Shown here one piece after another: positions 1-64,000 of a stretch of DNA of 64,000 nt; positions within the stretch are counted from its first letter, which is position 1; every line of letters begins with the position of its first letter. The DNA comes from an uncultured bacterium. Its GTDB lineage: Bacteria > Verrucomicrobiota > Verrucomicrobiia > Limisphaerales > UBA8199. Made by a program: the position numbers and the translations under genes. Where the stretch lies: NCBI GenBank assembly GCA_963749495.1, contig CAVVMW010000004.1, positions 576,001 to 640,000 on the forward strand, in the 5' to 3' direction. The notes beneath the pieces are model-generated. The model saw nothing but the letters and a program-made list of their open reading frames with translations, was not told the DNA's origin and made no database searches.

Positions 1-390
1 GGTCGTCGCAGAAATTGAGCACGGTTCCCGACTCATGGCGCACGCCCAGGCTCCGGTAGCGGTTGGCGGGGTTGACGGAGTTGTATTGAGGGGAGCCGTT
101 GACGATTTCCGTGACCGGGTTGAAGACGACATCGAACATGAGCACCGTCGCCGAGGTCTTGGGGATGCCTGAGAGCTCCCGTTCGCGGCCGCCCCGGAGG
201 TGTAGGCGTTGCTGACGACCAGGGCGTCGGTTGCGCCGAGACTCCCGGGCGCGTGCGGATACCAAAGGGTCGTGTTCGTGGTGATGCACCCGGTCGGATA
301 ATTGGCGATGGCGTCGTACCAAAATTGGCTGGCTTGGGCGCCCGCGGCGCCCAGGCACGCCAGCACGGCGGTGATGATGGCCTTTTTCAT
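1..390 (-). CDS. Secreted protein, N-terminal part (runs off window, probably frameshifted)
   Basis: ATG at 390 after an AG-rich RBS; MKKAIITAVLACLGAAGAQA looks like a signal peptide. Confidence 0.4.
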   Translation of the reverse strand, partial: MKKAIITAVLACLGAAGAQASQFWYDAIANYPTGCITTNTTLWYPHAPGSLGATDALVVSNAYTSGAAANGSSQASPRPRRRCSCSMSSSTRSRKSSTAPLNTTPSTPPTATGAWACAMSREPCSISATT

Positions 391-755
391 AGTTCTCATT
401 AGTTTTAGTTCGGTCTCGAACCACACCGGGGCGGCCTCGTCGGCGAGACAGCCGGGGCGTGCTGCGAAACGGCGTCTGTCAGCACTTCGGATGCGGAGGC
501 CATTCCTCCTGTCAGCGGACGAGTATAGGGGCCTCGCCGCCAACGCGTGCTCACGTCTTCGTCACAAACTCATGACAAGCCGGTGACGACCAAACTGCCG
601 GTGACGCGATACTTCCAGCATCCAACCCAACGTTGAATTGAAACGTCGGGCTATTGTCGGAAGCCCCTTCGGGGCAAAAAGGCGCCGTGGGCTGACCGAA
701 AGTTTTAACCACACGCGGGGCAGTCCCGGGACTTTGCGCCGCGCCGAGGGCGGGC

Positions 756-1487
756 TCAGCGCGGACCTGCTGCCCTTGACTGCCGGCGGAACTGCTCCAT
801 TGCATGGCGGGCCTGGCGAAGCTGCTCCGCCGTCAGGCGGGCCTCGATAGACCGCCGAGCATGAAGTGTGTCGGGGACCCCCCCGGCATTGGCCAATTGG
901 TACCATTTCCATGCCTCCGCCAGGTTCCTGGGCACTCCGTGTCCCTCTTCATAACGCCGCGCCAGGTTGTATTGGGCGTAGGCGTCCCCCAATTCGGCGG
1001 CCCGTCGGAAGAAGAGGGCTGCGGCCTGGGAGTCTGGGGCAACGCCCTGGCCCGCTTCGTACATCGACCCGAGGTTGTATATCGCCGCGACATGGCGCTG
1101 GGCCGCCGCTTTGTTGAACCAGGAAAGCGCCTTCGCCGGGTCCCGGTCGGTCCCACGCCCGGCCTGGTAGAGCGTGGCCAGCCGGTATTGGGCCTCGGCG
1201 TTGCCTTTCTCCGCGGCCTGGCGCAGCCATTCTGCGGCGCGACGCTCGTCCCGCTTCTGGCCCTGGCCCTCCAGGCACCAAATACCCATCTGAAGCTGCG
1301 CGGAGACATCACCGCCGGAGGCCCGGGCCGAGGTCTGGGCCACGGCGGTCGGATCCGCCGCTGGAGGTGAAGTCGGCGCGGCCGCGCCCGGATCCGCACC
1401 TCGGTTGGCATGGTACGCCAGACCCGCAATGACCCCGGCGCCGATCAGGACAAGTAGCAACAGGCGTATCCAATTCTTCGTCTGCAT
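756..1487 (-). CDS. Sel1-repeat (TPR-like) membrane-anchored protein
   Basis: Repeated AQYxLxxxYxxGxGxxxD..A..W..AA motifs; N-terminal TM helix. Confidence 0.9.
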   Translation of the reverse strand: MQTKNWIRLLLLVLIGAGVIAGLAYHANRGADPGAAAPTSPPAADPTAVAQTSARASGGDVSAQLQMGIWCLEGQGQKRDERRAAEWLRQAAEKGNAEAQYRLATLYQAGRGTDRDPAKALSWFNKAAAQRHVAAIYNLGSMYEAGQGVAPDSQAAALFFRRAAELGDAYAQYNLARRYEEGHGVPRNLAEAWKWYQLANAGGVPDTLHARRSIEARLTAEQLRQARHAMEQFRRQSRAAGPR

Positions 1488-1703
1488 TTCATTCGTGGTT
1501 CGCATTCGGCCGGCAGTGATTCTCGCCAAGGAGCTGGCGTCCCATCCAGCGAAAGTGACGTTGTCCGATTCGATTTTTCACATCTGTGAACAGATCAACA
1601 CAATCACCGCACACACGTAACACAATCGTCCGTTGAACGAACCACTTGGGGCCTTAGACTCGCCGCACGGTTTACAAATGAAAAAGACGATTCCCACATT
1701 CCA

Positions 1704-2546
1704 TTGCTGCTTCGGCGGGAGCCGGCGCCGGTCGCCCGGCCGGGCGTATCGAGGCCGCTCGCCTTCACCTTAATCGAGTTGCTGGTCGTGATCGCGATCA
1801 TCGCCATTCTCGCCAGCATGCTGCTACCTGCGCTCACGCAGGCAAAGGAAAAGGCCAAGGGTGCCCAATGCAAGAGCAACCTCAAGCAGATCGGCCTGGC
1901 CGGCACCATGTATGCCCATGATAACAGCGACTACTATTTCAGCCTGGGCGGCGTCATACCCAACGATGGCCAGTGGACCGCGAATCCCCGCTCGACCGTC
2001 CTGCTGGCACCCAACGACCCTTACGCTTATTGGGCCCTGGGCTACCTCGATTATTTTGCGAGGAACCCGAACATCTTCCACTGCCCTAAGTGCGTCCATG
2101 CCGACGAGTGGCACGATGATGGCCGCTATTACCCCTCCAGCTTCTGGCAGAATTCCACCTACGGGATTTGCCAGTACCTCACCGCCGCGTATGATCCCAC
2201 GGTCGAACCCCAGAGCAAGAAAGTCTCCTCGTATGCCAGCCCCGCCAGGATGATCTTCGTCCAGGACGCGGCCGAACAGAGGATGGAGGGACCGGACGAC
2301 AGCCTCGGCCTGTTTCCCAGCAGGACCCAGATTCTGACGCAGTGGATCGGCCAGCCCCCGTACGGGGGCCTCTCCTTGCTTTACGACGGTTATCATTTCG
2401 AACAGGAGTGGTATCGTCACAGCAAGGGGTGTCAGACGGTTTGGGTGGACCAGCATGTCTCCAGGCTCCGGTTCACCGGGCTGAACGTGGGGATCGACTA
2501 CCGGCACTACACGGGAGTCCTGCCTCTGGCGCCGGCGCCCGAGTGA
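1704..2546 (+). CDS. Prepilin-type N-terminal cleavage/methylation domain protein (DUF1559-like)
   Basis: [25 protein letters not shown]...[11 protein letters not shown]-terminal WVDQHV; start uncertain. Confidence 0.9.
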
Positions 2547-2715
2547 ACCCGATCAGCCCACGCGCATGAAACCTGTGTTGAAGATTGCCCCGGCGCTTGG
2601 ATTGTCGTTGCTGCTGGTTTTCACCCCGGGAATCCAACACATGACCCGGTGAGGGCACGGGCAACCTCCTATTTCCTGCATTTGAGAACCACAACACCAA
2701 ACCCAAAATCCTAAC

Positions 2716-5700
2716 ATGAAAGATATAGTCAAGAACCTCGTTCTAGCCGGCACGCTCGGCGGGGCACTGCTGCGCCCGGTGTCGGTCCATGCCCAGACGG
2801 TGGGGCAGTGGGACTTCGACAAATCCAACCTCGTGGCCACCGCGGGCTCGACCCTGGGGATCTGCAGTACGCGGACGGCCCGGGCGCCGCCACGCAGGCT
2901 GGCACCGTCTTTGGCACGACGGCGGCCCTCGGCCTGCCGCTCATCAACGGGACCAACGCAACCGTCATGAAATACGTGGCCGAGACCGACCCCTCGCTCG
3001 GCTATCAAATACCGGTCCCGCCGACGGGCAATGGTGGCGGGGCGTTTCTGGGCGACTACACCCTCATCGTGGACGTCCTCTATCCCTCGAGCTCGAGCGG
3101 CACGTTCCGCCCCATACTCCAGACGGACGACGGCCAGCTCGACAACATTCGCGCCTACCTCGCCATCGGGGCCAATGACGCCCTCCAGGCCACCGCCAGT
3201 CTCAGCAGCAAGCCCTCCGGCAGCGCCGGGCATCTCTCGCCCAACGTGTGGTGTCGCGTGGGCTTTGTGGTGAGCCATAGCACAGGCGAGGTTCTTCTCT
3301 ATATCAACGGGGCCCTCGTCGGCTCCGTGACGGGGCTTTCGCCCGATGACGTCTATGCCCTGCCTCCCGGGGCTTCGGTGCGCCTGTTTGGAAGCGCAAC
3401 CGAGACCAATGCGGCCGGCGGATATGTCAACAGTGTTCAAATCCGTGACTCGGCCCTGAACCCGGGCCAAATGCAAGCCATGGCCGGCCCCTCGGCGGGG
3501 GGCCTCCCGCAGGTGATTCCGCCCGTGCCCTCGTTCATCGAATCGAGAATTCCGGACGTTGGCGGGACCGGAGTCACCCCCTTGGCGGCGGTGCATGCGG
3601 TGCTCGACCAGGGCGACACGGCGATCGACGCCGCTTCGATTCGGCTCTCGTTGGACGGGGCGGTTGTGGCGGCCTTGGTGACGCCTGCCCCTCCCACGGA
3701 CACGATTGATTACACCTTTACCAACGCCCTGGAGCCGCTTTCCACGCATACCTTGACTCTGGCGTGGACAGACAGCGTGGCGGGAGCCAAGACGGAGTTC
3801 TGGTCGTTCACCGCTTTGAATTATCAGGCGGTCACCCTTCCCAGCCCCATCTATCTCGAGACCTTCAACAAGGTCGCAGAAGGCGGCCTCCCGGCGGGTT
3901 GGGTCGCTACCAATCACACGGACACCGTGGACCCGGGACTTAATCTGGACGATCTGAAGTCCGATACCTACAAAGATTGGGTAGTGGTCAGCCAGCAGCG
4001 GCTGAGCGGCCTGAAAGCTCGCATCTTCTGGCAGCCTCCCATCATGCTCAACGGTCAGTTCATCGATAATCTCGCCTCGGGCAACATGCTGTATGCCGAA
4101 TCCGACGCGCGCGACGGCAACCAAGTGCAGGTCGTCTTTACCTCCGACTACGACCTGACCGGCAAGACCAATATCTTCGTCGCTCTGCACTGCCTCTACG
4201 AGCAGAACCAGGACAACATTGGCGCCGTCGAATATTCGGTGGACCAGGGCGCCGATTGGCTGCCCATCGCCTATTTTATCGCCTCAAGTGACGGCACAGA
4301 TTTTGCCGGCAGCGACGTCATCACCAACAACGGGAGCATCAATGCCGTTGCCACGTTGACCACCGCGCGAACCGATCAGGCCTGGGGGCTGGCTTACGGC
4401 GCTTTCATTGGCGCACCCATTTCGCAGGCCCTGGCCCCGTATATTGTTCCGTTCCCGGACGACGAAGCCAATATCACCGTCGCCGACGGCGTGGCGCATT
4501 CTGCCTGGCTCGGAAAGGAGATTCTGCTGGCTCGCCTGCCGATGGCCGACGGCCAGTCCCGCGTCCGGTTCCGCTTCATGCAGGCCGGCACCGCGAGCTG
4601 GTACTTCGGCATAGATGATCTCGGACTTTACAGCATCAACACGCCCGTCATCACGGCCCAGCCGCAATCGCAGACGGTCAACGCGAACACGGCTGCATCG
4701 TTCACCGTGGCCGCCAGCGGCAGTCCCCCGCTGGCCCGCCAGTGGAAGTTCGATGGCCAGATCATTATCGGCGCGACCAATGCAACCTATGCGATCTCGA
4801 ATGCCTCGCCGGCCGATGCCGGACAATACCAGGTGGTCGTCAGCAACTCAGACGGTCCAACGCCCAGCACGCCGGCTAGCCTGACGGTCGTCACCAATCC
4901 GGTGATCAGCTCGCCCCTGGCCTCCCAGGTGGCCGACCCGGGCGATACCGTCACCTTCACGGCCGCCGTGGGCGGGGGACGCCCCTTGAGCTACCTCTGG
5001 TTCCAAAACGGGACCTTGCTTTCCGGAACCACAAACGGGCCGCTCGAGCTGAGTCCCGTGACGACCAATAGCTCCGGCCAGTATGAGCTGGTGCTCACCA
5101 ACATCTACGGCGCTGTGACCAGCGCCGTGGCGCAACTGACCGTCATTTCCGGCCCGATTACCAACGCCCTGGTGGTGCACCTGCCGTTCGACGGGAATTT
5201 CAACGACGCCTCCGGCCGCGGGAACAACGCCCAGTACACCTACAACGGGCCCAACGGCGATCCGAATCCCACCTTTATTCCTGGCAAGATCGGCCAGGCC
5301 TTCGAGTTCACCACGTTGAATGACGCCAGCAAGTTCGACTACGCCACCCTGGGCTATCCGGCCGACCTCCTGTTTGGCGATTCCGTTTCGTTCTCGGTCT
5401 CGATGTGGGTCAATTACACCAACCAGACGGACGACTTGCCGTTCATCTCGAATAAAGACTGGAACAGCAGCGGCAATTTAGGCTGGATTATCGCGCCCCA
5501 GAGCGGGGGCAACTATCGCATCAACATCACCGGCCCGAATGGCGGCTCGGACAAGTTCGACACGTCGCCGTCAACCGTGCTGCGGGATGGGCAATGGCAC
5601 AACCTGGTGGTGAGCGTCGTGCGGACCCCGGGTTCGCAGGCGGGCTATGTGAATTCCTACGTGGATGGCGCTCCCGCCAGCCAGAAAGTCATCCTGACGC

Positions 5701-7184
5701 ATGGCTCGATTGACACGGAGGGCACGCCGTTCTCCAATAGCCAACGCGGCGTGACGCCCACCCAAACGGACTGGGCGGTCAACATCGGGGAGGACGGCAC
5801 CGGCGTCTATTATGATAATGGCAGCGCCTACAATATCGCGGCGCACATTGACGACGTGGGCATCTGGCGCCGCGCCCTGACGGCCAAAGAGGCCAACGCC
5901 ATCTATACCGCAGGCCAGAACGGCAAGGACCTGTCCCAGGCGGTGGTGGCTGCCGTCCTGCCGCCGGCGATAACGACCCCGCTGCTCTCGCAAGTCGCCA
6001 TCCCGGGCGAGACGGTGACCTTCGCCCCTGCCATAACTGGAGGCGCGCCCCTAACCTACCTGTGGTCCGACAACGGCACCCTCATCGTGAGCGCGACCAA
6101 CGCCGTGCTCACCCTCAACGTTAGCCCGGGCAGTGCCGGCCTCTATCAACTGGTCGTCACCAACCCGGCCGGCGCCGCCACCAGCACCCTCGCCCAATTG
6201 ACCGTCGCCTCCGGTCTCATCAACGACAGCCTCGTTGTCCATTTGCCCTTTGAAGGCAACTTCAATGACATCTCCGGCCACGGGAACAACGCCGCTTACG
6301 CGACCAACGGGACTAATGCCAGCCCGACACCGACTTTCGTTCCCGGTGTCCTCGGCCAGGCCTTCGTCACCACGACCAAGGCGGACGGCTCACAGTTCGA
6401 GTATGCCACCCTGGGTTATCCAGACGACCTGAAATTCGGCGACAGCACCTCGTTTGCAGTCTCGATGTGGGTCAATTACACCAACCAGGCCGATGACCCG
6501 CCGTTCATCTCGAACAAAGACTGGAACAGCAGCAGCGACCCGGGCTGGGGTATTTTTACCCAGGACGGCGGCAATTTCCGCGTCAATGTCACGGGCCCGA
6601 CCAGCGCCGGCAAATTCAGTGTCACCCCCGCCACCACGTTGCGCGACGGCACCTGGCACCACCTGGTGGTCAGCTTCGTGCGCGCGGCGACCAACCCAGC
6701 GGCGTACTCTTACGTGGACGGCGCGCTCGTGGACCAGACGGCCTACCTGGTCAATGGCAGCATAGATACGTATGCCCTGCCTTTCAGCAACCACCAGGGT
6801 CTAACCACCGGCCAAACCAACTGGGCGGTGAACATCGGTCAGGATGGGACCGGCGTGTATGACGACAACACGAGCGCTCATAACATCGGCGCCAAACTCG
6901 ATGACCTCGGCATCTGGCGCCGCGCCCTGAGCGCGGAAGAGGCCCAGGCCATCCATACTGCCGGCCTGGCTGGCAAGGACCTGTCCCATGCAGTGACCAG
7001 GCTCTCGCTGACCGTCTCCGGCTCGAACGTCCTGCTCGAGTGGCCGGCCAAGTCCACGGTCAAGCTCCAAACCACCCCTGACTTGAGTCCGGCCCATTGG
7101 CAGGACGTGCCCAACACGCTCGGGACCAACTCAGTCACCGTGCCGATGACCAAAGCCCCGGCCTACTTCCGGCTCTCGCAATAA
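2716..7184 (+). CDS. Large secreted LamG-like jellyroll / Ig-repeat protein, frameshift near 2860
   Basis: Signal peptide ORF 2716 continues in ORF 2808-7184; Ig repeats (PVITAQPQSQ..AGQYQVVV); two LamG domains (DGQWH, IDDVGIWRRAL); C-terminal AYFRL sorting-type tail. Confidence 0.85.
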
Positions 7185-7292
7185 CAGCTTAGGGACGACG
7201 GGGAAAATCCGGGCTTTGGCGGCGCGCTCGGGGTGCGCGCCCCAAAGCCCGCTCAGCGTTTTGCGTTCACGAACAACTCGAGTATTGTCCTC

Positions 7293-8246
7293 ATGATCAT
7301 GAATGACCTCAAATCTAAGTCCACAGCCATTCCCAGCCACATCGCGGCCATTCTCTGCCTGGTTCTCTGCCTTGCTCTCGGGCCAGCCCAATCTGCAACC
7401 TCAGCCCAAACCCAGGTCCAGCACATTGTCATTGTCGGTGTGGACGGAATGAGTCCCGACGGCGTCCTCCACGCGGATGCGCCGAACATGAGCCGAATGA
7501 GGAGCCAAGGCGCCTGGACTTTCAAGGCACGCGGGGTAATGCCGACCTCCAGCAGCCCCAATTGGGCCTCTATGATCATGGGCGCCGGCCCGGAGCAACA
7601 CGGCGTCACCTCCAATGACTGGGAGACGAACAAATTCGACATCGCTCCTACGGTGACCGGGCCGGGCGGCATCTTCCCCACCATCTTCGGCGTGCTCCGC
7701 CAACAGCAGCCCTCCGCCGGCCTGGCCGTGTTTCACGATTGGGATGGCTTTGGCCGGCTCCTGGAGAGGCGCATGGTGGACGTGGTCGAACACACCGACG
7801 GGCCGACCAATGCGATGCGCCGGGCAGTCACGTGGTTCGAGACCAAACGGCCTGCGCTCACTTTCATCCAGCTCGATCACGTGGACCATGCCTTGCACGA
7901 GTCCGGCCACGGCACTCCCGAGTATTACGCCGCCGTGGCCGTGGCCGACCAGTTGATCGGGGAAATGATTGCCGGCATCGAAGAGGCCGGCCTCCGCCAG
8001 AGCACGCTGCTCTGGGTCACTTCCGACCATGGCGGGCGCGGCAAGAAACACGGCGGGGCCACAATGCAGGAGCTGGAGATCCCCTGGATCATGGCCGGTC
8101 CCGGGGTCATCCCAGGACACGAAATAAAGGCCGCTGTGAACACGTACGATATGGCTCCCACGATCGCATGGATCTTCGGCGCCCAGCCGCCAGAGTGCTG
8201 GATCGGCCGACCCATACGCGAGCCCTTTAGGCTCGAAAACCGCTGA
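7293..8246 (+). CDS. Alkaline phosphatase superfamily (phosphodiesterase-type) protein
   Basis: VGVDG, PTSSSPNWAS, DHVDHALH, TSDHGG metal-binding motifs; signal peptide. Confidence 0.9.
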   Translation: MIMNDLKSKSTAIPSHIAAILCLVLCLALGPAQSATSAQTQVQHIVIVGVDGMSPDGVLHADAPNMSRMRSQGAWTFKARGVMPTSSSPNWASMIMGAGPEQHGVTSNDWETNKFDIAPTVTGPGGIFPTIFGVLRQQQPSAGLAVFHDWDGFGRLLERRMVDVVEHTDGPTNAMRRAVTWFETKRPALTFIQLDHVDHALHESGHGTPEYYAAVAVADQLIGEMIAGIEEAGLRQSTLLWVTSDHGGRGKKHGGATMQELEIPWIMAGPGVIPGHEIKAAVNTYDMAPTIAWIFGAQPPECWIGRPIREPFRLENR

Positions 8247-8279
8247 GTGCTCATTCGTCATTCGCCATCCATCCAAGAA

Positions 8280-9374
8280 ATGACAACCGAGTCGATGCCG
8301 TCCAAGTCCTGTGCAGCGGTATTTCACGGTGTCGGCAAACCGCTGGCCCTGGAGCACTTTCCGCTTCCGAAATTGAAAGGGAGCGAAGTGCTGGTCCGGA
8401 TTCGCTGTGCCACGATCTGCGGTTCGGATCTCCATTCCTTCTATGGGCGGCGGGCTTCGCCGACGCCCAGCGTACTGGGCCATGAAATGGTCGGCGAGGT
8501 GGTCGGCGTCGGTCCGGTGGGAGGGAGGGATTACCGGGGTAGTCCCTTGAGGCTGGGTGACCGCGTGACCTGGTCCATGGTATGGAGTTGCGGCGATTGC
8601 TTCTATTGCCGGCGCGGCCTGTCCTCAAAGTGCGAGTGCCTGATGAAGTTCGGCCATGAGGCAATTGTCCCGGGGCGCGCATTGATTGGGGGCCTGGCGC
8701 AGCACTGCTTTTTGCCGGAGAAGACGGCCATTTTCAAGGTGCCGGCGAATGTGCCCGATGTGGTCGCAAGCCCGGCGAACTGCGCCACGGCAACGGTCGC
8801 AGCTGTGTTTCGCCATGCTGGATCGGTTGAAGGGCAGACTGTGATCGTCCATGGGGCCGGGATGCTGGGCCAGACGGCGTGCGCCATGGCCGCCGCCGGA
8901 GCTGCGGCGCGTGTCATCGTGTTGGAACCGGATGCGGCGCGCCGCGCCAGCGCCCTGAAATTCGGAGCCACCACCGCGCTCGACAGCAAGGAAGAAAGCC
9001 GCAAACAGGTGCTGGATCTGACGGAGGGCAGGGGTGCCGACATCGGCCTCGAGTTTTCAGGTCACCCGGAGGCTGTCGAGCGGGGCGTTGAGCTCTTGAG
9101 GATGGGCGGGCGCCTCGTTCTTGCAGGAGCGACGTTCCCCAGCCGCTCGGTCCAGTTGTCGGCTGAGCAGATTGTCCGCCGCATGCTCCAGCTCGTCGGC
9201 GTTTACAACTACCGCTCCGACGACCTGAAGACCGCGCTGCGATTCCTCTCCCGTACCCGGACAGCGCGCCCATTCGAAACATTGGTTGCGAAGACTTTCC
9301 CATTAACTGAAGTCAATGCCGCCTTTGAATATGCGGAATCCCAGCGCCCGCCACGAGTGGCAATTGTGCCCTGA
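8280..9374 (+). CDS. Zn-dependent alcohol dehydrogenase, phosphonate-catabolism-associated type
   Basis: ICGSDLH, GHEMVG, CxxCxxC, GAGMLG; ANCATAT motif; next to a PhnX-like gene. Confidence 0.85.
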   Translation: MTTESMPSKSCAAVFHGVGKPLALEHFPLPKLKGSEVLVRIRCATICGSDLHSFYGRRASPTPSVLGHEMVGEVVGVGPVGGRDYRGSPLRLGDRVTWSMVWSCGDCFYCRRGLSSKCECLMKFGHEAIVPGRALIGGLAQHCFLPEKTAIFKVPANVPDVVASPANCATATVAAVFRHAGSVEGQTVIVHGAGMLGQTACAMAAAGAAARVIVLEPDAARRASALKFGATTALDSKEESRKQVLDLTEGRGADIGLEFSGHPEAVERGVELLRMGGRLVLAGATFPSRSVQLSAEQIVRRMLQLVGVYNYRSDDLKTALRFLSRTRTARPFETLVAKTFPLTEVNAAFEYAESQRPPRVAIVP

Positions 9375-9658
9375 TCGTGCTGATGGCCCGAGGTGGAGAC
9401 TTGCGCGTGTTTCCGCCAATCGGGAGGCGGTCTTCGTCACAAATTCGCTACACGCCTGCCGTCCAATCGTCATACTCCCCAGCCACACTCCGCCCGGAAA
9501 CTGGAGTGACTCATGATGGCAAGCCAAACGCCCGCCGTCGGAACACCAAGCGCTGGGCGCCAAGGCGCCACCGAGGCCTGGCGGCCGTGGTTGCTCCTTT
9601 CCTGACCCTGGAAACAGCACCTCAACCACGGATGAACATGGACGAACACGGACTGAAC

Positions 9659-10368
9659 ATGAAAAGCGAAATCGCACTGGTTGTTTTTGACATGGCGGGC
9701 ACGACGGTCCGCGACGACGATGCCGTAAACCGCTGCCTGCAGACGGCCCTGGCCGCCGGAGGCGTGCAGGTCACTCGCGATGAGGTCAACGCCGTGATGG
9801 GCAGGCCCAAGCCCGAGGCCATCGCCGCTCTCTGGTCGCAGAAGCGCGGGACCGGCGCCGCACCCGCTGAGGTGACGCGTCTGCACGACGATTTCCTGCG
9901 CGCGATGATTGAGTTCTATCGGACGGACGCCGGCGTCGGCGAGGTGCCCGGCGCGACCAGCCTGTTTCAGCAATTGCACGAGGAAGGGATAGCGGTGGCG
10001 CTCGACACCGGTTTCAGCCGCGACATTGTGGATGTGATTTTGCAGCGACTGGGCTGGGATCTGCCCGGCGTGCTCGACGCTACGGTAGCCAGCGACGAGG
10101 TGCCGCGTGGGCGCCCGCACCCGGACCTGATTTTTAAGGCCATGAAACGCACCGGCGTTCGAGATACCAGCCGCGTCGCCAAGGTGGGAGACACCCCCTC
10201 CGATCTCCTCAGGGCACCGCTGCAGGCTGCGGCCTGGTGATCGGTGTGACCAACGGCACGCACACCCGTGCGCAACTGGCGGCCTATCCCCACACACACC
10301 TGGCCGCAAGCCTCGACGAATTGCCCGCTCTAGTCCTCGCTCACGGCGCAAAGCCCTCCCAGGCATGA
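9659..10368 (+). CDS. Phosphonatase-like HAD hydrolase (PhnX-like), frameshift near 10212
   Basis: FDMAGTT, GRPHPD, KVGDTPSD; the other frame continues GCGLVIGVTNGTH and stops at 10368 overlapping the next ATG. Confidence 0.8.
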
Positions 10369-10430
10369 GTGCCCTGCCCCCCGCCCGCGACAAGCTCCTC
10401 TTCACGCCCGGACCATTGACCACGAGCCCA
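10365..10430 (+). pseudogene. phnW: 5' remnant of 2-aminoethylphosphonate-pyruvate transaminase
   Basis: MSALPPARDKLLFTPGPLTTS matches the PhnW N-terminal motif; similarity ends abruptly. Confidence 0.7.
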
Positions 10431-10748
10431 GACCTGGTCGTTGAGCAAGAGTTGGAATTCGATGTCCTCGTGCAGTCCGCTGGCCCACCAAATCCAGTGC
10501 TCCGGGCCTGTGCACGCCAGCCGCCATCCCCTGTCCCAACGCAGGCCACCCCCCCGGCCGCGAATGAAGATCGAATCGCCCCGCCCGACCTCCGCGGTGA
10601 CCTCAATCACAGTGGATGCGGCGCGATCCGTAATGGCCTCGCCGCGTCTGCTGCGGCCTGTTATCGCCGATCCACAGCCAGGCTCGATACCCGGCGACCG
10701 ACGACGTCCAGGGCCCTGGCACCCCTCGCCTTCAAAGACGGTTTTCAT
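10430..10748 (-). pseudogene. Truncated small beta-sandwich (CBM20-like) hypothetical protein
   Basis: EVGRGDSIFIRGRGGGLRWDRG...IEFQLLLNDQVWARG; 3' end collides with the phnW remnant. Confidence 0.45.
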
Positions 10749-10864
10749 AGCCACTCGATAAACCGTACCCCCGCTGTGCAGTGTTTCAACGGAGGACCGG
10801 TTACAATCAGGTGACAACCTGTGCATGAAGGAGAAAGAGGGCTGAAAGTCGGCAACCTCCAGCC

Positions 10865-11083
10865 TCATGATCTTTCCCTCCAGACCACCGTGAAGAGAAG
10901 GATACTCGTCATGCTCACCAGGCCTGTCAGGATCGCACCCCAGATGACGACCGGCCCAATGCCTCTCTGAAAGAGAAGAACCGCAGTGAAGACTGCTCCG
11001 ATGACTTGAGCTTGGCCGAGAGCAAGGCGCAGAACGGGCCGCCATCGTGGCTGAGCACCCTCGATCTTCGGGTGGGCGTGCAT
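10865..11083 (-). CDS. Small two-TM membrane protein
   Basis: Two hydrophobic segments in the ORF C-terminal half. Confidence 0.35.
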   Translation of the reverse strand: MHAHPKIEGAQPRWRPVLRLALGQAQVIGAVFTAVLLFQRGIGPVVIWGAILTGLVSMTSILLFTVVWRERS

Positions 11084-11144
11084 TGCGCTGGCGATAGAAG
11101 CAGAAACCAACAAGTGAATCAAAGGCAAGCGGGTGACGAATTGG

Positions 11145-11260
11145 TTACAATTCCTCCACCCGACACTCCAGAGCAGCGAGAGCGGAACTGCCGACGCCCA
11201 TGAACGGATCCAGCACGACCTTGCCGAGAAGTCGCTGGATGACCGCGCCCTTGGAGAAGG
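11145..11260 (-). pseudogene. DNA methyltransferase C-terminal remnant
   Basis: VVLDPFMGVGSSALAA is a SAM-binding motif I. Confidence 0.5.
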
Positions 11261-11754
11261 TCTCCCAGCGGCGGCGGTTCTCGCTGATCGGCTCTTCATA
11301 ACTGTTACGCATCATCGTAACAGCGACCGATGCCGAAGCGTGAGCCTTATGGAGGCGGATTCGTGCCGATTGAGGCCGATACGCGCCGGCGGGCCCTTCG
11401 GTATACATTTCGGCAGTTTGCTACCCCCTCGACCGCCAGAAACCCAGGAGATCACGCGCCTGCCGCGCGGTCCGCCGGATGGAGGCGAGGGTCGGAATCG
11501 GCGAACCCTCGCCCCCCTAGCCCCCCAGTAACCTGGCCAGGGGCGTACAGGCGTGTCCAGGCCGACTGTAGCCGAGAGGGGCGAAAAACGGCCCTGAGGT
11601 TCACGTTTGGGTTCACGTTTTGGCGTTGGGGCGGAGATAGCGATCATCACCCCTTATAAAGCGCTGAGGGGTGAGAAAAGGTCCGTAGTTTCTCAATAAC
11701 GACGAGCCCTCAATTCTCTTGCAATACCTCGGACGCCGATGTATTGTCGATAGC

Positions 11755-12069
11755 ATGAGCTTTAGAGGTGGATTGACAACTTTGATCTTGCAGAATTTGA
11801 GCCTGGGACCGAACCACGGCTATCGCATTGCGCAGGAGATCAAGGAAAAATCAAAAGGGGCGCTCGACTTCAAGGAAGGCTCTCTTTACCCCGCCCTGCA
11901 TAACTTGGAAGCCAAGGGGTGGATTTCCTCGCAAACGCGCGAGGAGAATGGGCGGCTCCGCTGTTATTACACTCTCACCAATAAAGGCCGGAGAGGCCTT
12001 GCCACTGAAAAGCGGGCTTGGGAACGTTTCTCTGGCGCGTTTAACCTCATCCTGCAGGAGGCTTCATGA
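11755..12069 (+). CDS. PadR family transcriptional regulator
   Basis: HGYRIAQEI..GSLYPALHNLE..GW...YYTLT.KG. Confidence 0.92.
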   Translation: MSFRGGLTTLILQNLSLGPNHGYRIAQEIKEKSKGALDFKEGSLYPALHNLEAKGWISSQTREENGRLRCYYTLTNKGRRGLATEKRAWERFSGAFNLILQEAS

Positions 12070-12782
12070 GTGTGCCGATCCAAAACCTCGCCCAATGGCT
12101 GGACGTTTCGACCGAACATCTTTCTGCACCAGCCAAGCAGCGGATAAAACTGGAGATCGAATCCCATTTTCAAGAAGCGGTGGGAGCGTATCGGAATGAG
12201 GGGCAGACGGAGTCCCAGGCACGGGCCCGAGCATTAACGGATCTTGGTGACGCAAAGACGGCCTGGAAGCATTTTCGTAAGAGCCATTTAACGGAAAAGG
12301 AGGCCAAGCATCTTGGGAAAGAGTGGGGCGGCTACCGGAAAGGGAAAGGCGGCTCATGGCTGCTGGGGTTGCATTTTGAACTCTTGCTGCTGTGGTTGAT
12401 TTTTGGGTATGAATTGCTGTGCGTGCGGGCGGTGGACGAACAGGGCAGGGATTTCTATGGACTGCACTATGGACTGCAGCGTGGCCGCCTTATTTTCCCG
12501 GCGATCCTGGCCATAGTGGTCCTGCTTCTCACGACGGTTGAGAATTGGATCGCACGGCATATGCGCAAACCGTCGTCCATTCGACATCTTTACACATTGG
12601 ATATCCTAATCTCGCTCAACATATTAGTTTTCTTTGCCTTCTACGGTGGACGGGTGTATTGGGGCATCTTAGGAATACAGCTCGGCCACCAATTGGCTCA
12701 CATGATTCCCTTGTGGTTCAAGATTGCCCGGATGGACGACATCGGTTGCGAGATGCTACCGCCCGGCGCTGCCGAGTCATGA
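12066..12782 (+). CDS. PadR-associated membrane protein (permease-prefix-like N-terminus)
   Basis: EIESHFQEA...ARALTDLGD followed by TM helices; ATGA coupling with padR. Confidence 0.7.
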   Translation: MSVPIQNLAQWLDVSTEHLSAPAKQRIKLEIESHFQEAVGAYRNEGQTESQARARALTDLGDAKTAWKHFRKSHLTEKEAKHLGKEWGGYRKGKGGSWLLGLHFELLLLWLIFGYELLCVRAVDEQGRDFYGLHYGLQRGRLIFPAILAIVVLLLTTVENWIARHMRKPSSIRHLYTLDILISLNILVFFAFYGGRVYWGILGIQLGHQLAHMIPLWFKIARMDDIGCEMLPPGAAES

Positions 12783-12805
12783 TTTGACTTGAGGGTTGTC
12801 AATTT

Positions 12806-13537
12806 TCATCTTGTGGGCTCGCAAAGCGAAACGGACGCCTGAGAGGTTGGGAAAGCTCTCACAGCGTTTCGACTTGCTGTCATTGCTGAGCATCTCTTTG
12901 CACTTTCACCCCATTTTTTTCTCGGAAAGTGGAAAGGGCACCGAGTAGATAGCGGAAAGAGGTCAATTCGCCTGCAACCTCGTGTGGGCGATGCTCCCCT
13001 GCCAGCCGCGGCGTGCCCAGCCGGCGGATACTCCAGGCCGAACTGGGGCCAGTCGGGTGGGATAGGGAGCTCGGCCAGCTCGACCAGGGCGAAGCCAGAT
13101 TGGCGCATGTCCTGCTGGCGGCTCCGGACGAACCACGCGCCGACCAGCGAGACGAACACGATGTTGTCGGCCGCCTGCATGGCTTTCTGCAGGAACGCGC
13201 GGAACTGCGAATACGGGGGGTTGGAGACGATCCAGTCCCAGCGCCCCTTGGCGGCCAGGAAGTCCCGGCCGGCGGCGAGGTTGCACCAGTCGCAACCGGG
13301 GATGGCCTTGACGAACGCGCCGCCTCCCCTGCACGGCTCGAGCACCCTCCCGGAGGGCAGGAAGTGGGCCACGATGGCCCTCGCCAGCTCGGGGGGCGTC
13401 TGGACGTCGTCGTTGCCGCCGTTGGGCAACAGCGGGTTACCGTTGACGCCAAGCTCGATGGCCGCCTGCCGGATCAGCCGCGCCATCTCCGGGTCGGTGG
13501 CTGTCAGATGCGTCTGGGCAACGTGGAGATTGAGCAC
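12806..13537 (-). CDS. Small N6-adenine DNA methyltransferase-like protein, probably frameshifted near C-terminus
   Basis: VQTPPELA, VLEPCRGGGAF, IVSNPPYS motifs. Confidence 0.65.
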   Translation of the reverse strand: MLNLHVAQTHLTATDPEMARLIRQAAIELGVNGNPLLPNGGNDDVQTPPELARAIVAHFLPSGRVLEPCRGGGAFVKAIPGCDWCNLAAGRDFLAAKGRWDWIVSNPPYSQFRAFLQKAMQAADNIVFVSLVGAWFVRSRQQDMRQSGFALVELAELPIPPDWPQFGLEYPPAGHAAAGRGASPTRGCRRIDLFPLSTRCPFHFPRKKWGESAKRCSAMTASRNAVRAFPTSQASVSLCEPTR

Positions 13538-14037
13538 GGGCTAGCGATGGGCTTCGTCCTGGGTGCGCAGGGTGATGTGTTTGCGGCTGACGGTGTCTTC
13601 GTCTTCGTTATAGGTGGCGATGGAGGAACGCCCGGCCCGAACCTGATTTTTAAGGGCACATAAAACTCCTCGTCTCGGTCGCCGTCGCAGTCGGCTGCCT
13701 TGTGGGTCGCGGTGGTTATTCCTTTGGCTATGATGCCAGTGCCATTGTGATACAGATAGACCGTGGACCTTTTGGGAATTTTCGTGACGGCCTGTTTCCG
13801 GTGGTAATAAGCGGATGCCTTGGAAGCAGAGAGCATCTCGCGCCAAGCATTCTCCATAGCATAAGCGTTCGTGTTCACGCGGTAGTAGTCCATATACTTG
13901 AGCCTTTTTCGTGAGTGTTGGGTTCGCCATTAGTGAAGGTTTCGTTGGGAGATTATCTCTTGCCTCAACTTTGGCAAGCCCACTCGCACAACTTCTGGAT
14001 TGGAATCGGCCATGTTCAGATCTATGCTCGGCAGGAA

Positions 14038-14511
14038 ATGGGACTGGACGGCATGAACTTGGTGTCGGGCGGGCAGACCGGCGCAGACCGCGCCGCGCTC
14101 GATTTCTCCATCGAGCGCGGCATCCCGCACGGCGGCTGGTGCCCGCGAGGGCGCAAGGCCGAGGACGGCCCCATCGACGCACGATACCACCTGAAGGAGA
14201 CGCCAAGCAGCAGCTTCGTCCAGCGGACTGAGTGGAACGTCCGCGACAGCGACGGCACCGTGGTCCTCTCCATCGCGCCTATTCTGGCGGGCGGGTCCGA
14301 GAAGACCCTCGTATTTGCGCATAAGCACGGCAAGCCGGTCCTCCACCTGGCGCGGGACGGTGGCCCAGAAGCGCCGGAGCAGGCGCTGCGCCGTTTCATC
14401 CAGGACCACGGCATCAAGGTGCTGAACGTGGCCGGGCCGCGAGCCTCCGAAGAGCCGGAGGTCGCCGCGTTCGTGAAGGAGGTCTTAGATAAACTTCGGG
14501 CAGCCCCATGA
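14038..14511 (+). CDS. Putative molybdenum carrier / circularly permuted YpsA SLOG protein
   Basis: SGGQTGADRAALD, GGWCPRGR, RTEWNVRDSDGT, LNVAGPRAS. Confidence 0.88.
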   Translation: MGLDGMNLVSGGQTGADRAALDFSIERGIPHGGWCPRGRKAEDGPIDARYHLKETPSSSFVQRTEWNVRDSDGTVVLSIAPILAGGSEKTLVFAHKHGKPVLHLARDGGPEAPEQALRRFIQDHGIKVLNVAGPRASEEPEVAAFVKEVLDKLRAAP

Positions 14512-14867
14512 ATCACCAACCCACGCTTGAGACTGAACGCCTCCTGCTGCGGCCAATAACGCCGGATGATGCGGCTACCGTAGCCAGGTTAGCGGGCAGC
14601 CGCCAGATTGCCCACACGACCATCTCCATCCCCCACCCCTATTCCGAAGAACAGGCTCGGGCATGGATAGCCGCCCACACGAGCCAGTCCAGCACCGGCA
14701 AGGAAATTGTGTTTGGCGTTGCAACCAAGGAGGACGTTCAGCTAATCGGGGCTGTGGGCCTGCGCGAAATCGATGCCGAACATAAAGCGATAAATCCCGG
14801 GGGTCTGGGGCGCAACGCTCCACAGACGCACTGCAACAGAGGGTTTGCGATGGCCGGGGCGGGTTAA
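14508..14867 (+). pseudogene. RimJ/RimL-type GNAT acetyltransferase, truncated
   Basis: PTLETERLLLRP..IPHPY..LIGAVGL; similarity lost after about 14785. Confidence 0.65.
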
Positions 14868-15902
14868 CGCGCACGGGAGATGTTGCGTTCCGGGCCAAAG
14901 CCGGGGCGCCATTCGCTGGGCATAAACGCTGTCCGGAGGCAGGCCCCATCAAGTGCCTCCAGGGGGCTGTGAACGCTCAAACTCTCGGCATGCAGGTAGC
15001 CCATGGTGGTTTCCAAGGACTTATGTCCCATGGCTTCCTGAATGGCGCGCGCGTTGGTGCCCCGGTCCAGACAATGCGTAGCATAGGCGTGGCGCAGCTC
15101 ATGGGGAAGGACCGAGAGGCCCGAACCTGCGCCGGGCGTGCTTGACGGCGCGCTGGACGTTGACTTCGTGCATCCGATAGCGGACCAGTCCTGGGGCACG
15201 AGGGTCACGGCAGGGCTGGTGGGCGGGGAAAAGCCAGGCCCAGCCCCAACTGAAACGGCATTCGGGATACTTGCGTGCCAGTTGGTGTGGCAGCATCAAC
15301 GGGGTGCCGTCCTGCCGGTCGCGCTCCCAGACCGTCCGGGCGACCTGCATCTGTTGGACCAATTCGGGCACCAGCGAGGAGGGCAGGGCGACCACGCGGT
15401 CGTTTCCGCCCTTGGCGCCACGGATGGTCAGCCGCCTCCGTTCGAGGTCCACATCCTTGATGCGTAGGTTGAGGGGTTCGGACACGCGCAAGCCGCAGCC
15501 GTAGAGCAGGCGGGCGATGAGATTGGTCGGATAGCCGCCTTCGTTGCGGATGGCGCGCAGGAGGGCGTGGGTCTCAGTGACCGTCGGGGCGTGGCGTTCA
15601 TGGACGGGGCGTTTGGCGCGCAAGGCGCTGACGCACCCGAGCGGCTGAGCGAGAACCTCGCGGTAGAAGAAGAGGATGGCGTTGAAGGCCTGGTTTTGAG
15701 TGCTGGCGGCCACGTTGTGCCGGGAAGCCAGCTCGGTGAGGAAGCGTTCGAGCTTGGCTTCGCTGGAGAGGCCCCCGGGCATGGTGGGGAGCGCGGCCAT
15801 ATAGCGGCGGAGCCAGAAGACGTAGCACTCTTCGGTGGAGAGGGCTTTGTGCTGGCGGCGGAGGACCTCGCGGAGTCGCTCGATTGCGATGGTCGAGTTC
15901 AT
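14864..15902 (-). CDS. intI: Integron integrase (tyrosine recombinase), frameshift near 15120
   Basis: LYGCGLR; integron-specific LARKYP..W.W..FPA insert; HELRHAYATH, MGHKSLETTMGY in the second frame. Confidence 0.85.
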
Positions 15903-16156
15903 TTTTGGTTCGAGTCTAGACCAATGGGTGGGACAACCGCTGTCCATGGGAAAAAATTGCCGAGCAAAGTTTTTTGCGCTTGCAATATACGAACTGGAAA
16001 CGGTATCTTCGCAAATGGAGTTGCTAGAGTGAACAACTTACGCAAAACAAGCGGCCGAATCTCCGGCCAGCACCGCGACTGGCGGTCGCAGAAAAAGAGT
16101 TATGACACTCATAGGCTGCCGCAACGCAGCCTGGCAAGACCGGGAGGAGGATCAGG

Positions 16157-16975
16157 ATGAGAGAGTACGAGGTTGTCGATACCAATGCGGACAACATCGG
16201 CGCATGCAGTTTGTGCGGCAACAAGGCCGGCAAGAACGAGGGACATCGTCGCAAGTCTGATTGGCTCAAGAAGCGCTACGCGGAAGGCCTGAGGTTCAAG
16301 GTGCTCCGCTCACGCGAATTCGGTGATATCGGGATGATCGAGTATGCCCTTGGCAGTCATGCGTGGAGACCCGTCGAGGCGGAGGGTTACCTTGTCATCC
16401 ATTGCTTGATGGTCAATGGCAAGCACAAGGGGAAAGGACTCGGCGCTGTCCTGCTGGAAGATTGTCTGAGGGACGCGAGGAAAAGCAAGTGCCGAGGGGT
16501 CGCAGTTGTCACAAGTTCAGATAGTTTCATGGCAGGAAGCGGTTTGTTCATCAAGGCGGGTTTTGTCTCGGTGGAGAGCAACCCTCCGTACGAGCTGCTC
16601 GTCAAGAAATTCAAGGCAACAGCGCCTGATCCTCGTTTCATCGTCGACAGGGAGCGAGTATTGAAGAGACACACGAAGGGCCTCACGATCCTGGCTGCCG
16701 ATCAGTGCCCTTATGTCGCCAAGTCGGTGGAGAGGATTTCGCAGGCGGCCCGAGCCCTGGGGCTGAAGCCGAAAGTGGTTCGAATCAGGAGCGCCAAGGC
16801 ATCAAGGGAGCTTCCGACGCCCTATGGCGTGTTCAGCATTATCTACGATGGAAGGCTGATTGTGGAGCGTCCGGTCAGCGCAACGAGATTCACGAACATC
16901 ATGCTCAAGCGGGGGCCACAAAGGGGTATGCCGATTGGCGTCCGGTCGGCGCAAGGAGATTCACGAACATCATGA
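16157..16975 (+). CDS. GNAT acetyltransferase with YoaP-like C-terminus (cassette 1)
   Basis: GMIEY, IHCL, KGKGLG, QCPY, PTPYGVFSIIYDG. Confidence 0.8.
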   Translation: MREYEVVDTNADNIGACSLCGNKAGKNEGHRRKSDWLKKRYAEGLRFKVLRSREFGDIGMIEYALGSHAWRPVEAEGYLVIHCLMVNGKHKGKGLGAVLLEDCLRDARKSKCRGVAVVTSSDSFMAGSGLFIKAGFVSVESNPPYELLVKKFKATAPDPRFIVDRERVLKRHTKGLTILAADQCPYVAKSVERISQAARALGLKPKVVRIRSAKASRELPTPYGVFSIIYDGRLIVERPVSATRFTNIMLKRGPQRGMPIGVRSAQGDSRTS

Positions 16976-17026
16976 GTAAGCTGACATAAGGACTACATGG
17001 ACATCGAGATGCTCGGATGACTTCTG

Positions 17027-17090
17027 CCATAACAAGCCAGTGCATCGGATCCCTCGACAGGCTCGGGACCGGTGACCGGCGACGTTGGGC
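17027..17090 (+). other. attC site
   Basis: CCATAAC ... imperfect palindrome ... GTTGGGC, between two same-strand ORFs next to intI. Confidence 0.75.
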
Positions 17091-17101
17091 CGCGTAGCGT
17101 T

Positions 17102-17878
17102 ATGAAGTGGGTTCTACTGGTCGCCAGCGCAGTGGCATTAGCAAGATGCGGCACACTGCATGCGGTGCCGCCGTTCAACGTCTATGATGGCTTTGAGACG
17201 GCCAGCTTGAGCAATATTTGGAGCAATGACCGATTTGAGGCGGGAGCGGTGGAAATTCAGACGAACCTTGTCCGCGCGGGCCACAGTGCGCTGAAGGTCA
17301 CTGTCCATTCACGCGACAAGTTTGAGGCCGGCAGCCCCAACACCAGCGGCAGTGAGCGCGCAGAATTGCTTGAGGCCAGGAAACTGTTTTCGCAGGAAGG
17401 CAAGAGTTACGAGTATTCTTTCAGCATGTTTTTCCCGACGAATTTTCCCATCGAACCGACGCGATTGGTCATCGCGCAATGGAAGCAACTGTGTCCGCAC
17501 GGCGGCAACTGTTCCGATGACAGTCCGGTGCTGGCAGTGCGCTATATTTCCGGCGAGTTAAGAATCACTCAGAATATCAACAGTCCACACGAAAAACGCC
17601 TTTACACGGAGGCGGGCGAATTAAGGGGTCGATGGCTGGACTTTAGAATTCAAGCGCGCTTTGCGACGAATGACACCGGACGCGTTACGGTCTGGCTTGG
17701 CGGCAAGCAACTTGTGGACTTCAGGGGTGTCACGGCCAATTCCGAAACCCTAATGACTGGATACGAGCATCCAAGCCGCTTCTATTTTAAGATGGGGCTT
17801 TACCGCAATTCCGTCCCTGAGCCCTGGACGAGTTATATTGACGAGTATCACAAGAAGGAGTTGCCTGACATGCCATGA
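17102..17878 (+). CDS. Secreted polysaccharide-lyase-like protein (cassette 2)
   Basis: Signal peptide, ERAEL, VIAQWK, YFKMGLYR motifs. Confidence 0.75.
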   Translation: MKWVLLVASAVALARCGTLHAVPPFNVYDGFETASLSNIWSNDRFEAGAVEIQTNLVRAGHSALKVTVHSRDKFEAGSPNTSGSERAELLEARKLFSQEGKSYEYSFSMFFPTNFPIEPTRLVIAQWKQLCPHGGNCSDDSPVLAVRYISGELRITQNINSPHEKRLYTEAGELRGRWLDFRIQARFATNDTGRVTVWLGGKQLVDFRGVTANSETLMTGYEHPSRFYFKMGLYRNSVPEPWTSYIDEYHKKELPDMP

Positions 17879-17906
17879 TTGCCCCCTGCAAGGTTCTAGC
17901 CGCGCG

Positions 17907-17996
17907 GCCCAACCCCTTGCTGCTGGCGACTCCGGTTTACGCCACGCCCTCAATTCTGAGCCGTTGGCCCGGAGCGCCAGAGCCGGATCGTTAACT
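17907..17996 (+). other. attC site (probable)
   Basis: GCCCAAC ... CTGGCGACTCCGG / CCGGAGCGCCAG ... CGTTAAC. Confidence 0.65.
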
Positions 17997-18382
17997 TGCA
18001 TGAGCGTCCGTAATAAACAACGCCGAGATCGCCGACATTCAGCGTTCCGTCTTGCTTGCATCCGGAAACGCCACCGGCATTGCTGAGACCCTTACCCAGT
18101 GAATCAACAGGTTCCATTCATCGCTGCGCCGCGAAATGTTTCATGTTGCCGGACCGTAGAGGTAATCACGGGCAAGTTGTGCCGACTCGGGCTCTTCACA
18201 CGGGGAGGGAGACTACTTGACGTCGGCTGTCCGCGTCCTCGCGCCGTTCCATTCGCAGGGGGCCGCCGAGCGGCGGGACGAGCCTTCGAGCCATAGCTCG
18301 CGGCCCCGCCGGTCGCTACGCGTAACGGACTCGCCTGGCCCCCTGTGAATAGGCGCGCCCCAAGGCACCGTTTCCCGTTTCC

Positions 18383-19297
18383 TTGAACTGGGAGGGCCTG
18401 ATGCAACTGGCCCAGAAGCACGCCGTCCGGTTCCTGCACGTCATGTCCTGCACCAATGCCCACGCGCCGCTCGACATGGGGCTGTGGGAAGGCGTGCCAT
18501 TGCGCGAAGTCATCTGGCTGGCCCGGCCCACCGCCAACGTCCGGCGTGTCTTCTACTACGGTTACCATAACGACAACCTCCAGCAGCGGTTCCAAAGCTC
18601 GCTGGCGATTGACCGCGTTTTGGAAGACCCGCCAGGCGAGTTGCCGGTGATCCTGGCCTACAAACTCAACGGCCAGTGGCTGTCGCCTAAGCGCGGCGGG
18701 CCGGTGCGGCTGTTCGTGCCCGACGCCTACGGAAACAAGTCGGTCAAATGGCTCCAGCGCGTCGTTTTGACGAACAACATGCACCTCAACGACACCTACG
18801 CCGGGTGGAACAACGACACTGAGAGCCACCTCAAGACCTGCGCGTTCTTCCTTGGGACTCCCGGCGCGGCCAAAGCCGGGGAAGCGGTGCCCATCACCGG
18901 CCTGGCCCAGGTCGGCATGTCCGGGTTGAGGAAGGTGCAATGCTGTCTCGTCCCTCAAGGCGTGCCGACGCTCACGGACACCGACCGTCTCGCCGGAGCG
19001 GACTGGCGCGACGCGGAGATCCTGCCGCCGCCGGTTCGCTGGGGCGGCGGATTGCCCGAGGGCAGGCTGCCTGCCAACACGTTCGGGATCGACCCCGCCA
19101 CGGGCGATCCGCGAACCTGGCCGCTACGCAACACTATCGTCCATTGGGCCGCGTTGCTGACCGACCTCCAGCCAGGGAAATATGATCTGTGCTGCCGCAC
19201 CATCGATGCCAATGGTCTGGCCCAACCAATGCCCCGGCCCTTGCTCAAATCCGGCTACAACGCCATTCAGAAGAAACCGTTGGCGGTGGAGGCGTGA
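18383..19297 (+). CDS. Molybdopterin-dependent oxidoreductase (sulfite oxidase family), N-terminally truncated
   Basis: WEGVPLR, LAYKLNG..L..KRGGPVRL.VP..YGNKSVKWL. Confidence 0.75.
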   Translation: MNWEGLMQLAQKHAVRFLHVMSCTNAHAPLDMGLWEGVPLREVIWLARPTANVRRVFYYGYHNDNLQQRFQSSLAIDRVLEDPPGELPVILAYKLNGQWLSPKRGGPVRLFVPDAYGNKSVKWLQRVVLTNNMHLNDTYAGWNNDTESHLKTCAFFLGTPGAAKAGEAVPITGLAQVGMSGLRKVQCCLVPQGVPTLTDTDRLAGADWRDAEILPPPVRWGGGLPEGRLPANTFGIDPATGDPRTWPLRNTIVHWAALLTDLQPGKYDLCCRTIDANGLAQPMPRPLLKSGYNAIQKKPLAVEA

Positions 19298-19418
19298 TGA
19301 GAGCCTGCGCCCAGTCGCGGCAGCAGCGCCGTCGCCTTGCCTGGGTAGAAACCAGTGCGGCACCGGGGATGAAAACCTGGGGATCTCGGCAGCTAGTCGT
19401 AAACGGACCCCAAATTGA

Positions 19419-19766
19419 TTAAGCCGCCTGTTCCCGTTCCGGCTCCTCGCTTTCCGGCTCTGAGGTCAATTCGTCTGCGAACGAGGATTGCAGCGCGGGG
19501 ATTCCGAGCCTTCGACCCGACCCACCTGCCTCCACCTCCTGTTGCCCCCGCAACGAGAAACGCGCCCAGGGAATGGCCTGTAGTCGCGCCTCCTCGATGG
19601 GTTCCCCGGTCACTTCGCAAATCCCGTAGGTGCCGCACTCGATGCGCCGAATGGCCTCAAGCACCTCAAAAACTGTCTCCTGTGTCGCACCCGCTGCCAC
19701 AAAGGCCAGCGTGCGCTGAGTCTCCTCCGTGGCGGATTCACCTCGTTTTCGGCTCACCGCTGACAA
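19419..19766 (-). CDS. TraR/DksA family protein (possibly partial)
   Basis: AIRRIECGTYGICEVTGEPIEEARLQAIPWARFS. Confidence 0.75.
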   Translation of the reverse strand: MSAVSRKRGESATEETQRTLAFVAAGATQETVFEVLEAIRRIECGTYGICEVTGEPIEEARLQAIPWARFSLRGQQEVEAGGSGRRLGIPALQSSFADELTSEPESEEPEREQAA

Positions 19767-19772
19767 AGCCCC

Positions 19773-20057
19773 TCATGCTGACTTTCCTCGGGTTTCCAGT
19801 TGCTTGATGGCGGCCAAATACTCCAATCGCATCCTGGTCAGGAGCGACGTGGCAAGAACAACGAGTCCTCCGACGAGACAACCAATGAAAATCCGACGGC
19901 TGCCCATTATCACCTCCGGAGCGACAACCCATGAGGCCCCAGTCAAAGCGACGAGAGCAACATACAGCGACGAGAACCAGAGGCGTGCGAAAAGTTTGGC
20001 ACCACGGACTCCGTATCTCCGAACCAACGGCGTATCTGAGATGTCCATTTTTTCCAC
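19773..20057 (-). CDS. Small membrane protein
   Basis: Two TM segments. Confidence 0.35.
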   Translation of the reverse strand: MEKMDISDTPLVRRYGVRGAKLFARLWFSSLYVALVALTGASWVVAPEVIMGSRRIFIGCLVGGLVVLATSLLTRMRLEYLAAIKQLETRGKSA

Positions 20058-20143
20058 AAACTGATAATTTGGTTTTTTGCCGCGCCGGCGGTTTTGACGC
20101 TACGCGGGTGACGCTTCCTCTTGCCAGGCGGTATCCGGCTTCT

Positions 20144-22894
20144 TCATTGGTTCTCTCGGACTTTCGGGCCGGCGCCATCCTGCCCGGCGGCGCTGGCGGC
20201 CTCTGCGCAGCCCTCGCGGTAGAGTGCCTGGATTTCCCGCGCGCTCAGGCTGCTATTGTAAAGGCGCACATCGGCAATCCAACCGTTGAATTGGCGTCCG
20301 GGTCGGATCGGGTTTTCCCCAATCAGGACCGGGGCCTCGTTCCGGGCCATCTCGCCCATGACGGCAACGGAGTCCTCGAGTTTGCCGTCCATGTATAGCG
20401 CGAGACCCCGGCCGGTGTAGAGGCCCACGAAGTGGTGCCACCGGCCGTCATTGGCGCTCCGTTTCGAGGTCACACATCCCCAGGCCTGGCCGGGGGAGGC
20501 GACGGGAGCCAGTCCATCGATCGTAAAACTGACGACACTCGTCTCGAAGGACCGTTCCAGACGCCAGGCGCCCGCGGCAGGCCGCAAGCTGCTGCCTTTG
20601 GCCACGATGGTCTGGGAACGCCGATCGAACTGGCGGACCTTGACCCAAGCTGCAACGGCCATAGCGTCGTGGAACCCAAAGCGAACGTCGTTGCCGCAGT
20701 CGATGAAGTTCCGCGCGCCGTCAAATTCGAGCGCCCGGCCCAACGGCCCCGGCACCGGCGTCCAATGCGGCGGGCCGTTGACCTTGCCGGCGCAGCCGTG
20801 CCCGCTGGCGTCGCGAGCCAGCGATCCTTCGCCTTCATCCAGCTTCCACCAGCCCGCCAGTCCCGCTGTTTCGAAGCACGCCACCCGCCCGGCAACGATC
20901 CGCCCATCCCCCTGCACCTCGTCAACGCGCCAGAAGCAGGCAGCCATGGGCTTTAAGGGCGGGGCCTCGAAGCGAGTCTGGTCGGTGGCACCGAGCAACG
21001 TCAGCGCGGCGGGATCGGCTCCGGCATAGACGCGATGCTCCTTCGCGCCGTCGCCCGGCGCCCAGCGCAAGACCGCGTTACTCGCAGCCACGCCGAGGGC
21101 GCCGTCCTCGGGCTGAATCGGCCCGGCTTGGGGACCGGTGGCTTGGTGGAAAACGACTTCGCTCAAGCCCACCTTGCCGCTCGTTCCCCACGGAACGACC
21201 TTCTCGATCCGGACTTTTGCAGCCGTGACGCCGTTGAGCTTCAGGATGGCCGGTTCGTCGTAATCACCGGTGCCTTCCGCCTCCGCGATTTCCGCTCCGC
21301 GCAAGACGGTCTGCCAGGTCTTGCCGTCGGCCGACACGACCACGTCGGCCTTCCGAATGCCGTTGGTCGTCTGCCATTCGGCGTTGTAATTCCAGAGTTC
21401 GATGGCGGCCAGGGGCACGGCTTCGGGAAAATCGAATTCGAGGCAAAGGCCGGAACTCCAGGCGCCGAGCCACATGCCTGCAGGATCAACGCTATGCTCC
21501 AGCAGGCCGTCCTGGTCCGTGTCGCCCAACCCGGCGCCATTGACAATGGCCGGCAGCGCGGTCTCATCGGCCGCGGGACTGAGATGCACGGCCTGGACGC
21601 GCACTTTCGGCCCCAGGACCGGCGCCTTTCGCGCGCGGGGTTTGAGCGTCAGCGGACGAGTCAACAACTGGAACGGGCCAACCCGTTCGACGGTTGCGAG
21701 GATCGGACGCTGCGCCTTCTTTGGCTCTCGCCATGAGAGCGAACAAACGCCGCCTCAGCCAAACTCGAAAGTGTTGGTGGCACGAAATGATCCGTCCAGG
21801 CTGGTCAGCAATAGACGCGGCCCGTGTATTTGCTGGTTGGGGGTCTGAAAGGTAATCGATTCGTCGAGCCGGCCCCGGAACTGAAGGCTGAACGCAACCT
21901 CGTTCGTCAGGTCCCTGGCCCCGAGGGTGCCGAGGACGGGTTCCCCGATCTCCAAGAGCGCCGGCTTATTGGTGGCCACCGTGAAGCTGGCCGCCTCGCC
22001 GAAACCGTCACCGGAAAGGGTCCAGGAAGCTCCTTTATCATCCTTCCTTTCGATGGTCCAGCCGTCGAGCCGATACTCACCGGCGGGGAGCATGGCCTGG
22101 CCTTTCGCCGGCTTTCGGAGGAAATGGCCATTCAGACCCGCGGCCGTGAATTCGCTAATCGTTTCCGGCACCCGCACCTGGCCAAAGGCAACGCCCTCGG
22201 CCTTCTGCAGCTTGACAAACGCGCCCTCGCGGGCGACCTCGATGCGGAACAGTTGGCCGTCCACTTCCAACAGGTGGCCCAGGTATCGCTCCTCGGCCTT
22301 TTCCCCATGCATCACCACGCAATCGCAGTCCGCTGGGTTGGCGGACTGGTCGTTGAAGGCGCCGTTGACGTTGCCGTCGATAAGTTCTACGCTCCGTTTC
22401 TGGCTGCCGATCTGCACCATCCCCTCGTACCAACCGCAGGATTGAACCACCAATTGCCGGTCGCTGGCGTTGAACTGGTAGAGGGAAAAACCCAGGTGAT
22501 ACGTGATTGGCCCCTCCTCGCCCTTGAAGAGGACGCGCACCGGATCGAAAGCAACCATATTCCCGCCGCGTGCCCGGGCGTTCACTGGCGCTTCAGCGTC
22601 CAGGCGTCCGGTGCCTTTGGTGTCGAAGAAAAGCCGGTCGTAGAGACCGGACTGGCGCGTGCGGTCCAGGCAGAGCCAGCGGCCGCCTGAGGGATCCATC
22701 GGCGTGGTCCACCGCGCGAAGAGCGGCGGGGCGTTGAGTTTAGGCAAGGCGACACCCGGCGGGGCGTCGGTGGTGAGTTCGAGCAAGCGGGATCCGCGGC
22801 CTTCCGCGCCGTGGTGGTATTGAAGCCACTGCTCGGTTTGAGCGGACGCCGTGGCGGCGAAGAGCAGGCCGGACAACAGCATCGACCGGCGCAT
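20144..22894 (-). CDS. Secreted F5/8-like + LamG protein with in-frame TGA at 21755-21757 (candidate selenoprotein)
   Basis: ORFs 21755-22960 and 20144-21667 share a frame; reads TFEFG*GGVCSLSWREP with no other stop; signal peptide from ATG 22894. Confidence 0.7.
21712..21750 (-). promoter_or_regulatory. SECIS-like hairpin just downstream of the TGA
   Basis: GCTCTC-ATGGC-GAGAGC with a lower stem GCGTTT/AGGCGC; loop begins 20 nt after TGA. Confidence 0.55.
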
Positions 22895-23235
22895 CCGAGT
22901 CAGAAGCTCCGGGAGCGAGAGGACCTTCCCACCGCAGACGGCATGAGATAGTGCGTTCACAACCGGCCTTTCGTTTGATTGCCCCCATTACAGCGCATTT
23001 GCGCGCTCCTGTCAATCATTGGTTTGGCTCTTTTCGGGCCAGTCCACCAGCCGGAACAACTCCAGGATGTCCGCCTTCTCCAAGCCAATCTCATACAACC
23101 GCCGCGACTGTGACTGCCAGGCCTATGTGCCACGTCCTGGCGAGTAATTAGCGCGCCCAGGCAAACTTCGAACGGAACAGGGCCACTCCTGGTCCTTGTT
23201 CGTGGCTGAGCCGCCGCAAAGGCTGGACCAGCGCC

Positions 23236-23887
23236 TCAGCGTTGACCTCCGGTGAAGGCCTCTTTGACTGGTCGCGCAATCCAGGCTGCCGGTGCGCGGA
23301 TGTCAAAAATCATGGCGAGTGTCGCTGCCGTGTCGTAGGTATTGACCGGCGACTGTATTTGGCGGCCCACTCGCACTCCGGGACCGGCAATGATCCACGG
23401 AATCTCGAGCTCCTCCATGGTCGCGCCGCCATGCTTCTTGCCGACGCCGCCGTGGTCAGCGGTGACCAGGACGACCGTGCGGTCTCGAATCCCGGCCTCG
23501 TCCAAGGCCGCCAGCACCTGCCCGACCAGTCCATCCATGTCCTCGACGGCTCGAAAATACTCCGGGGATTTCCAGCCAAATTCGTGGCCGGCATGGTCAA
23601 CATCGTCAAAGTGGATAAAAAGGAAGTTGGGTTTCATCTCTTTGATGAGCTGGGCCGCTCGCCTCGCGGTCGCAGCAGAACCCTTCACATTCTCCAGCAC
23701 ATCCGGCGCGCCGGGCTCGAGGAGACGGCCGAACCCATCCCAGTCGTGAACGCACACTATCCGGGAGTCGGGCCGTTGCGCGCGCAGTTGCCCGAAGATG
23801 GTGGGGAACATTCCCCCGGGCCCGAGCGCAGTCGGTGCAATCTCGAACTTGTTGGTCTGCCAGTCATTGGAGGTCACCCCGTGCTGT
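23236..23887 (-). pseudogene. Alkaline phosphatase paralog lacking N-terminus
   Basis: Begins at QHGVTSNDW; clearly homologous to 7293-8246. Confidence 0.8.
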
Positions 23888-24764
23888 ATCCCTGCCCCGG
23901 TCTGTTTACAACGCTTCGAGCTTGGCTGACTAGACTCTCCCCTTTCCTTAGCTGCGCATTTCGGGCGGCTTCTCCATCTTTCGCAGCAAAGTGAAACCGC
24001 TTGGCAAGTTCGAGATATTGCTGAGCGAGGAAGAAATTCCCGCCCGCCTCGATGTTGCTGGCGATCTGCTCTGCGGATTCGGCGTGCCGCTTGTTGTCAC
24101 CGGCCTCATGCTCCAGGAGCAAGTCCATCAAGCGAGCCGACAACGCCTCCTTCTCCACGTCCACGCGGCTGTTGATGACATGTTCCACATATGTGACGTA
24201 ACTTGGGAACGGTTCATTCTTCTTGCCCAAGATGCGAGCAAGCCCGAAGCCTCTTCGTAACGACTCGATGTCGCATACCCAATCCTCTGCAACATTGAGC
24301 CTCTTGAAGTTCTCCAAATAGCTTTCGGCGGCGATCTTGGCGGATTTATGATCTTTGCGGGTCACCCAGAGGATATCGGCAAAGCGTGCACGCATCGCGG
24401 CGGTCCGGGTTGTCGGTAACAGGCCGGCTAGCAAATCGAGATCCGAAGAGCCTAGATCTTCGAGCGCCATGCTCCGTCGATCATGCATCACGACAAATGG
24501 AGCAAACGGCGGCTGATCGTCCTCCTCTCGTAAAGCGAGCGATGCCACAGAACCCAAAAAACGGAATACCGACTGGCCCTTCTCATCACCGGCTTTCGCA
24601 AGCTGTGAGGATTTCTCAAATAGCAGTGTGTAATAGTCGAAGCAAATCGGATGTTCGGCAGTTGTGATTGCCGCTTCCCAATCGTAATTCGCGACATCTG
24701 CAAGCGCGACATTGAAGCCGCCGCTGCCCGCAGCTGGTTCTTGTTTCTTTGCGTTCGTTTCCAT
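23874..24764 (-). pseudogene. Helical hypothetical protein resembling N-termini of DUF4209/HEPN-associated defence proteins, C-terminally truncated
   Basis: PPFAPF..DRRS..MRARFADILW; lower GC; fused to the phosphatase fragment. Confidence 0.5.
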
Positions 24765-24777
24765 ACGCGATTTGTTT

Positions 24778-25437
24778 TTACCTCATAATGATGGGCAGCG
24801 CCAGCCCTGACGCCCGCTTCCCCAGTGACCCAGTGGATCTTTGCACTGCCTTGTCATTCTTCACGAACAGATCCCACTCGGGAATGCCGCGCATGTTGCG
24901 GATCAACGCTGTGACCGGCATCTCCTTCGGAGCGCGGGGCGTGGTGAGCAGCTTGAGGCCCGCTTCGTGCGGCAGGCGGTTGCCCTTGCGGGCGTTCACG
25001 TCCCTGCTCGACCACACGAGGTTTTCCCACGTGTGTTTGCCGCCACGCGAACGCGGCAGAACATGGTCGAGGCTGCCTTCGTCGGGGCGCAACGCGCGGC
25101 CGGTGTATTGGCAGCGGTTGCCGTCGCGCTCGCGGATTGTGCGGGCGCAGAGCTTCGGGCGCTTCTTCGGCACCTTGGCGAAGTTCACGGCCACAATGAC
25201 CGCCGGCACGCGGATCGGGCCGCGCACGGTCCGCACCGCGTTATCCTGCGGACGGATCGGCAGCGTGATCCACTCGTCCCACGCCACGGGGCGGATGTGG
25301 TTCTCACCTCCGATCTCCAGGCCGGTCGCAACATTCGTTGCCATTTGGCAAAACGCTTCCTGGGGCGTGCGAATGTTGATTGCCTGCCAGTTGCGGTTCA
25401 GCACCAGCACAATCGACTTGTTCAGTATGTCGTTCAT
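24778..25437 (-). CDS. HNH endonuclease (McrA-like) at the 3' end of the tRNA array
   Basis: VLVLNRNWQAI, RDGNRCQY, LDHVLPRSRGG..WENLV....N..KG. Confidence 0.92.
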   Translation of the reverse strand: MNDILNKSIVLVLNRNWQAINIRTPQEAFCQMATNVATGLEIGGENHIRPVAWDEWITLPIRPQDNAVRTVRGPIRVPAVIVAVNFAKVPKKRPKLCARTIRERDGNRCQYTGRALRPDEGSLDHVLPRSRGGKHTWENLVWSSRDVNARKGNRLPHEAGLKLLTTPRAPKEMPVTALIRNMRGIPEWDLFVKNDKAVQRSTGSLGKRASGLALPIIMR

Positions 25438-25511
25438 AAAACGTTTCCACGCGGCCAGATCGCTTCTCGCGCTGAGGTGTTTGTTCTTTGTCGGGGCGTG
25501 TGCCCGGAAAT

Positions 25512-25586
25512 TGGCTGCCTCGCCTGGTTTTGCTCCAAGTCCTCCGGTTTCAGGGACCGGCGCGCTCCTGATTACGCCACGAGGCC
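25512..25586 (-). tRNA. tRNA-Gln(CTG); 5' end hit by hairpin element
   Basis: Hand-folded cloverleaf, loop CC-CTG-AA, encoded CCA. Confidence 0.8.
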
Positions 25587-25655
25587 CGCCGTCGCGCTTT
25601 GTGCTATGGCGCGCCAAGCAATTGGCCCGCCGAGCCGTAGCCGGCAGGCGAAGGC

Positions 25656-25729
25656 TGGTCGCCCGGGGAGGTTCTGCCCCTCCGATTTCTGGGTGTAGGC
25701 CAGACGTGATCCTATTTCACCACCGAGCG
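25656..25729 (-). tRNA. tRNA-Val(TAC)
   Basis: TCTGG-CCTACAC-CCAGA anticodon arm. Confidence 0.85.
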
Positions 25730-25734
25730 TTTCG

Positions 25735-25834
25735 AATGCGGAACTCGGAATGCGGGGTGTGGGGTGCCAAACGAGAACGAAGGTCGCTCGTGCGCGCGCC
25801 CCCATTCCGCACTCTGCATTCCGCACTCCGCACT
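25735..25834. repeat. Inverted heptamer-repeat hairpin (GAATGCG/CGCATTC type)
   Basis: aatgcggaactcggaatgcgg ... cattccgcactctgcattccgcact. Confidence 0.6.
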
Positions 25835-25839
25835 GGGAA

Positions 25840-25913
25840 TGGCTGCCTCGCTTGGATTCGCACCAAGACCGTCGGGGTCAAAGCCCGGCATGCTGCTGTT
25901 ACACCACGAGGCA
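25840..25913 (-). tRNA. tRNA-Gln(TTG)
   Basis: Loop CT-TTG-AC; U1-A72; CCA. Confidence 0.88.
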
Positions 25914-25953
25914 ATGGGTTGGCCTGCCAAGCCGTAGCCCGGAGGGCGAAGGC

Positions 25954-26030
25954 TGGTGGAGCCGGAGGTAGTTGCAACCTCACCAAACCGGATTAAAAGG
26001 CCGGTGCCGGTCTTCTGTGGCTTCGGCTCC
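25954..26030 (-). tRNA. tRNA-Lys(TTT)
   Basis: Loop CT-TTT-AA. Confidence 0.8.
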
Positions 26031-26037
26031 TTGAAAT

Positions 26038-26113
26038 TGGTGCTCGCGGCAGGATTTGCACCTGCACTGGCGACGCTCTCGACGTCGTGTCTCTTCTGTT
26101 GGACTACGCGAGC
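26038..26113 (-). tRNA. tRNA-Leu(GAG), short variable loop
   Basis: CGACG-TCGAGAG-CGTCG. Confidence 0.85.
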
Positions 26114-26121
26114 ATTGGAAA

Positions 26122-26193
26122 TGGAGCCTCCAGCCGGTGCTGCCCCGGCACGATTTTCTTACAAAGAAGATCCACAGGCTGCTGCCTGGAGGC
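26122..26193 (-). tRNA. tRNA-Thr(TGT), degenerate D arm
   Basis: Loop TT-TGT-AA; acceptor GCCTCCA/TGGAGGC. Confidence 0.7.
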
Positions 26194-26231
26194 GAAATGG
26201 CCTGCCGAGCCGTAGCGCTCGGCGCGAAGGC

Positions 26232-26303
26232 TGGTCGCAGTCCCCAGTGCTGCCCTGGGCACGGCGGGCGTATGAAACCTGCCTGAGCGCTGGCTCGACT
26301 GCG
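26232..26303 (-). tRNA. tRNA-Met(CAT) (or Ile2)
   Basis: Loop TT-CAT-AC; acceptor CGCAGTC/GACTGCG. Confidence 0.7.
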
Positions 26304-26331
26304 GTTCTGGCCGACGGCCACGCGATGAAAA

Positions 26332-26406
26332 TGGAGTCCCCACCCGGAATTGCACCGAGCTACCTCCAATACCAATGGAGCGCATCGCTGAAAATGCTTT
26401 GAGGGC
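26332..26406 (-). tRNA. tRNA-Thr(GGT)
   Basis: CTCCA-TTGGTAT-TGGAG. Confidence 0.8.
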
Positions 26407-26414
26407 CATGAAGC

Positions 26415-26529
26415 TGGTCGGCGCGAGACGACTTGCACCCGCCTTCGCTCAAGCTATGGCGGGGCAGGCGTCCAAGGCTGACTGATTCTGAGTCAGATGG
26501 ATCTGCTGTTCCCCGTCAGCCACGCGCCG
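26415..26529 (-). pseudogene. tRNA-Leu(CAG)-like with a 31-nt hairpin element (26438-26468) in the T arm
   Basis: Removing the insert restores GGACG-TGCAAGT-CGTCT. Confidence 0.7.
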
Positions 26530-26535
26530 AGAAAT

Positions 26536-26613
26536 TGGCGTCCCTGACCGGCTTCGCTCCGGTGATCTCCTGCATGAGAGGCAGGCATGTTGTCTGGACT
26601 ACACCACAGGGAC
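26536..26613 (-). tRNA. tRNA-Glu(CTC)
   Basis: CCTGC-CTCTCAT-GCAGG. Confidence 0.88.
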
Positions 26614-26618
26614 GGAAC

Positions 26619-26699
26619 TGGCGGGAGTGGAGAGTGCTGCCCTCTCTGCTTCTCGCATGTCAAATTCCGACTGGGTCGCGACTGATGAGCTACGCCCCC
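26619..26699 (-). pseudogene. tRNA-Val(GAC)-like pseudogene
   Basis: Acceptor and T arm largely intact, TT-GAC-AT loop, 5' anticodon strand replaced. Confidence 0.55.
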
Positions 26700-26703
26700 G
26701 AAA

Positions 26704-26776
26704 TGGAGCGGGTGAACGGGAATGGCACCTTCGTCTCGGCCTCGGCACAGCCGCATTACTGTTGAACCACCCCCGC
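26704..26776 (-). tRNA. tRNA-Gly(GCC)
   Basis: Loop GT-GCC-GA; U73. Confidence 0.75.
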
Positions 26777-26781
26777 AAAAT

Positions 26782-26857
26782 TGGTGTCCCCAGCCGGACT
26801 TCCACCAGCAACCTGGAGTTTAGGACACTCCCGCTCTGTGCTTTGAGCTATGGGGAC
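26782..26857 (-). tRNA. tRNA-Arg(CCT)
   Basis: GGAGT-GTCCTAA-ACTCC. Confidence 0.88.
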
Positions 26858-26861
26858 AAAA

Positions 26862-26971
26862 GGTCGAACCCCTGGCCGGTCTCTTCCACCGGCTCACACC
26901 CAGCGCTTTCCAAAGTCTCACAGGAAGTGAAAGGGGCTGGGCCGCTCGAGCTACTTCGCGTTCAGGGGTCC
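26862..26971 (-). ncRNA. tRNA-like RNA with 9-bp acceptor stem and expanded anticodon arm
   Basis: GGACCCCTG/CAGGGGTTC; CCCAGC/GCTGGG enclosing about 30 nt; GCCGG/CCGGC T-like arm; no CCA. Confidence 0.55.
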
Positions 26972-27041
26972 AAAATGGCCTGCCAAGCCGTAGCCGACAG
27001 GCGAAGGCGGGCCTGCCATGCCGTAGCCGACAGGCGAAGGC

Positions 27042-27133
27042 GGGTGCGCGCGTCCGGTAACGCTCCGGAACTCGGCACTCATCTAGTGCGATTCCGCTTA
27101 TAAGGCGGACGGTTCTCTTTGAACTACGCGCGC
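27042..27133 (-). tRNA. tRNA with TAT (Ile) anticodon and long variable arm
   Basis: TCCGC-CTTATAA-GCGGA; variable hairpin GCACT/AGTGC; 3' CCC supplied by the repeat. Confidence 0.75.
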
Positions 27134-27134
27134 A

Positions 27135-27222
27135 TGGCGGAATGCCGTGGACTTGCACCACTTGCCCGCAGGCACGCACTCGTTAGCACCGAGGCCCGGC
27201 TCGCTCCTCCGGTTGACATTCC
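27135..27222 (-). tRNA. tRNA-Ser(GCT)
   Basis: Loop GT-GCT-AA; long variable arm; G73. Confidence 0.85.
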
Positions 27223-27260
27223 GAAATGGCCGGCCAAGCCGCAGCTCGGAGAGCGAAGGC

Positions 27261-27335
27261 TGGTGCCCGCGGCAGGACTTGCACCTGCACTGTCGAAGGT
27301 TTGAGCTTCGCGCCTCTGCATTGGGCCACGCGGGC
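27261..27335 (-). tRNA. tRNA-Leu(CAA), short variable loop
   Basis: CGAAG-CTCAAAC-CTTCG. Confidence 0.88.
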
Positions 27336-27342
27336 GGCAGAT

Positions 27343-27417
27343 TGGTGCTCCCGGTCAGATTTGCACTGACACTGAACGGGGTTTAAGCCCGTTGCCTCTG
27401 CGTTGGGCTACGGGAGC
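27343..27417 (-). tRNA. tRNA-Leu(TAA), short variable loop
   Basis: ACGGG-CTTAAAC-CCCGT. Confidence 0.88.
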
Positions 27418-27438
27418 TGCTGGCGCAGGGCCACCAAA

Positions 27439-27514
27439 TGGTGCCGCGTGAAGGATTCGCACCTTCAACCTTCCCGTTCTGAGCGGGACGCCTCTGCTGT
27501 TGGGCTAACGCGGC
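27439..27514 (-). tRNA. tRNA-Leu(CAG), short variable loop
   Basis: TCCCG-CTCAGAA-CGGGA. Confidence 0.88.
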
Positions 27515-27520
27515 GTGAAT

Positions 27521-27566
27521 TGGCACTCCCAGCAGGACTCTCACCTGCATCTCCGACGTTCGAAGC
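27521..27566 (-). pseudogene. 3' half of split tRNA-Arg(TCG)
   Basis: G-CTTCGAA-CGTCG, T arm, TGGGAGT-G-CCA. Confidence 0.8.
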
Positions 27567-27707
27567 TTCAGGGCCTTTTAACGCAGTCGGGCCTCTCGGC
27601 CAACCCACAAATTCTGCTGAGGAGGCGAAAAAAAGGATGTTGACAGCTTTGACAGAGCGTGTTAATACTATATCCGCAGTGGATATATCTGCGAAAGTGA
27701 TAGTGCT

Positions 27708-28093
27708 ATGGCGATGATCGAAACCAACGCAGAAGGGATGCTGCCGCTCACTCCGGCAGTGTTTCATGTGCTGCTGGCCCTGGTCGAGGGCGAGCGGCAC
27801 GGCTATGCCATTATGCAGGAAGTGGCTGAAAGCACCCGGGGCCAGATCCACATGGGGCCCGGCACGCTTTACGGCACAATCAAGCGGCTATTGGCGGCCC
27901 GGTTGATCGAAGAGTCAGACCGGCGCCCCAACCCGAGCTGGATGATGAGCAACGCCGCTACTACCGTCTCACTGGACTTGGCCAGCAAGTGGTAAAGGCA
28001 GAAGCGCATCGCTACGAGCAATTGGCAAAACTTGCCCGCCGGAAAAGGCTACTCGGCCAGACCGCCAGGGTGGGGCATGCGAGGGGACTTTGA
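27708..28093 (+). CDS. PadR family regulator, frameshift near 27930
   Basis: HGYAIMQEV..GPGTLYGTIKRL; RRYYRLT in the other frame; upstream palindrome ATATCC-N5-GGATAT. Confidence 0.8.
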
Positions 28094-28095
28094 CG

Positions 28096-29064
28096 ATGTC
28101 GCAATCCTGCGAACCAAAACCGGTGGCGTTTTCCGGCGAGATTTATGAGCGCCTGCTGGCACTCTACCCGAGGGAGCATCGCCGGGAATATGGACCCGCG
28201 ATGGCGCAACTCTTCCGCAACCAGTGCCGCGATGCCTGGACTGAAGCACGCGGACGGGCATTGGCGCTCCTCTGGCTGCGCACCTCGATTGATTTGGTAA
28301 AAACCTCGATCCTGGAACACCTCCGGGATCTCAAACAAAGGAAAACCATGTTCAACAAATTGGTTTTGGCGGTTCGCAATACTCCGGGTCTGCGGGCCAC
28401 CTTTTTGGCCTTATTCGTACCGGTGTTCGTGCTGGTACTCGGCTTCTACATCCTGGTGGCGTTTCTGGTGCACGGTGAGTATGCGAGCACCGTTAGAATC
28501 AAAGTTCACAAGGCCGCCAGCTATGTTACACCTCCCAGTTATCAGCGATACGTGGTTGGGAACTACGATCCGTATTTTATCCGCAGCCAGTTTAGACTGA
28601 TCCAGTCGGATTCTGTTCTCGGCCGGGTGGCCAAGAAGCTCGACCTGGCCGAGGCTTGGGGGCCGAGATCTCCTGGTGGGGCGCTCAGCGATGACGACAC
28701 GATTGACCTGCTAAAGGAAAAGCTCGCTTTGCGGCCGGTGCGCAACACGGACCTGATTGAGGTCCGCGTCTACAGCAATAGCGCCAGGGAGGCCTCCAAT
28801 ATTGCGAATGTGCTGGCCGAGACTTATCGCAACCTCAGAAGCGAACAGCGGCAGAGTGCAGTGGAAGTGGAAGCGCCGAGAGCGCGGTTGGTGGAAATAG
28901 TGGACACTGCCGTGCCTGGGTCAAGGCCCGTGCGGCCCAATAAGCTGTTCAACGTGTTCTTCGGACTCTTTGGCGGATCCCTCCTGGGTGTGCTTGTTGG
29001 CGGAGTGGGAGCTTTCGTTGTGCTCCTATACCGGCGGCTATCACCGCCGGCTGCAACGGCCTGA
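28096..29064 (+). CDS. PadR-associated membrane protein with chain-length-determinant (Wzz-like) domain
   Basis: LLALYPREHRREYG..M; YDPYFIRSQ..IQS; IVDTAVP..PVRPNK; two TMs. Confidence 0.75.
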   Translation: MSQSCEPKPVAFSGEIYERLLALYPREHRREYGPAMAQLFRNQCRDAWTEARGRALALLWLRTSIDLVKTSILEHLRDLKQRKTMFNKLVLAVRNTPGLRATFLALFVPVFVLVLGFYILVAFLVHGEYASTVRIKVHKAASYVTPPSYQRYVVGNYDPYFIRSQFRLIQSDSVLGRVAKKLDLAEAWGPRSPGGALSDDDTIDLLKEKLALRPVRNTDLIEVRVYSNSAREASNIANVLAETYRNLRSEQRQSAVEVEAPRARLVEIVDTAVPGSRPVRPNKLFNVFFGLFGGSLLGVLVGGVGAFVVLLYRRLSPPAATA

Positions 29065-29239
29065 TCACCCTGAAAACCCAGGGCCGCTGATAGCCAGGGG
29101 GGTAGCTTTCAGCTTGAACTCAGGTCGGTCTGATCGGTTTGTGGAGTTCAGCGGGTTTTATGAGGGAGATCGCGCTCTTTCCATCATCAACCGAGTCTAA
29201 AATCGACTTCCTTCCCCTCGATTACTGAGGCACTCCTCA

Positions 29240-29270
29240 GTCGCGCTCTGATGATTTGAGCTGCGGGAGC
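29240..29270 (-). pseudogene. 5' half of split tRNA-Arg(TCG)
   Basis: GCTCCCG-CA-GCTC..GAGC-G-CGAC pairs with the 3' half at 27521-27566. Confidence 0.8.
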
Positions 29271-29278
29271 ATTGAAAT

Positions 29279-29370
29279 TGGTGGGCCGCCACGGATTCGC
29301 ACCTGGTGGCCGTGCGCAAGCACTTCTCGCCGGGTAAGAGCCGGGACTTCACTGCCAAAGTTTGCAGCCC
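29279..29370 (-). tRNA. tRNA-Lys(CTT)-like with extra hairpin in the variable/T region
   Basis: CCGG-CTCTTAC-CCGG; extra GTGC-TTGC-GCAC. Confidence 0.6.
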
Positions 29371-29374
29371 AAGC

Positions 29375-29447
29375 GCGACACGAAGGCGGAGTTGAACCGC
29401 CGCAGCCAGGTCTGTGGAGCCTGGCCGGCACCGGGATTTCGCGTCGC
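29375..29447 (-). ncRNA. tRNA mimic with 10-bp terminal stem and canonical T loop
   Basis: GCGACGCGAA/TTCGTGTCGC; GGCGG-TTCAACT-CCGCC; 9-nt anticodon-like loop; no CCA. Confidence 0.6.
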
Positions 29448-29453
29448 ATGAAA

Positions 29454-29555
29454 TGGAATCCCAAGCGCGCTGAATCTGGCGCCAGGCACGGTGGCCGTGC
29501 GGCAGCACCTTCGACCGTGCCGGGGTCTCTGGCGGCAGGCCAGATTCGCTTGGGA
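29454..29555 (-). ncRNA. Long-hairpin RNA ending in CCA
   Basis: TCCCAAGCG-AATCTGGC ... GCCAGATT..CGCTTGGGA-TTCCA. Confidence 0.5.
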
Positions 29556-29557
29556 AA

Positions 29558-29648
29558 TGGACGGGCATGAGAGTAGCGCGCCCTCTATTCCGGTTTGGAA
29601 GGTCCTTGCGGACGGCCATCAGCGTGTATCTCTCAACACTTATGCCCG
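29558..29648 (-). tRNA. tRNA-Gly(TCC)-like with about 16-nt insert in the anticodon arm
   Basis: CGGGCAT/ATGCCCG-T-CCA; GTCC-GCAA-GGAC before CT-TCC-AA. Confidence 0.6.
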
Positions 29649-29688
29649 ATGAAATGGCCCGCCATGCCGTAGCCCAGCGGGCGAAGGC

Positions 29689-29763
29689 TGGAGTCCCGTG
29701 CGGGAGTCGCACCCGCCTGTGTGGTTTTGCAGACCACTGCCTCGGCTGCTCGGCCAACGGGAC
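29689..29763 (-). tRNA. tRNA-Cys(GCA)
   Basis: GTGGT-CTGCAAA-ACCAC; U73. Confidence 0.9.
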
Positions 29764-29817
29764 ATGCTTCGAGATCGAAGCGCGGGCGGATGGTTGTGTC
29801 GCCCGCCCGCGGGGCGA

Positions 29818-30615
29818 TTAATTCTCGGCAGGCGGATCCGGTGGTGCGTTCGGCTTGCCATTTTTGAACGGCAGGAAGCCGCCGGGCATGCCGAGCACCA
29901 GCGTGTTGCCGGCGTGCTGTGCAGCCGAAAGCGACTGCATCAGACGCAGGTTCATCAGCGCCGGGTTGCCTTCCAACACGCGGGCCGCGTTGGCGAGATT
30001 GCGCAACGAGGCGCTTTCACCCCGGGCGCGTTCGAGTGCGGCCTGGCCTTCCTGCTTTGCCTTCAGCACATCGGCGAACGCACGCTTCAGCTCGGCCGGG
30101 AACATCACATCCTTCACTTCGACAGCGAGAACGTTGATGCCGATCTTCGCGGAGTCCCGCTGCACGCGCGCCAGCAGTTGCGCTCCGAGTTCGAGCCGCT
30201 CATTGAGCAGCGCTTCGACGGCGACTCTGTTTACGACCGCGCGCAATGCGAGCTGGGCGCTGTTGTATAGGTCGCACTGCCAGTTCTGCGTTTCGTGCGC
30301 AGCCTTGGCCGGGTCGGCCATCTGGTAGATGACGAGCAGGCTCATCTTCAGGCCGACGTTGTCAGCAGTGAGGACTTCCTGTCCCGCCACGAGCAGCGCG
30401 CCCTTGCGCAGGTCCTGTGCGCCCAGTGTGAAGTGCCGGCCCCAGCGAATGTGTCGGCCGGCCACGAGGACTTCGACGAACCTGCCCTTGTGATAGAGCA
30501 GGCCGGCGCAGCCTTCCGGCACGAGGAAGGCGTAACGAAATTCCCTCGCGACGGCGGCAACAATGACGCCGCCGAGAATGGCCATGAGGATTACGATGAG
30601 AATGTTGTAGTTCAT
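29818..30615 (-). CDS. SPFH/Band-7 (slipin-like) protein
   Basis: GQEVLTADNV, QLALRAVV, KDVMFP, ARGESASLRNLANAARVLEGNPALMNLR. Confidence 0.92.
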   Translation of the reverse strand: MNYNILIVILMAILGGVIVAAVAREFRYAFLVPEGCAGLLYHKGRFVEVLVAGRHIRWGRHFTLGAQDLRKGALLVAGQEVLTADNVGLKMSLLVIYQMADPAKAAHETQNWQCDLYNSAQLALRAVVNRVAVEALLNERLELGAQLLARVQRDSAKIGINVLAVEVKDVMFPAELKRAFADVLKAKQEGQAALERARGESASLRNLANAARVLEGNPALMNLRLMQSLSAAQHAGNTLVLGMPGGFLPFKNGKPNAPPDPPAEN

Positions 30616-30646
30616 GTCTATTCTCCTTTCTGGTTCCGAATTGAAA

Positions 30647-30752
30647 GCCCGGAGCAGGAGACCACCATCCAGCGGCGGAAGAATCGCGCAGAGGCAATTC
30701 TCGCAAAGCCGCCTTCGAGCTGCGCTCTCGCGCTGGTCTCACTGCTCCGAGC
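30647..30752 (-). ncRNA. Long multi-stem hairpin upstream of the SPFH gene
   Basis: GCTCGGAGCAG-TGAGACCA ... TGGTCTC-CTGCTCCGGGC. Confidence 0.45.
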
Positions 30753-30794
30753 CGTGGCGGGATTCCTCCCGTGTCCAACCAATGGAGTTGGTTT

Positions 30795-30879
30795 TCAGCC
30801 AACGTGCGGATTCGAACCGCGATGGATCAGCCCATTCGCAGGACCATTCCAGCGAATTGCTGGATGGCTGCTGGCTTGA
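30795..30879 (-). ncRNA. tRNA mimic with canonical TTCGAAT T loop
   Basis: AGCCAGC/GTTGGCT stem; GCGG-TTCGAAT-CCGC; no anticodon arm or CCA. Confidence 0.55.
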
Positions 30880-30892
30880 TCCAAATCGAAAA

Positions 30893-30967
30893 TGGGGTGA
30901 CCAACCGGACTCGCACCGGCACAAACGCCTTCACGGGGCGTGATGCTGCTGTTACATCATGATCACC
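30893..30967 (-). tRNA. tRNA-His(GTG)
   Basis: ACGCC-CCGTGAA-GGCGT; G-1/C73. Confidence 0.9.
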
Positions 30968-30973
30968 ATAAAA

Positions 30974-31208
30974 TGGCCTGCCGAACCGTAGCCAGGCAGG
31001 CGAAGGCTGGCCTGCCGTGCCGTAGCCGACAGGCGAAGGCTGGCCTGCCGTGCCGTAGCCGACAGGCGAAGGCTGGCCTGCCGTGCCGTAGCCGACAGGC
31101 GAAGGCTGGCCTGCCGTGCCGTAGCCGACAGGCGAAGGCTGGCCTGCCGTGCCGTAGCCGACAGGCGAAGGCTGGCCTGCCGTGCCGTAGCCGACAGGCG
31201 AAGGCTGG
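30974..31208. repeat. Seven tandem copies of a 33-bp hairpin element
   Basis: tggcctgccgtgccgtagccgacaggcgaaggc x6 plus one 34-bp variant; no spacers. Confidence 0.95.
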
Positions 31209-31281
31209 AGCCCCTGGTCGGACTCGCACCGACGAATACGAGTTTACGAAACTCGCCCTGTTGCTGCTGAGGCACAGGGGC
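31206..31281 (-). tRNA. tRNA-Thr(CGT)
   Basis: CGAGT-TTCGTAA-ACTCG. Confidence 0.85.
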
Positions 31282-31285
31282 AAAA

Positions 31286-31363
31286 TGGCGTCCGCGGCAG
31301 GAATCGCACCTGCGACCTCCACCTTCGCACAGTGGCGCTCTGATCTAACTGAGCTACGCGGAC
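31286..31363 (-). tRNA. tRNA-Arg(GCG)
   Basis: CCACT-GTGCGAA-GGTGG; A20. Confidence 0.85.
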
Positions 31364-31366
31364 AAA

Positions 31367-31444
31367 TGGCATCCGTGGTCGGACTTGCACCGACTACGCC
31401 CGGCTTGAAGGGCCGGCTGCTCGAGCTGCTTTGCATTCACGGAC
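31367..31444 (-). tRNA. tRNA-Glu(TTC)
   Basis: CCGGC-CCTTCAA-GCCGG. Confidence 0.85.
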
Positions 31445-31543
31445 GAAAAGCGTTCGCCGCAAAGGATGAGCACGCAGAGTCGCTGCTCTCCGGCAGGCGT
31501 TAACTCCGCGGGCTCAGTTCCTCCGTGGCGATATGAGGACGCG

Positions 31544-32674
31544 TCAGCGGTGAAACTTGCGCGTCTTGTAAGTGAGGAGTGGTCGCAATGTCGCGATGAC
31601 GGAGACAAGCCCGGCATCCACGAGGTCCTGGATCACTGCCTCGATGTTTTTGTAGGCGCCAGGCGCCTCTTCGTAGAGCAGGTCGCGCTCTTCGCAAACC
31701 ACCCGGCTCCCCAGCGGCGTCTGCACCAACTGATGCAGGCCGAAACGCTCGCGCATGCGCAAGCGGGCTGCGCTCCGAGCCCATTTGCGGCCGGCCCCGT
31801 GAGCGAGCGACCAGGCGCGGCTTTCGCCATCGCCGATTGGCTTCACGAGGTAGCTCAAAGCCCCGCGCGATCCGGAGATAACCACCGGGTCATCCTCGCC
31901 AACGACAGCGCCTTTGCGATGCACCCAGACAGTTTCACCGGCGCTTTCGTGACGGGTGATGCTGTTGTGGCAACCGTCCCAAAGGCACTCTGTCTCGGCC
32001 CCGAGCGCCGCGACAAAGCGACGGGCGATGACTTCGCGGTTGGCTTTGGCCCAGCGCATGGCGAAGTCGTGACCGCGGAGGTATTCCCCCGCCGCGAACG
32101 AGTCCGCCTCCACGCCGTTCGCGAAGTGTTGGTCCGCATGCTGGCGGAGGACGGATTCGCCCAATCCGCGCGAGCCGCTGTGAACCAGCACCACGAGTTG
32201 CTGCTTGCCCAACCCGAATTTCTTGAATTCGTCAGGGTCGAGGACTTTTTCGACCGCCTGCAACTCGGCGAAGTGATTTCCCCCGCCGATCGTGCCCAAC
32301 GCCGAATCAAATTCCGTGGAATCGAGCCGTCGTTCAGCGAGGAAGTCGCTGACGGATTCCGCCCACGGGTGTTCGAGGTCGAAGCGCAGCGTGGCCCATC
32401 GGTCGAGCTTGGCATCGCGACGCACAAGGTCGGTGGCGAACAACGCCATGCCGCAGCCGATGTCCCCGCCAATGACGTGCGGGTAAATCTCACCCTCGGT
32501 TACGAACGCGGCGCCGACTGGGGTGCCTTTGCCGGGATGCAAATCCGGGAAGCCCACTGCACGGCGGACACCAGCAAGCTTCGTGGTGGCGTAGAGTTGG
32601 CGCACCGCTTCGCCTTCGATCCAGCTTTGGGCCGAGGCGAAAAGGCGCACCTGAATTTCGGTCAGGGTGGTCAT
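31544..32674 (-). CDS. rtcB: RNA ligase RtcB family, short release-factor-H-coupled (RtcB2) type
   Basis: WIEGEA, PDLHPGKG, GGDIGCGM, GTIGGGNHFAE, HSGSRG, HRKGA, HGAGRK, EEAP.AYK. Confidence 0.93.
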   Translation of the reverse strand: MTTLTEIQVRLFASAQSWIEGEAVRQLYATTKLAGVRRAVGFPDLHPGKGTPVGAAFVTEGEIYPHVIGGDIGCGMALFATDLVRRDAKLDRWATLRFDLEHPWAESVSDFLAERRLDSTEFDSALGTIGGGNHFAELQAVEKVLDPDEFKKFGLGKQQLVVLVHSGSRGLGESVLRQHADQHFANGVEADSFAAGEYLRGHDFAMRWAKANREVIARRFVAALGAETECLWDGCHNSITRHESAGETVWVHRKGAVVGEDDPVVISGSRGALSYLVKPIGDGESRAWSLAHGAGRKWARSAARLRMRERFGLHQLVQTPLGSRVVCEERDLLYEEAPGAYKNIEAVIQDLVDAGLVSVIATLRPLLTYKTRKFHR

Positions 32675-32722
32675 GTTTCCTTTCGTGCCCGCAAAGCGGG
32701 ACCTTTTGAGTCATGAGTTAAG

Positions 32723-32800
32723 AATGCAGAGTGCAGAATGCGGAAGAGACTGCCGCCGTAATTAAACGGATTCTGCATTCTGCACTCCGCACTCTGCATT
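32723..32800. repeat. Inverted heptamer-repeat hairpin
   Basis: aatgcagagtgcagaatgcgga ... ttctgcattctgcactccgcactctgcatt. Confidence 0.65.
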
Positions 32801-32804
32801 TAAA

Positions 32805-32879
32805 TGGTCCCCGAGGTTGGTATCGCGCCAACGTCTCCTCCTCTTCAGGGAGGCGCTAAGCTGCCTCAGCTACTCGGAG
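32805..32879 (-). tRNA. tRNA-Phe(GAA)
   Basis: CCTCC-CTGAAGA-GGAGG. Confidence 0.85.
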
Positions 32880-32882
32880 GAA

Positions 32883-32979
32883 TGGCCTGCCGAGCCGTAG
32901 CCGCAGGCGAAGGCTGGCCTGCCACGCCGTAGCTTTAGCGAAGGCTGGCCTGCCACGCCGTAGCTTTAGCGAAGGCTGG
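32883..32979. repeat. Three tandem copies of the hairpin element
   Basis: tggcctgcc..gccgtagc..gcgaaggc x3. Confidence 0.9.
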
Positions 32980-33050
32980 TCGTCCCGGCAGGTAATGCTC
33001 CTGCGTCGCCCGGTTATCGACCGGGTGCTCTGCTCTTGAGCTACAGGACG
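32977..33050 (-). tRNA. tRNA-Ile(GAT)
   Basis: CCCGG-TCGATAA-CCGGG. Confidence 0.88.
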
Positions 33051-33051
33051 A

Positions 33052-33140
33052 TGGCGGAAGGCGTCGGTAACGCTCCGACCTCGGCAATGCCGATCCTGTT
33101 TTCGGGACAGGTGCAGCCAGCTTATATCTGCCTGCCTTCC
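33052..33140 (-). tRNA. tRNA-Ser(CGA)
   Basis: CCTGT-CCCGAAA-ACAGG; long variable arm. Confidence 0.85.
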
Positions 33141-33146
33141 ATAAAA

Positions 33147-33226
33147 TGTCAGGGTGGCAAGGTTCACCCCCGCGGCCTCCTGGTTCCGAACTCCCGACGC
33201 GTGGCGACTGCTGGCATTACACCCTG
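33147..33226 (-). pseudogene. tRNA-Pro(CGG)-like pseudogene
   Basis: CAGGGTG/CACCCTG acceptor; TT-CGG-AA; 5' anticodon strand replaced. Confidence 0.55.
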
Positions 33227-33230
33227 AAAT

Positions 33231-33305
33231 TGGCTGCCAGGGTTGGACTCGCACCAACACCGTGCGGTTTAACAAACCGTCGTGCTACTTTGACACCACC
33301 TGGCA
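33231..33305 (-). tRNA. tRNA-Asn(GTT)
   Basis: Loop TT-GTT-AA; G73. Confidence 0.85.
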
Positions 33306-33306
33306 A

Positions 33307-33382
33307 TGGCACTGCCGGCAGGACTTCCACCTGCATCGTTCCGCTTAGAAGGCGGGTGCCTCATGTGTTCGGCCACGGCAGC
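33307..33382 (-). tRNA. tRNA-Arg(TCT)
   Basis: Loop CT-TCT-AA. Confidence 0.85.
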
Positions 33383-33390
33383 ATTCGAAA

Positions 33391-33466
33391 TGGTCAGCGC
33401 GACAGGAGTTGCACCTGCGATCCCTCGGTCCCAGGCCGAGTGCGTTGGCTGCTACGCTACGCGCTG
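33391..33466 (-). tRNA. tRNA-Pro(TGG)
   Basis: CTCGG-CCTGGGA-CCGAG; C1-G72. Confidence 0.88.
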
Positions 33467-33468
33467 AT

Positions 33469-33544
33469 TGGCGGACCCGAAGGGAATTGCACCCTCAACC
33501 CTCCCGCAGACAACGGGGCGCTCTGCTTCTTGAGCTACGAGTCC
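33469..33544 (-). tRNA. tRNA-Asp(GTC)
   Basis: Loop TT-GTC-TG; G73. Confidence 0.85.
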
Positions 33545-33551
33545 GAAATGG

Positions 33552-33649
33552 CCTGCCGAGCCGTAGCCGCAGACCTAAACGGGAGCCCGCCTTCGCTAAG
33601 GCTACGGCAGGCACCCTTCGCCATCCGACACGCGGACGGCGAAGGCCGG
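33552..33649. repeat. Composite hairpin element with nested inverted copy
   Basis: cctgccgagccgtagcc ... cccgccttcgctaaggctacggc ... gcgaaggccgg. Confidence 0.75.
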
Positions 33650-33736
33650 TGGGAAGTGCTGGTAACGCTCCAGCTCGTCGCTTCCAGCTTCGTTTAACGA
33701 CACCCGATTTACAGTCGGGCAGCCGGATCACTTCCC
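33647..33736 (-). tRNA. tRNA-Tyr(GTA), D-arm-less with extended variable arm
   Basis: CCCGA-CTGTAAA-TCGGG; only 10 nt between acceptor and anticodon stems. Confidence 0.7.
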
Positions 33737-33743
33737 AGAGATC

Positions 33744-33816
33744 TGGTAGCGGGGGTGGGAGTTGCGCCCACGGAGGCTGAGCTTATGAGGCTCGCCTGAA
33801 TCTCATTCTCCCCGCA
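33744..33816 (-). tRNA. tRNA-Met(CAT), initiator-like (1:72 mismatch)
   Basis: GAGC-CTCATAA-GCTC; TGCGGGG/CCCCGCT. Confidence 0.75.
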
Positions 33817-33825
33817 ATGAATTGG

Positions 33826-33926
33826 CCTGCCAAGCCCTAGCCCGGCGGAGCCAAAGCCAGAGCCCACCTTCGCTAAAGCGACGGTGGGCAGCCTCCGCCC
33901 GCCGCGGTGCAGCGGGCGAAGGCTGG
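33826..33926. repeat. Composite hairpin element with nested inverted copy
   Basis: cctgccaagccctagcccg ... cccaccttcgctaaagcgacggt ... cgggcgaaggctgg. Confidence 0.7.
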
Positions 33927-33999
33927 TGGAGGACGGCGGGTAACGCTCCCGCTTATGCCTGCTTGCAGGGCAGGCGCATCACTTTTCTGCCACGCCCCC
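33924..33999 (-). tRNA. tRNA-Ala(TGC)
   Basis: CCTGC-CCTGCAA-GCAGG; G3:U70; one extra acceptor nt. Confidence 0.8.
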
Positions 34000-34014
34000 A
34001 GAAATCGAGAAGAT

Positions 34015-34088
34015 TGGCAAGTCGCCCTGGTGCTGCCCCAGGCAAGCTGAGTTTTGGAGACCCGGCTGCACAAGCTGGTGCGCGACTT
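34015..34088 (-). tRNA. tRNA-Trp(CCA)
   Basis: Loop CT-CCA-AA; G73. Confidence 0.78.
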
Positions 34089-34151
34089 TTTTTGCATTGT
34101 ATTTTCGGAACGCAGGCGACGTGAGAATCGAAAGCGCATTCCGAACGAAGT

Positions 34152-34225
34152 TGGTGCGGCCGCCGGGAATTGCACCCGGACTTCCTCCGTGGGGGGGAGG
34201 CATTCTGCTGTTAGATCACAACCGC
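34152..34225 (-). tRNA. tRNA-Gly(CCC)
   Basis: CCTCC-CCCCCAC-GGAGG. Confidence 0.8.
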
Positions 34226-34567
34226 GGAAATTGAGAGGGCCGGGAGCGTTGCTGCTCCCGGCCCATGCCATTTCAACAAAGAACAAACACCTCTTGCTAT
34301 CTTGCGATACCAACCCACGGTTTCACGGTGGTTCTTTCGGTGTTTTGGGGCACACCTCCTGCGAAGCCCTCAGATTGTAAAATCCGGCTTAACTCACTCG
34401 GCGCGCTTTTTGGCGACCTGTGGGCAAAGCCCACCGGTGGAGAACCTCGGCTCTCCCGCGCCTTCTTGTGTTTTGTGCCAGGCGACATCATCAAGAACGT
34501 CCGTATGCTTCTTCTCACAGTGCTTTGCCTTTCGTTGTCAAGTTCACTTTCTCAGTCGTGCAGGAAC

Positions 34568-34585
34568 AATAAAAAACCCTGCTTC
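34568..34585 (-). terminator. Half of an intrinsic terminator split by the IS (other arm 37041-37063)
   Basis: Empty site reads AACCCTGCTT-ACCGTAACGG-AAGCAGGGTT-TTTTATT on the minus strand. Confidence 0.75.
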
Positions 34586-37040
34586 CAGAACTCCTGACAT
34601 AGCCGTCAAACAAAATGTCCGCTTTTTGCCTCACGGCGCTTCCCGAATTGTGTAGCGCAGGCGCAAGCGCGAACCTGGAAAGAGGGTATTGGTCCGGTTG
34701 AGTTCCTCGCAAAGCGCGGCAATCGCCCGCGTGCGGTGCGGCGAACTTAGCGCAGCCAAGCTCACCCGCAACTCCGTTTGGGTGACTTCGAGATCCGCCG
34801 CGCTGGCCAAAGCCGATTGGATCAGAGTTCGACCTTCGTCGCCCACCCTCCGATAGTAGGGCGCGACTAATCTCAGCAAATCGCTCTCGGCTTGGTAAGC
34901 CACGATCTTAATCACATTGGTTAGATGTTTGCGTTCTGGAGCCAGTTTCACCACGGGCTCTTTGGTGATGCTTTGGATCGGCACTCGCCGGGGCACGGCG
35001 GCACGGCGTTTCTCCAGTCGCGCTACACGCTGCCAAGCAGTGTCGATTTGCTGGCCGAGCTTGCCCTGCGCGATCTTGAAGCCGCGCATGGTCTGCTGCT
35101 GCTGCTCCAGGTTGACCAGCGCCTCCAGGCCATATTCGGCCTGCAGCCGAGCCAGTTGGGCATACGCCTGGCGCAATTGGGCGTCCACGGCCGCCCAGAC
35201 CGGGTTGGGAACCTCACGAGTGGGATCATCAGGCACCGCGGCATATTCGACTAACGCGTCCAACGCGTATTCGTCGCACAGGTATTTCAGGAAATTCTCT
35301 TGTCGCCAGCGATCAAACATGTGATAGGCGACTTGGGCAGCGCACAGATCCCGGCGCGAGGTCAGGACGGGGGTTTGGTGCCCGTTGTCCCTCAGGCGGG
35401 TGACCTGCCGCATGCGCAGCTTGCCCTTGAGCAAGCGCACCTCCTGGTCGGCCAGGACGTAGAGGAAGGTCCGTCCCTCACAACGGGTGCGACATGGCCG
35501 GAAGCGCTTGCGGGGGACGCGGCGGCAGCGCCCTTTGCGGTACGTCAGCACGTCAAAGCCCGCGGCCAGGATTTGGAGGAAGAGCTTGGGACTGTAGCCG
35601 CCGCGATCAAAGGCTACGGTGATGCGTCGTTTGCCCACCAAGCTGCGCACCTGCTCCAGGATGCCGGGCAGCATCTTGACCAAGCCGGCGTTAGCCTGTG
35701 CCGTGACGACAAAGAGCGGATCGCCGCACGTGTCGTTGACCCAATAGTCCGAAGTGGCCGGCACCGAGAGGCGCATCTGAGCCACGTGGGCCTTGGGCAG
35801 ACGGTGCTTGCCGTGGTAAACCCGCACGTGGCCATCCACGTAGAGGAAACCCAAGGCGGCTCCGCGCAAGGCGACCCGTTGCTGGGCCAGAGCCAGGCCA
35901 AACTGCGCGGCGCGTCCGGTGGCCGCCAGGCAGGCCAGTTTCCGCCGCAGCGTTTTGACTTCGGGCGCCCGGTCCAAGCCCAGCACACGCCCCAAGTCTT
36001 GAGGGGAGTGTTCCTTGAGGCCCTCCGGTCGCTTGATGCGCCACAGCGCCATGAGCAAGAGTGTGAGCAAGCTGGTGCGCAATCCATAGAAGGCTGGCCC
36101 CAGGCTGCCGTAGATCCTCTGAGCACAGTCGAAAACGCCGCTGGCCACCAACGCCGGCAAGGCCAAGAGCACGCCGACGCACGGCACGGCGGCGGCGCAC
36201 CCGAACAACGGGGCTGCATCTTCCAGCAATCCCAGGCGTGCCAGCAACCGATCGGTCCAGCGATGAGCCGGGTCGGTGTCGAGGCTGCGCGGCAGTGGGC
36301 TCGGCGCCACGGATGCACAAAAAGCGGACAGTTTTGGGTTCCCCCCAGATGCGGGTGAATGAGTCGATGAAGGGGTCTCCACGGGGGGCTGGTTCGCAGC
36401 GGTGGTCGTCCGCGGCTCAAGAGGCAGTTCGGTCTGAACGACCATCCGTGCGGGCTTCCAGCCTAAACGTCGCACGGTTTTGCGGACGGCTTGCACACTG
36501 ACCCCAAGCCGCCGCGCGATCTCGTAGTGCGAGCGGCCTTGGGCCTTGAGCCGTTGGACCCAGCCTCGCCGAGAGGCCGCCAGGCGGGCACGCCCCTGCG
36601 GATAACCGCGGGGGCGTCCCAGTGCAGCCAAGCCGCCCCCCTCGAAGCGTTGTTGACAGCGCCGCACCGTGCGGACCGAGTAACCAAAGGCTCTGGCCAC
36701 GTCGTTCTGATCCGCCCAACCTACATTGATCAGGCTCACCATGGCGTGGGCTTCGGACATGCGGTCGCCCACCGCATACTGTGCCAGGGGCATTCCTGAC
36801 ACGAGCACAAGGCGGTGACCTTCCTGCGTCAGCAGCAGGCATCGCTCGTTGATGACATGGGTGCCTTGTGGGTTTCGCGCCTCTGGAAAGAGGTCGTCGC
36901 ATAGGGTATTGGCCATACGCGCCGATGTTAGCCCGGCGGTCAAAAAAGCGGACAGTTTTGGGTTCCCCCCCCCGCCAGTATTGTCCGCCCAGAAAATGCC
37001 CAGAAATGGCGAAAACTATGAGGCTATGTCAGGAGTTCTG
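34586..37040 (-). mobile_element. Insertion sequence (unclassified DDE type), 19-bp perfect IRs, 5-bp TSD GCTTC
   Basis: CAGAACTCCTGACATAGCC / GGCTATGTCAGGAGTTCTG; GCTTC at 34581 and 37041. Confidence 0.92.
34631..36943 (-). CDS. Putative transposase (two HTH + DDE-like region)
   Basis: YVDGHVRVY, AFDRGGYS, RWRQEN; bounded by IRs. Confidence 0.85.
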   Translation of the reverse strand: MTAGLTSARMANTLCDDLFPEARNPQGTHVINERCLLLTQEGHRLVLVSGMPLAQYAVGDRMSEAHAMVSLINVGWADQNDVARAFGYSVRTVRRCQQRFEGGGLAALGRPRGYPQGRARLAASRRGWVQRLKAQGRSHYEIARRLGVSVQAVRKTVRRLGWKPARMVVQTELPLEPRTTTAANQPPVETPSSTHSPASGGNPKLSAFCASVAPSPLPRSLDTDPAHRWTDRLLARLGLLEDAAPLFGCAAAVPCVGVLLALPALVASGVFDCAQRIYGSLGPAFYGLRTSLLTLLLMALWRIKRPEGLKEHSPQDLGRVLGLDRAPEVKTLRRKLACLAATGRAAQFGLALAQQRVALRGAALGFLYVDGHVRVYHGKHRLPKAHVAQMRLSVPATSDYWVNDTCGDPLFVVTAQANAGLVKMLPGILEQVRSLVGKRRITVAFDRGGYSPKLFLQILAAGFDVLTYRKGRCRRVPRKRFRPCRTRCEGRTFLYVLADQEVRLLKGKLRMRQVTRLRDNGHQTPVLTSRRDLCAAQVAYHMFDRWRQENFLKYLCDEYALDALVEYAAVPDDPTREVPNPVWAAVDAQLRQAYAQLARLQAEYGLEALVNLEQQQQTMRGFKIAQGKLGQQIDTAWQRVARLEKRRAAVPRRVPIQSITKEPVVKLAPERKHLTNVIKIVAYQAESDLLRLVAPYYRRVGDEGRTLIQSALASAADLEVTQTELRVSLAALSSPHRTRAIAALCEELNRTNTLFPGSRLRLRYTIREAP

Positions 37041-37271
37041 GCTTCCGTTACGGTAAGCAGGGTTGGAAAATCCTTTGGAGCCTTTGCTCGCTTCACCTGC
37101 CTACCAAGAGCCTATCCGGATTGTAACCGGCCTGATGTTTCAGGCCTAAGGATAGACCGAGGCTGAACACACAGCCTCCGAATGGCCATTCACGACGTGT
37201 CGCTCTTTGGAGCGACCTCGCGGGCCAAATCGTTGCTGATATGTTCATACAGGTTTTCATCGAACGCATGT

Positions 37272-37301
37272 AGTTTAGCACAAGCCCACTAATTGTGTCC
37301 A
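37272..37301 (-). promoter_or_regulatory. Candidate sigma70 promoter of the tRNA array
   Basis: TGGACA-N18-TAAACT with extended TG; adjacent palindrome CCAAAT..ATTTGG. Confidence 0.45.
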
Positions 37302-37565
37302 CTTATATTTTTAGGGGTGTGTGTATCTTAAATCCAAATATCCGGATTTGGTGATATGTCCACCGCTCACCAATAAACCGTTTGCTCTGAGGCCCACGGG
37401 TGATCCGGAAGCGCCTTGAGTTCCGATGCGATGTCGTCCCGCAAGCGCTTCGCGCTGTTCTCCGCGCCCGCGGACATTTTGGACTGGTCGGTCGCGGATG
37501 AGCCGTTAGCCACGACCAACGCGGCCACGCTGAGAAATAAACGCGCTTTCATAATCGGTGCAGCC

Positions 37566-38082
37566 TCATATCTCGAGACCAAGTTCCCTGAACTTCTTCA
37601 AAGCTTCGGCATTGCCCCTCGCATCATCCACAGGATCGTGGGTGTGCGCAGTGACTCGATACTTCTTCCACTCGATCGCTTTGGACGCGTCCTTGACCAG
37701 GCCGGCGTAGAGATCACCGATCCGCCGGCCCGAGAATCCGAACGGGTTTTGTCCGAGAAAGCGATGGAAATAATAATTGATGAACTGCCAGTCGAAGGCG
37801 ACGTTGTTCTGACACGAAAACCGGATGGCCTTTGGTGCGCTCCTCGAGCCACACCGCAAACCTCTCCATCACAGTTTTCGGGTCCTCGAAGCTCAGGTGC
37901 TGTTCGCGGGAGAAGCCGCTCACAGCCAAAGCCCCGGGAACGAACCGGTCCGAAATGGGGCGTGTCCTGGCATAAAAGGTCTTGTCGAGTTGGTCATCGA
38001 AAATCACAGCGCCGAAGCACACCATGGAAAACTCCGCAGGAATCGGCCCATCAGATTCAACATCGACGACAACGTAGCTCAT
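37566..38082 (-). CDS. DEDDh 3'-5' exoribonuclease (Rv2179c/RNase AS-like), frameshift near 37806
   Basis: VVDVESDGP, AFDWQFINYY, HTHDPVDDARGNA. Confidence 0.8.
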
Positions 38083-39169
38083 CACGATGAATGGTGCTGC
38101 CCGTGCCCGCACCCTTGTTGGGACGCCGGTGAACAGCCGTCATGGCTGCCTCGGTTTCCTGGTCGGCCATGCCGCGCGTGAGCAGAGCCGGCGCGGTCTT
38201 TCAAATTGTTGTTTTCAGCAGGCATGCTGAGCGATCTGCAGTTTGCCACCAAAGTCTCTTGCCGGTGAGGACATAATCTGCGTGCCAACGCCATCTGTCG
38301 AGGACGTTTTTGTTGCCGGCCGGCAGGACTCAGCCGCAAAAACCAGCCGTGTCCGCTCATGACAAATTCTCTCCACCTCCCTCTAATGGCCCGAGGAAAG
38401 CAAGAAGGCGGCGATTCTGACTTGCCGCCCGGTTCAGCAGCCCGGCGGAAAAGCCCATCAGATCGAAAGACCGCAACTGTGGTGGCGAACTCGATAGGCG
38501 TTCGTGGTGCTTCTCGCCCTCTCATCTTCCCGCTAAGTATTTCCCCCCCGCCCTGCGCAGAATCCGATACATCCGACGTTCATGGCCGTAGAGGCTTCTC
38601 CGACCGGCCCGGTCAACATACTCATCCAGGGCAGCACGTCCCTCCGGCGTAGCCTTGGGAACTTCGTCCAGATGGAGCAACAAGTGGCGTGCGGTCAACT
38701 CCCGCTGGCGAGCGCCTCGAACCCGTTCGAGGAGATCCTCCCGGCGGCGTTTTTTCACTTCGCGGCGTAAGTCGTTCACGTTTTGTTGGCCCGAACTTGG
38801 AGCCTGATTCTTTGGTGTCAAGCGTTCCGAAATTAAACGATGTGGATCAAATTCGCGGACCCACGGCAATTGTGCATCAGGGCCGTCTGCAAGCAAGCCC
38901 GGCTCCTCCCAGAGGACCTGCTGGGAGTTGTGGGGGAGTTTCAGGATGACGCTATGACCCAGGGCTTGCCGAGCACTTAACCGGTTTGGCCTGCGGCGGA
39001 ATTGTTCACGGCCGACCTGCACTGTCGCCGACATGATTCAGCCCAGACAAGGTGCCGCTCATCGTTGATGGAACATCAGGCTCGTGGTAACGTGTTCCCC
39101 CCGTGCAAAGGGACCGTCCGACTGATTCAGGTGCTGTGCCCGTTCCGCTGGCTCGGCGGAAGGGCGCGT

Positions 39170-39748
39170 ATGGGATCGAACGCGCCGTATCTCTTGCCCA
39201 TCCCGGTCGCGGTGATTCTGGCTAATCTCGTAAGCGGATTCATCTCAAAGACCCTGTGGGCGTTCCTGGTGGCGGTCCTCGTGATGGGCTGCGCCGCCTT
39301 TGGCCTTTACGCCTCGCGTCGGGGGAAGTTCGTTGTATGGGCGGAGTTGTTCCGCCAAGTCAACCTGCGGGGAGACGAGCGTATTCTGGATTTGGGATGT
39401 GGCCGTGGGGCGGTGCTGCTGCTGGCGGCGCAGCACTTGACTACAGGCCGGGCAGTCGGCGTGGATCTCTGGAGGAAGGAGGACCAGTCGGGCAACGCTG
39501 CCGAGGCTACGCTCCGCAATGCCATCGCCGAGGGAGTCGCAGACCGTGTGGAGGTTCACACTGCCGACATGACTGCGCTGCCCTTCGCCAACGGCAGCTT
39601 CAACCTGGTCGTCTCGAACGTCGCCGTCCACAACGTCAAAGGTCAACCTGGCAGGGAGAAGGTCATCGAGGAAGCCGTTCGGGTGTTGCGTCCGGGAGGG
39701 CGGCTCATGATCGCCGACATCCTGGGCACCGGCCAATACCCGACCTGA
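39170..39748 (+). pseudogene. Class I SAM-dependent methyltransferase, truncated by IS1634
   Basis: ILDLGCGRG, ADMTALPF, RVLRPGGRL. Confidence 0.75.
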
Positions 39749-39750
39749 AT

Positions 39751-41420
39751 TCCACGCCAAAAGTATACACTACATTAGTCATCTTGCTTTAGAAGTCTGG
39801 GGTTGATGGCCTTGAGAATGGCCTCCTGGCGTCTGCTGAGTGTGACCACGCGCGAGAGCTTGAACAGATGCTTTGAATCGCGCAGGTAGAACTTTGTACA
39901 TGGTCGCCAGCTCCAGCAAAGCACTTTCGGCAGTGAAATCCGTGGTGCGCAGGCGGTATTGGAGTAAAGACAACAGCAAGTAGGCGAGATAGCAGACAAA
40001 AACGTGAGCGTGGACTCGCTCGGCCAGCCAGTGGCGAATCGGACGTAACTGAGTGATGCCTTTGAGACTGCGGAACGCCTTTTCAACAATGTCTTTGTCG
40101 AAATAGAGCGAGAGCATTTTGTCTTGGGGCAATGAGCGAGTGCAAAAGATGCAGGAGTACCCATCGAACTCCTCGACCGCAGCCAGTTTGCCTGAGAGCA
40201 GACGGCCTCGGCCATCAAAAAGGCGATCCAGTCCGGGCTTGATAGACTTGTTTTGGGCGAGAAGCTTTTGGGCGTACAGAATCTCATCGCGGCGCGACTC
40301 ACGCGCATCTCGCTGCAAGCGTTCGTTAAAGCAAAGGGCCAACTGGCCGCGCACCCCGTCCAGTTGATAGGGGCGAAGGCAGGTATAGAAGACGGTCTGA
40401 CCGACCCGGTGGCGATAAGGCAATTGCATGAGTTGCTGGGGATTGGCCCACGGGCGCCAGAACTTCTTCAACGCGAGATTGAGGGGCACCGCGCACAGGG
40501 TATCCCAGTGCAAACGCTTGATATCGTTGAGGTTTCGACCGGAAACGATCCCTCGGTCGTAGATGAACAGCCCGGGGTCAAGCTGGTAACGAGCGAACAG
40601 GGTGACCAAGTCCTGCAAGGTGCGAGCGTCATGCACATTGCCGTCAAAAACCCGGTGGAAGAGGGGCAAACCTTCTTCCTGCGTCACCCCTAAACCAATT
40701 TGAATCAGGGGCCGGCCTTTGACCTCTTCCTTGTCCTTGCCGGGCTTGGCCAGGGGACAGTGGCGGCCATAGAGATAGGTGTTGGTGACATCATAGATCA
40801 CCCCGGCGGGCCGCAGCCGGTACTGGCGGCAAACGCCCTCAAAGGGGCGCTTCTGCCAGGCTTGGGCGTCCAAAGCTTCCAAACTGTCCAAGGCACCGAC
40901 CAAGCGCCGCTCGGTCAACCCCTCGAGGTTCAAGAGGAAGTTCAGGTCAGTACGCTCGAACCAAGTGGGCATGTGGTTAAGGCTCCGGTAGTCCAGGCAG
41001 TGGGCGTACACCAGGCTGAGGATTTCCCGGCCATAGGCTCCCAAGAGGTCGGGCAATTGGATTTCGGTGGCCAACTGGTGCAGCACCAAGAGTGGACCGT
41101 AAAGTTTGACCTGTTCGACCTCGACGTCCGACATGGAGGCAGAGAGGACGGTGCGACCATCGCTTTGCTTGCCGACATAGCGGATGAAACGCTGCACGAC
41201 CTTGTTTCCGACCCGGCAGCTTTCCACCTCGGCGAGGTAGGTTTTGTCGCCCTTTTTGATCTTGCGTATAAAGCTCATGTAGTGAATAATATAACCACTA
41301 CGGATGAGTAGCGCAAGCATTTTCTGAAAAAAAGAAAAACGCTTGGGAACCCTGTAAAATCAGCGTAAATTGAGGGTGGAGAGTCCCTCAACAATTTGTA
41401 GTGTATATTTTACGCGTGGA
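39751..41420 (-). mobile_element. IS1634 family element; transposase 41278-39775 with frameshift near 39890
   Basis: MSFIRKIKKG..YLAEVES, YDVTNTY, IYDRG, VEKAFRSLK..LRPIRH; IRs TCCACGC..TATACACTACA; no TSD seen. Confidence 0.88.
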
Positions 41421-41871
41421 GGTCAGGGTTTGAGATGTTCCCCGACGGGCCGAGTATATCCCAGGTAATGGTGGCTTTGGAGTAGCCGGTCAAAAAGTCC
41501 CTCCTCAGCCGTGCGGCGCACTTGCCGGATTTCCAAGGGCCCAACTGGCCCAGAGAACATTCCAGCGGCGCGGGCTCCAGCGGCAATTCCAGTTCGGGCG
41601 AGACCGGCCGCCAATGAGCCGTCGCATTGTTGGGCGGCGACATCCGCTTGGCCGGCAGTTGCAGGTGGCCCGCCCGGTGTAGCTCCAGCATCAGGCTCCG
41701 GGCGACCATGTCGCGCGGCTGGCCATTGGGCTGCACCCAGTTCCAGGCCTCGCATAGCTTGGCCGAGAGCCGCCGCCGGCTCAAACCCCGATGGGCGGCG
41801 ACTAACTGCCGGATCGATTCAATCTCGGCGGCACTGTAGTCGCGCCCGCGATAACGAAATGCGCTCTGCAC
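41421..41871 (-). pseudogene. DUF4338 (DruA-like) protein, truncated
   Basis: SRRRLSAKLCEAWNWVQPNG..DMVARSLML.LHR.G..LP; HHYLGY in the other frame. Confidence 0.7.
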
Positions 41872-41940
41872 GGGCGCCAGAATACGCGCTCAGGATCTGG
41901 AACGCAAGGGCGTTGTGCGATCTTTGTGCGGCCGGCGCAT

Positions 41941-42318
41941 TTAAGCCGTCGGCGCAATCGGACGCCACATCGGCGCCGCTTGGGCCTGGCTGGGATTGCC
42001 ATTCCACAGCAACAACTGCAGTTGATGCACATCCAGACCCAACGTCGCTTGCTGGCTGGGGCTGGGCCACCAATTAAAGCGCCCCTGCGAGAGTCGCTTC
42101 TGGCACAGCCAAAATCCCTGGCCGTCACACACCAGCAGTTTAAGGGCTTGGCGCCGTCGATTTGAAAAGACGAACCACCCGCCCGCTAAAGGATCGGCGG
42201 CGAGCCTTTGGCGGCAGACCGCCACCAGCCCATCGATGCCCTTGCGAAAGTCCACCGGCTCGACCGCCAGCAGCAAACGCATTTGCGGGGTCAGTTGGAT
42301 CACGGCCGCTGCCTCCAC
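41941..42318 (-). CDS. tnpB: IS66 accessory protein TnpB (Orf2)
   Basis: PVDFRKGIDGL, FVFSNRRR..KLL..DGQGFWLCQKRL..GRF.W. Confidence 0.9.
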   Translation of the reverse strand: MEAAAVIQLTPQMRLLLAVEPVDFRKGIDGLVAVCRQRLAADPLAGGWFVFSNRRRQALKLLVCDGQGFWLCQKRLSQGRFNWWPSPSQQATLGLDVHQLQLLLWNGNPSQAQAAPMWRPIAPTA

Positions 42319-42716
42319 AGCCCTTGGGCCAAGGCCAGCACGGTGGCAGCATCACCGCAAGCCAGGCGCACCGTCATTTTGGCGCCGCGGTGATCCTCCA
42401 GTTCAATGCTCCACGGCGCCCCGCCTGGCCACGGAGGCACCGCCACCTCCACGAACCCAGCAGATGGGTTGCCCGCCAGCACCGGTGCCCTCCCGGCCAG
42501 AGTGCGCTGCCGCAGCGCGGTGTAATTGAGACGGAGTGCTCGGGCCACCGGACTCACGCCGTGTGACTGGGCCAAGGGCACAATCAGCCGCCACAAGTTC
42601 TCAGGAATAGCTTCTCGGTGCCGTCGCCGCTGCCGCCAGGCCGCCAGGGCCGGTTGCACCCGTGCCAAGCCGACCGCCAAGGCGGGGTCGGACGACGCTG
42701 CTCTCGTCGCTGCCAT
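42300..42716 (-). CDS. IS66 TnpA-like HTH protein
   Basis: IPENLW..GVSPVARALRLNY; FVEV; upstream of tnpB. Confidence 0.75.
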   Translation of the reverse strand: MAATRAASSDPALAVGLARVQPALAAWRQRRRHREAIPENLWRLIVPLAQSHGVSPVARALRLNYTALRQRTLAGRAPVLAGNPSAGFVEVAVPPWPGGAPWSIELEDHRGAKMTVRLACGDAATVLALAQGLWRQRP

Positions 42717-42820
42717 AATCTGGCAGCAAGACTACCCTGCCCACCGCAACCGGGCACGCATCCTTGCCGAAGCATCACGCACTTTCCCGCCCTTGCCAAC
42801 AGGGGGCAGGAGCACAAAAC

Positions 42821-43718
42821 CTGGTCTGGCTCCGCGATATTCGTGACGAAGACAGACCCTGAATTTCCAGACACGCTAAGGACCGAGACCACACTCAACG
42901 GCCAGACCATCGAATGCCACAACCGAGGCGGTCTCTGCTTCGAGGAGGCGGACGGCTTCTCGGTTTGGGGTCGCAAGACAGCGGAAGACTTGTTCGAAGT
43001 GAGCTGGGCACTCCCCAGGAGTGCCGCCACGAAGACGACCGCTTGGCGTTGGGCAGAGGGGGCACGGAGGGCACTGTCGATCCTGTTTGCTCAGACCATC
43101 TGGACCGTTAAGACTTCAGTCGGGCGCGGTGCTATGGAGATCACCGAGTTGAGACGAAGAAAGGAGGTCCACACCCTGAGCCATTTTCACAAGCCCCTTA
43201 CGGACTTCGATCCCCCCGATCAATGGAAGTTCAACCGGACCGCCTTCATCCAGCTCACTCGGTTTTTCGCGGGCCACAACCCGCACGCTGAAATCTGTTG
43301 GTCCATTTTCCGACGCCTCGCGGAGGCTTCCCAACAAGAAACGTGGGAAGCACGAGAACTGCTCGCCGGGACCACTCTGGAAGCCGTGCTGCGCACCCTG
43401 GACAATCATCCTTTTGCGTCCGGCGATTACTCGTGGAAGATTAAGCAGAGTCTCGCATCATTCCGCCAGGCCCACCTCGATGCAGCCTGGGAACCAGCTT
43501 GCGAAAAAGCACTGGTTGTGCGAAACCGCCTACGTCACCGCAACGCGCATCCAGATTGGATCACCCACCCCGGAGGCTTATTCTCCAAACCGGAATGGCG
43601 TCAATCGCTCGAAGATCTCACTTTTCTCAGCCGCTTCTACGGTTACATGATCCTGGCGCTTGCCGGCTTCAAAGGGCTGCAACCCAGATTTCCTGTGTTG
43701 CGTTTCAAATCGCCCTAA
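42821..43718 (+). pseudogene. Hypothetical protein with C-terminal HEPN-like RxxxxH motif; N-terminus cut by IS66-like end
   Basis: TTLEAVL ... VRNRLRHRNAH. Confidence 0.45.
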
Positions 43719-44066
43719 CACCGAAATCCACTTTTCTCTTTCGCGGACGGGTTGGCGCGGCCTCGGTTATCCGGGCCGGGCTTGAGGTTCAACAGGAGGC
43801 CACTGACGATGAACAGCGGCAGATTTTGGGTTCCGAGCATGGCGTCTTTTCATGGGGCCAGTGGCAGGGCAAAGTCGGGGCTTTGCACATGGCTTGCGCG
43901 GCTCGGCGGCGGTAGCCCCACCCTCCAACGACGCCCCGGCAAGGGTCCCATCGCCTGCATCACCCTCGTCCACATGACGCATCCAATATTCATGAAAGGC
44001 ATGGATATCTGGTTGCGTGCGCCCTCAACGCCACCGGCCCTTTTTGCACGCCGCCGCCATTGTGCG

Positions 44067-46125
44067 TCAGACGTGCGGAACACCATAGATGCGCGCTCGG
44101 CGTTGGAATGCTTCGCGTGATCCTTCCAGAAGTGCGCACGCAGCCTCTCGCGTTTCCGGATCATCAATTGAGCCTCTCGACACGATAATCCCTTGTTCAT
44201 TCGACGCGCGCAAAACGACAATTTGCTCGGCATCGCCGAGCACCGCGATGTTTGCGTTGTGTGTAACGACAATGACCTGACGCCGCTCTTTGGCTCTGCG
44301 CAGGACTGGTATGACACTCTGGTAGATGAATTCGCCGTCGAGATTATCCTCCGGCTGGTCAATAATGAGCGGGTCGTTACTGTCAGCAGAGAGCATGACG
44401 GCGAGCAGAACGGATTGTTGTTGGCCGAGCGATAGCTGGCGGGATTCTCGCGTCCTCGGGTGCTTTTTCCCAGTTCCATTTGTTACGAGCTTGGTCACCG
44501 TGAGCCGGGGACGGTCAAACACCTCCGCCCGCTCAAGCCTGAAGCGAACCGGATCTGGCGAGAGTTTTTCGAAGACGCCTACCGCGTCCGCTTTATTGAA
44601 AATATTGACACCTTCATCTGTCGTCAGCGCCTGCAGGGGTGCGGTGTCTTTGCGTGCGATCGCATCGAGTAGTTTTGGAAGCGTGAGTGTTTCCGTCAGA
44701 GCGGCCGCGCGCGGCACCTGTAACGTGCGCCATCCCATTGCTTCAACGATGATCTCATTGGCCCCAGATGAGTATCCGTTTTCGTCGAACTTCAGGGTCA
44801 CGTTCATACCTGCAAGCGCAGCACGCAAGGCGCTACTGGCCTTGTGGCCGAAAGCGGCCCTCTTCATGGCAATGCGCGCACGTATCCCCCAGCGCTCTTT
44901 TAAAGCCTCTTTTCGCTCCTTCCAGAGACCCTCAAGATGGGGTTTCCACGATTTGAGATTTTTCACGTCCTGTTTAAACCTGGCCTCATCCGTAGCAAGT
45001 TTTTGTATGTAGGCCATGTCCACCCGGATGCCCTGTGCCTTGAGTTCGCGCTTCTTATCCTCGATCTGCTTAACAATGGTTTGTTCCTTAGTCTTCCAAG
45101 CCGAAAGCTGAGCATTGATGACGGCACAGAGCTTTGCCACATTGCCTTGCGCGGCGCTCTCCAAGGCCGCAATAGCATTTTCGAAGACGCCAGCTTGGGT
45201 AGAGATTACAGAGAATTCAGCGCTGCCGACAACGAGCGCCTTAGGGTCAGCAGCCGTCCTAAGGGTGCTAATGTTGTCCTTGATATCCTGCTGGGACGTG
45301 CCGCGTGATATTCCTTGGGCAGCCGTCGAAATCACCTGCCGAACCTGACGTTCCTCCTCGACCTTTCTTTGAAGTCCTATAATATCCTTCGCCTTGGCCT
45401 TCTCCAGGGCCTGAATTTGGGACTGCGCGAGAGCAAGAGAACGTTCAAATTGTGGAATGAGTTCGACCTTCCGGACAGCTTCCTCAATTTTCGACTGCAG
45501 GTCGAGAAGCTTTTGCCGCAACTCTCCATCGCGAGCCGCTTCCACTCGAACGTCGATGAAGCGATCAAGATAATCGAGAAGCGCTGAAGGATCCGTCTGA
45601 GCTCGCTGGCTGATCTGCTGCGTCTCACCCTGGCCGTAGCATTCCAGGGGAAAAGAAGCCGGACCTTCAAAAGGATCGTCGGCGCTTTCTACTTCGCCGC
45701 CGCGTGCGCGAGTGACATGGTGTATCTGACCAGCTTGGTCTTCAACGAGGAGATCCACCTGATCAGGCCACACATCTGAATCGATGACGATTGTTTGGCT
45801 CGGGTGCCCAGTCAGACAGCGGATCGCTTCGAAGGTTAAAGACCTGCCGGTGCCGCGACCGCCAATGATGCAGTTGAGATTCGGTCCGAAGTGGATACAT
45901 TGCCTATCCAAAAATCCGCCGGACATGCGTATGCCTTTGATGAATGGCACGGCAAGAGGGATTTCATCTTCGATGCGAACGCGCGCGCCGCTGTCGTCAA
46001 GGGCGATGCGCAGGCTTTCGAAGGTGAGGGCGTTCATCTTATATTTGGTGACTCTGCGGGCACCACTTGCATTGCGGCCGAGCGCCTGGAGAGTGTGCGC
46101 GTCCGAATTCAGCACACGGGCAATA
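44067..46125 (-). pseudogene. PHP-domain/ABC ATPase (TrlF/Ppl-like) lacking most of the PHP domain
   Basis: NSDAH remnant, GGRGTGRS, LSLGQ, IIDQPEDNLD, VTHNAN. Confidence 0.8.
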
Positions 46126-46134
46126 CACTGATGT

Positions 46135-46737
46135 GTGCCGAGAACGAGGCATCTATTTCTCAGGACGCTCGAAGAGGACCTGGTGGCCACTCCGTTGCGG
46201 ATTGGCGCTTACCACGATCTTCCGTTCGCCATCTTCCGTTACGATCCCGCGGAAGAGTTCGAGTTGCGAAAGCAACTCCGGCTTTTCGCGTTTGGCCTTG
46301 AGCAAAACCACGGAAAACAGGTTCGATTCATTTCCCTCGCCCGGTTGGTTTGGAATGTCGTTTCCGGACCCAAGGAGCTCGCCGAACTCCACAAAGTCGA
46401 GCAAAAACGCGGATTCGAAGCCGCTCAGAAGCACCTCCACAGCATCCTGTCCAGCCCGCACTTTCGCCCGATTGCCGATGAAGTCCTGGCCGCCATGAAC
46501 GGCCTGTCCCCCGCCAAAGACATGGTCTTCCTCGTGCGCGCCGGGGCCTTGGCGCCCGGCATTTTCCGCTCTTCGGCCCTCCTGAATGACCTGCACCGCC
46601 GGACCATGGTCCCCATTATCTTCTTCTACCCGGGCTCGGCCCAGCATGCCACCGATCTCAGTTTTTATGACCTGCCGGCGGACACCAGCCAGGGTGTTTA
46701 CAACTACCGGGTGAAAATTTACGGAGTCCAACCATGA
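46135..46737 (+). CDS. brxB: BREX BrxB / DUF1788 protein (5' end possibly missing)
   Basis: PFAIFRYDPAEEF, R.S.LL..L, PIIFFYPG, NYR; ATGA-coupled to brxC. Confidence 0.75.
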   Translation: MPRTRHLFLRTLEEDLVATPLRIGAYHDLPFAIFRYDPAEEFELRKQLRLFAFGLEQNHGKQVRFISLARLVWNVVSGPKELAELHKVEQKRGFEAAQKHLHSILSSPHFRPIADEVLAAMNGLSPAKDMVFLVRAGALAPGIFRSSALLNDLHRRTMVPIIFFYPGSAQHATDLSFYDLPADTSQGVYNYRVKIYGVQP

Positions 46738-49700
46738 AAAAGATTCGCGAGATCTTCTCAAAACCGATTGATCGCACCATCGAGGAGGTCATCAAGGTCG
46801 AGCAGGCCGACGAGAAGGCCGTCCTGGTTGAGCTGGAGGAATACATCCCGACGGACTATCTCCGCGAGCAATACACCCGAGTTTACGACGAAATCGCCTC
46901 TGGACCCGCCAATCCGCGCGAGGGCATCGGCATCTGGGTGTCCGGCTTTTTTGGCTCCGGCAAGTCCCTCTTCGCCAAGGTTCTCGGTTACACCGTTGCC
47001 GCGAGAAAGGTCGGCCCCAAGACAGCGGCCGAGATCTTCAAAGCCAAGCTCCAAGACCCGAGGCCCGCCGCGTTTCTCGACTCGATCACCACGCGCATCC
47101 CCTTTCGCGCGGTCATTTTTGATGTGAGCATGGACCGCGGCGTCCGCTTGGCCAACGAGCGCCTGACCGAGATCATTTATAAGGCTCTGCTGCGGGAGCT
47201 CGGCTACGCCGAGGACTTCGACCTTGCCGAGTTGGAGATCGCGCTCGAAGGTGACGGGAAGCTCGACGCCTTCCAGAGGAAATTCCAGCAGCTCCATGGG
47301 GAGCCGTGGGAAAAACGCCGCCTGTTGGGCCTGGCGCTCAACGAGGCCAGCGAGGTCCTTCATGAGCTCAGCCGAAAGACCTACCCTACCGCCGATTCAT
47401 ACGCGAACAGCGTCGGCCGTGGCCGCGCGGACATCGATCCCAACAAGCTGGCCAAACGCGCTTACGACCTCGTCGCCCGCCGTTGCCCGGGCCACGCCAT
47501 CGTGTTCATCATCAATGAGGTCGGCCAATACGTTTCCCGGAGCATCGATAAGATGCTCGACCTGATGGGCATCGTTCAGGCCCTCGGCGTCGAGAGCAAG
47601 AGCCGCGTCGAGCACAAGCAGGCCGTCTCGCCCTGCTGGATGGTCGTCACCTCCCAGGAAAAGCTCGACGAGGTGGTTAACGCGCTCGATTCCAAGAAAA
47701 TCGAACTCGCCCGCCTCCAGGACCGGTTCCGGCTCACGGTGGATTTGAAACAGTCGGACATCGCCGAAATCACCGCCAAGCGTGTCCTCGAAAAGAAAGC
47801 GGATGCTGCCGCTGTCTTGAGCAGGCTTTACGGTGAAAACGAAGGCCAGCTCAAGGAGTTCGCCGCCCTCGAGCGCACCAGCCGCGACACCAGCACTACC
47901 CCCGATACCTTCGTCAGGCTCTACCCTTACGTGCCTTACCAGATCGAGCTGTGCGTGGACATTGTCGCCAGCCTCCGTCTCCGCCGCGGCGCGCATCGCC
48001 ATGTCGGCGGCAGCAATCGCACGATCATCAAGCAGGCCCAGGAGTTGATGATCAACCCGCGCACCCGCTTGGCCGAAGCCGATATCGGCAACCTGGTCAC
48101 GCTCAACAAGGTCTATGAGTTGCTCTACCTGGGCAACCTGCTGCCCAGCGAGGTGAGCCGCGAGATTGACGAGGTCGCCAAGAACCTGCCCGGCCAGGAG
48201 ATGGCCCTCAAGGTCGCCAAAGCCGTTGCGCTGCTCGAACCGGTCAAGGACCTGCCGCGCACTCCTCACAACCTGGCCGTCGTCCTTTACCCGTCCGTCA
48301 CCTCCAACTCCATTCTGCCCGAGGTTGAGAAAGCCATCGCCGCGCTGGAAAAGGCCCAAGTCATTCGGAATTCGGAGGAGGGCTACAAGCTCCTGACCGT
48401 GCAGGAGAAGACCTGGGACACGCGGCGCAATGGCCTCGACCCCCGGGAGGCCGACCGCAACCGCATCAAGCGCGAAGTCCTAAAGGAGATCTTCTCCGAC
48501 CCCAAGCTCCGCGCCTATCGCTGGCAGGAGCTCCGCACGTTCAAGAATACGCTGGTGGTCGAAGGAGACACCGTCGAGGCCGACGGTGAAATCCCGCTCA
48601 ACCTTCTGCTGGCAGATTCACCGGAGTTGCGCGCCGAGCGGCTCGGAGAGGCTCGCGACGGTAGCAACAGCCACCGCGACGACATCTTCTGGGTCGTCAC
48701 CCAGACCGATGAAATCCATTCCCTCACCGCCGAGGTCTTTCGCTCGCGTGAAATGGTCGGCGAATACGAGCGCCTCGCCTCCCAGCAGCGCCTGACTCCC
48801 GAGGAATCGTCCTGCCTGGCCGAGGAGAAGAACCGCCGCGATGGTCATTACCGTAACCTCCGCAAGAAGATGCTCGAAGCCGTTCAGGCCGGGACCGGGT
48901 TCTTCCAGGGGGTTCAGCACGATGCAGCTACCCTCGGCAAGACCTTCGTCGATGTCTTTCACAAGCTGTTCGACCTCGTGGTTCCCCAGCTCTATCCGCG
49001 GCTCGAAATCGGTGTCCTGCCCCTCGACGGCGACGAACCGGAGAAACTCCTCACCTCCGCCAACCTGAACGGGCTGCCCCAGGTCTTCTATGGCGAGAAA
49101 CCCGAACGCAGCCTTGTGGTCAAGCAGAGCGGCAAATACGTCCCCAACCTCGGGGCCGACCTCTGCCGCGAAATCCTCGATCATCTCCGGAAAGAGCATG
49201 CATACGGCAACAAGGTCACCGGCAAGATGCTCGAGAACCACTTCAGCGGCATCGGCTACGGCTGGGAGCGCGACTCCATTCGCCTGGGCCTGGCGGTCCT
49301 TTTCCGCGGCGGGGCTGTGGAGGTCACCCACCAGGGCCGCAAATACCGCAACTACAGCGACCCCACATGCCGGCCGCCCTTCGTCAATAATCCCTCCTTC
49401 CGCGCGGCCTCGTTTGCGCCCCGGGAGACACTAGACCTCAAGATCCTCGCCAAAGCCGCCCAAGCTTATGAGGAAATCACGGGCAGGGACGTGAACATCG
49501 AAGAGGGCGACATAGCCAACGCCTTCCGCCAGGTTGCCGCCGCCGACCGCGAGAAACTGCTCCCCCTGGCCGCCCGCCTCAAGGCGCTCAAGGTGCCCGG
49601 CGCGGATGCGGTTTCTGCGCACCTCGAATGGATCGAGGGCATCCTCGAAATGGCCCCGGACGATTGCGTGAAGACACTCGCCGGCGAGGGTAAGTCCTAT

Positions 49701-50381
49701 CTCGAGGGCCGCAAGAGAGCAACCGCGCTGGAGGGGCTCGCCACCGAGGCGAACCTTCAGACGCTCGACACAGCCCGGCGCGTCTTGAGTGAGCAATGGC
49801 CTGTCCTTGCCGGCCACTCACCCGACCCGGAACTGGCACGAACCGCAGGGGTCCTCACGGAGGCGCTGGCCGCCGACAACGCGCTGGAGCAGTTGGAGAG
49901 AATCCGCCAGGCCGCCGAGACCCTGGCCGGCGAATACGCGGTGCTCTACCGCAGCACGTCTGAAAAGCGCGACAGGGTTTACGAGGCCGCCATCGAACAG
50001 GTGAAGGGGCTTCCCGAATGGGACGCCATCTGCAAGGACGCCGATGTTACGGAACTGGAACGTGAAGGCCTGCTTGCGCCGCTCAAGTCCCGTTTCAGCG
50101 GCAAACTCGATCTTCCGCCGGGCGCCACCGTCTGTCGAAATACCCGAGCGACGGTTTCTCAGATGGAGAGCGACATTGCCGCGGTCGAAGTGCTCACGCT
50201 CAACGCCATCCGCCGCCTCCAGCAGTTCCTCGAGCCGGAGGAGAGGGTGGAACGGTTCCGGGTCGCGCAGCACATCACTGGCAAAATCACCACGGAACAG
50301 GAGCTTGACGCCGCCCTTGCCGCCCTCCGCGAAAAGCTCGCGAAGCTCCTGGCCCAGGGCTGCAAGGTGATTCTGGAGTAA
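46734..50381 (+). CDS. brxC: BREX P-loop ATPase BrxC
   Basis: F.KPIDR.I..VIKV, WVSGFFGSGKS, INEVGQY, VTSQE, LQDRF, YPYVPYQ. Confidence 0.9.
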   Translation: MKKIREIFSKPIDRTIEEVIKVEQADEKAVLVELEEYIPTDYLREQYTRVYDEIASGPANPREGIGIWVSGFFGSGKSLFAKVLGYTVAARKVGPKTAAEIFKAKLQDPRPAAFLDSITTRIPFRAVIFDVSMDRGVRLANERLTEIIYKALLRELGYAEDFDLAELEIALEGDGKLDAFQRKFQQLHGEPWEKRRLLGLALNEASEVLHELSRKTYPTADSYANSVGRGRADIDPNKLAKRAYDLVARRCPGHAIVFIINEVGQYVSRSIDKMLDLMGIVQALGVESKSRVEHKQAVSPCWMVVTSQEKLDEVVNALDSKKIELARLQDRFRLTVDLKQSDIAEITAKRVLEKKADAAAVLSRLYGENEGQLKEFAALERTSRDTSTTPDTFVRLYPYVPYQIELCVDIVASLRLRRGAHRHVGGSNRTIIKQAQELMINPRTRLAEADIGNLVTLNKVYELLYLGNLLPSEVSREIDEVAKNLPGQEMALKVAKAVALLEPVKDLPRTPHNLAVVLYPSVTSNSILPEVEKAIAALEKAQVIRNSEEGYKLLTVQEKTWDTRRNGLDPREADRNRIKREVLKEIFSDPKLRAYRWQELRTFKNTLVVEGDTVEADGEIPLNLLLADSPELRAERLGEARDGSNSHRDDIFWVVTQTDEIHSLTAEVFRSREMVGEYERLASQQRLTPEESSCLAEEKNRRDGHYRNLRKKMLEAVQAGTGFFQGVQHDAATLGKTFVDVFHKLFDLVVPQLYPRLEIGVLPLDGDEPEKLLTSANLNGLPQVFYGEKPERSLVVKQSGKYVPNLGADLCREILDHLRKEHAYGNKVTGKMLENHFSGIGYGWERDSIRLGLAVLFRGGAVEVTHQGRKYRNYSDPTCRPPFVNNPSFRAASFAPRETLDLKILAKAAQAYEEITGRDVNIEEGDIANAFRQVAAADREKLLPLAARLKALKVPGADAVSAHLEWIEGILEMAPDDCVKTLAGEGKSYLEGRKRATALEGLATEANLQTLDTARRVLSEQWPVLAGHSPDPELARTAGVLTEALAADNALEQLERIRQAAETLAGEYAVLYRSTSEKRDRVYEAAIEQVKGLPEWDAICKDADVTELEREGLLAPLKSRFSGKLDLPPGATVCRNTRATVSQMESDIAAVEVLTLNAIRRLQQFLEPEERVERFRVAQHITGKITTEQELDAALAALREKLAKLLAQGCKVILE

Positions 50382-50384
50382 CCC

Positions 50385-51219
50385 ATGCGCGCCTACGACC
50401 TTGCCATCCAGAATTTCTCGGTCGCCGAGCACCTGCTCCAACTTCACGAACTCTTTCGCGAACTGCATGAGGAAGAGGCAGACAAATCTCTCCGCCTGGC
50501 AGTCTGCCGGTGCCTGGCCCTTCCCGAACAAACCGCCCTTCGCCATGCCCGAAACGACCAACTCGTCCTGGTCGCCAAGGCCACGGCGCCCATCCCGCAC
50601 AGCCTGTTGCTGCCCGACGGCATCAATTTCCTTTTACGCCAGGCGGTCGTCGTTGCCTGCACCGCCCTCGAATCTTTCTTCTGGGACGCTCTCCGGGAAA
50701 ATGTCCTCACCATCGTCCGCGCTCGCAGGCGTGGGGCCGATGAATCCATTCGCAAGCTCACGCTGACTCTGGACGACTACCTTTCCCTGGAAGGCTACGC
50801 CGACCCGGAGGTCCGCCTACAGCAGATCATCCTCAAGAATTTCGAGCGTGGGACCCTCTACGATGCTTCCTCCATCGAACGCATCGCCACTACCCTCACC
50901 GTGAAGGATTTCTGGAAGCTGGTTGCCAAGAAGTGCGGCTCACCCGATAACGATCTCAAGCGCCACATCGGCGAGCTTATCAACCGCCGAAACCAGGTTG
51001 CGCACCGGGCGGACCGCCCAGACGAGCAGGCCAATCCGCCGGAGGAACCGGACAAGCATGGCCTGCGCGCCATCACCTACTCCTGGGTCAATACCCGGGT
51101 GGCCACCGCCCGAAGCGTCGTGTCAGCCAGTGACGATATTTTCAGGGCTACACTCGATCAGCTCAGCGCTCAACTGAAACAGGAGGAGGAGCAGAAGCTG
51201 GCGCGAAAGACGATGCGTA
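50385..51219 (+). CDS. HEPN-domain putative RNase, 3' end interrupted by IS630
   Basis: RQAVV....ALESF; RRNQVAH. Confidence 0.75.
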
Positions 51220-52307
51220 CTACTCCGTCATTGGGATTGACTACAGACTTCTAGTGTGCTAAGCTTCCGGCGCAATGAAAATCGATGGCCGGACATTGGA
51301 CCACAAGACCCTTGAGCATTTGCGAATCAGCGCCTGCAAGCGGGTGCTAGAGGATGGGGAGGTGCCTTCCGTGGTGGCGGCTTCCCTGGGCTTTTGCCGC
51401 ACTAGCATCTATCCGTGGCTCCGACGTGTGTGGGACGAGGGATGGGAAGCCTTGGCCGAGAAGATCGCTGAGGGCCCGGATCCGAAGCTCAGCGAGGAGC
51501 AACGCCAGAGAGTCAAGCGGTGGATCGTCGGCAAGGACCCCCGCCAGTACGGCTTTGATTTTGGTCTGTGGACCCGCCGCATCGTCCAAACGATGATTCA
51601 GAAGAAATTCAAGGTCGAACTGTGCCTCACATCGGCGGGTAAGTTGTTGGCGCAGTTAGACTTGACACCGCACAAGCCATTGCGGCGGGCTTATGAACGG
51701 GACCCGGTGCGGATCGAACTATGGACGAAGGAGGAATTCCCGAAACTTAAGAAACGAGCCCGTAAACACGGGGCGAAGATCTACTTTCTTGATGAGACGG
51801 GATTTACTTCGGAACCCAACCTGCGGCGGACCTATGGGTTGAAGGGCGGCAGAGCGGTGGTCGAGACCAGTGGCCAACGGCAAAAGGTCAATGTGATCAG
51901 CGCCGTGAGTATGCAGGGTGCCTTTTGGTGCCAGGTTTACACTCACACGCTGAAGCAAGGGGACTTTATCACGCTCCTGAAGGACTTTATGCGTGGCCAA
52001 CGAGCAAAGGTATTCCTGGTGCTGGATAGCCATCCGGCTCACATAGCCAATTCGGTCAAAGAGTATCTCCGGAGCACTAAAGGGCGGCTTGAGCTACATT
52101 TTCTGCCCCCTTACGCGCCCGATCTTAATCCCGATGAGTTCGTCTGGAACTACTTGAAGGGCAACGGCGTAGCCAAGAAGCCGCTCCTCCGGAACGAATC
52201 GCTCAAGGAGCGAGTGGAGGCCGATCTAGCCAAGCTCAAGAAAGACCGGGGGTTGCTGTGCTCTTTTTTTAAGGCCGAAAGTGTAGTCTATGTCAATGAC
52301 TGAGTAG
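51220..52307 (+). mobile_element. IS630 family element; transposase 51275-52303
   Basis: FLDETG, VLDSHPAH, LPPYAPDLNPDE; IRs CTACTCmGTCATTG..GACTACA; flanking TA. Confidence 0.93.
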
Positions 52308-52309
52308 TA

Positions 52310-53607
52310 AGCTGATCACGGGAGACAACGGACTTGGCAAAACATTCTTGCTGGACGCTTGCTGGTATGCGCTGACGCGAACCTGGGCGGACGGCAAACA
52401 GTTTTACCCTTTGCCGGAAGCACCCAAGAAGCCGTTACCGGCGATTGAGTATGCGATCATAGGCAAGAACGGCAAGGAGGCCAGAAATACGGCGGAATAC
52501 CAATATCGTGATCAGTCGTGGGGGAGAAAACCAGCCCGCCCGCCAATGCCGGGTCTGGTAATCTACGCCCGCATCGACGGCGGGTTTTCGGTCTGGGATC
52601 CAGCGCGAAACTATTGGCGTGACGAGGAAACCGGGCATGAGACGGAACGACCGGACGCCTACCAATTCACGAAGGATGAGGTCTGGGACGGACTTGAGCC
52701 CGGTGAAGGGAAGCAGAAGAAGATCATTTGCAACGGTCTTCTTCGTGACGTGGAGAGCTGGCGTGCCCATGGCATGGGCGCATTCGCTCTCCTGGGCGGC
52801 GTTCTCGAAGGGCTCTCCGCAGGAGAGTCTGAACCGCTCAAGCTCGGCGAGGGCGTGCGGGTGCGCCTGGATGACGTGCGTGACATCCCCACGCTCAAGA
52901 TGCCGTATGGGCTTGTGCCTGTAACCCAGGCCGCTGGCGGTATGCGCAGAGTCCTGGGGCTCGCCTACTTGCTCGTGTGGGCCTGGGAAGAGCACGTTCG
53001 CGCGGCTAAGCTCCAGAAAGATGAGCCAACCAACCGCATGGTGGTGCTGTTCGACGAGGTCGAAGCCCACCTTCATCCAAAGTGGCAGAGGGTATTCCTT
53101 CCCGCCCTCATGAAGGTTGTCGATGGCCTCTTGGTGAAGGGGCAAGTTGAAGCGAATACGAACGATGCACGCAAGACTCTTGACCAAAAGGCCGATTTTG
53201 TGCTCACGAGAATTCCAAGGTCGTTCCAGATCATCGCCACCACCCACGCGCCTTTGGTGTTGGCCTCAGCGGAACCCGAATGGCTCGGCACATCGGACAA
53301 GCTCTTCGACTTCAGCCTTGACCGAAACCGCCGGGTGCATCTTGATGAGATCCCCTTCGCCAAACATGGTAACATTGTCAACTGGCTGGATTCGGAGTCA
53401 TTTGATTCCACACCGGCATACTCTGTTCCCGCCAAGCAGGCAATCGACCGGGCCGACAACCTCATGCGCCAGCACCCTGACCCGCTGACCGCACCAGCCG
53501 AAGCCAAGGAGGCAATTAACCGTGACTTAAGAAGTGCCTTGGGGGGGGACGATGAATACTGGCCACTTTGGCTGGCCTATTACGAACATGGAAGGGGGAA
53601 CACATGA
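52310..53607 (+). CDS. ABC/AAA_21 ATPase (Septu PtuA-like), native N-terminus missing
   Basis: LITGDNGLGKT directly after the IS end; FDEVEAHLHPKWQR; TTHAP. Confidence 0.8.
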
Positions 53608-54194
53608 TTCCTGTTCGGAGACCGCCTAAACCAAGAGACTTCAATCGTGATTGCCGCACGCCGGGCAATCAGTGGCTTGCGGCTAACCCAGGCTCCAATG
53701 CATTCCCAGACTACTGGACCAAATTTCAACCAGACCTCGAGAAGGCTTTCGCTTGTCGCTGTGGCTGGTGGGCGGTGAGGATCGCAGATGGTGAGGTGGA
53801 CCATTACTTGAGCAAAAAGAACCACCGGCGCTTGGCCTACGAATGGTCCAACTATCGTTACATTGCGGGCAGCGTAAACTCCTCGAAAGGGAATCACGAT
53901 GATGCACTGCTCGATCCATTTGAGGTCTAGGCCGGCTGGTTCGAGGTGATTCTGCCTTCGATGCTGCTCCTTCGGACCGCCCAGGTGCCAGCTCACCTTC
54001 AAGCAAAGGCGGACTTCACGGTCGAGCAGCTCAAGCTGAAGAAGGGGCCTAAGATCCGGAAAATCCGCAAGAGATACTACGAAGAGCACAAGTTCAAAGG
54101 GCTCCGGATGAATCTGCTACATGACTACGCTCCTTTGGTCGCTCTCCCAGTCGAGAAATGGCAAAGGGATCACCCCGGCACTCCTCTCCCATGA
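53604..54194 (+). pseudogene. HNH nuclease (PtuB-like) with in-frame TAG at 53928-53930
   Basis: VDHY.SK...LAYEWSNY.....VNSSKG; LLDPFEV*AGWFEVILPS continues in frame. Confidence 0.75.
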
Positions 54195-54294
54195 AAAACA
54201 CGTGGCAAAGCCTTCGGTCTCTCGGCCGCGTTGTCCCAGTCTTCCCCTGTCTGTTCCCCCGCATCCGTGCCATCCGGGTAATCCATGGTTAAAT

Positions 54295-56892
54295 ATGGGC
54301 AAACTCTCTGACAGAATCCGCGAAATGCTCGCCCGCCAGGTGAAGCAGCGCGGCATTGTCGTGTGGTATGACCCAGACAAGGCTTATGCCAACCTGGCGC
54401 AGAGTCTTGGCCTGTCGGAAACCACCGTGCTGATCTACACAGACGGCTTCTTCCGCCTCCGACATGAGCTTGAGCCGCACCTTGAGTTCGTCACGCCCGA
54501 GGGCAAACCCGGCGACGGCTGCGGCGTGCCCCCTAACGTTGTGGTTTATGTGCCGATGGAACGGGCGCAAACGGCGCATGCGCTCGTCGAGGCCGAGACC
54601 GCCGGCGTGGTGGTTGAACCGGGTGCCGCAGTGCCCGAATGCAACAGCCGCCTGCGGGCCCAGGCCGAGGCGTTCTTCCTCGAAGTCGCCCCCGAGAAAG
54701 CTGCTCACCTTGCCCGCCAGGTGGACGAAGGGCTCCTCACGCTCGAAGACATCGACCGCATCGCCAACGAGGTCGGCAGCATCACCTCCGGGGCCCTCAA
54801 ACTGGTCTTTGGCGCGGCATCGCCCCTCGAACTCATCATCGAGTTCGCCTCCGGGGATGCCAAAGACGCCAAGCTCACTGAAAAGAATGCGCTCGGCGAG
54901 CTTCGGTCCCTGGTCCAGTCCGAATTGGGCCTGGACTTCGGGGACGTCGACAGTCCGGCCGGGGCTCGCCAGACGCTCCGCCGGCTCATTCTCCTGGCCG
55001 AGCTTGCTGGGGCCCTCCCGGAGGCGGGCCGGCCCGCCCCGCTAAAGACCGTGGCGGTGCCCGAAAAGCCCGTCCAACTGGACGCCCTGCGTCATCTTTG
55101 CGCGACCTGGCGCAATCGCGTGGATATGCGCGAAGGATATGTAGATGCCACCATCAGACTGGAAGCGGCCGCCGCTATCAGCCAGATGGATTTTCAGCCC
55201 CAGGACCTGGAGGCGGTCGAGACGTTTCCATGCCTCGAAAGCCGGATGCTGCTGGACGCCGAGAGGCAACTGCTCGAGGGCAGTGCAGAGCCGGTTCTCG
55301 CTCTGGCGGCCAGGCGAAAGGGGTCGTTCTGGAGCCGCGAGCAGCCCCCTGTTTCGCTCCGCTGGTCCGCCCTGGAGCTGGCCGCGCGGCTGGTTCAAAC
55401 GGCCTCGGCGATTCGGGAGAGTCTCAAGCGCCTCGCCCCGACCGCCGCCGAGATGATCCGGGCCTACACCCAGTTCTCCGACCCGTGGATGATGGTGGAC
55501 CGGTTCCACCGCCATTGGGAAAGCCGGTTGCTCAACATTGACCCAGGCGAGTGCGGCGGCGAGGCCGATTTCGAGAAGCTCGTCGCCAGGGTCCGCCACG
55601 ATTACGCCTCGTTGATGGACGAGCTGAGCCGCGCCTTCGTGTCCAAGCTGGAGGGGTCCGGCTTTGAGATCAGCGGCGGTTTGCGCCAGAGCCACGTCTA
55701 TGCCGATCGGGTGGCGCTGGCCCTCGATGAGGGCCGCAAGACGGTTTACCTCATGGTGGACGCCCTGCGCTACGAGATGGGGGCTGAGCTTCTGGACGGC
55801 CTGGGCGATGATTTCGAGATCAGCCTGGAGCCGGGCACCGGTTGCCTCCCATCCACCACCCCGGTCGGGATGGCCGCCTTCCTTCCCGGCGCTGAGAAGG
55901 GGCTCGAATTGTCTGGAGCTGCCGGCAAGCTGGCTATCACCGTCGAGGGACAGGCCCTGAGGGACCGCCAGGGCCGCATGGCCTATTTCGCTGAGAGGGT
56001 TTCCAACGGCTTGGTCGTTCTCAAGCTGGCCGAAGTCCTCAAGCTCGGGTCCAAGCGCAAGAAGGAGCTGGCCCAGGCCAGGCTGATAGTCGTGACGTCA
56101 CAGGAGATTGACCGCCTGGGCGAGGACGGCGACGACCAGGCGGATGCGCGCCGTTGGATGGACGAGATGCTTGAGCGCCTCCGGCAGGCCATCCGGATTC
56201 TCGCCCGCCTGGGTTGGGAGCGCTTCGTCATTACGGCCGACCACGGCTACCTCTTCGCCGAGCAGCTTGATCCTGGCATGATGATGGACCCTCCCGGTGG
56301 AAGCACCGTCGAGTTGCACCCGCGTGTCTGGGTCGGCAAAGGCGGTCAGGCCGCCGAGGGCTACGTGCGCGTGGCGGCCAGCCAACTCGAATTGGGAGGC
56401 GATTTGGAGCTCGCCTTCCCACGCAGCCATGCCTGCTTCAAGGTGAGGGGCCGGGCCGGCGGCTATTTCCACGGTGGCATTTCCTTGCAGGAGATGATCA
56501 TCCCGGTCGCCGTCCTCCGCAGCAGGGCGGCTAAACCCGCGGGCACCGGTGGGGCCAGGATCACGCTGGAATTCTCCAAACTGGCCGTCACCAACCGTTT
56601 CTTCTCGGTGGTGGCGACGCTGAAGGAGGAAGGGTTGTTTTCCCCGGAGGAAGTCCGGGTGCGCGCGGCAGTCGTCTCCGTGAAGACGGAGGCCGGCTTC
56701 TGCGCCATGGCAGCCTACGGCTATGAAGAAGGCACGCGGGAGATCACTCTCAAAAAGAACCAGCCCAACGCGCTCACCATCATGCTGGCCGGCGATGGAA
56801 GTCTCGACAAGGTGACCGTGCGCTTGTTTGACTGCCATACTCAATTGGAACTGGCTGCACTCGCCGACCTGCCGGTGAAACTTACGATTTAG
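54295..56892 (+). CDS. pglZ: BREX PglZ alkaline-phosphatase-domain protein
   Basis: VVWYDP, VDALRYE, LPSTT..GMA, TADHG, FHGGISLQE. Confidence 0.92.
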   Translation: MGKLSDRIREMLARQVKQRGIVVWYDPDKAYANLAQSLGLSETTVLIYTDGFFRLRHELEPHLEFVTPEGKPGDGCGVPPNVVVYVPMERAQTAHALVEAETAGVVVEPGAAVPECNSRLRAQAEAFFLEVAPEKAAHLARQVDEGLLTLEDIDRIANEVGSITSGALKLVFGAASPLELIIEFASGDAKDAKLTEKNALGELRSLVQSELGLDFGDVDSPAGARQTLRRLILLAELAGALPEAGRPAPLKTVAVPEKPVQLDALRHLCATWRNRVDMREGYVDATIRLEAAAAISQMDFQPQDLEAVETFPCLESRMLLDAERQLLEGSAEPVLALAARRKGSFWSREQPPVSLRWSALELAARLVQTASAIRESLKRLAPTAAEMIRAYTQFSDPWMMVDRFHRHWESRLLNIDPGECGGEADFEKLVARVRHDYASLMDELSRAFVSKLEGSGFEISGGLRQSHVYADRVALALDEGRKTVYLMVDALRYEMGAELLDGLGDDFEISLEPGTGCLPSTTPVGMAAFLPGAEKGLELSGAAGKLAITVEGQALRDRQGRMAYFAERVSNGLVVLKLAEVLKLGSKRKKELAQARLIVVTSQEIDRLGEDGDDQADARRWMDEMLERLRQAIRILARLGWERFVITADHGYLFAEQLDPGMMMDPPGGSTVELHPRVWVGKGGQAAEGYVRVAASQLELGGDLELAFPRSHACFKVRGRAGGYFHGGISLQEMIIPVAVLRSRAAKPAGTGGARITLEFSKLAVTNRFFSVVATLKEEGLFSPEEVRVRAAVVSVKTEAGFCAMAAYGYEEGTREITLKKNQPNALTIMLAGDGSLDKVTVRLFDCHTQLELAALADLPVKLTI

Positions 56893-56894
56893 CC

Positions 56895-58924
56895 ATGAAC
56901 GACGCACTCGACTTGAAAACTGCGGAGGTCTTCGCGGGCAAGGTTGTCCGCAAAGACCTGGTGCGAAAAATCAAAGTCGGCGCCAATGTGCCCGTGTTCG
57001 TCCTGGAATACCTGCTCGGCAAGTATTGCGCCACGGATGACCCGGCCGCCATTGACGCCGGACTGCGGGTCGTAAACAGCACGCTCGCGGACAATTTCGT
57101 CCGGGCCGAGGAGGCCAACAAGGCGCAGGCCCTGGTCAAGGAAAAGGAGCGGCACACCTTCATCGACAAGGTCAAGGTCCGCTACGTCGCCGAGGATGAC
57201 AAATACTGGGCCGAGTGCGTCAACTTCGGCTACAAGTATCTCCATGTCCCGGACCGATACGCCCGCGATTTCGACCGGCTCCTGATGGGGGGCGTTTGGG
57301 CGCAAGTTGAGATTCGCCACCAGTATGATGAGGAGGCGCGCGGCACCCGCAGCCCGTTTTGGATCGAAAACCTCACCCCCATTCAACTGGCCAACTTCAA
57401 CCTTGAGGACTACCGGCAGGGACGCGCCCGTTTCACGTCAGAGGAATGGGTGGATTTCCTGGTTCGGAGCATCGGCCTGGAGCCGACGCAGTTCGACCGC
57501 CGGCTCAAGCTGCTCCTCCTGGCCCGGCTCATTCCCCTGTGCGAAAGCAACTTCAACCTGGTCGAACTCGGCCCAGGGGCACCGGCAAGTCCTACGGCTA
57601 CCAGGAACTCAGCCCCTACGCCATCCTGATGACCGGGCCGACCACCGTGGCCAACCTCTTCTACAACATGGCGTCCGGGAAGATCGGCCTGGTCGGGCTG
57701 TGGGATGCCGTCGGCTTCGATGAAGTCGCCGACCTCCAGAAAATGCCCAAGGAGGTCGTCACCACGCTCAAGACCTACTGCGAATCCGGCACGTTTGCCC
57801 GCGGCAAGGAATCCCTGACAGGCAAGGCGTCCATTGCCCTGTTCGGCAACACCAACCAGGCCGTGGAGGTCATGGTCAAGTCCTCCCACCTGTTCGTGCC
57901 CATGCCGGACGTCATCCGCGACGACCTGGCCTTCCTTGACCGCATCCACTACTACATTCCCGGCTGGGAAGTGCCCAAGATGCGGATGGAGTATTTCACG
58001 GACCATTACGGCTTCGTTGTGGATTACCTCGCGGAGGCGTTGCGGGAACTGCGGCGCCACAACTTCACCGAGGTCATCGACCAGCACTTCTCCATAGGCG
58101 AGCACTTGAACGCCCGTGACGTGAAAGCCGTTCGCAAGGCCGTCTCCGGCCTGATCAAGCTCATCTATCCCGATGGCCGTCTGGAGAAAGAAGAACTCGC
58201 CGAACTGCTTACCCTGGCCCTGGAGGGCCGTCGGCGGGTCAAGGAACAGCTCAAGAAAATCGGCGCCTTCGAGTATCACCAGACTTCGTTCTCCTACCGG
58301 GACAAGGAAACAACCGAAGAAAAATACGTCGGCGTGCCCGAGGAGGGGGGACGCGCCCTCATTTCCACCGACCCGCTCGCCCCGGGGTGCCTTTACGCGG
58401 CCTCGGTCAATGCCGAAGGGAAGGTTGGCCTCTACCGCATCGAAGTCGGGCTCTCCGCCGGCACGGGCAAGCTCAAGCTGGCGGGCGGCCTGGAAAGCCG
58501 CATGAAAGAATCCGCCCAGCGCGCCTTTGGTTTCCTCCAGGGCCATAAAGTCCCGATGGGGATCGCGAGCATTTTCGACACCACCGATTTCCATGTCGAG
58601 GCCATCGACCTGCTCGGCAACCAAATCACCTGCGAAGCCGGCATTGCCCTGATCGTCGCCATTTTCTCCGCCATCAAGAAGTCCCCGCCCATGGCCGGGC
58701 TCATCGTCCTCGGCGACCTCAGCATCCAGGGCAACATTAAAGCTGTTCAGTCCCTGGTCGAACCGCTGCAAATTGCCATGGAAAACGGCGCCCGCCGGGC
58801 CTTGATCCCGCTGGAAAACAAACGCAATTTCCTCGAAGTCTCCGGCGAAATCATGGAGAAAGTGGACCCCATCTTCTACTCCGACCCGCAGACCGCGGCC
58901 ATGAAGGCGCTGGCGCTGAAATAG
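56895..58924 (+). CDS. brxL: BREX Lon-related protein BrxL, frameshift near 57578
   Basis: GKVVRKDL..NVPVFVLEYLLGKYC; ELGP-RGTGKS; DEVA; AFLDRIH.YIPGWE. Confidence 0.9.
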
Positions 58925-58962
58925 CCCACCAACAACTGAACTGAACCACCGCGAACGGCACT

Positions 58963-60516
58963 ATGTTTCTCACCGACCACGAAACTGCGACTGACCTCCT
59001 ATATTGCGAGGCTATCTCGAAAACTGTCGTGCGCCTGATCCAAGAGGCTGGACCTCAGCCGCTGTCCATGGGGATCCATGGCGACTGGGGTGCCGGAAAA
59101 TCGAGCCTCCTCCTCATGATTGAAGCAGCGCTTGAGAAGGGAAAGGGCATCGCCTGTGTGCGCTCCGATAGCTGGCAATTCCAGGGTTTTCAAGACGCAA
59201 AAACCGTCCTGATAGAGCAAATCCTAACCGCTTTGGAAAAGCGGGTCACTGGCATACCGAAAGCCAAGAAACTCTTACTCGACATTTTGCGTCGAGTAAG
59301 GGTTCTCAAAATCGCTCGCGCAGTCGCCGGTCTGATTATTACTGCCAAGATGGGAATCCCCGTAAGCTCGATTTCGGAACTCGGGGAAGCGCTAACGGAC
59401 CGAGCGGTCGAAAAGCCAGTCGAGGCCGTAAAGGGCGTGGAGTCCTTGGGACAATGTGTTTCGGAACCCGAGGTCAAGACTCTTCCCAAGGAAATGGAAG
59501 GATTCCGAGAGGAATTTGCTGAGTTGCTCAAGGAGGCGGGCATTACCCGATTGGTTGTGTTGCTGGATGATTTGGACAGATGCCTTCCAGCTACAGCAAT
59601 TGAGACACTCGAGGCCATCAAGCTTTTCCTCTTTGTGCCGGGAGCCGTCTTTGTTATCGCAGCGGATGAGGGGATGATCGAATACGCAGTGAGAAAGCAC
59701 TTCCCGGAATTGCCGACGACAGCGAGCGCATCTTCTTACGCTCGCAACTACCTGGAGAAGCTCGTTCAAGTGCCGTTTCGCATTCCTGCTATGGGCCTGG
59801 CAGAGACACGGGTGTATATCGCCCTGCTGATGCTGGAAGCGAAACTGACCGCGGGGAACCCTGTCTTTAAGGTGGTGCGCGACGTAGCGCGGGAAGCGTT
59901 GCGTAAACCGTGGGAACGGGAGGTCTTCGACCGGGCACATTTGCGGGATAAATTAGGCAACAGCACCTGGCCAGGACCGTTGGAAGAGGCCCTCATACTC
60001 AGCGATCAGCTCGCCCCGATGCTCGCCGACCAGACCAAGGGCAATCCGCGCCAGGTGAAGCGCTTTCTCAACGCGCTGCTCCTCCGTCAGAGCATAGCGG
60101 CGGCTCGCGGCTTGCACGATGACATCAAGACAACTGCCCTAGCTAAGGTGATGCTTGCCGAACGGTTCTTGCCCGATTTGTATGAACAGCTTGCCGTCGA
60201 AGCCGCCAACTCCGCTAATGGCACTGCGCCGATGCTGTTGGAGTTGGAGAAGAGGGAGGAGGCGGCGAGCTTGAAGGAGAAAGCCAAGCCACCGCCAGCA
60301 GAAGCGGCCAAAAAGGCAGATGGAGCGAAGGCATGGGGCTTGCTTGAGCCAGCTCTGGCAAACGAGGACCTCCGTCCTTACATTCTCGTCACGCGCGATC
60401 AACGAAACCCGTTCAGCGTGTTGACGAGCAGACACGCGGAGTTGATTTCTCGGCTTCTTGGGCCTCGTTTGGCTGTTTCCGGCGCAGTTGCCGAAGTGAA
60501 CCCCTCAGTTGCATAA
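58963..60516 (+). pseudogene. qatA: QatA-like KAP P-loop NTPase, truncated by IS1380
   Basis: HGDWGAGKSS, LDDLDRCLP, YLEKLVQVPF, GNPRQVKRFLN; DLRPY. Confidence 0.8.
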
Positions 60517-60727
60517 AAATGTAGTTGTTTAACCGCCCTGGCCTCTCGAAAGCGGCCTCCTGCGCGGCTGCAAGCCATCTACTGAGCGCCGCTTCTCTGG
60601 CGAAGCAGAAGCCACTAAAAGTGGGGTTTGCCAAACGCCATTTCGCCCTTCTGCCGGTTACAAAAAAAATGCAAAAAAATGCGATTCGGGGCTTGACATT
60701 TCCGATAGCCTATATTATGTATCGGAT

Positions 60728-61099
60728 ATGAAGAAAACGATCTCTATCCCGCAAATCGAAGCTCGTATCCAACACATCAAAACCCAACTCGCCGCCTTGG
60801 GCGATATGCGTCCCGGAAGCCTTTCCCGGCAGTATAACGTCTGCGGCAAGCCGGGCTGCCGTTGTAAGGACCCCGAAAAACCCCGACGCCACGGCCCCTA
60901 TTACCAACTGAGTTGGGTGCATCGCCGCAAGAGCACCAGCCAGTTCATCCGCCCCGGCTTTGTCGCTCAGGTCAAGGCCCAACTGGCCACTTATAGAACC
61001 TCTCGCAAGCTGACGGCACAATGGGTCGAGTTAGCCCTCCAGGCAGCCCAACTGAGGCTCCAAGCCGCCAGAGACACCGCCACGCTCCAACCCAAGTGA
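60728..61099 (+). CDS. DUF6788-like IS-associated zinc-finger protein
   Basis: GSLS....CGKPGCRC......HGPY. Confidence 0.75.
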   Translation: MKKTISIPQIEARIQHIKTQLAALGDMRPGSLSRQYNVCGKPGCRCKDPEKPRRHGPYYQLSWVHRRKSTSQFIRPGFVAQVKAQLATYRTSRKLTAQWVELALQAAQLRLQAARDTATLQPK

Positions 61100-61142
61100 G
61101 CCTCCACCCGCCCCCCCTCCTTTCACCTCAAACCCTTCTCCC

Positions 61143-62550
61143 ATGAGACTTAGCCAGCAGCAAATCTATACGAGAGCCTCCTCGATGCCGCAGGTGCAAT
61201 TCCAGGAACAACAACTGACCAGCTTCGGCGGTTTGCTCATCTTCCAGCAACTCTTCGGCAAAATCCAACTCAAGGAGCGCTTGCACCAGTGCTCGGCCCA
61301 TCTGGCCTGCCTGCCGGCAGGCAGGCCGGCAAGACCCTCTATCAGCCGCACGTGGTTGTGCTCTGGCTCATCGTGCACCTGCTCCTGGGCTTTCGCAAGC
61401 TGCGCGACATCCAATTCTATAAAGAGGACCCGCTGGTGCGGCGCGTGCTGGGTCTCAAGGCGCTCCCGGACGTTTCGACCCTCAGCCGCATTCTGGCCGA
61501 CTTCGATGAACCGGCGGTGGCCGCCCACCAGGGGTTGAATCGCCAGCAGGTCCTGGGACGACTGGCACAGGAGGGGCTCGCGCGCGTGACCTTGGACTTC
61601 GACGGCAGCGTCCTGTGGGCCAGCAAACACGCCGAAGGAACCGCAGTGGGCTTCAACAAGCAGAAGAAGGGCGCCCGGAGCTACTACCCCCTCTTCTGCA
61701 CCGTGGCGCAGACGGCGCAAGTCCTGGACGTGTTGCACCGCTCGGGCAACGTGCACGACTCCAATGGAGCCGTAGAGTTTGTGCGCCAATGTGTGGGGCG
61801 CCTGCGCCAAGCCCTGCCCGGAGTCCAGATCGAGGTCCGGATGGATAGCGCCTTTTTCAGTGATGAGATGGTTGGGGCGCTGGAGCAACTCGACGTGGAA
61901 TTCACCGTGTCGGTCCCCTTCGAGCGTTTTGTGGAGCTCAAGGCTCTGATCCAGGACCGGCGCGTGTGGTGGCCGGCCACGGTGGACGGTAGACTGCGGT
62001 ATTTCCTCAAGCTCTGGAAGCCCAAGTGCTGGGAAACGCCCCGCCGGTTCATCTTCATTCGCCAGGAGAGCACCGTGCAACAGAAGGGTCCCATCCAGTT
62101 AGACATCTTCGAACCCCACCAGACGGGATTTGAATTCAAGGTGATCGTGACCAACAAGACCGGGCCTGCCTGCCGGCAGGCAGGCTGGCCCTGAACGTCG
62201 TCCGCTTCCATGAGGGCCGAGGGCAGCAGGAGAAGCTCTTGGGCGAACTCAAAGACCAAGCCCAGATGGATTACTTGCCGGGTCGCAAATGGGTGACCAA
62301 CAAGATGTACCTGCTCTGCGCCGTGCTGGCCCACAACCTGGGCCGGGAGTTACAGAGGGACGCCCGCGCCCCGGAACGCGCCACCACCCACAAGCGCAGT
62401 GCCTTGTGGATCTTTGAGGGCTTGGAGATGATGCGGCGCAAGTTCATCCAACGGGCGGGACGACTCACCCGGACCAATGGCCGCCTGACCCTGACGTTGA
62501 CCGCCAACAAAGTGGTGGAACAGACCTTCCGCAGCTACCTCCAGGCGTAG
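61143..62550 (+). pseudogene. IS1380 transposase broken by two 20-bp palindrome insertions
   Basis: LTSFGG, LDFDGS, RMDSAF, E....ELK, AHNL; frame restored by deleting 61306-61325 and 62165-62184. Confidence 0.88.
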
Positions 62551-62781
62551 CCACCCAGCTTTCTTAAGCCTACAGACCCGGCTGCAACGCTAAAGTGCGT
62601 GCCGGAGTAGCCTTCCTTCTCCTCCCCAATTCCTTCCACTGGTCGTTCCTCGCCGTGGTTGCGCTCTGCGGCTGCCCGCTCGCCGCTCGCGCTTGCCGAG
62701 GCACAGGCCACGCGAGCCACCGCAGTCCTAAAGAATGCTCCCATTGGTCGCAAAAAGGGCCATTTTTATGCAACGTTAGGG

Positions 62782-62846
62782 TTTACACGGCGGGGATGCA
62801 GGAAGTTGGAAGGCTGCTGGATCGGGTGGTAACGCAGCCCAGATGA
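62782..62846 (+). pseudogene. 3' remnant of a qatC-like gene
   Basis: VYTAGMQEVGRLLDRV..* ends ATGA-coupled to qatD. Confidence 0.5.
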
Positions 62847-63604
62847 GGATGCAAGTGGTTGACTTTCATTGTCATCTCGATCTTTACCCGGAGCACGAGC
62901 GCGTCTTCGCCGCCGCTCGGGGGAGCGGTGTGGAGTTGCTCGCTGTCACTACGACTCCGCGAGCATCGGCTCACAATCTCGAATTGGCTGCCGGGACACC
63001 GACGATTCGCGTCGGCCTCGGGCTGCATCCTCAATTGGTAGGGCAACCCGTAGCGGACCTTCCAATGTTCAAACGACTTGCTTCCAAAACTCACTACATT
63101 GGCGAGATCGGCCTCGACGCCAGCCCCCAATACTACCGGTCTTTTCAGGCTCAACGCGAAACATTCGCCGCGGTGCTTCAAGCGTGCGTTCGAAGCGCGC
63201 CAAAGGTGCTCTCCATCCACTGCGTGCGCGCACACCGAGAACTCTTTCGGTTGCTCGAAGCGCATTGGTCTCCGGATGCGGGCACGCCTGTTTTGCACTG
63301 GTTTTCCGGCGGCCCGGCCGAAGCGCGTCGTGCTATCAACCTCGGGTGCTGGTTCTCGATCAATCCCGCAATGGGTCGCAGCGAGAGTGCCGCATGCGTG
63401 CTCAAGAGCCTCCCAATCGAGCGATTGCTTACCGAAACGGACGGCCCCTTTGTTTCAGACCATTCGGGGCGGGTCCTGCAGCCCGGCGAAGTTCTCGGCT
63501 CGGTTGAGCTCATTGCACGATGTCATTCTCGTCCACGCGCCGAAGTCGAAGCGGTCATCATGAAAAACCTTGAGCGCATCCGGGCCGCACTTCCTCCGGG
63601 CTGA
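62843..63604 (+). CDS. qatD: QatD TatD-family nuclease
   Basis: DFHCHLDLYP, AVTTTP, LGLHPQL, GEIGLD, LHWFSG, LTETDGPF. Confidence 0.9.
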   Translation: MRMQVVDFHCHLDLYPEHERVFAAARGSGVELLAVTTTPRASAHNLELAAGTPTIRVGLGLHPQLVGQPVADLPMFKRLASKTHYIGEIGLDASPQYYRSFQAQRETFAAVLQACVRSAPKVLSIHCVRAHRELFRLLEAHWSPDAGTPVLHWFSGGPAEARRAINLGCWFSINPAMGRSESAACVLKSLPIERLLTETDGPFVSDHSGRVLQPGEVLGSVELIARCHSRPRAEVEAVIMKNLERIRAALPPG

Positions 63605-64000
63605 GACGAATGCTCGAGGATTACCGTTCGGATTCGCATAAACCCTGAACACAACTTAATAAGCCAATGGCCAATCGTCTTGAAGACAGGATATCAGCCG
63701 TGTTCAGTGCATTTACCTCTACCAATCGGCCGTCAGGCGCGAGGAAAACCTAGATAGAGCCTGTCCCAAAAGAGAGCGGCCCGGAACGGCCGGGCCTTGC
63801 TGAAGCCGTGGCCAGGGGATAACCGGCTGATTTTGGCCAAAGCCGTCAAAATGGTCCTCTATAATGCCCGGGGGGCTTGGTTTTTGCGTGCCCGCCGCTT
63901 GGTGGTTGTCGGCGGGGGCTCCAGTCGAAGCAAGTGCAGTTCGCCTCGGTCCAGCAATTCCCATTGAACGTGATCTCCGGGGTTCAGGCCGATGGCCGCC

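Follow-up and report, generated by a model that had tools for sequence, protein, structure and literature searches.

A probable selenocysteine codon and SECIS-like hairpin in an apparently undescribed protein family of Verrucomicrobiota, Planctomycetota and allied bacteria

Two open reading frames (ORFs) abut on the minus strand of a 64,000-nucleotide stretch of DNA from an uncultured member of the Verrucomicrobiota (assembly GCA_963749495.1, contig CAVVMW010000004.1, positions 576,001 to 640,000; this whole stretch is called the window below). The upstream ORF ends in a TGA codon that is followed by a small hairpin, which raises the question of whether this codon terminates translation or is decoded as selenocysteine (Sec, U). 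That SelB and a SECIS hairpin can recode UGA is textbook biology, with the fdhF gene of E. coli as the type example. This mechanism is already known, whereas the protein family that it serves here is not.

From sequence comparisons, we consider it very likely that the TGA is a selenocysteine codon. The complete reading, wherein a Sec codon and a SECIS hairpin serve one 916-residue protein from a family of exported or membrane-anchored selenoproteins, is the best explanation for the locus, and we hold it with only slightly less confidence. The hairpin, with its RUGGC loop, would most likely be the SECIS element that brings SelB and Sec-tRNA(Sec) to the ribosome, such that the two called ORFs would be translated as a single protein.

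One reading frame with an internal TGA

The ORFs are listed as 21755..22960 (401 amino acids, GTG start, TGA end) and 20144..21667 (507 amino acids), the latter having a TTG start alone, as an earlier note on this DNA had remarked. Translation of the minus strand from 22960 to 20144 encounters one internal stop and no frameshift. The same note had named this TGA as the sole stop within a 916-codon frame, and its coordinates prove to be right, with the minus strand as the coding strand. When the TGA is read as U, a single protein results that has 916 residues if counted from the ATG at 22894. Homologues begin at the equivalent Met and likewise carry a signal peptide; the GTG at 22960 is an alternative start that would add 22 residues. 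The translated frame around the UGA reads TNTFEFG-U-GGVCSLSWREP, including the Cys four residues past the stop to which attention had been drawn. Because the gene's own terminator is also a TGA, and one that lacks both the motif and a hairpin, this codon is not generally reassigned. Coordinates of all features are collected in Table 1.

Table 1. Features of the candidate selenoprotein gene, in positions of the window
Feature	Position	Strand	Basis or remark
Whole predicted selenoprotein gene, 916 codons plus terminal TGA	20144..22894	-	One frame, one internal TGA
Putative Sec-type signal peptide, residues 1-18 (MRRSMLLSGLLFAATASA), cleavage before Q	22841..22894	-	Read by eye; modelled as a low-confidence helix, residues 2-15
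N-terminal all-beta region, residues 20-232, with two Asp/Asn/Gly-rich loops (DTKGTGRLD, DGNVNGAFND)	22199..22837	-	AF2, pLDDT 97.4
Transthyretin/CnaB/CarboxypepD_reg-like beta-sandwich, residues 233-318	21941..22198	-	VIA-align
Ig/FN3/macroglobulin-MG-like beta-sandwich, residues 319-422, spanning the TGA	21629..21940	-	AF2 block, pLDDT 88-97
UGA, very probably read as selenocysteine, residue 380	21755..21757	-	Comparison with homologues
Cys384 codon (TGT), conserved partner of the predicted Sec in U-G-G-x-C	21743..21745	-	Column invariant in the family alignment; position preset by the search pattern of the wide census, which is thus not independent for Cys384
SECIS-like hairpin GCTCTC/ATGGC/GAGAGC	21724..21740	-	6-bp stem, 5-nt loop, starts 14 nt past the TGA
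Hairpin parts: 5' arm; loop AUGGC; 3' arm	21740..21735; 21734..21730; 21729..21724	-	Sequence
F5/8 type C (discoidin)-like domain	21164..21487	-	Pfam PF00754, 27.2 bits against a cut-off of 28.2, E = 4.7e-6
Laminin_G_3 (concanavalin A-like lectin) domain	20228..20692	-	Pfam PF13385, 81.8 bits against a cut-off of 27.6
Ordinary terminator TGA after ENQ, without motif or hairpin	20144..20146	-	46 nt past the terminator fold at z = 0.12

Conservation of the hairpin and of the TGA column

The hairpin lies where the earlier note had placed it, with its apical loop 20 nt past the UGA, and it also codes for residues SLSWRE. The minimal hairpin folds at -9.3 kcal/mol. Taken alone, the fold is unexceptional, as the 46 nt in question reach -15.2 kcal/mol (z = -0.74), a value that is equalled by 42 of 200 shuffles. 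Because single-sequence folding is indistinguishable from that of shuffled sequences, the hairpin was judged by its covariation across homologues. Among 143 sequences, 98.7% of the stem cells are paired, and both sides change in five of the six pairs. There are 119 compensatory cells, compared with 16.8 +/- 10 in shuffles (none of 500 reaches 119) and at most 13 in slid controls; four of the six stem pairs involve no letter that the search pattern had fixed. Covariation extends to a synonymous site, where Arg is encoded by CGA in 120 of the 143 sequences and the codon is CGT or AGT in all seven that have A as the pairing base. Pairing is also retained while the encoded residues vary (SLSWRE, AYSWRV, SHSWRV, SHTWRV).

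As described in PMC13188914, the bSECIS model calls for a stem of 4-16 bp, a loop of 3-9 nt, a distance of 16-37 nt between UGA and loop, and a minimum free energy of -7.5 kcal/mol or lower. The window hairpin falls within these limits for stem, loop size, spacing and free energy (6 bp, 5 nt, 20 nt, -9.3 kcal/mol), and 110 of the 143 family hairpins lie at or below -7.5 kcal/mol. According to the same source, the model asks for G in the first two loop positions, and a subset of bSECIS elements departs from it (PMC13188914). The locus shares with SelB- and SECIS-dependent genes an in-frame UGA, a stem-loop within the coding region directly after it, a GG in the loop, and Sec machinery in the genome. 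It differs in that the two Gs of the window loop, AUGGC, occupy positions 3-4 and none is present at positions 1-2, which bears out an earlier remark that the loop matches the consensus only loosely, and in that a scan of Rfam with window positions 21500-21900 (E <= 10) found no RNA family matching the hairpin. A G at loop position 1 is present in 86 of the 143 relatives (GUGGC or GUGGA).

There are seven homologues of the N-terminal domain in 41 related genomes, and all seven keep the TGA at the same column, down to 38% identity, with no instance of Trp, TAA or TAG there. A pattern scan of 185,579 species genomes, in which TGA, TGC or TGT was allowed at the column, returned 133 distinct sites, every one of which has TGA, although the pattern was derived from the motif itself and is blind to diverged forms or to Cys forms that lack SWR. 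In all, 143 independent sequences, drawn from several phyla, share this codon at the column, as the comparison of homologues proposed in the earlier note would require of a selenoprotein.

Cys-containing homologues are known for most selenoprotein families, and their alignment to Sec is the usual supporting criterion of prediction pipelines rather than part of the definition. Such homologues, which the earlier note had offered as the alternative to be expected, did not turn up. No Cys codon (TGC or TGT) occupies the column at any of the 133 species-genome sites, the five non-Sec homologues from a profile search that span the column have G, S, L, G and Y there, and a metagenome scan restricted to TGY gave six matches that are all due to chance, in stop-filled frames, and no genuine Cys form. 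The sequences at hand suggest that the family is Sec-obligate and seems to lack cysteine counterparts.

Selenocysteine machinery, family membership and rival readings

The genome that carries this gene is represented by a draft assembly (88% complete, 5.8% contamination) in which all of the components of Sec machinery that had been named for checking were found: tRNA-Sec (73.7 bits; anticodon tca; UCA), SelA (415 bits), the SelB wing domain (59.6 bits) and SelD (338 bits). FdhA was not found in it, a result that at 88% completeness does not show its absence. In a sample of the phylum, SelA is present in only 12 of 200 genomes, yet it occurs in all three carriers of the hairpin. It is likewise present in four of five carrier relatives, and tRNA-Sec and SelD occur in the fifth. 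The genome of carrier G030, which is 91% complete, yielded no SelA. Furthermore, selA or selD is located within 3 kb of the family gene on 14 of 71 contigs. The in silico comparisons show that the recoded UGA is conserved, that the hairpin covaries and that the family is linked to the Sec machinery, and these observations support the secreted UxxxC selenoprotein proposed in the earlier note, with incorporation of selenocysteine as the prediction.

There are 3,598 representative matches to the family at 50% clustering, and they are mostly called as truncated at the TGA. Among the 150 best library matches, 127 end in [FYW]G just before the column, the pattern that is left when a gene caller stops at a Sec codon. 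The family is found mainly in Planctomycetota and Verrucomicrobiota, and also in Hydrogenedentota, Sumerlaeota and others. Names were looked up for seven family proteins, which are either called "hypothetical protein" or unnamed. Among the proteins of 515-1642 residues in a collection of 5.8 billion, a search for the full-length annotated form gave two matches, neither of them read through. Since U is preceded by only about 175 residues in many genes, a second Sec codon further upstream was considered; this idea was rejected, as these are genuine short forms that have their own signal peptides and are preceded by TAA, TAG or unrelated sequence. Scans of Pfam and NCBIfam gave no Pfam match for the family beyond the F5/8C and LamG modules and no NCBIfam model. 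The family is also absent from Table 1 of a 2026 review, which lists 119 prokaryotic selenoprotein families (PMC13188914), although the supplementary tables of selenoprotein surveys might include it. The earlier view that this protein lies outside the recognised selenoprotein families agrees with these results, and the gene apparently belongs to a large selenoprotein family that has yet to be described and that occurs in Verrucomicrobiota, Planctomycetota and their allies.

If the TGA were a true stop, the locus would hold two genes, one for a secreted protein of 379 residues and another, initiated from the TTG at 21667, for the downstream product. Gene callers do cut the family at this column, no read-through protein is on record in the size range searched, and a TTG start is indeed available 30 codons downstream. 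However, conservation within the protein is highest across these 30 codons (GGVCSLSWREP...), one confidently modelled beta-sandwich crosses the TGA, and most members have only about 41 residues past it, which is too short for a separate gene. In addition, every one of the seven homologues has TGA at the column and none has TAA or TAG, the pattern of the wider scan having allowed TGA, TGC or TGT. Termination as the sole outcome is highly improbable on this evidence. Another reading retains the single protein and dispenses with selenium, in that the hairpin would stimulate near-cognate decoding of UGA as Trp, Cys or Arg. A conserved UGA and a downstream hairpin would fit such programmed readthrough too, as would the deviation of the window loop from the bSECIS consensus. 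Nevertheless, we find this very unlikely, given that, in the sampled set, family members occur only where the genome has Sec machinery, that the family is physically linked to selA or selD on 14 of 71 contigs, and that spacing, stem length, loop size and free energy match the bSECIS model. Sense-codon forms would also be expected to be common, and no TGC or TGT form emerged from the species-genome and metagenome scans.

A pseudogene, or an assembly error peculiar to this genome, might be suspected from the state of the draft assembly and from the setting of the window copy, which lies among mobile-element genes (integrase and HNH) and without the neighbours that are conserved elsewhere in the family. 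Yet 143 independent sequences of several phyla agree in having the codon at this column, and no further stop or frameshift occurs across the 916 codons, which leaves this explanation with a vanishingly small probability. Finally, the main explanation could be refined, compatibly with all of its parts, by supposing that translation terminates when selenium or SelB is limiting and proceeds through Sec when selenium is available. Sec insertion in bacteria is inefficient and competes with release factor 2, and it is from this general knowledge that the refinement derives. The terminated product would have 379 residues and would lack the last Ig-like strands, the F5/8C domain and LamG; since it would stop in the middle of the modelled beta-sandwich, it is unlikely to be stable or functional. 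We regard a dual outcome as unlikely, and we prefer the reading of the TGA as a Sec codon within a single 916-residue protein.

Predicted structure and possible function

The complete protein would comprise, in this order, a signal peptide, an all-beta region of approximately 210 residues, a transthyretin-like domain, an Ig-like domain bearing the G-U-G-G-V-C loop, an F5/8C-like domain and a LamG domain. The last of these, suspected in the earlier note, is confirmed by a Laminin_G_3 score above the Pfam cut-off, and the F5/8 type C match, which is borderline in the window protein, recurs in homologue L061 (28.2 bits). In the AF2 model (pLDDT 94.9), residues 319-422 form one beta-sandwich with strands on either side of the TGA, and the loop that joins strands 371-375 and 383-388 carries Sec380 and Cys384. 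VIA superposes this domain on 8qy5_C (Z 9.1, rmsd 2.6, 92 residues aligned) and on MG1 of E. coli alpha-2-macroglobulin (4zjh_A, Z 8.0, 16% identity). For residues 233-318, VIA-align gives values from Z 7.3 to 4ecn_A (rmsd 2.8, 79 aligned) down to Z 5.0 to 5aq0_B, the TTR-like domain of carboxypeptidase D, and VIA values of Z below 8 may mean a common arrangement alone.

There is no clear structural relative of the N-terminal all-beta region, for which the best VIA match has Z 6.5 with 83 residues aligned, Foldseek gives none at E <= 0.001, and neither Pfam nor NCBIfam has a match. Foldseek searches of the PDB with models of 428 and 299 residues returned weak global rows alone (TM about 0.15-0.2), domain-level VIA searches returned generic sandwiches alone, and a profile sequence search of the PDB returned nothing, its best hit being to GFP (E = 0.83).

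The Sec-bearing domain resembles bacterial Ig-like, MG and transthyretin-like surface modules, such as the MG1 domain 4zjh and adhesin repeats, with superposition at Z 8-9, and the preceding domain reaches Z 5-7 on TTR/CnaB-like modules; identity is at most 16%, and these Z values may show a common fold alone. The C-terminal lectin-type domains also resemble those of surface proteins. To our knowledge, no Ig-like, MG or transthyretin-like surface module carries Sec. A different comparison is offered by exported selenoproteins of the thiol:disulfide oxidoreductase type, among which Table 1 of PMC13188914 gives DsbA-like, DsbG-like and TlpA/Prx-like proteins with UxxC or CxxU. Like them, the window protein is predicted to be extracytoplasmic, and its single predicted Sec could join a nearby Cys in a selenenylsulfide. 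Unlike them, it is modelled as an Ig-like beta-sandwich and not as a thioredoxin, and it has U-x3-C in a hairpin loop; the Pfam and NCBIfam scans gave no match to a redoxin family, and the model consists of all-beta sandwiches rather than a thioredoxin-like fold with UxxC or CxxU.

The local string G-U-x-G and the lack of a known domain are shared with 'Hypothetical protein DG' (NF049953, motif GUxG) of Desulfosediminicola, for which Cys homologues are reported (PMC12013277; PMC13188914 Table 1). That protein comes from another phylum and, in contrast with its reported Cys homologues, none were found here. The NF049953 model matched neither the window protein (NCBIfam, E <= 0.1) nor five family proteins (E <= 1). 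Similarly, DUF1573 (PF07610, a UGC selenoprotein) matched neither the window protein at E <= 0.1 nor seven other Sec-form family proteins at E <= 0.01.

The genes around the window copy, which encode a sulfatase-like fragment, DUF7380, HNH, integrase, a polysaccharide lyase and a Mo-oxidoreductase, give no functional lead. In a short-tailed subfamily, the gene shares an operon with selD (fused to an AhpD domain) and with genes for a double-cubane-cluster reductase and an ArsM-like methyltransferase, and selA is oriented divergently from it. This arrangement would fit the capture or reduction of selenium species outside the cytoplasm, which would feed SelD. In a membrane-anchored subfamily, NapH/MauN-like Fe-S membrane proteins adjoin the gene at 7 of 27 sites, the NapH-like neighbour scoring 68 bits, below the curated cut-off of 213. 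Membrane ferredoxins of the CcoG/FixG type have a periplasmic Ig-like domain, and this group includes a cupric reductase. By analogy, the membrane-anchored subfamily, and it only, may resemble them in combining an Ig-like periplasmic domain with such Fe-S neighbours, whereas the window gene has no neighbour of this kind.

We infer that Sec380 and Cys384 would lie together on one exposed hairpin loop outside the cytoplasm. Perhaps the pair acts as a redox-active selenenylsulfide, or else as a site that binds a soft metal or a metalloid, a function that we put forward tentatively and consider doubtful, as its sole basis is the chemistry of the motif together with the neighbours of other subfamilies. 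A broader and still less likely proposal is that the Ig-like module is a dedicated extracytoplasmic centre for handling chalcogens or metalloids instead of a further redox protein, and perhaps the selenoprotein for which Sec machinery is kept in many bacteria of the PVC group and its allies. Under that proposal, the lectin-bearing form in the window would be a surface-displayed derivative of the Ig-like Sec module.

The family is unusual in that it falls outside the thioredoxin-fold paradigm, places its predicted Sec in an Ig-like domain that is predicted to be extracytoplasmic, is often located beside selA and selD, and seemingly has no Cys forms. If the selenocysteine reading is true, thousands of gene models would be corrected and a major user of selenium would be added in phyla that are abundant in the environment. 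The family would also provide a tractable case for asking which chemistry needs selenium over sulfur.

The recoded frame and its relatives

There is only one internal stop codon in the frame 22960..20144, which the ORF listing places on the minus strand, and reading this TGA as U joins two abutting ORFs into one protein (table). Homologues start at a methionine matching window position 22894, and therefore the gene is taken to encode a 916-residue protein in which U380 stands within the local sequence TNTFEFG-U-GGVCSLSWREP. Translation and the ORF listing thus bear out the earlier note, which had described a single stop in a 916-codon frame, flanked by FEFG and GGVC, and a TTG start for the downstream ORF. 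Because the gene itself ends in TGA as well, this codon is an ordinary stop in the source organism.

The same note had named LamG and F5/8-like domains. The former is supported by a Pfam match (Laminin_G_3, 81.8 bits), and the latter is a borderline match to F5_F8_type_C (27.2 bits, with a cut-off of 28.2). There is no Pfam match in the first 470 residues, and the one addition from NCBIfam is a weak TafC-like match across the LamG part. Since the gene is flanked by an integrase, a sulfatase-like fragment, DUF7380 and an HNH endonuclease, its surroundings suggest a variable or mobile region and no conserved operon.

Coordinates of the window gene, its surroundings, related sites in the source assembly (G000) and the SelA gene of a same-genus relative (G003); positions are window positions unless prefixed
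Feature	Location	Strand	Remarks
Probable selenoprotein gene	22894..20144	-	
In-frame TGA (Sec column)	21757..21755	-	
Upstream ORF	21755..22960	-	401 aa, GTG start, TGA end; abuts downstream ORF
Downstream ORF	20144..21667	-	507 aa, TTG start
Hairpin	21740..21724	-	GCTCTC/ATGGC/GAGAGC; UGA-to-loop distance 20 nt
Phage-type integrase	15099-15947	-	
Truncated sulfatase/phosphodiesterase-like ORF	23236-23877	-	
DUF7380	23874-24764	-	
HNH endonuclease	24778-25617	-	
Paralogue of the window class (class A)	G000:C24:180486-182267 (L036)		599 residues, without LamG
CarboxypepD_reg-repeat gene downstream of this paralogue	G000:C24:182815-185739		L180:616-3540 and L180:2699-3508
Two near-identical proteins of another subfamily	G000:C5:4156-5691 (L037), G000:C21:700269-702335 (L038)		484 and 499 residues, FEFG-U-GGNCAYSWRV
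Fragment	G000:C4:526957-527283 (L040)		108 codons, 49 kb before the window
SelA of G003	C12:203091-204183		split into two adjoining matches (profile positions 2-137 and 136-366)

When 41 related genomes are searched in six frames, seven places match the N-terminal domain, namely the window gene, its paralogue on contig C24 and loci in the relatives G002, G003, G017, G022 and G030. Identity among these homologues is 38-59%, and all seven carry an in-frame TGA at one column, within the motif TN[TS]FEFG-U-GGVC[ST]LSWREP or, in G030, NFSLEYG-U-GGTCSLSWREP. All other matches cover the LamG part only. A scan of one genome per species (185,579 species) allowed A, C or T as the third codon base, so that both Sec and Cys could be matched. 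There are at least 132 loci and at least 133 distinct sites, and the 133 sites listed all have TGA. Hence the comparison of homologues proposed in the earlier note finds the codon conserved at all of these sites. Among 80 of the at least 132 loci, most are from Planctomycetota (Phycisphaerae, Sedimentisphaerales, Pirellulales, Planctomycetaceae, Brocadiaceae) and Verrucomicrobiota (including Kiritimatiellia and Limisphaerales), with a few from Hydrogenedentota, Sumerlaeota, Riflebacteria, Acidobacteriota and Anaerolineales. Of the named relatives among the matches listed, those nearest to the window gene's subfamily are Verrucomicrobiota MAGs, which points to that phylum as the probable source of the window. 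This census is an undercount because its pattern misses variant motifs, such as MPFG-U-GGTCGYSWRVP in a gene upstream of the matched site in locus L045; moreover, many library proteins have FAYG, FQYG or FKYG at their end in place of FEYG.

A profile built from ten N-terminal domains matches 3,598 of 1.84 billion cluster representatives at E <= 0.001, and 1,923 of these at <= 1e-10. In 127 of the best 150 the sequence stops at [FYW]G, immediately ahead of the Sec column, and thus these proteins have been cut there by gene callers. Exact-sequence look-up of seven of the best 150 (five truncated, two non-Sec) returns four entries called 'hypothetical protein' and three that are nameless. Two proteins of 515-1642 residues in a collection of 5.8 billion match the TGA region, and neither is a read-through form.

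Five non-Sec homologues span the column, where they have G, S, L, G and Y but never Cys, and four of them have lost the partner Cys as well. Two of these N-domain homologues are fused to other domains, P0035 to a BlaR1/M56 sensor-peptidase domain and P0147 to a pseudopilin G domain of type II secretion, which fits an extracytoplasmic module. A metagenome scan requiring TGC or TGT at the column gives six matches, all in stop-filled frames and therefore due to chance. As far as these searches reach, members of the family appear either to bear Sec or to be without the U/C pair altogether.

A covarying hairpin at SECIS distance

The hairpin described in the earlier note is present, with its loop 20 nt past the UGA. 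Folded alone it is unremarkable (z = -0.74; 42 of 200 shuffles are equally stable). In a gap-free alignment of 143 sites, where columns 24-29 pair with columns 35-40, 98.7% of stem cells are paired and five of the six pairs vary at both positions. Compensatory cells number 119, compared with 16.8 +/- 10 in shuffles (none of 500 reaches 119) and no more than 13 when the partner is shifted by 1-3 columns. Columns 24-27 and 36-40 are free in, or lie outside, the search pattern, and therefore four of the six pairs owe nothing at all to the way in which the sequences were gathered.

Among the stem variants are GCUCUC/GAGAGC, GUACUC/GAGUAC, GCACUC/GAGUGC and GCACAC/GUGUGC, and the encoded residues vary along with them (SLSWRE, SYSWRV, SHSWRV, SHTWRV). 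The Arg codon within the stem is CGA at 120 of the 143 sites and CGG, giving a G-U pair, at 12, and it is CGT or AGT in all seven cases with A as the pairing base, which amounts to covariation at a synonymous site. The loops are GUGGC (83), AUGGC (54), AUGGA (3) and GUGGA (3). Judged from this alignment, the hairpin is under selection as RNA.

The bSECIS model includes a G within the first two loop positions (2026 review PMC13188914, section 5). The stem length, loop size, 20-nt spacing and energy (-9.3 kcal/mol) of the window hairpin all fit this model, and 110 of the 143 family hairpins lie at or below -7.5 kcal/mol. Such a G is found in 86 of the 143, but the window loop AUGGC lacks it, much as the earlier note had warned in calling the loop G a loose fit. 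No Rfam family matches the window hairpin region.

Linkage to the Sec machinery

The Sec machinery that the earlier note proposed to look for is complete in the 11.4-Mb source draft, which holds a tRNA-Sec (73.7 bits; called tRNA-SeC, anticodon tca, by ARAGORN), SelA (415 bits), a SelB wing domain (59.6 bits) and SelD (338 bits). The latter three are clustered on contig C6. The commonest bacterial selenoprotein is FdhA, the formate dehydrogenase alpha subunit. Because FdhA (TIGR01553) has no match in this 88%-complete assembly and its SelD has no in-frame stop, the family may be one of the main users of the Sec machinery in the source organism as far as these two proteins are considered. There are five sites with motif and hairpin in this genome, on C4 (the window gene), C24, C5 and C21 and at C4:527032, the last in a fragment that looks like a remnant. 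The same regular expression gives 12 further chance matches in stop-filled frames.

In an even sample of 200 genomes across the phylum, six match a shorter version of the motif pattern, and three of these (G105, G189, G240) have hairpin-forming bases. The other three, two with TGC or TGT and one with TGA, do not resemble members of the family; a reversed-pattern control gives 12 matches, and chance matches are thus expected at such stringency. SelA is found in 12 of the 200, including all three hairpin-bearing carriers. It is also present in four of the five relatives that carry the family, and G030 (91% complete), the remaining one, has a tRNA-Sec of 74 bits adjoining SelD. The divided SelA match in G003 suggests a frameshift or assembly error.

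Physical linkage is more telling than this co-occurrence. On 71 contigs with 82 family sites, ORFs lying up to 3 kb from a site were clustered by BLAST, and one or two members per main cluster were scanned against Pfam and NCBIfam. SelA adjoins family genes on nine contigs and SelD on seven, 14 of the 71 in all; the SelD member scanned (374 bits, TIGR00476) is fused to an AhpD-type domain.

Architecture, novelty and possible chemistry

The AF2 prediction for residues 1-428, in which Cys replaces Sec, is all-beta (pLDDT 94.9, pTM 0.88). Residues 319-422 would make up a single Ig/FN3/MG-like sandwich (Z 9.1 to 8qy5_C; Z 8.0, at 16% identity, to the MG1 domain of E. coli alpha-2-macroglobulin). 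U380 lies in a loop between strands 371-375 and 383-388, and thus the predicted fold needs sequence from both sides of the TGA. In a second model (residues 20-318, pLDDT 97.4), the last 86 residues resemble a transthyretin/CnaB-like sandwich (Z 7.3-5.0), and structure comparison finds no convincing relative for the first ~213. Such Z values indicate fold class only.

Across the 82 sites, ~170-200 (short form) or ~380-470 residues precede U. The tail is most commonly ~41 residues; others have ~270-325 residues, which read like a multi-pass membrane domain and match nothing in Pfam, or 500-577 residues that include F5/8C and LamG, the window gene being of this last kind. The 37 short-tailed genes have a divergent selA upstream in eight cases and, downstream on the same strand, a double-cubane-cluster reductase in nine (NF040772, 413 bits), SelD-AhpD in seven and an ArsM/DVU_1556-like methyltransferase in six. 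In many Planctomycetota and Verrucomicrobiota (e.g. loci L057, L059 and L063) the order is family gene, sometimes the methyltransferase, the reductase, and SelD-AhpD/CMD, an apparent operon divergent from selA. NapH/MauN-like ferredoxin membrane proteins lie near seven of 27 membrane-anchored genes. In the window class (SLSWRE, 18 genes) a CarboxypepD_reg-repeat protein is next downstream in 11; this context is kept at the C24 paralogue and absent at the window copy. The C24 repeat gene seems frameshifted near L180:2700-2900, and the end of its continuing frame resembles, by eye, a TlpA-like thioredoxin fold without CxxC.

There are 119 prokaryotic selenoprotein families in Table 1 of PMC13188914 (section 7), none of which has a U-G-G-x-C motif or an Ig-like, LamG or F5/8 domain, and the text of that review does not mention Planctomyc-, Verrucomicrob-, UxxxC or periplasm. 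The part of PMC12013277 covered here describes a GUxG selenoprotein from Desulfosediminicola, 'hypothetical protein DG', whose NCBIfam model does not match the family proteins. BSepDB, in the sections of PMC13326102 covered, compiles only families already reported, and a 2016 Planctomycetes genome paper (PMC4807772, likewise in part) gives selenoprotein candidates in a supplementary table. Full-text literature searches, covering the main text of articles, return no description of the family. Absence from Table 1 and the unmatched DG model support, at sequence level, the earlier proposal of a candidate selenoprotein outside recognised families. Thus, the recoding mechanism is an established one, and within that same scope the protein family itself appears to be new both to the literature and to family databases.

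Three things are shown in silico: the recoded UGA is conserved, the hairpin covaries at SECIS distance, and the family is genomically linked to the Sec machinery. We consider it very probable that the window UGA is read as Sec. SelB and Sec-tRNA(Sec) would bind the hairpin, leading to insertion of Sec at residue 380, and the protein would be exported via a putative signal peptide. Sec380 and Cys384 would then lie on either side of a Gly-Gly turn, in a hairpin that the Ig-like domain exposes. One possibility is that this pair forms a purely structural cross-link, which is disfavoured by the strict use of Sec and by the failure to find Cys forms. For the same reasons selenium-requiring chemistry is favoured, perhaps a low-potential selenenylsulfide, or a site that binds or reduces a soft metal or chalcogen. 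The SelD, double-cubane reductase, methyltransferase and NapH-like partners, which belong to sister subfamilies and are not window neighbours, point the same way, and a redox or metal-site function for Sec380 and Cys384 is put forward as a tentative suggestion.

Follow-up and report, generated by a model that had tools for sequence, protein, structure and literature searches.

G55 and a rewired elbow in the tRNAs of a long bacterial tRNA array

T loops and tRNA arrays described so far

The tRNA-type T loop reads U54-U55-C56-R-A, with G18, which is bonded to pseudouridine 55, inserted between residues 57 and 58, and this G18-U55 contact is among the most conserved in tRNA, while the 19-56 pair provides the flat outer elbow face on which elbow readers and T-boxes stack. 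G55 is chemically not a substrate of TruB. Other T-loop types are known: in the available part of the source, the (YGNRA)NY consensus comprises UGNRA (88.7%) and CGNRA (10.9%), its intercalating base is nearly always adenosine, and GGAAG is given as an rRNA type (10.1101/2022.12.26.521914). For the L-array of Anabaena, the accessible portion of the paper reports that 23 of 26 tRNAs are aminoacylated in vivo and that rtcB is co-regulated with the tRNA operon, and it considers that operonic tRNAs might act as a sponge (PMC8421152). Moreover, staphylococcal tRNA-Gly carrying TGC or TGT in place of TTC is described as non-proteogenic (PMC7826273), and a tRNase that cuts the T loop exists (PMC9086364). 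No description of the rewired elbow as a tRNA variant was found in the literature.

Anatomy of the array

The locus, examined in a window of 64,000 nucleotides (the whole stretch analysed), is an L-array, an already known kind of element, with linked RtcB and HNH genes. On the minus strand, positions 25512-34225 hold 39 tRNA or tRNA-like genes, all co-oriented, and the array is broken by the genes for RtcB and an SPFH protein and by one insertion on the opposite strand. ARAGORN called 18 tRNAs; the Rfam tRNA model gave 16 matches at the gathering score over the whole window, and, when 25000-35000 was searched by E-value, 20 matches exceeding the gathering score of 29 bits. The covariance model A1/R1, which was built from 62 array tRNAs of the same genome and run without filters on 24000-36000, gave 43 matches at E<=1, of which 24 exceed 50 bits and 40 lie on the minus strand. 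A spacer hairpin (33549-33610) accounts for one of these 40 and was rejected, leaving 39 units, the number already given in the preliminary description of this DNA. The CCA end is encoded in most units, the anticodons cover all 20 amino acids, and about six of the 39 units show degeneration, an interruption or an unclear anticodon.

The head of the array is formed by a conserved minus-strand leader (34226-34400) with a TACAAT box, AGGAGGTG, a three-helix fold and then a terminator-like hairpin, and directly upstream of it lies a transposase gene of the same strand (Transposase_29; 34631-36943). Within the array, likewise on the minus strand, are the genes for a 376-aa RtcB RNA ligase (31544-32674) and an SPFH/Band 7 protein (29818-30615), together with a 33-nt spacer hairpin unit in 7.1 tandem copies (30974-31208), which begins directly after a tRNA 3' CCA; the HNH endonuclease gene (24778-25437, minus strand) follows directly 3' of the last tRNA. 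RtcB was present at four of six arrays. The plus-strand insertion (27650-29100, approximate bounds) encodes a PadR regulator (27708-27995) and a Wzz/GNVR-like membrane protein (28090-29064), both opposite to the array strand, and it splits Arg(TCG) into a minus-strand 5' half with the acceptor and D arm (29244-29270; D loop AAATCATCA) and a minus-strand 3' half (27521-27584; anticodon loop CTTCGAA, T loop TGAGAGT with A56), separated by 1.66 kb.

Elbow sequence, spread and covariation

In the standard register, 36 of the 39 units read N-G-N at T-loop positions 54-56 and none of the 39 reads TTC. All units lie on the minus strand. The TGC class (18 units) includes Gly(CCC) (34152-34225, TGCAATT); Asp(GTC) (33469-33544, TGCAATT); Pro(TGG) (33391-33466, TGCAACT); Asn(GTT) (33231-33305, TGCGAGT); Glu(TTC) (31367-31444, TGCAAGT); Arg(GCG) (31286-31363, TGCGATT, D loop AGTTAGATCA); Thr(CGT) (31206-31281, TGCGAGT); His(GTG) (30893-30966, TGCGAGT); Cys(GCA) (29689-29763, TGCGACT); a unit with a CTT anticodon loop, an irregular T stem and a variable-region hairpin (29279-29369, TGCGAAT); Leu(CAG) (27439-27514, TGCGAAT); Leu(TAA) (27343-27417, TGCAAAT); Leu(CAA) (27261-27335, TGCAAGT); Ser(GCT) with a long variable arm (27135-27222, TGCAAGT); Thr(GGT) (26332-26406, TGCAATT); Leu(GAG) (26038-26113, TGCAAAT); Lys(TTT) (25954-26030, TGCAACT); and Gln(TTG) (25840-25913, TGCGAAT). 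The AGC class (seven) includes Ala(TGC), whose acceptor 3' strand has one additional base (33924-33999, AGCGTTA); Tyr(GTA), a weak match of 10.7 bits with a long variable arm and a CCG 3' end (33647-33736, AGCGTTA); Ser(CGA) with a long variable arm (33052-33140, AGCGTTA); Ile(GAT) (32977-33050, AGCATTA); a TAT-anticodon tRNA with a 23-nt variable arm and a CCC 3' end (27042-27134, AGCGTTA); Glu(CTC) (26536-26613, AGCGAAG); and Gln(CTG) (25512-25586, AGCAAAA).

The five GGC units are a Trp(CCA) tRNA-like gene with a reduced D arm and a weak match of 18.2 bits (34015-34088, GGCAGCA); a tRNA-like unit with an unclear anticodon arm (26619-26699, GGCAGCA); a CAT-anticodon tRNA with a CAGC tetraloop in the D arm (26232-26303, GGCAGCA); Thr(TGT) with a reduced D arm (26122-26193, GGCAGCA); and Val(TAC) (25656-25729, GGCAGAA). 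CGC is found in three units, a CAT-anticodon tRNA with a U1-U72 mismatch (33744-33816, CGCAACT); Phe(GAA) (32805-32879, CGCGATA); and a Gly(TCC)-like unit whose anticodon region contains an insertion (29558-29648, CGCGCTA). TGG occurs in two, Arg(TCT) (33307-33382, TGGAAGT, D loop AACACATG) and Arg(CCT) (26782-26857, TGGAAGT, D loop AAAGCACA), each with G56 and C19, and TGA only in the split Arg(TCG). Hand reading gave N-G-N in two more units, a degenerate one with a bulged T stem and a 9-nt anticodon loop (26704-26776, TGCCATT) and a Leu(CAG)-like one of 115 nt, in which an inserted 31-nt spacer-type hairpin separates the T loop from the T-stem 5' strand (26415-26529, TGCAAGT); in the remaining unit (29415-29487), also degenerate, the T arm is truncated, with a good acceptor stem and CCA present. 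The T loops had been described beforehand as N-G-N and never TTC, which agrees with these readings, and the GGT class listed with them was not found among the 39 units. The four Leu tRNAs of the TGC class are without a long variable arm, and the TAT- and CTT-anticodon units have one.

Genome-wide, where 102 of 126 ARAGORN calls were kept (CCA end, T stem of at least 4 bp, acceptor of at least 6 bp), G55 was found in 51 of 52 array tRNAs and T55 in all 50 tRNAs elsewhere, so that G55 is not shared by the housekeeping set, and the D loop contained GG in 50/50 housekeeping tRNAs versus 8/51 array tRNAs, as counted by our own cloverleaf parser on tRNAs passing the structural filters and on matches of the G55-trained model. 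The pattern GGTGCRANTCC-N11-CCA occurred 53 times in the genome, and its reversed control gave 0. The G55 observation is confirmed. Position 55 was also nearly invariant (G in 123 of 126 tRNAs) in the RtcB-linked arrays of seven other genomes, a sample of MAGs from Verrucomicrobiae, Limnocylindrales and Alphaproteobacteria, and viral contigs displayed G55 in 117 of 132 tRNAs at 13 loci, including a mixed locus (L150) with five G55 and five U55 tRNAs. The design is conserved across arrays of several phyla and viral contigs, and when 401 genomes of the phylum were sampled, about 10 had clusters. In RNA libraries, contigs of at least 95% likeness span tRNA blocks in four of four runs, with strand and level not resolvable, and these contigs may hold DNA, or the tRNA coverage may just reflect better conservation than in protein genes.

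Both elbow contacts were found to be coupled. Among 308 array tRNAs (this genome, the seven other genomes, the 13 viral loci and Anabaena), U55 is accompanied by a GG D loop in 25/25, G55 by GG in only 16/281 (mostly AGG) and by AG in 225, and the U55 tRNAs of mixed viral arrays have GG in 14/14; among 163 G55 tRNAs, those with C56 have AG in the D loop (123/136), those with G56 have AC (8/11, the other three being AT, a possible G-U) and those with A56 have AT (11/14), the register of 18 and 19 being inferred rather than taken from alignment to a solved structure and the counts including related, non-independent sequences, so that Fisher values overstate the coupling. Base 56 covaries with the D-loop base as a Watson-Crick pair, and all three of its states occur within Arg(TCT). 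The compensatory 19-56 pairs proposed earlier, with G56 and C19 in Arg(TCT) and Arg(CCT), are thus borne out by covariation across related arrays, as is the coupling of 18 with 55. Similarly, double changes in the stems kept the pair 1232 times versus 30, and 3319 of 3423 stem cells (97%) are paired. U8, A14, U33, R37 and G53-C61 are kept in the array tRNAs, whose anticodon loops have U33 in 45/51, C33 in 6/51 and purine 37 in 49/51. The stems are under purifying selection, and since they show compensatory change, selection and not decay is indicated, which together with the couplings matches the coordinated change first proposed.

The best housekeeping match is of the same isotype in 19 of 39 cases (shuffle mean 4.2, maximum 11), and because isotype-specific bodies are kept, the array tRNAs are not copies of one founder. 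In 47 of 50 array tRNAs the discriminator base matches the host tRNA of the same isotype, and the tRNA-His retains its encoded G-1 and C73. A scan of 14 ORFs within the array and next to it found no synthetase or tRNA-modifying enzyme; these ORFs include HNH, DUF7380, PadR, Wzz-like, SPFH, RtcB and transposases. TruB is encoded in the genome. As the identity elements are those of the host and no synthetase is linked, the orthogonal class suggested in the preliminary description is not upheld. Since covariation keeps the 19-56 face, it is also doubtful that elbow readers and T-boxes would fail to see these tRNAs, as was proposed there.

Interpretation and comparison with known systems

The best explanation as a whole, which we regard as probable though well short of certain, takes the array as a long tRNA operon, horizontally mobile and equipped with a leader, an internal RtcB and a terminal HNH nuclease gene, whose rewired-elbow tRNAs would serve as a spare pool. 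The array tRNAs would represent a lineage with a differently built elbow, an N-G-N-R-A T loop plus A18, in which the T loop and an intercalating adenosine, in riboswitch style, would replace G18-U55 with the 19-56 outer face kept. The array RNAs would take the normal L shape, the G55 tRNAs would be charged by host synthetases, and the pool would act with RtcB repair upon host tRNA damage or translation stress. The least secure step is that G55 might be advantageous by removing the TruB target (and the TrmA target where 54 is not U), which might free the elbow from the recipient's modification enzymes and possibly let enzymes or toxins that recognise or cleave U54-U55 act on it only poorly.

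That the elbow variant is neutral, with A18-G55 and UGNRA as an equally good closure without benefit over G18-U55, dating from an early stage of a phage or mobile-array lineage and kept by descent and exchange between neighbouring genes, seems unlikely but deserves the most weight among the alternatives. The UGNRA plus adenosine design functions in other RNAs, and both designs coexist in one operon (five G55 and five U55 at L150; 1/24 G55 in Anabaena), but G55 is nearly fixed in many isotype lineages with separate bodies and across arrays strongly diverged in their stems, and neutrality would predict leakage into chromosomal tRNAs (G55 in 0/50 housekeeping tRNAs) and more frequent drift back within arrays than 3/126. 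Somewhat less probable still are non-decoding RNAs, acting as nuclease decoys or supplying aminoacyl groups to non-ribosomal reactions, with G55 barring the ribosome or EF-Tu as in the staphylococcal cell-wall tRNA-Gly. Such a role is favoured by the TGC or TGT of those non-proteogenic genes, as far as the source consulted in part describes them (PMC7826273), by the sponge role suggested for operonic tRNAs in the accessible portion of the L-array paper (PMC8421152) and by odd bodies in some units (type-I Leu, long-arm TAT and CTT, C33), yet completeness and isotype fidelity of the set would be superfluous in a decoy, and the array has anticodons for all 20 amino acids, U33 in 45/51, purine 37 in 49/51, host identity marks and the 19-56 face that the ribosome uses.

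On the other hand, an orthogonal translation set that brings its own enzymes for charging or modification, to which an elbow uniformly unlike the host's might point, is very improbable given the absence of any such enzyme in the 14 scanned ORFs and the host-like discriminator bases (47/50). Decaying tRNA pseudogenes with damaged T loops are hardly credible at all, even with about six of 39 units degenerate or interrupted, as 36 units, plus two read by hand, share one and the same base, G55, stem pairing (97%) and compensatory doubles (1232 versus 30) persist, CCA ends are kept and the design is conserved between phyla.

Set against known systems, the array of rewired tRNAs differs from the Anabaena L-array, which has a mostly canonical elbow (24 ARAGORN calls, 23 canonical and one G55), whereas the array here is almost wholly G55; for this reason the Anabaena experiments do not transfer to G55 tRNAs. 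The best-known bacterial G55 tRNAs are the staphylococcal non-proteogenic tRNA-Gly, which count against a decoding role of the array. In contrast to the canonical G18-U55, the array T loop is N-G-N-R-A, mostly UGCRA, with adenine at 18, and in this the array tRNAs are like the FMN and cobalamin riboswitches, whose T-loop type is UGNRA with an intercalating A. Apart from the replaced contact the array tRNAs look fully functional, which suggests that the tRNA corner can be built in a second, apparently undescribed way.

Composition and gene content of the array

The array lies on the minus strand of the window (25512-34225) and comprises 39 co-oriented tandem tRNA or tRNA-like units, a number within the size range of L-arrays (some 20-43), the long mobile tRNA operons. 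ARAGORN called 18 of the 39 and the Rfam tRNA model 20 (E-value search of 25000-35000, counting matches above the gathering score of 29 bits; 16 matches at the gathering score over the whole window), indicating that such genes are under-called by tRNA finders, and missed in modification maps, that are built around GTTC. A covariance model (R1) was built from 62 clean array tRNAs of the source genome (alignment A1) with the cloverleaf set by hand; searched without filters against 24000-36000, it gave 43 matches at E<=1, with 40 on the minus strand and 24 above 50 bits. The 40 minus-strand matches, less one spacer hairpin, are the 39 units, the same number as counted in the preliminary description. 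Sub-threshold Rfam matches to Plastid-ycf2, Tymo tRNA-like and tRNA-Sec fall on the array tRNAs and were put down to chance or tRNA likeness. All 20 amino acids are represented among the anticodons (Trp and Tyr by weak matches), and most units encode CCA. About six of the 39 units are damaged or ambiguous; the array holds one Gly(TCC)-like unit with an insertion, two degenerate units and one unit with no distinct anticodon arm. Arg(TCG) is split into halves at 27521-27584 and 29244-29270 (minus strand, located by BLAST), where the anticodon stem is cut by a 1.66-kb segment with genes for a PadR regulator and a Wzz/GNVR-like membrane protein (27650-29100, plus strand). A Leu(CAG)-like unit (26415-26529, minus strand) carries a 31-nt hairpin, similar to the spacer units of the array, between the 5' strand of the T stem and the T loop; this hairpin may be excised from the RNA or may inactivate the gene. 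In the Leu, TAT and CTT units of the window, and at 1054-1590 of a further locus (L087), the tRNA body does not suit the anticodon by bacterial rules: all four array Leu tRNAs (27261-27514 and 26038-26113, minus strand) are devoid of the long variable arm, like those of the Anabaena array; the TAT and CTT anticodon units (27042-27134 and 29279-29369, minus strand) carry a long variable-region hairpin; and a second long-arm TAT unit is present in the array on contig C7 of the source genome.

Protein genes adjoin and interrupt the tRNAs, such as an HNH endonuclease gene (24778-25437, minus strand) directly downstream of the last tRNA and followed by a DUF7380 gene; the RNA ligase gene rtcB (31544-32674, minus strand) and an SPFH gene within the array; and transposases upstream of it. 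The spacers contain hairpin units of 33 or 31 nt (30974-31208, 26977-27044, 32883-32979 and 25624-25655, minus strand), which begin directly after a tRNA CCA, end in GGCC-A and stand in tandem in up to 7.1 copies. In the window they are confined to the array (9 matches to their pattern, against 0 expected), and they may signal processing or termination or be small mobile hairpins. Direct repeats of the GCAGAGTGCGGA type, with inverted copies, form runs at 32700-32800, 5' of RtcB, and at 25740-25835, in the stretch that separates Gln(TTG) from Val(TAC) (both minus strand); they could serve protein binding or termination. At three other loci (L006, L008 and L010), GCAGAA-rich runs of a similar kind come after the leader. 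Besides the window array, the source assembly (11.4 Mb, 31 contigs, 88% complete, 5.8% contaminated) contains five similar ones, six in total (contigs C4, C5, C7, C15, C21 and C25), with RtcB at four of the six and one stand-alone RtcB copy. The gene order of the C21 and C25 arrays mirrors the two halves of the window's array, and, given the contamination and completeness, some of the six may be strain variants or assembly splits rather than true paralogues. All these tRNAs are supernumerary, as 50 canonical tRNAs elsewhere in the source genome cover the isotypes.

Elbow architecture and evolution of the array tRNAs

The contact of G18 with pseudouridine 55 is treated as near-universal in tRNA. 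The T loops of the array, which the preliminary description had read as N-G-N and never TTC, begin with N-G-N in 36 of the 39 units in the standard register (TGC 18, AGC 7, GGC 5, CGC 3, TGG 2, TGA 1); among the remaining three, two read TGC by hand and one has a truncated T arm, and TTC is found in none. In the source genome, where 102 of 126 ARAGORN calls pass the filters, G55 is carried by 51 of 52 array tRNAs, whereas TTC is carried by all 50 tRNAs elsewhere. The D loop contains GG in 50/50 housekeeping tRNAs versus 8/51 array tRNAs, most of the eight reading AGGCAG, AGG or similar; GG is absent in 43 of the 51. Housekeeping tRNAs with G55, which the preliminary description had named as counter-evidence, were not found: U55 with GG is present in every one of the 50. 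The array tRNAs share with canonical elongators the cloverleaf with a 7-nt T loop and for the most part lack the elongator marks G18-G19 and U54-U55-C56. The G55/A18 observation is thus confirmed and lies far beyond chance. Among the six arrays, the sole canonical elbow is that of an initiator-like tRNA-Met in the C7 array (C7:33095-33187, plus strand; 9095-9187 of locus L002), with TTCGAAT, a GG D loop, a C1-A72 mismatch and a 19-nt variable region, a hint that the ordinary elbow may be needed for initiation.

The two elbow positions change together. For this comparison, 308 unique array tRNAs were pooled from the source genome, seven other genomes, 13 viral loci and Anabaena (10 tRNAs passing the parser, out of 23 operon matches). 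All 25 tRNAs with U55 have GG in the 18-19 zone, whereas G55 is accompanied by GG in only 16 of 281, nearly all of them AGG, and by AG in 225. In mixed viral arrays, the two designs stand side by side with the coupling intact (U55 with GG, 14/14). The compensatory 19-56 pairs that had been proposed for Arg(CCT) and Arg(TCT) (G56 with C19) and for the split Arg(TCG) (A56 with a possible U19) are borne out over 163 G55 tRNAs, with C56 matched by AG in 123/136, G56 by AC in 8/11 and A56 by AT in 11/14; the three other G56 cases carry AT, possibly a U-G pair, and Arg(TCT) alone shows AG/C56, AC/G56 and AT/A56 across different arrays. The Fisher values for the couplings (3e-26, 2e-16, 1e-6 and 9e-8) are overstated, since related tRNAs do not count as independent and the D-loop register was inferred; even so, the direction of both couplings is clear.

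In canonical tRNA, G18 inserts between positions 57 and 58 and bonds pseudouridine 55, with G19-C56 forming the outer face (PMC7912444). T loops of FMN and cobalamin riboswitches, as given in 10.1101/2022.12.26.521914, follow the consensus (YGNRA)NY (UGNRA 88.7%, CGNRA 10.9%), with an inserted base between loop positions 4 and 5 that is almost always adenosine. The array classes TGCRANT and partly CGCGATA fit this consensus, with A in place of the tRNA G18, although the riboswitch loops serve as riboswitch tertiary contacts and not in tRNAs; T-A-T at positions 54, 58 and 60 is found in 96 of 163 G55 tRNAs, and C54 with A58 in 15. Two classes fall outside (YGNRA)NY, namely GGCAG (GGCAGNA; 10/163), which resembles the rRNA type GGAAG named in the same preprint, and AGCGTTA (A54, U58; 24/163), for which the available text of that preprint offers no counterpart. 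On these sequence patterns, A18 probably intercalates between loop positions 4 and 5, and the array tRNAs would have switched their T-loop type with the 19-56 face retained, a structural reading that appears well supported.

The preliminary description had attributed the change to selection rather than decay, and the stems agree with this. When tRNAs with the same anticodon were compared between arrays, pairing was kept in 1232 and lost in 30 two-sided stem changes, and kept in 329 and lost in 114 one-sided changes, with 3319/3423 stem cells paired, all figures inflated by a set that had already passed a cloverleaf filter. The conserved positions point the same way: U8 (49/51), A14 (46/51), U33 (45/51), R37 (49/51) and G53-C61 (47/51). 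By stems alone, the best housekeeping match of an array tRNA is of the same isotype in 19 of 39 cases (shuffle mean 4.2, maximum 11), and the array tRNAs therefore derive from separate isotype lineages; the same test rules out a single G55 founder followed by anticodon switching for all of them. The discriminator base equals that of the host for the same isotype in 47 of 50 array tRNAs, and the array tRNA-His has G-1 and C73. With no synthetase among the 14 ORFs scanned in and beside the array, these marks argue for charging by host synthetases and against the orthogonal tRNA class that had been suggested. The array Gly tRNAs (34152-34225, minus strand; C7:34699 and C25:67571 of the source genome) have A73, versus U73 in the three housekeeping Gly tRNAs, and belong to the identity-mark differences (3/50).

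Distribution, leader and RNA libraries

Relatives of the array RtcB at 70-85% identity are found in metagenome-assembled genomes labelled Verrucomicrobiae or Limisphaerales, Limnocylindrales and Alphaproteobacteria. At seven of those loci RtcB lies among same-strand tRNAs, with G55 in 123/126; variability of position 55 across homologous arrays, which the preliminary description had named as counter-evidence, was thus not seen. The pattern GGTGCRANTCC-N11-CCA gave 53 matches in the source genome, against none with the pattern reversed as a control; of the 401 genomes sampled from the phylum, about nine others have clusters of 3-31 matches and the remaining ones 0-3 scattered matches. About 10 of the 401, the source included, thus carry clusters, a patchy distribution of the kind seen for horizontally transferred L-arrays. 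In the scanned half of a viral contig collection, a two-T-arm pattern matched 133 stretches. R1 identified 297 tRNAs at 13 of these loci, and among the best 150 of the 297, 132 have a sound T stem, with G55 in 117, U55 in 14 and C55 in 1, a G55 share biased by the choice of loci for their T-arm pattern. A BLAST comparison of four array tRNAs with plasmids and phages returned nothing beyond short stretches of ordinary tRNAs.

The array is headed by a leader of about 150 nt (34226-34400, minus strand), which recurs at 13 further loci (L001-L012 and L014), with 82-97% identity at the heads of the six source-genome arrays and in eight other genomes; at L009 and L011 it is followed by RtcB only. 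It consists of a TACAAT box, a AGGAGGTG stretch inside a GGGC/GCCC helix, an AAACACC/GGTGTTT helix, two inner hairpins and a terminator-like hairpin, and compensatory change is seen in 5 of its 23 predicted pairs. No Rfam family matches the leader, and a leader peptide was rejected, as the short ORF after AGGAGGTG is not conserved and has a stop in several copies. The leader may be a regulatory RNA of the array-RtcB module. A 79-nt core of it is identical in RNA contigs of four studies. Four RNA-library runs, one from each of four studies of environmental samples, contain contigs with at least 95% likeness over the tRNA blocks, at summed depths up to about 100; many of the contigs are single tRNAs or skip spacers and therefore derive from related arrays. 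Cover is nearly absent over the PadR/Wzz insertion and reaches RtcB in only one of the four runs; these uncovered parts are not evidence of silence. The contigs carry neither strand nor level, RNA libraries can contain DNA, and tRNAs are more conserved than protein genes, so that transcription of the array is only a hint. The sequencing runs that match the window contain small shares of its words (0.05-0.17), and no habitat is therefore named.

Meaning of G55 and comparison with known systems

G55 cannot become pseudouridine, and m5U54 is impossible in about a fifth of the array tRNAs because position 54 is not U (10/51); the source genome encodes TruB. Three explanations of G55 remain, namely independence from the modification enzymes of the recipient, useful to an element moving between phyla; evasion of enzymes or toxins that recognise U54-U55; and neutral history. 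For evasion, one tRNase cutting the T loop is on record in PMC9086364, and a damage-response or anti-defence kit would agree with the RtcB link and with the occurrence of such arrays on viral contigs. A broader account is possible but, in our judgement, unlikely, in which the G55/A18 tRNAs would be a mobile 'shadow' pool insulated from TruB, TrmA and T-loop-cutting toxins or defence nucleases and would form, with RtcB and the conserved structured leader, a self-contained module carried between phyla by phages and mobile elements and sustaining translation while host tRNAs are destroyed. Its bolder form, in which the array would encode a nuclease against canonical elbows and supply the G55 tRNAs as immune replacements, is much less likely still. 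Mobile elements may carry tRNAs deliberately unlike those of the host at a site read by enzymes and toxins; the A18/G55 variant is a natural scaffold for tRNAs needing neither TruB nor TrmA, and the role of pseudouridine 55 becomes testable through natural swaps.

As to decoding, known tRNAs point in both directions. The non-proteogenic tRNA-Gly species of Staphylococcus have TGC or TGT for TTC and no pseudouridine 55 (PMC7826273), which speaks against decoding; they represent one isotype serving cell-wall synthesis, with dihydrouridine at position 19 (PMC7826273), whereas the array has all 20 isotypes, a conserved A18-G19 and covarying 19-56, and neither a single isotype nor a Fem transferase context is seen (no Fem-like protein among the 14 ORFs). 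In favour of decoding, tRNA-Pyl is a decoding tRNA without G18G19 and T54-Psi55-C56, the Desulfitobacterium species having G55 and A56 (PMC1851642), although its 5-nt D loop, 6-bp anticodon stem, 3-nt variable loop and single base between acceptor and D stems (PMC1851642) differ from the standard dimensions kept in the array tRNAs; the complete, isotype-faithful set of the window array also favours decoding. Given such a set across bacterial phyla and viral contigs, there would be at least two natural solutions of the tRNA elbow.

No published description of A18/G55 tRNA arrays was found in the full-text literature, subscription papers and preprint supplements aside. The text of PMC8421152 contains none of the terms T-loop, G18, U55, elbow, tertiary and pseudouridine, the T-loop review PMC7912444 mentions neither G55 nor A18, and the tRNA-array survey PMC4758250 has one 'loop', irrelevant to the elbow; the 'G55' of preprint 10.1101/2024.12.08.627333 is a raiA base pair and not a tRNA position. 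The rewired elbow is thus new and apparently unpublished, in an array of known kind. Dense mobile tRNA arrays are also represented by the tRNA array units of mycobacteria and of their phages or plasmids (PMC5966550, PMC12803027), called a putative antidefence system in a 2026 abstract (same sources). L-arrays are described by Santamaria-Gomez et al. 2021 (PMC8421152) as tRNA operons of great length that spread horizontally, have an HNH gene as a conserved neighbour, are co-regulated with rtcB and are induced by translational stress, the type case being the trn operon of plasmid delta in Anabaena/Nostoc sp. PCC 7120, where 23 of 26 operonic tRNAs are aminoacylated in vivo. The window array resembles that operon in its dozens of co-oriented supernumerary tRNAs, its HNH neighbour (an adjoining gene of the same kind as Anabaena all8564), its rtcB link, its patchy distribution and its Leu tRNAs with no long variable arm. 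It differs in the elbow, since 23 of 24 ARAGORN tRNAs of the Anabaena array have canonical GTTC and a GG D loop, the exception being Glu(CTC) with the T loop TGCAACT; G55 had been expected as a general L-array trait, which this rules out, and the Anabaena charging data are therefore not simply transferable to the window array. The window array therefore belongs among the L-arrays, in a sublineage whose elbow is built differently.

Follow-up and report, generated by a model that had tools for sequence, protein, structure and literature searches.

RAYTs are Y1 HUH transposases whose genes are flanked by their own cognate REPs. The Rickettsia palindromic elements (RPEs) are short palindromic repeats found within functional genes, which survive the insertion. 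The element described here resembles RPEs in this respect, but they are about 100–150 bp long and genus-restricted, unlike it, and are not known to be aimed at CCA ends. RPEs are named in PMC3733652 which, with PMC3479197 and PMC3116915, describes REPs and REPINs as having several features that recur here: An imperfect palindrome of 20–40 nt with a conserved GTAG motif and mismatched stem bases, compensatory stem variants, inverted doublets, tandem clusters and occasional insertion into ORFs. As described there, REPs place the GTAG 5′ of the foot and are dispersed in high copy number through extragenic DNA, whereas our element has it within the stem, behind a foot of 3–6 bp, and is low-copy and confined to tRNA-like 3′ ends. 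The IS200/IS605 elements and their miniature derivatives, which transpose as single strands by HUH chemistry, offer a second parallel: They insert, as this element does, just 3′ of a fixed short target that is not truly duplicated, and recognize a hairpin on one strand, with bases 5′ of its foot complementary to those before the cleavage site (the guide rule, as given in PMC3479197); the bases 5′ of the foot are putatively guide-like here. Unlike them, the element has one 33-nt hairpin rather than two subterminal ones, and its target and its own end are the same trinucleotide.

The setting is best compared with the L-arrays defined in PMC8421152. The window, by which we mean the whole stretch of 64,000 nucleotides analyzed, contains at 25512..34225 a long same-strand run in which over 25 tRNAs are called (18 by ARAGORN and 20 by Rfam, along with relaxed ARAGORN calls) and further tRNA-like genes are uncalled, with every called tRNA on the minus strand. 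Like L-arrays, it packs CCA-encoding tRNA genes closely together by the dozen and has an upstream HNH endonuclease gene (24778..25440, minus strand; Pfam HNH_4/HNH_5) and a link to RtcB, here an RNA ligase gene within the array (31544..32674, minus strand; Pfam RtcB, E 9.5e-73). Paralogues of the HNH gene adjoin the C5, C7, C15 and C21 arrays, and copies or fragments of RtcB occur in the C5, C15 and C25 arrays. The words “hairpin” and “palindrom” are absent from the text of PMC8421152, and, unlike L-arrays, the element is also present in other phyla at ordinary single tRNA genes outside arrays.

A sequence-only reading had counted about 23 copies of a hairpin of the form CCTGCC-NN-GCC-GTA-stem-loop-stem-GAA-GGC-TGG in this array, and that number stands: A fuzzy scan of the window recovers 19 plus-strand copies (17 simple ones of 31–34 nt and 2 composites) and 2 minus-strand copies, to which a covariance model adds 2 nested minus-strand copies (33586-33611 and 33863-33892), both of which had been read as nested, for a total of 23. 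The window holds 16 occurrences of the pattern GCCGTAGC-N3-14-GCGAAGGC; in 100 dinucleotide-preserving shuffles it is never seen. The ten tRNA 3′ ends said to be abutted are likewise found as ten tRNA or tRNA-like ends. Three of these adjoin single antisense copies on the plus strand: the Rfam-called tRNA 25659-25729 (copy 25626..25658), a non-canonical tRNA-like gene at ~25957-26030 (25923..25956, the best covariance-model match with 56.4 bits) and a tRNA-like gene at ~26235-26305 (26201..26234, by fuzzy scan and covariance model), the genes at ~25957 and ~26235 being uncalled. Ile-TAT (27042-27134) bears two tandem copies (26979..27044, plus strand; fuzzy scan), with a displaced TGG distal to them at 26976-26978; as these copies end in GGCGGG, this tRNA ends CCC. 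Next come a single copy at Leu-CAA (27230..27263, plus strand), one at Cys-GCA (29658..29691, plus strand; covariance model), for which the same-genus genome L023 shows a near-identical arrangement, and, by both methods, seven head-to-tail copies at Thr-CGT (30977..31208, plus strand), of which six are identical and the distal one different, and three tandem copies that separate the CCA of Ile-GAT from the 5′ end of Phe-GAA (32886..32979, plus strand). Finally, Tyr-GTA (33647-33735, read by eye) and Ala-TGC adjoin plus-strand composites found by both methods (33552..33649 and 33826..33926), the former with an antisense host copy and the sense copy nested in its loop, the latter enclosing the other nested sense copy. 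Behind the GGCCGG of its host copy Tyr-GTA ends CCG, which, like the CCC of Ile-TAT, had been read correctly. The composites hold nested antisense TGG-type and sense GGG-type parts, and the C28 tandem has the same two.

Two inverted copies had been placed within tRNAs, and their positions can now be given more exactly. The sense copy at 25585..25618 (minus strand; covariance model, 39.7 bits), which ends in GGCGGG, interrupts the acceptor of a tRNA-Gln(CTG)-like gene (25512-25586) between its second and third bases. Taking out its 34 nt restores the 5′ acceptor TGCCTCG, and the C5 and C15 paralogues share this copy. The other (26438..26468, minus strand; fuzzy scan and covariance model) separates T-stem base 53 from T-loop base 54 of a Leu-like type II tRNA (GGACG-copy-TGCAAGT), a site at which sense copies occur in three different tRNAs.

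On its own strand the element comprises a 5′ tail C-Y-T-G-C-C-N-A, a foot GCC, a 3×3 internal loop GTA/GAA, an inner stem-loop, the foot GGC and a 3′ NGG. The inner stem and loop are variable, with the stem perfectly paired, and the internal loop is conserved: GTA/GAA is seen in 105 of 163 distinct copies, with the GTA(G) inside the helix behind the GCC/GGC foot. The compensatory changes noticed in the upper stem proved real, as the covariation score of this genome's copies was matched by 0 of 500 shuffles; over 57 distinct copies, the third inner pair is CG 22 times, UA 12, GC 8, GU 2 and AU once. Across 106 distinct copies 96.8% of cells are paired (equalled by 0 of 500 shuffles), and the inner stems hold 535 Watson–Crick pairs versus 3 G.T, a near-purity suggestive of DNA palindromes. 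Beyond the foot, pair 8-32 is AU in 40 and CG in 16 of the 106 distinct copies (CG 21 and AU 20 in this genome), pair 6-34 is CG in 150 of 160, and pair 7-33 pairs in 61 of 160 (67 with G.T). Folding favors the element strand over its complement (−10.9 versus −8.8 and −8.0 versus −5.9 kcal/mol). For window copies, single-sequence folds are only slightly more stable than those of shuffles (z −0.9 to −2.0), and the structure hence rests on covariation. An Rfam 15 search of window positions 24000-36000 at E≤1 returned only tRNA and three weak, chance-level matches.

Comparison of paralogous and orthologous sites shows that the element is inserted DNA and polymorphic between them, bearing out the earlier proposal that empty sites should exist. 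Within the genome, tRNA-Glu is empty in the window and filled in its C5 paralogue, and tRNA-Asn is empty in C25 and filled in its C21 paralogue, with gap 0 in both pairs. At Leu-CAA, C21 has an extra, different copy between the counterpart of 27230..27263 and the tRNA (gap of 67 versus 34 nt), and its Ile-TAT paralogue carries two different copies ending in TGG. Among related environmental contigs, both RNA and DNA, four window sites are empty or replaced: Two RNA contigs from run X18 bypass the copy at 25923..25956 (joint 25914 to 25954), in whose place the C5 and C21 paralogues carry a composite of 102–103 nt; the seven-copy run is lacking in a contig where the CCA of Thr-CGT is joined straight to a spacer (joint 25907 to 31206); the three copies at 32886-32979 give way to 8 letters in X17 and X18 contigs (joint 32877 to 32977); and the Tyr composite at 33552-33649 is lacking in X16, X17 and X18 contigs, where the tRNA ends CCA. 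The C25 paralogue carries the same composite as the window. Further afield, 29 orthologous tRNA-Tyr loci in a sample of the genus Bradyrhizobium have one family of the element in 17, a sister family in 6 and neither in 6.

These comparisons also define the target. The preference for a GG junction, predicted from the window, is borne out: Of this genome's 40 antisense copies, 32 have TGG as the left flank and 33 have it as their own end; of 27 sense copies, 24 end in GGG; and a logo of 45 tRNA- or tmRNA-abutting copies from elsewhere has G at position −9 in 44 and at −10 in 32. The element lies immediately 3′ of (T)GG, on whichever strand carries the copy. That it supplies a new terminal trinucleotide, as had been proposed, is seen at tRNA-Tyr, where the empty allele ends CCA and the filled one ends CCG with the CCA displaced distally; the proximal trinucleotide therefore belongs to the element, whose last three bases (TGG, GGG or CGG) are its own. 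In tRNA and tmRNA genes this GG is complementary to the CCA. Insertion therefore displaces the original CCA downstream, and C74-C75-A76 is now supplied by the element's TGG; with the GGG and CGG variants the ends are CCC or CCG, and the CCA-adding enzyme would have to repair them. The (T)GG rule also explains why sense copies follow G53 of the T stem and G2 of tRNA-Gln, as well as the nesting and the tandem runs, in which every copy provides a fresh TGG target at its end. The same inner-stem variant stands beside Leu-CAA, Pro-CGG and a Thr-like gene, indicating that the element is independent of tRNA identity.

Specificity for such ends extends far beyond this array. In this 11.4-Mb genome, all 39 of the matches listed at E≤0.001 are either within tRNA arrays or directly beside a tRNA(-like) gene, and four other genomes have at least 4–11 matches each, these genome counts being lower bounds as the best 150 first-look candidates per genome were scored. 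In a 1.1-Mb Gracilibacteria-labelled genome, called tRNAs are abutted by 7 of 11 matches. The exact 19-base core pattern is found in at least 10 phyla, and 45 of its 125 matches in species-representative genomes abut the 3′ end of a tRNA or tmRNA, the tmRNAs targeted at the CCA being one standard and two two-piece forms. At alphaproteobacterial loci an inverted doublet (an antisense TGG-type plus a sense GGG-type copy) follows the tRNA in 10 of the 10 loci listed, and relatives interrupt protein-coding ORFs. Our search of the literature turned up no comparable site-specific mini-element at CCA ends.

What might move such an element is suggested by its tail. The C-N-A 5′ of the foot would pair with the terminal T-G-G, a putative guide pairing in which A8:T32 covaries with C8:G32. 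As this follows the guide and cleavage logic of IS200/IS605, we infer that a putative HUH-type enzyme, supplied in trans, would cut and join the element as a folded single strand, and that copies would persist at CCA ends because each insertion restores the end that it breaks. We judge it a little better than even that these 31–34-nt non-autonomous elements form one family, mobilized in trans through such a single-strand HUH-type mechanism with specificity for CCA ends. The sequence-only reading had called the element non-autonomous and REP/MITE-like. Insertion is borne out and inverted doublets, the unit of a REPIN, are present, but the specific REP/RAYT link is unsupported: None of 25 Y1_Tnp (PF01797) loci (8 of the 24 matches in this genome, 6 in genomes G032-G034 and 11 in the Bradyrhizobium sample) has a copy within ~1.5 kb at E≤0.1. 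With no examined Y1 gene flanked by copies, membership among REP/RAYT systems is unsupported; unlike these, the element has one core shared across many phyla. The element, compared by description and not by consensus, may be identical to one of the 24 GTAG families of PMC3733652, such as Bradyrhizobium GTAG-14. The Y1_Tnp search gave no match in the element-bearing genomes G035 and G031 or in 10 of 22 element-bearing Bradyrhizobium genomes, in which copies may be relics. In this genome the ends of IS91-like elements are unrelated to the element. We rejected a classical (DDE) MITE: The element is asymmetric, with an 8-nt 5′ tail without a 3′ counterpart, and in place of a target-site duplication its 3′ NGG varies with the element and not with the target.

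Counting against the HUH-type reading is that a target of 2–3 nt alone cannot account for near-exclusive use of tRNA-like 3′ ends. So do the three independent sense insertions at 53/54, which hint at structure recognition, the 19 identical core bases over many phyla, which are unusual for REP-like elements and could point to a conserved cellular partner or RNA function, the cUUCGg loop on the tRNA-sense strand in the Gracilibacteria-labelled genome, an RNA-like feature, and the low folding z-scores of the window copies. Another interpretation, unlikely but the foremost of the rivals, is a functional 3′-trailer RNA module, whose hairpin pairs the tRNA's own CCA within its foot (CCAGCC/GGCUGG) while leaving a second CCA free, and which selection keeps as a maturation, protection or termination signal without any targeting. 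The fixed orientation at abutted tRNA and tmRNA genes (45 of 45), the CCA complement in the foot, the core conserved over phyla, the same cUUCGg loop and the related array sequence in RNA-library contigs all agree with it. It fares poorly with opposite-orientation copies in T loops, an acceptor stem and other copies, and with ORFs interrupted by relatives, and identical copies in runs as long as 7, like the 6 empty orthologous sites of 29, fit a needed signal badly. Moreover, 0 of 70 ARAGORN calls outside this genome's array regions carry the element, no U tract follows the hairpin, and G.U is nearly absent (3 versus 535 Watson–Crick pairs); function would in any case still require a means of spread.

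Less probable still is the absence of any dedicated enzyme, with copies arising by template switching at TGG/CCA microhomology, stalling at hairpins and highly transcribed tRNA genes, slippage and unequal recombination. In its favor, the same 2–3 bases flank each insertion, there are tandem copies that are identical, composites hold fold-back duplicates of one arm and many element-bearing genomes lack a Y1 transposase match; yet three-base microhomology is everywhere while copies are almost confined to tRNA-like ends, the unpaired GTA/GAA and tail bases conserved over phyla imply a recognizing factor, and two sister families use the same tRNA-Tyr site. The machinery could also be unrelated to known transposases, an idea to which we give a comparably low weight: The element would recognize the acceptor end of tRNAs and tmRNAs in at least 10 phyla and may use the CCA 3′-OH of mature RNA as a primer or become attached to it, which would make the CCA at both junctions a footprint of the mechanism and the GUA/GAA hairpin a handle for a widely conserved protein. 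Spread through RNA, in which an element transcript pairs by its UGG 3′ end with the CCA 3′-OH of a mature tRNA or tmRNA, this 3′-OH is extended by a putative reverse transcriptase (or ligated to the hairpin RNA) and the product is copied back into the gene, seems to us very improbable; it would account for why CCA-ended RNAs, tmRNA among them, are the targets and why CCA stands at both junctions, and an RtcB gene lies within arrays, but insertions after G53, after G2 and in ORFs would need other primers, and the distal side offers no homology for recombination. We scarcely credit a cassette system in which attC-like hairpins shuffle tRNA genes among HNH–tRNA–RtcB arrays, for although attC sites are folded single-strand sites with unpaired bases and the arrays are built of tRNA–hairpin units, paralogous and rearranged, the hairpin is found at no more than about a third of array tRNAs (10 of roughly 30 in the window), other phyla have it at lone housekeeping tRNAs, and no integrase is seen beside the arrays.

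The stretch of the window from 25.5 to 34.2 kb is a dense tRNA gene array, with every gene on the minus strand (18 tRNAs called by ARAGORN, 20 by Rfam and a higher number by relaxed ARAGORN). The array is headed by an HNH endonuclease gene and encloses a gene for the RtcB RNA ligase. The source genome (G000; 11.4 Mb in 31 contigs) carries several paralogous arrays, each bordered on one side by the same HNH gene. This host locus agrees with the long tRNA arrays described with an upstream HNH gene and a link to RtcB (PMC8421152); the text of that study mentions neither hairpins nor palindromes. The core of the hairpin element, GCCGTAGC-N3-14-GCGAAGGC, occurs 16 times in the window as against none in 100 shuffles, and a looser scan together with a covariance model (R1, made from 13 window copies) recovered the approximately 23 copies proposed from the sequence alone: 17 simple plus-strand copies (31-34 nt), two composites, each some 100 nt long, two minus-strand copies nested in these composites and two more on the minus strand. 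The ten abutted tRNA 3′ ends proposed by the same sequence-only reading likewise stand, with the tRNA or tRNA-like ends directly adjoined. No Rfam family matches the hairpin in the window, and a strict structural regular expression run over G000 gave output too noisy for use.

On the element strand, the order is a tail (CYTGCC-N-A), the foot GCC, GTA, a variable inner stem with its loop, GAA, the foot GGC and a terminal NGG. Standard pairs are formed by 84.2% of the proposed-pair cells in 57 distinct copies from G000 and by 96.8% in 106 copies from other genomes. The compensatory changes earlier claimed for the upper stem held up: the third inner pair varies between CG, UA and GC, the observed covariation is reached by none of 500 shuffles, and every slid register drops to 20-46%. 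An additional pair, missed by that first reading, is formed between the base that precedes the foot and the opening base of the terminal trinucleotide; it is A:T in the TGG-ending copies and C:G in the GGG-ending ones (77 AT and 37 CG of 160). Of 163 distinct copies, 105 have GTA/GAA as the internal loop, and the inner stems are nearly all Watson-Crick (535 such pairs versus 3 G.T). The element strand folds more stably than its complement; against shuffles, the window copies alone display a marginal folding gain (z of -0.9 to -2.0), with z reaching -3.2 for a copy from a Gracilibacteria-labelled genome and -4.5 for one from Bradyrhizobium.

Evidence for insertion comes from sites with and without the element, which we compared by matching the flanks of each copy separately to G000. 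The tRNA-Glu of the array on contig C5 has a 33-nt copy where that of the window has none (gap 0); the tRNA-Asn of the C21 array has a 32-nt copy that is lacking in its C25 paralogue and, by eye, also at the Asn gene of the window. At Leu-CAA in the C21 array, a second, different copy separates the first one from the tRNA. Contigs from four RNA or DNA sequencing runs, which are at least 90% alike and originate from relatives or paralogous arrays (the best run contains at most 0.17 of the sampled words), supply further joints, though neither transcript ends nor levels, with cover absent over 28.1-29.2 kb. In these contigs, eight letters stand where the window has its three copies (32886-32979), the 33552-33649 composite is missing, the copy at 25923 is passed over, and a plain spacer comes after the CCA of Thr-CGT in place of the seven copies in the window. 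Empty sites exist both among the paralogues in G000 and in these related contigs. At tRNA-Tyr, the empty allele reads tRNA-CCA-spacer and the filled one tRNA-CCG-element-CCA-spacer; hence, the tRNA-proximal trinucleotide is the element's own and the distal CCA is the original, as had been proposed in the claim that the element displaces the CCA and supplies a new one from its own end.

The copies in the arrays of G000 follow a simple rule. Among the 40 antisense copies, those on the strand opposite to the tRNA, the left flank is TGG in 32 and the element's own end is TGG in 33, whereas 24 of the 27 sense copies end in GGG. Sense copies lie in three tRNAs at one structural position, between T-stem G53 and the first T-loop base (the Leu-like gene of the window, Glu on C5 and Asn on C5/C21), a single one lies behind T1-G2 of a tRNA-Gln, and the rest are within the loops of other copies; in each case, the GG or TGG of the element end substitutes for the displaced bases. 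An identical inner-stem variant adjoins Leu-CAA, Pro-CGG and a Thr-like gene, and therefore the element moves independently of the tRNA. All 39 covariance-model matches in G000 (E<=0.001) are within tRNA arrays or abut a tRNA or tRNA-like gene, and the sole full-length copy that nhmmer detects outside the listed array regions (C4:508110) also abuts a tRNA-like gene. The element stands behind 11 of 56 ARAGORN tRNAs in array regions versus 0 of 70 elsewhere in G000; the former count includes contig C28, where ten tandem composites of about 120 nt, each a host copy with a nested copy, stand behind a canonical tRNA-Asp (locus L013:2690-3860).

The element extends well beyond G000. Of 30 further genomes from the same family or order, 13 have matches; the 11 loci fetched from these include seven with tRNAs and four in which the match adjoins a called tRNA 3′ end. 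An exact 19-base pattern searched over species-representative genomes recovered at least 122 loci (125 matches listed), and the labels among the listed loci include Verrucomicrobiota, Alphaproteobacteria (with eight cultured Bradyrhizobium records), Bacteroidales, Patescibacteria-group candidate phyla, TM6/Babeliales, Nitrospira, Acidobacteriota, Lentisphaerales, Kiritimatiellales, Planctomycetes and others. Among the 125 matches listed, 44 abut the 3′ end of an opposite-strand ARAGORN tRNA and one a standard tmRNA; in two alphaproteobacterial tmRNA genes of the two-piece type, placed by Rfam coordinates and the flank of one of them (L108), the match is just behind the internal CCA. The logo of these 45 abutting copies reads C-T-G-G / C-Y-T-G-C-C-N-A on the left and, in about three-quarters, T-G-G on the right, giving a tRNA end of CCA-CCA. 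The tRNAs hit in other phyla are ordinary ones with TTCGA T loops. In the Gracilibacteria-labelled genome (1.1 Mb), seven of 11 matches abut called tRNAs and an eighth abuts a tRNA-like end called by neither program. Behind the alphaproteobacterial tRNAs, an antisense copy is followed by CCA, a short spacer and a sense copy of the GGG type (10 of 10 examples); the window composites are these same antisense and sense parts in nested form. By our estimate, some tens of chance matches to the pattern are expected over the 596-Gb collection, so that chance probably accounts for part of the 80 non-abutting matches; among those listed, 45 of the 80 have a tail-like 5′ flank. Rfam detected no other non-coding RNA genes beside non-tRNA copies in 20 loci. 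Phages were rejected as carriers: of 18 exact matches in viral contigs, none abuts a called tRNA and several are clearly in coding sequence.

Turnover at a single address is seen in Bradyrhizobium, where the tRNA-Tyr 3′ end of one record, searched in a 31-genome sample of its genus, returned 29 loci with the tRNA tail. The element is present at 17 of these (three nested, one degenerate), a sister family of the same architecture with foot CGC/GCG and tail CTGCGC occupies six, and the remaining six have neither. One address has thus been used repeatedly, and by two lineages set apart by compensatory changes in the foot.

As for the mover, the transposases of the IS200/IS605 group are described as cutting after bases that pair with those 5′ of the hairpin foot, and the REP nuclease as obeying the same rule in a reduced form (PMC3479197). 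On account of this rule, we favor a single-strand HUH-type enzyme as the candidate mover. G000 has 24 matches to Y1_Tnp, the HUH family that includes RAYT, and 20 to Y2_Tnp. When the REP/RAYT affiliation suggested by the sequence-only reading was examined, no element copy was found near Y1_Tnp at any of 25 loci, namely the best eight of 24 in G000, six in three other element-bearing genomes and 11 in the Bradyrhizobium-genus sample; further, two element-bearing genomes and 10 of 22 element-bearing Bradyrhizobium-genus genomes gave no Y1 match. Membership therefore lacks support, and the likeness to REPs is one of mode of working. A three-base target cannot suffice for the near-exclusive use of tRNA-like ends, and two further points are left over, namely the three independent insertions at position 53/54 and the recurrence of the same 19 bases across phyla. 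These points keep alive three other readings, in which the hairpin has an RNA-level role as a trailer, the copies originated by template switching, or the spread took an RNA-primed route. We place all three below movement as DNA on several grounds: insertions occur in opposite orientation, relatives are inserted in ORFs, copies form tandem runs, some orthologous sites are empty and G.U pairs are nearly absent. The IS91-like (Y2) elements of G000 were dismissed as a source, their ends being unlike the hairpin, and a Y2 gene with an internal 31-nt relative proved to be an insertion victim rather than a carrier.

GTAG-tagged REPs have been reported for the PVC group and Bradyrhizobium (PMC3733652), and the element may overlap one of these GTAG families, for example GTAG-14 in the case of the Bradyrhizobium copies; the supplements of that paper contain no sequence that matches the element. 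A full-text literature search returned no description of a CCA-end-targeted repeat, and the longer core words CGAAGGCTGG and CCAGCCTTCGC had no occurrences in the literature searched. Hence, we file the element as a REP-like single-strand mini-element whose address is new and precise and whose junction repairs itself. Small palindromic repeats are commonly regarded as scattered genomic litter; what distinguishes this one is a fixed address, the CCA end of tRNA-like genes, and a built-in repair, since the three displaced bases are supplied anew by the element. If true, this would provide a structure-aware targeting rule of simple sequence, open to study in cultured Bradyrhizobium differing at one tRNA-Tyr site, and would account, across many genomes, for tRNAs with an encoded CCC or CCG end and for 'CCA...CCA' trailers. 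It would also give annotation a marker for a common reason why tRNA genes are missed or split and spurious small ORFs are called, and offer a tractable case for studying how single-strand mini-elements spread among phyla as distant as the Patescibacteria group (Gracilibacteria, Saccharibacteria), Verrucomicrobiota and Alphaproteobacteria.

A shorter relative of 31 nt, with the tail ACCTGTCCC and the end GG-A, is located elsewhere than the element. At L017:3100-3310 (53.1 kb on C10 of G000) and at least eight further loci, an IS91-like Y2 transposase ORF is put out of frame by one to five tandem copies of this relative, which sit at a single fixed point between ..WRDL and ILRVWHVDPLCCPVC. A 33-nt copy is in frame in a TIR-like ORF (..LAERLR-[11 codons]-KDGLKVW) at L022:2343-2375 (C21 of G000), a locus with three further copies within 300 nt. 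Heptads of the form GAATGCG/GAGTGCG make up a second repeat family, whose palindromes (about 110 nt) lie directly behind some tRNA CCA ends (window 25715-25838 and 32720-32800, and many places in the C5 array locus L009); one of these is missing in the RNA contigs, with a joint 25729->25840. A motif like AATCAACGACTTAC is found 5-15 nt downstream of at least nine ordinary tRNAs of G000 (e.g., C10:420008, C22:166597 and C23:230227), and a similar one stands behind the "empty" tRNA-Tyr of two Bradyrhizobium-genus genomes (L204, L224). In the C5 array (L009:6370-6830), a palindromic insert of about 450 nt splits a tRNA-like gene and contains two inverted matches to the Acido-Lenti-1 RNA (RF01687; 44.7 and 38.3 bits), which we rejected as the element since it is a different motif.

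The array tRNAs have peculiarities of their own. T-loop position 55 is G rather than U (TGC, AGC, TGA, CGC and so on) in 52 of 53 CCA-ending ARAGORN calls, throughout the window array (e.g., 25840-25913, 27261-27514 and 33231-33544) and in the arrays on C5, C7, C15, C21 and C25, whereas 52 of 54 other G000 tRNAs have TTC; PMC8421152 does not mention this G. Two tRNA-like genes of the window (25957-26035 and 26235-26312), called by neither ARAGORN nor Rfam, have an acceptor stem and CCA with odd loops, one anticodon loop being of 9 nt. A PadR-like reading frame at 27700-28000 has an in-frame stop in all coordinate sets tried, and the C5 array has an RtcB paralogue that is split by a further GC-rich palindromic insert (L009:8690-8770) and appears as two tblastn pieces. 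Finally, a Transposase_29 IS adjoins the window array at 34631-36943; elsewhere, G000 has five more full-length copies of it (at least 99% protein identity), one more in two pieces and a 74% relative.
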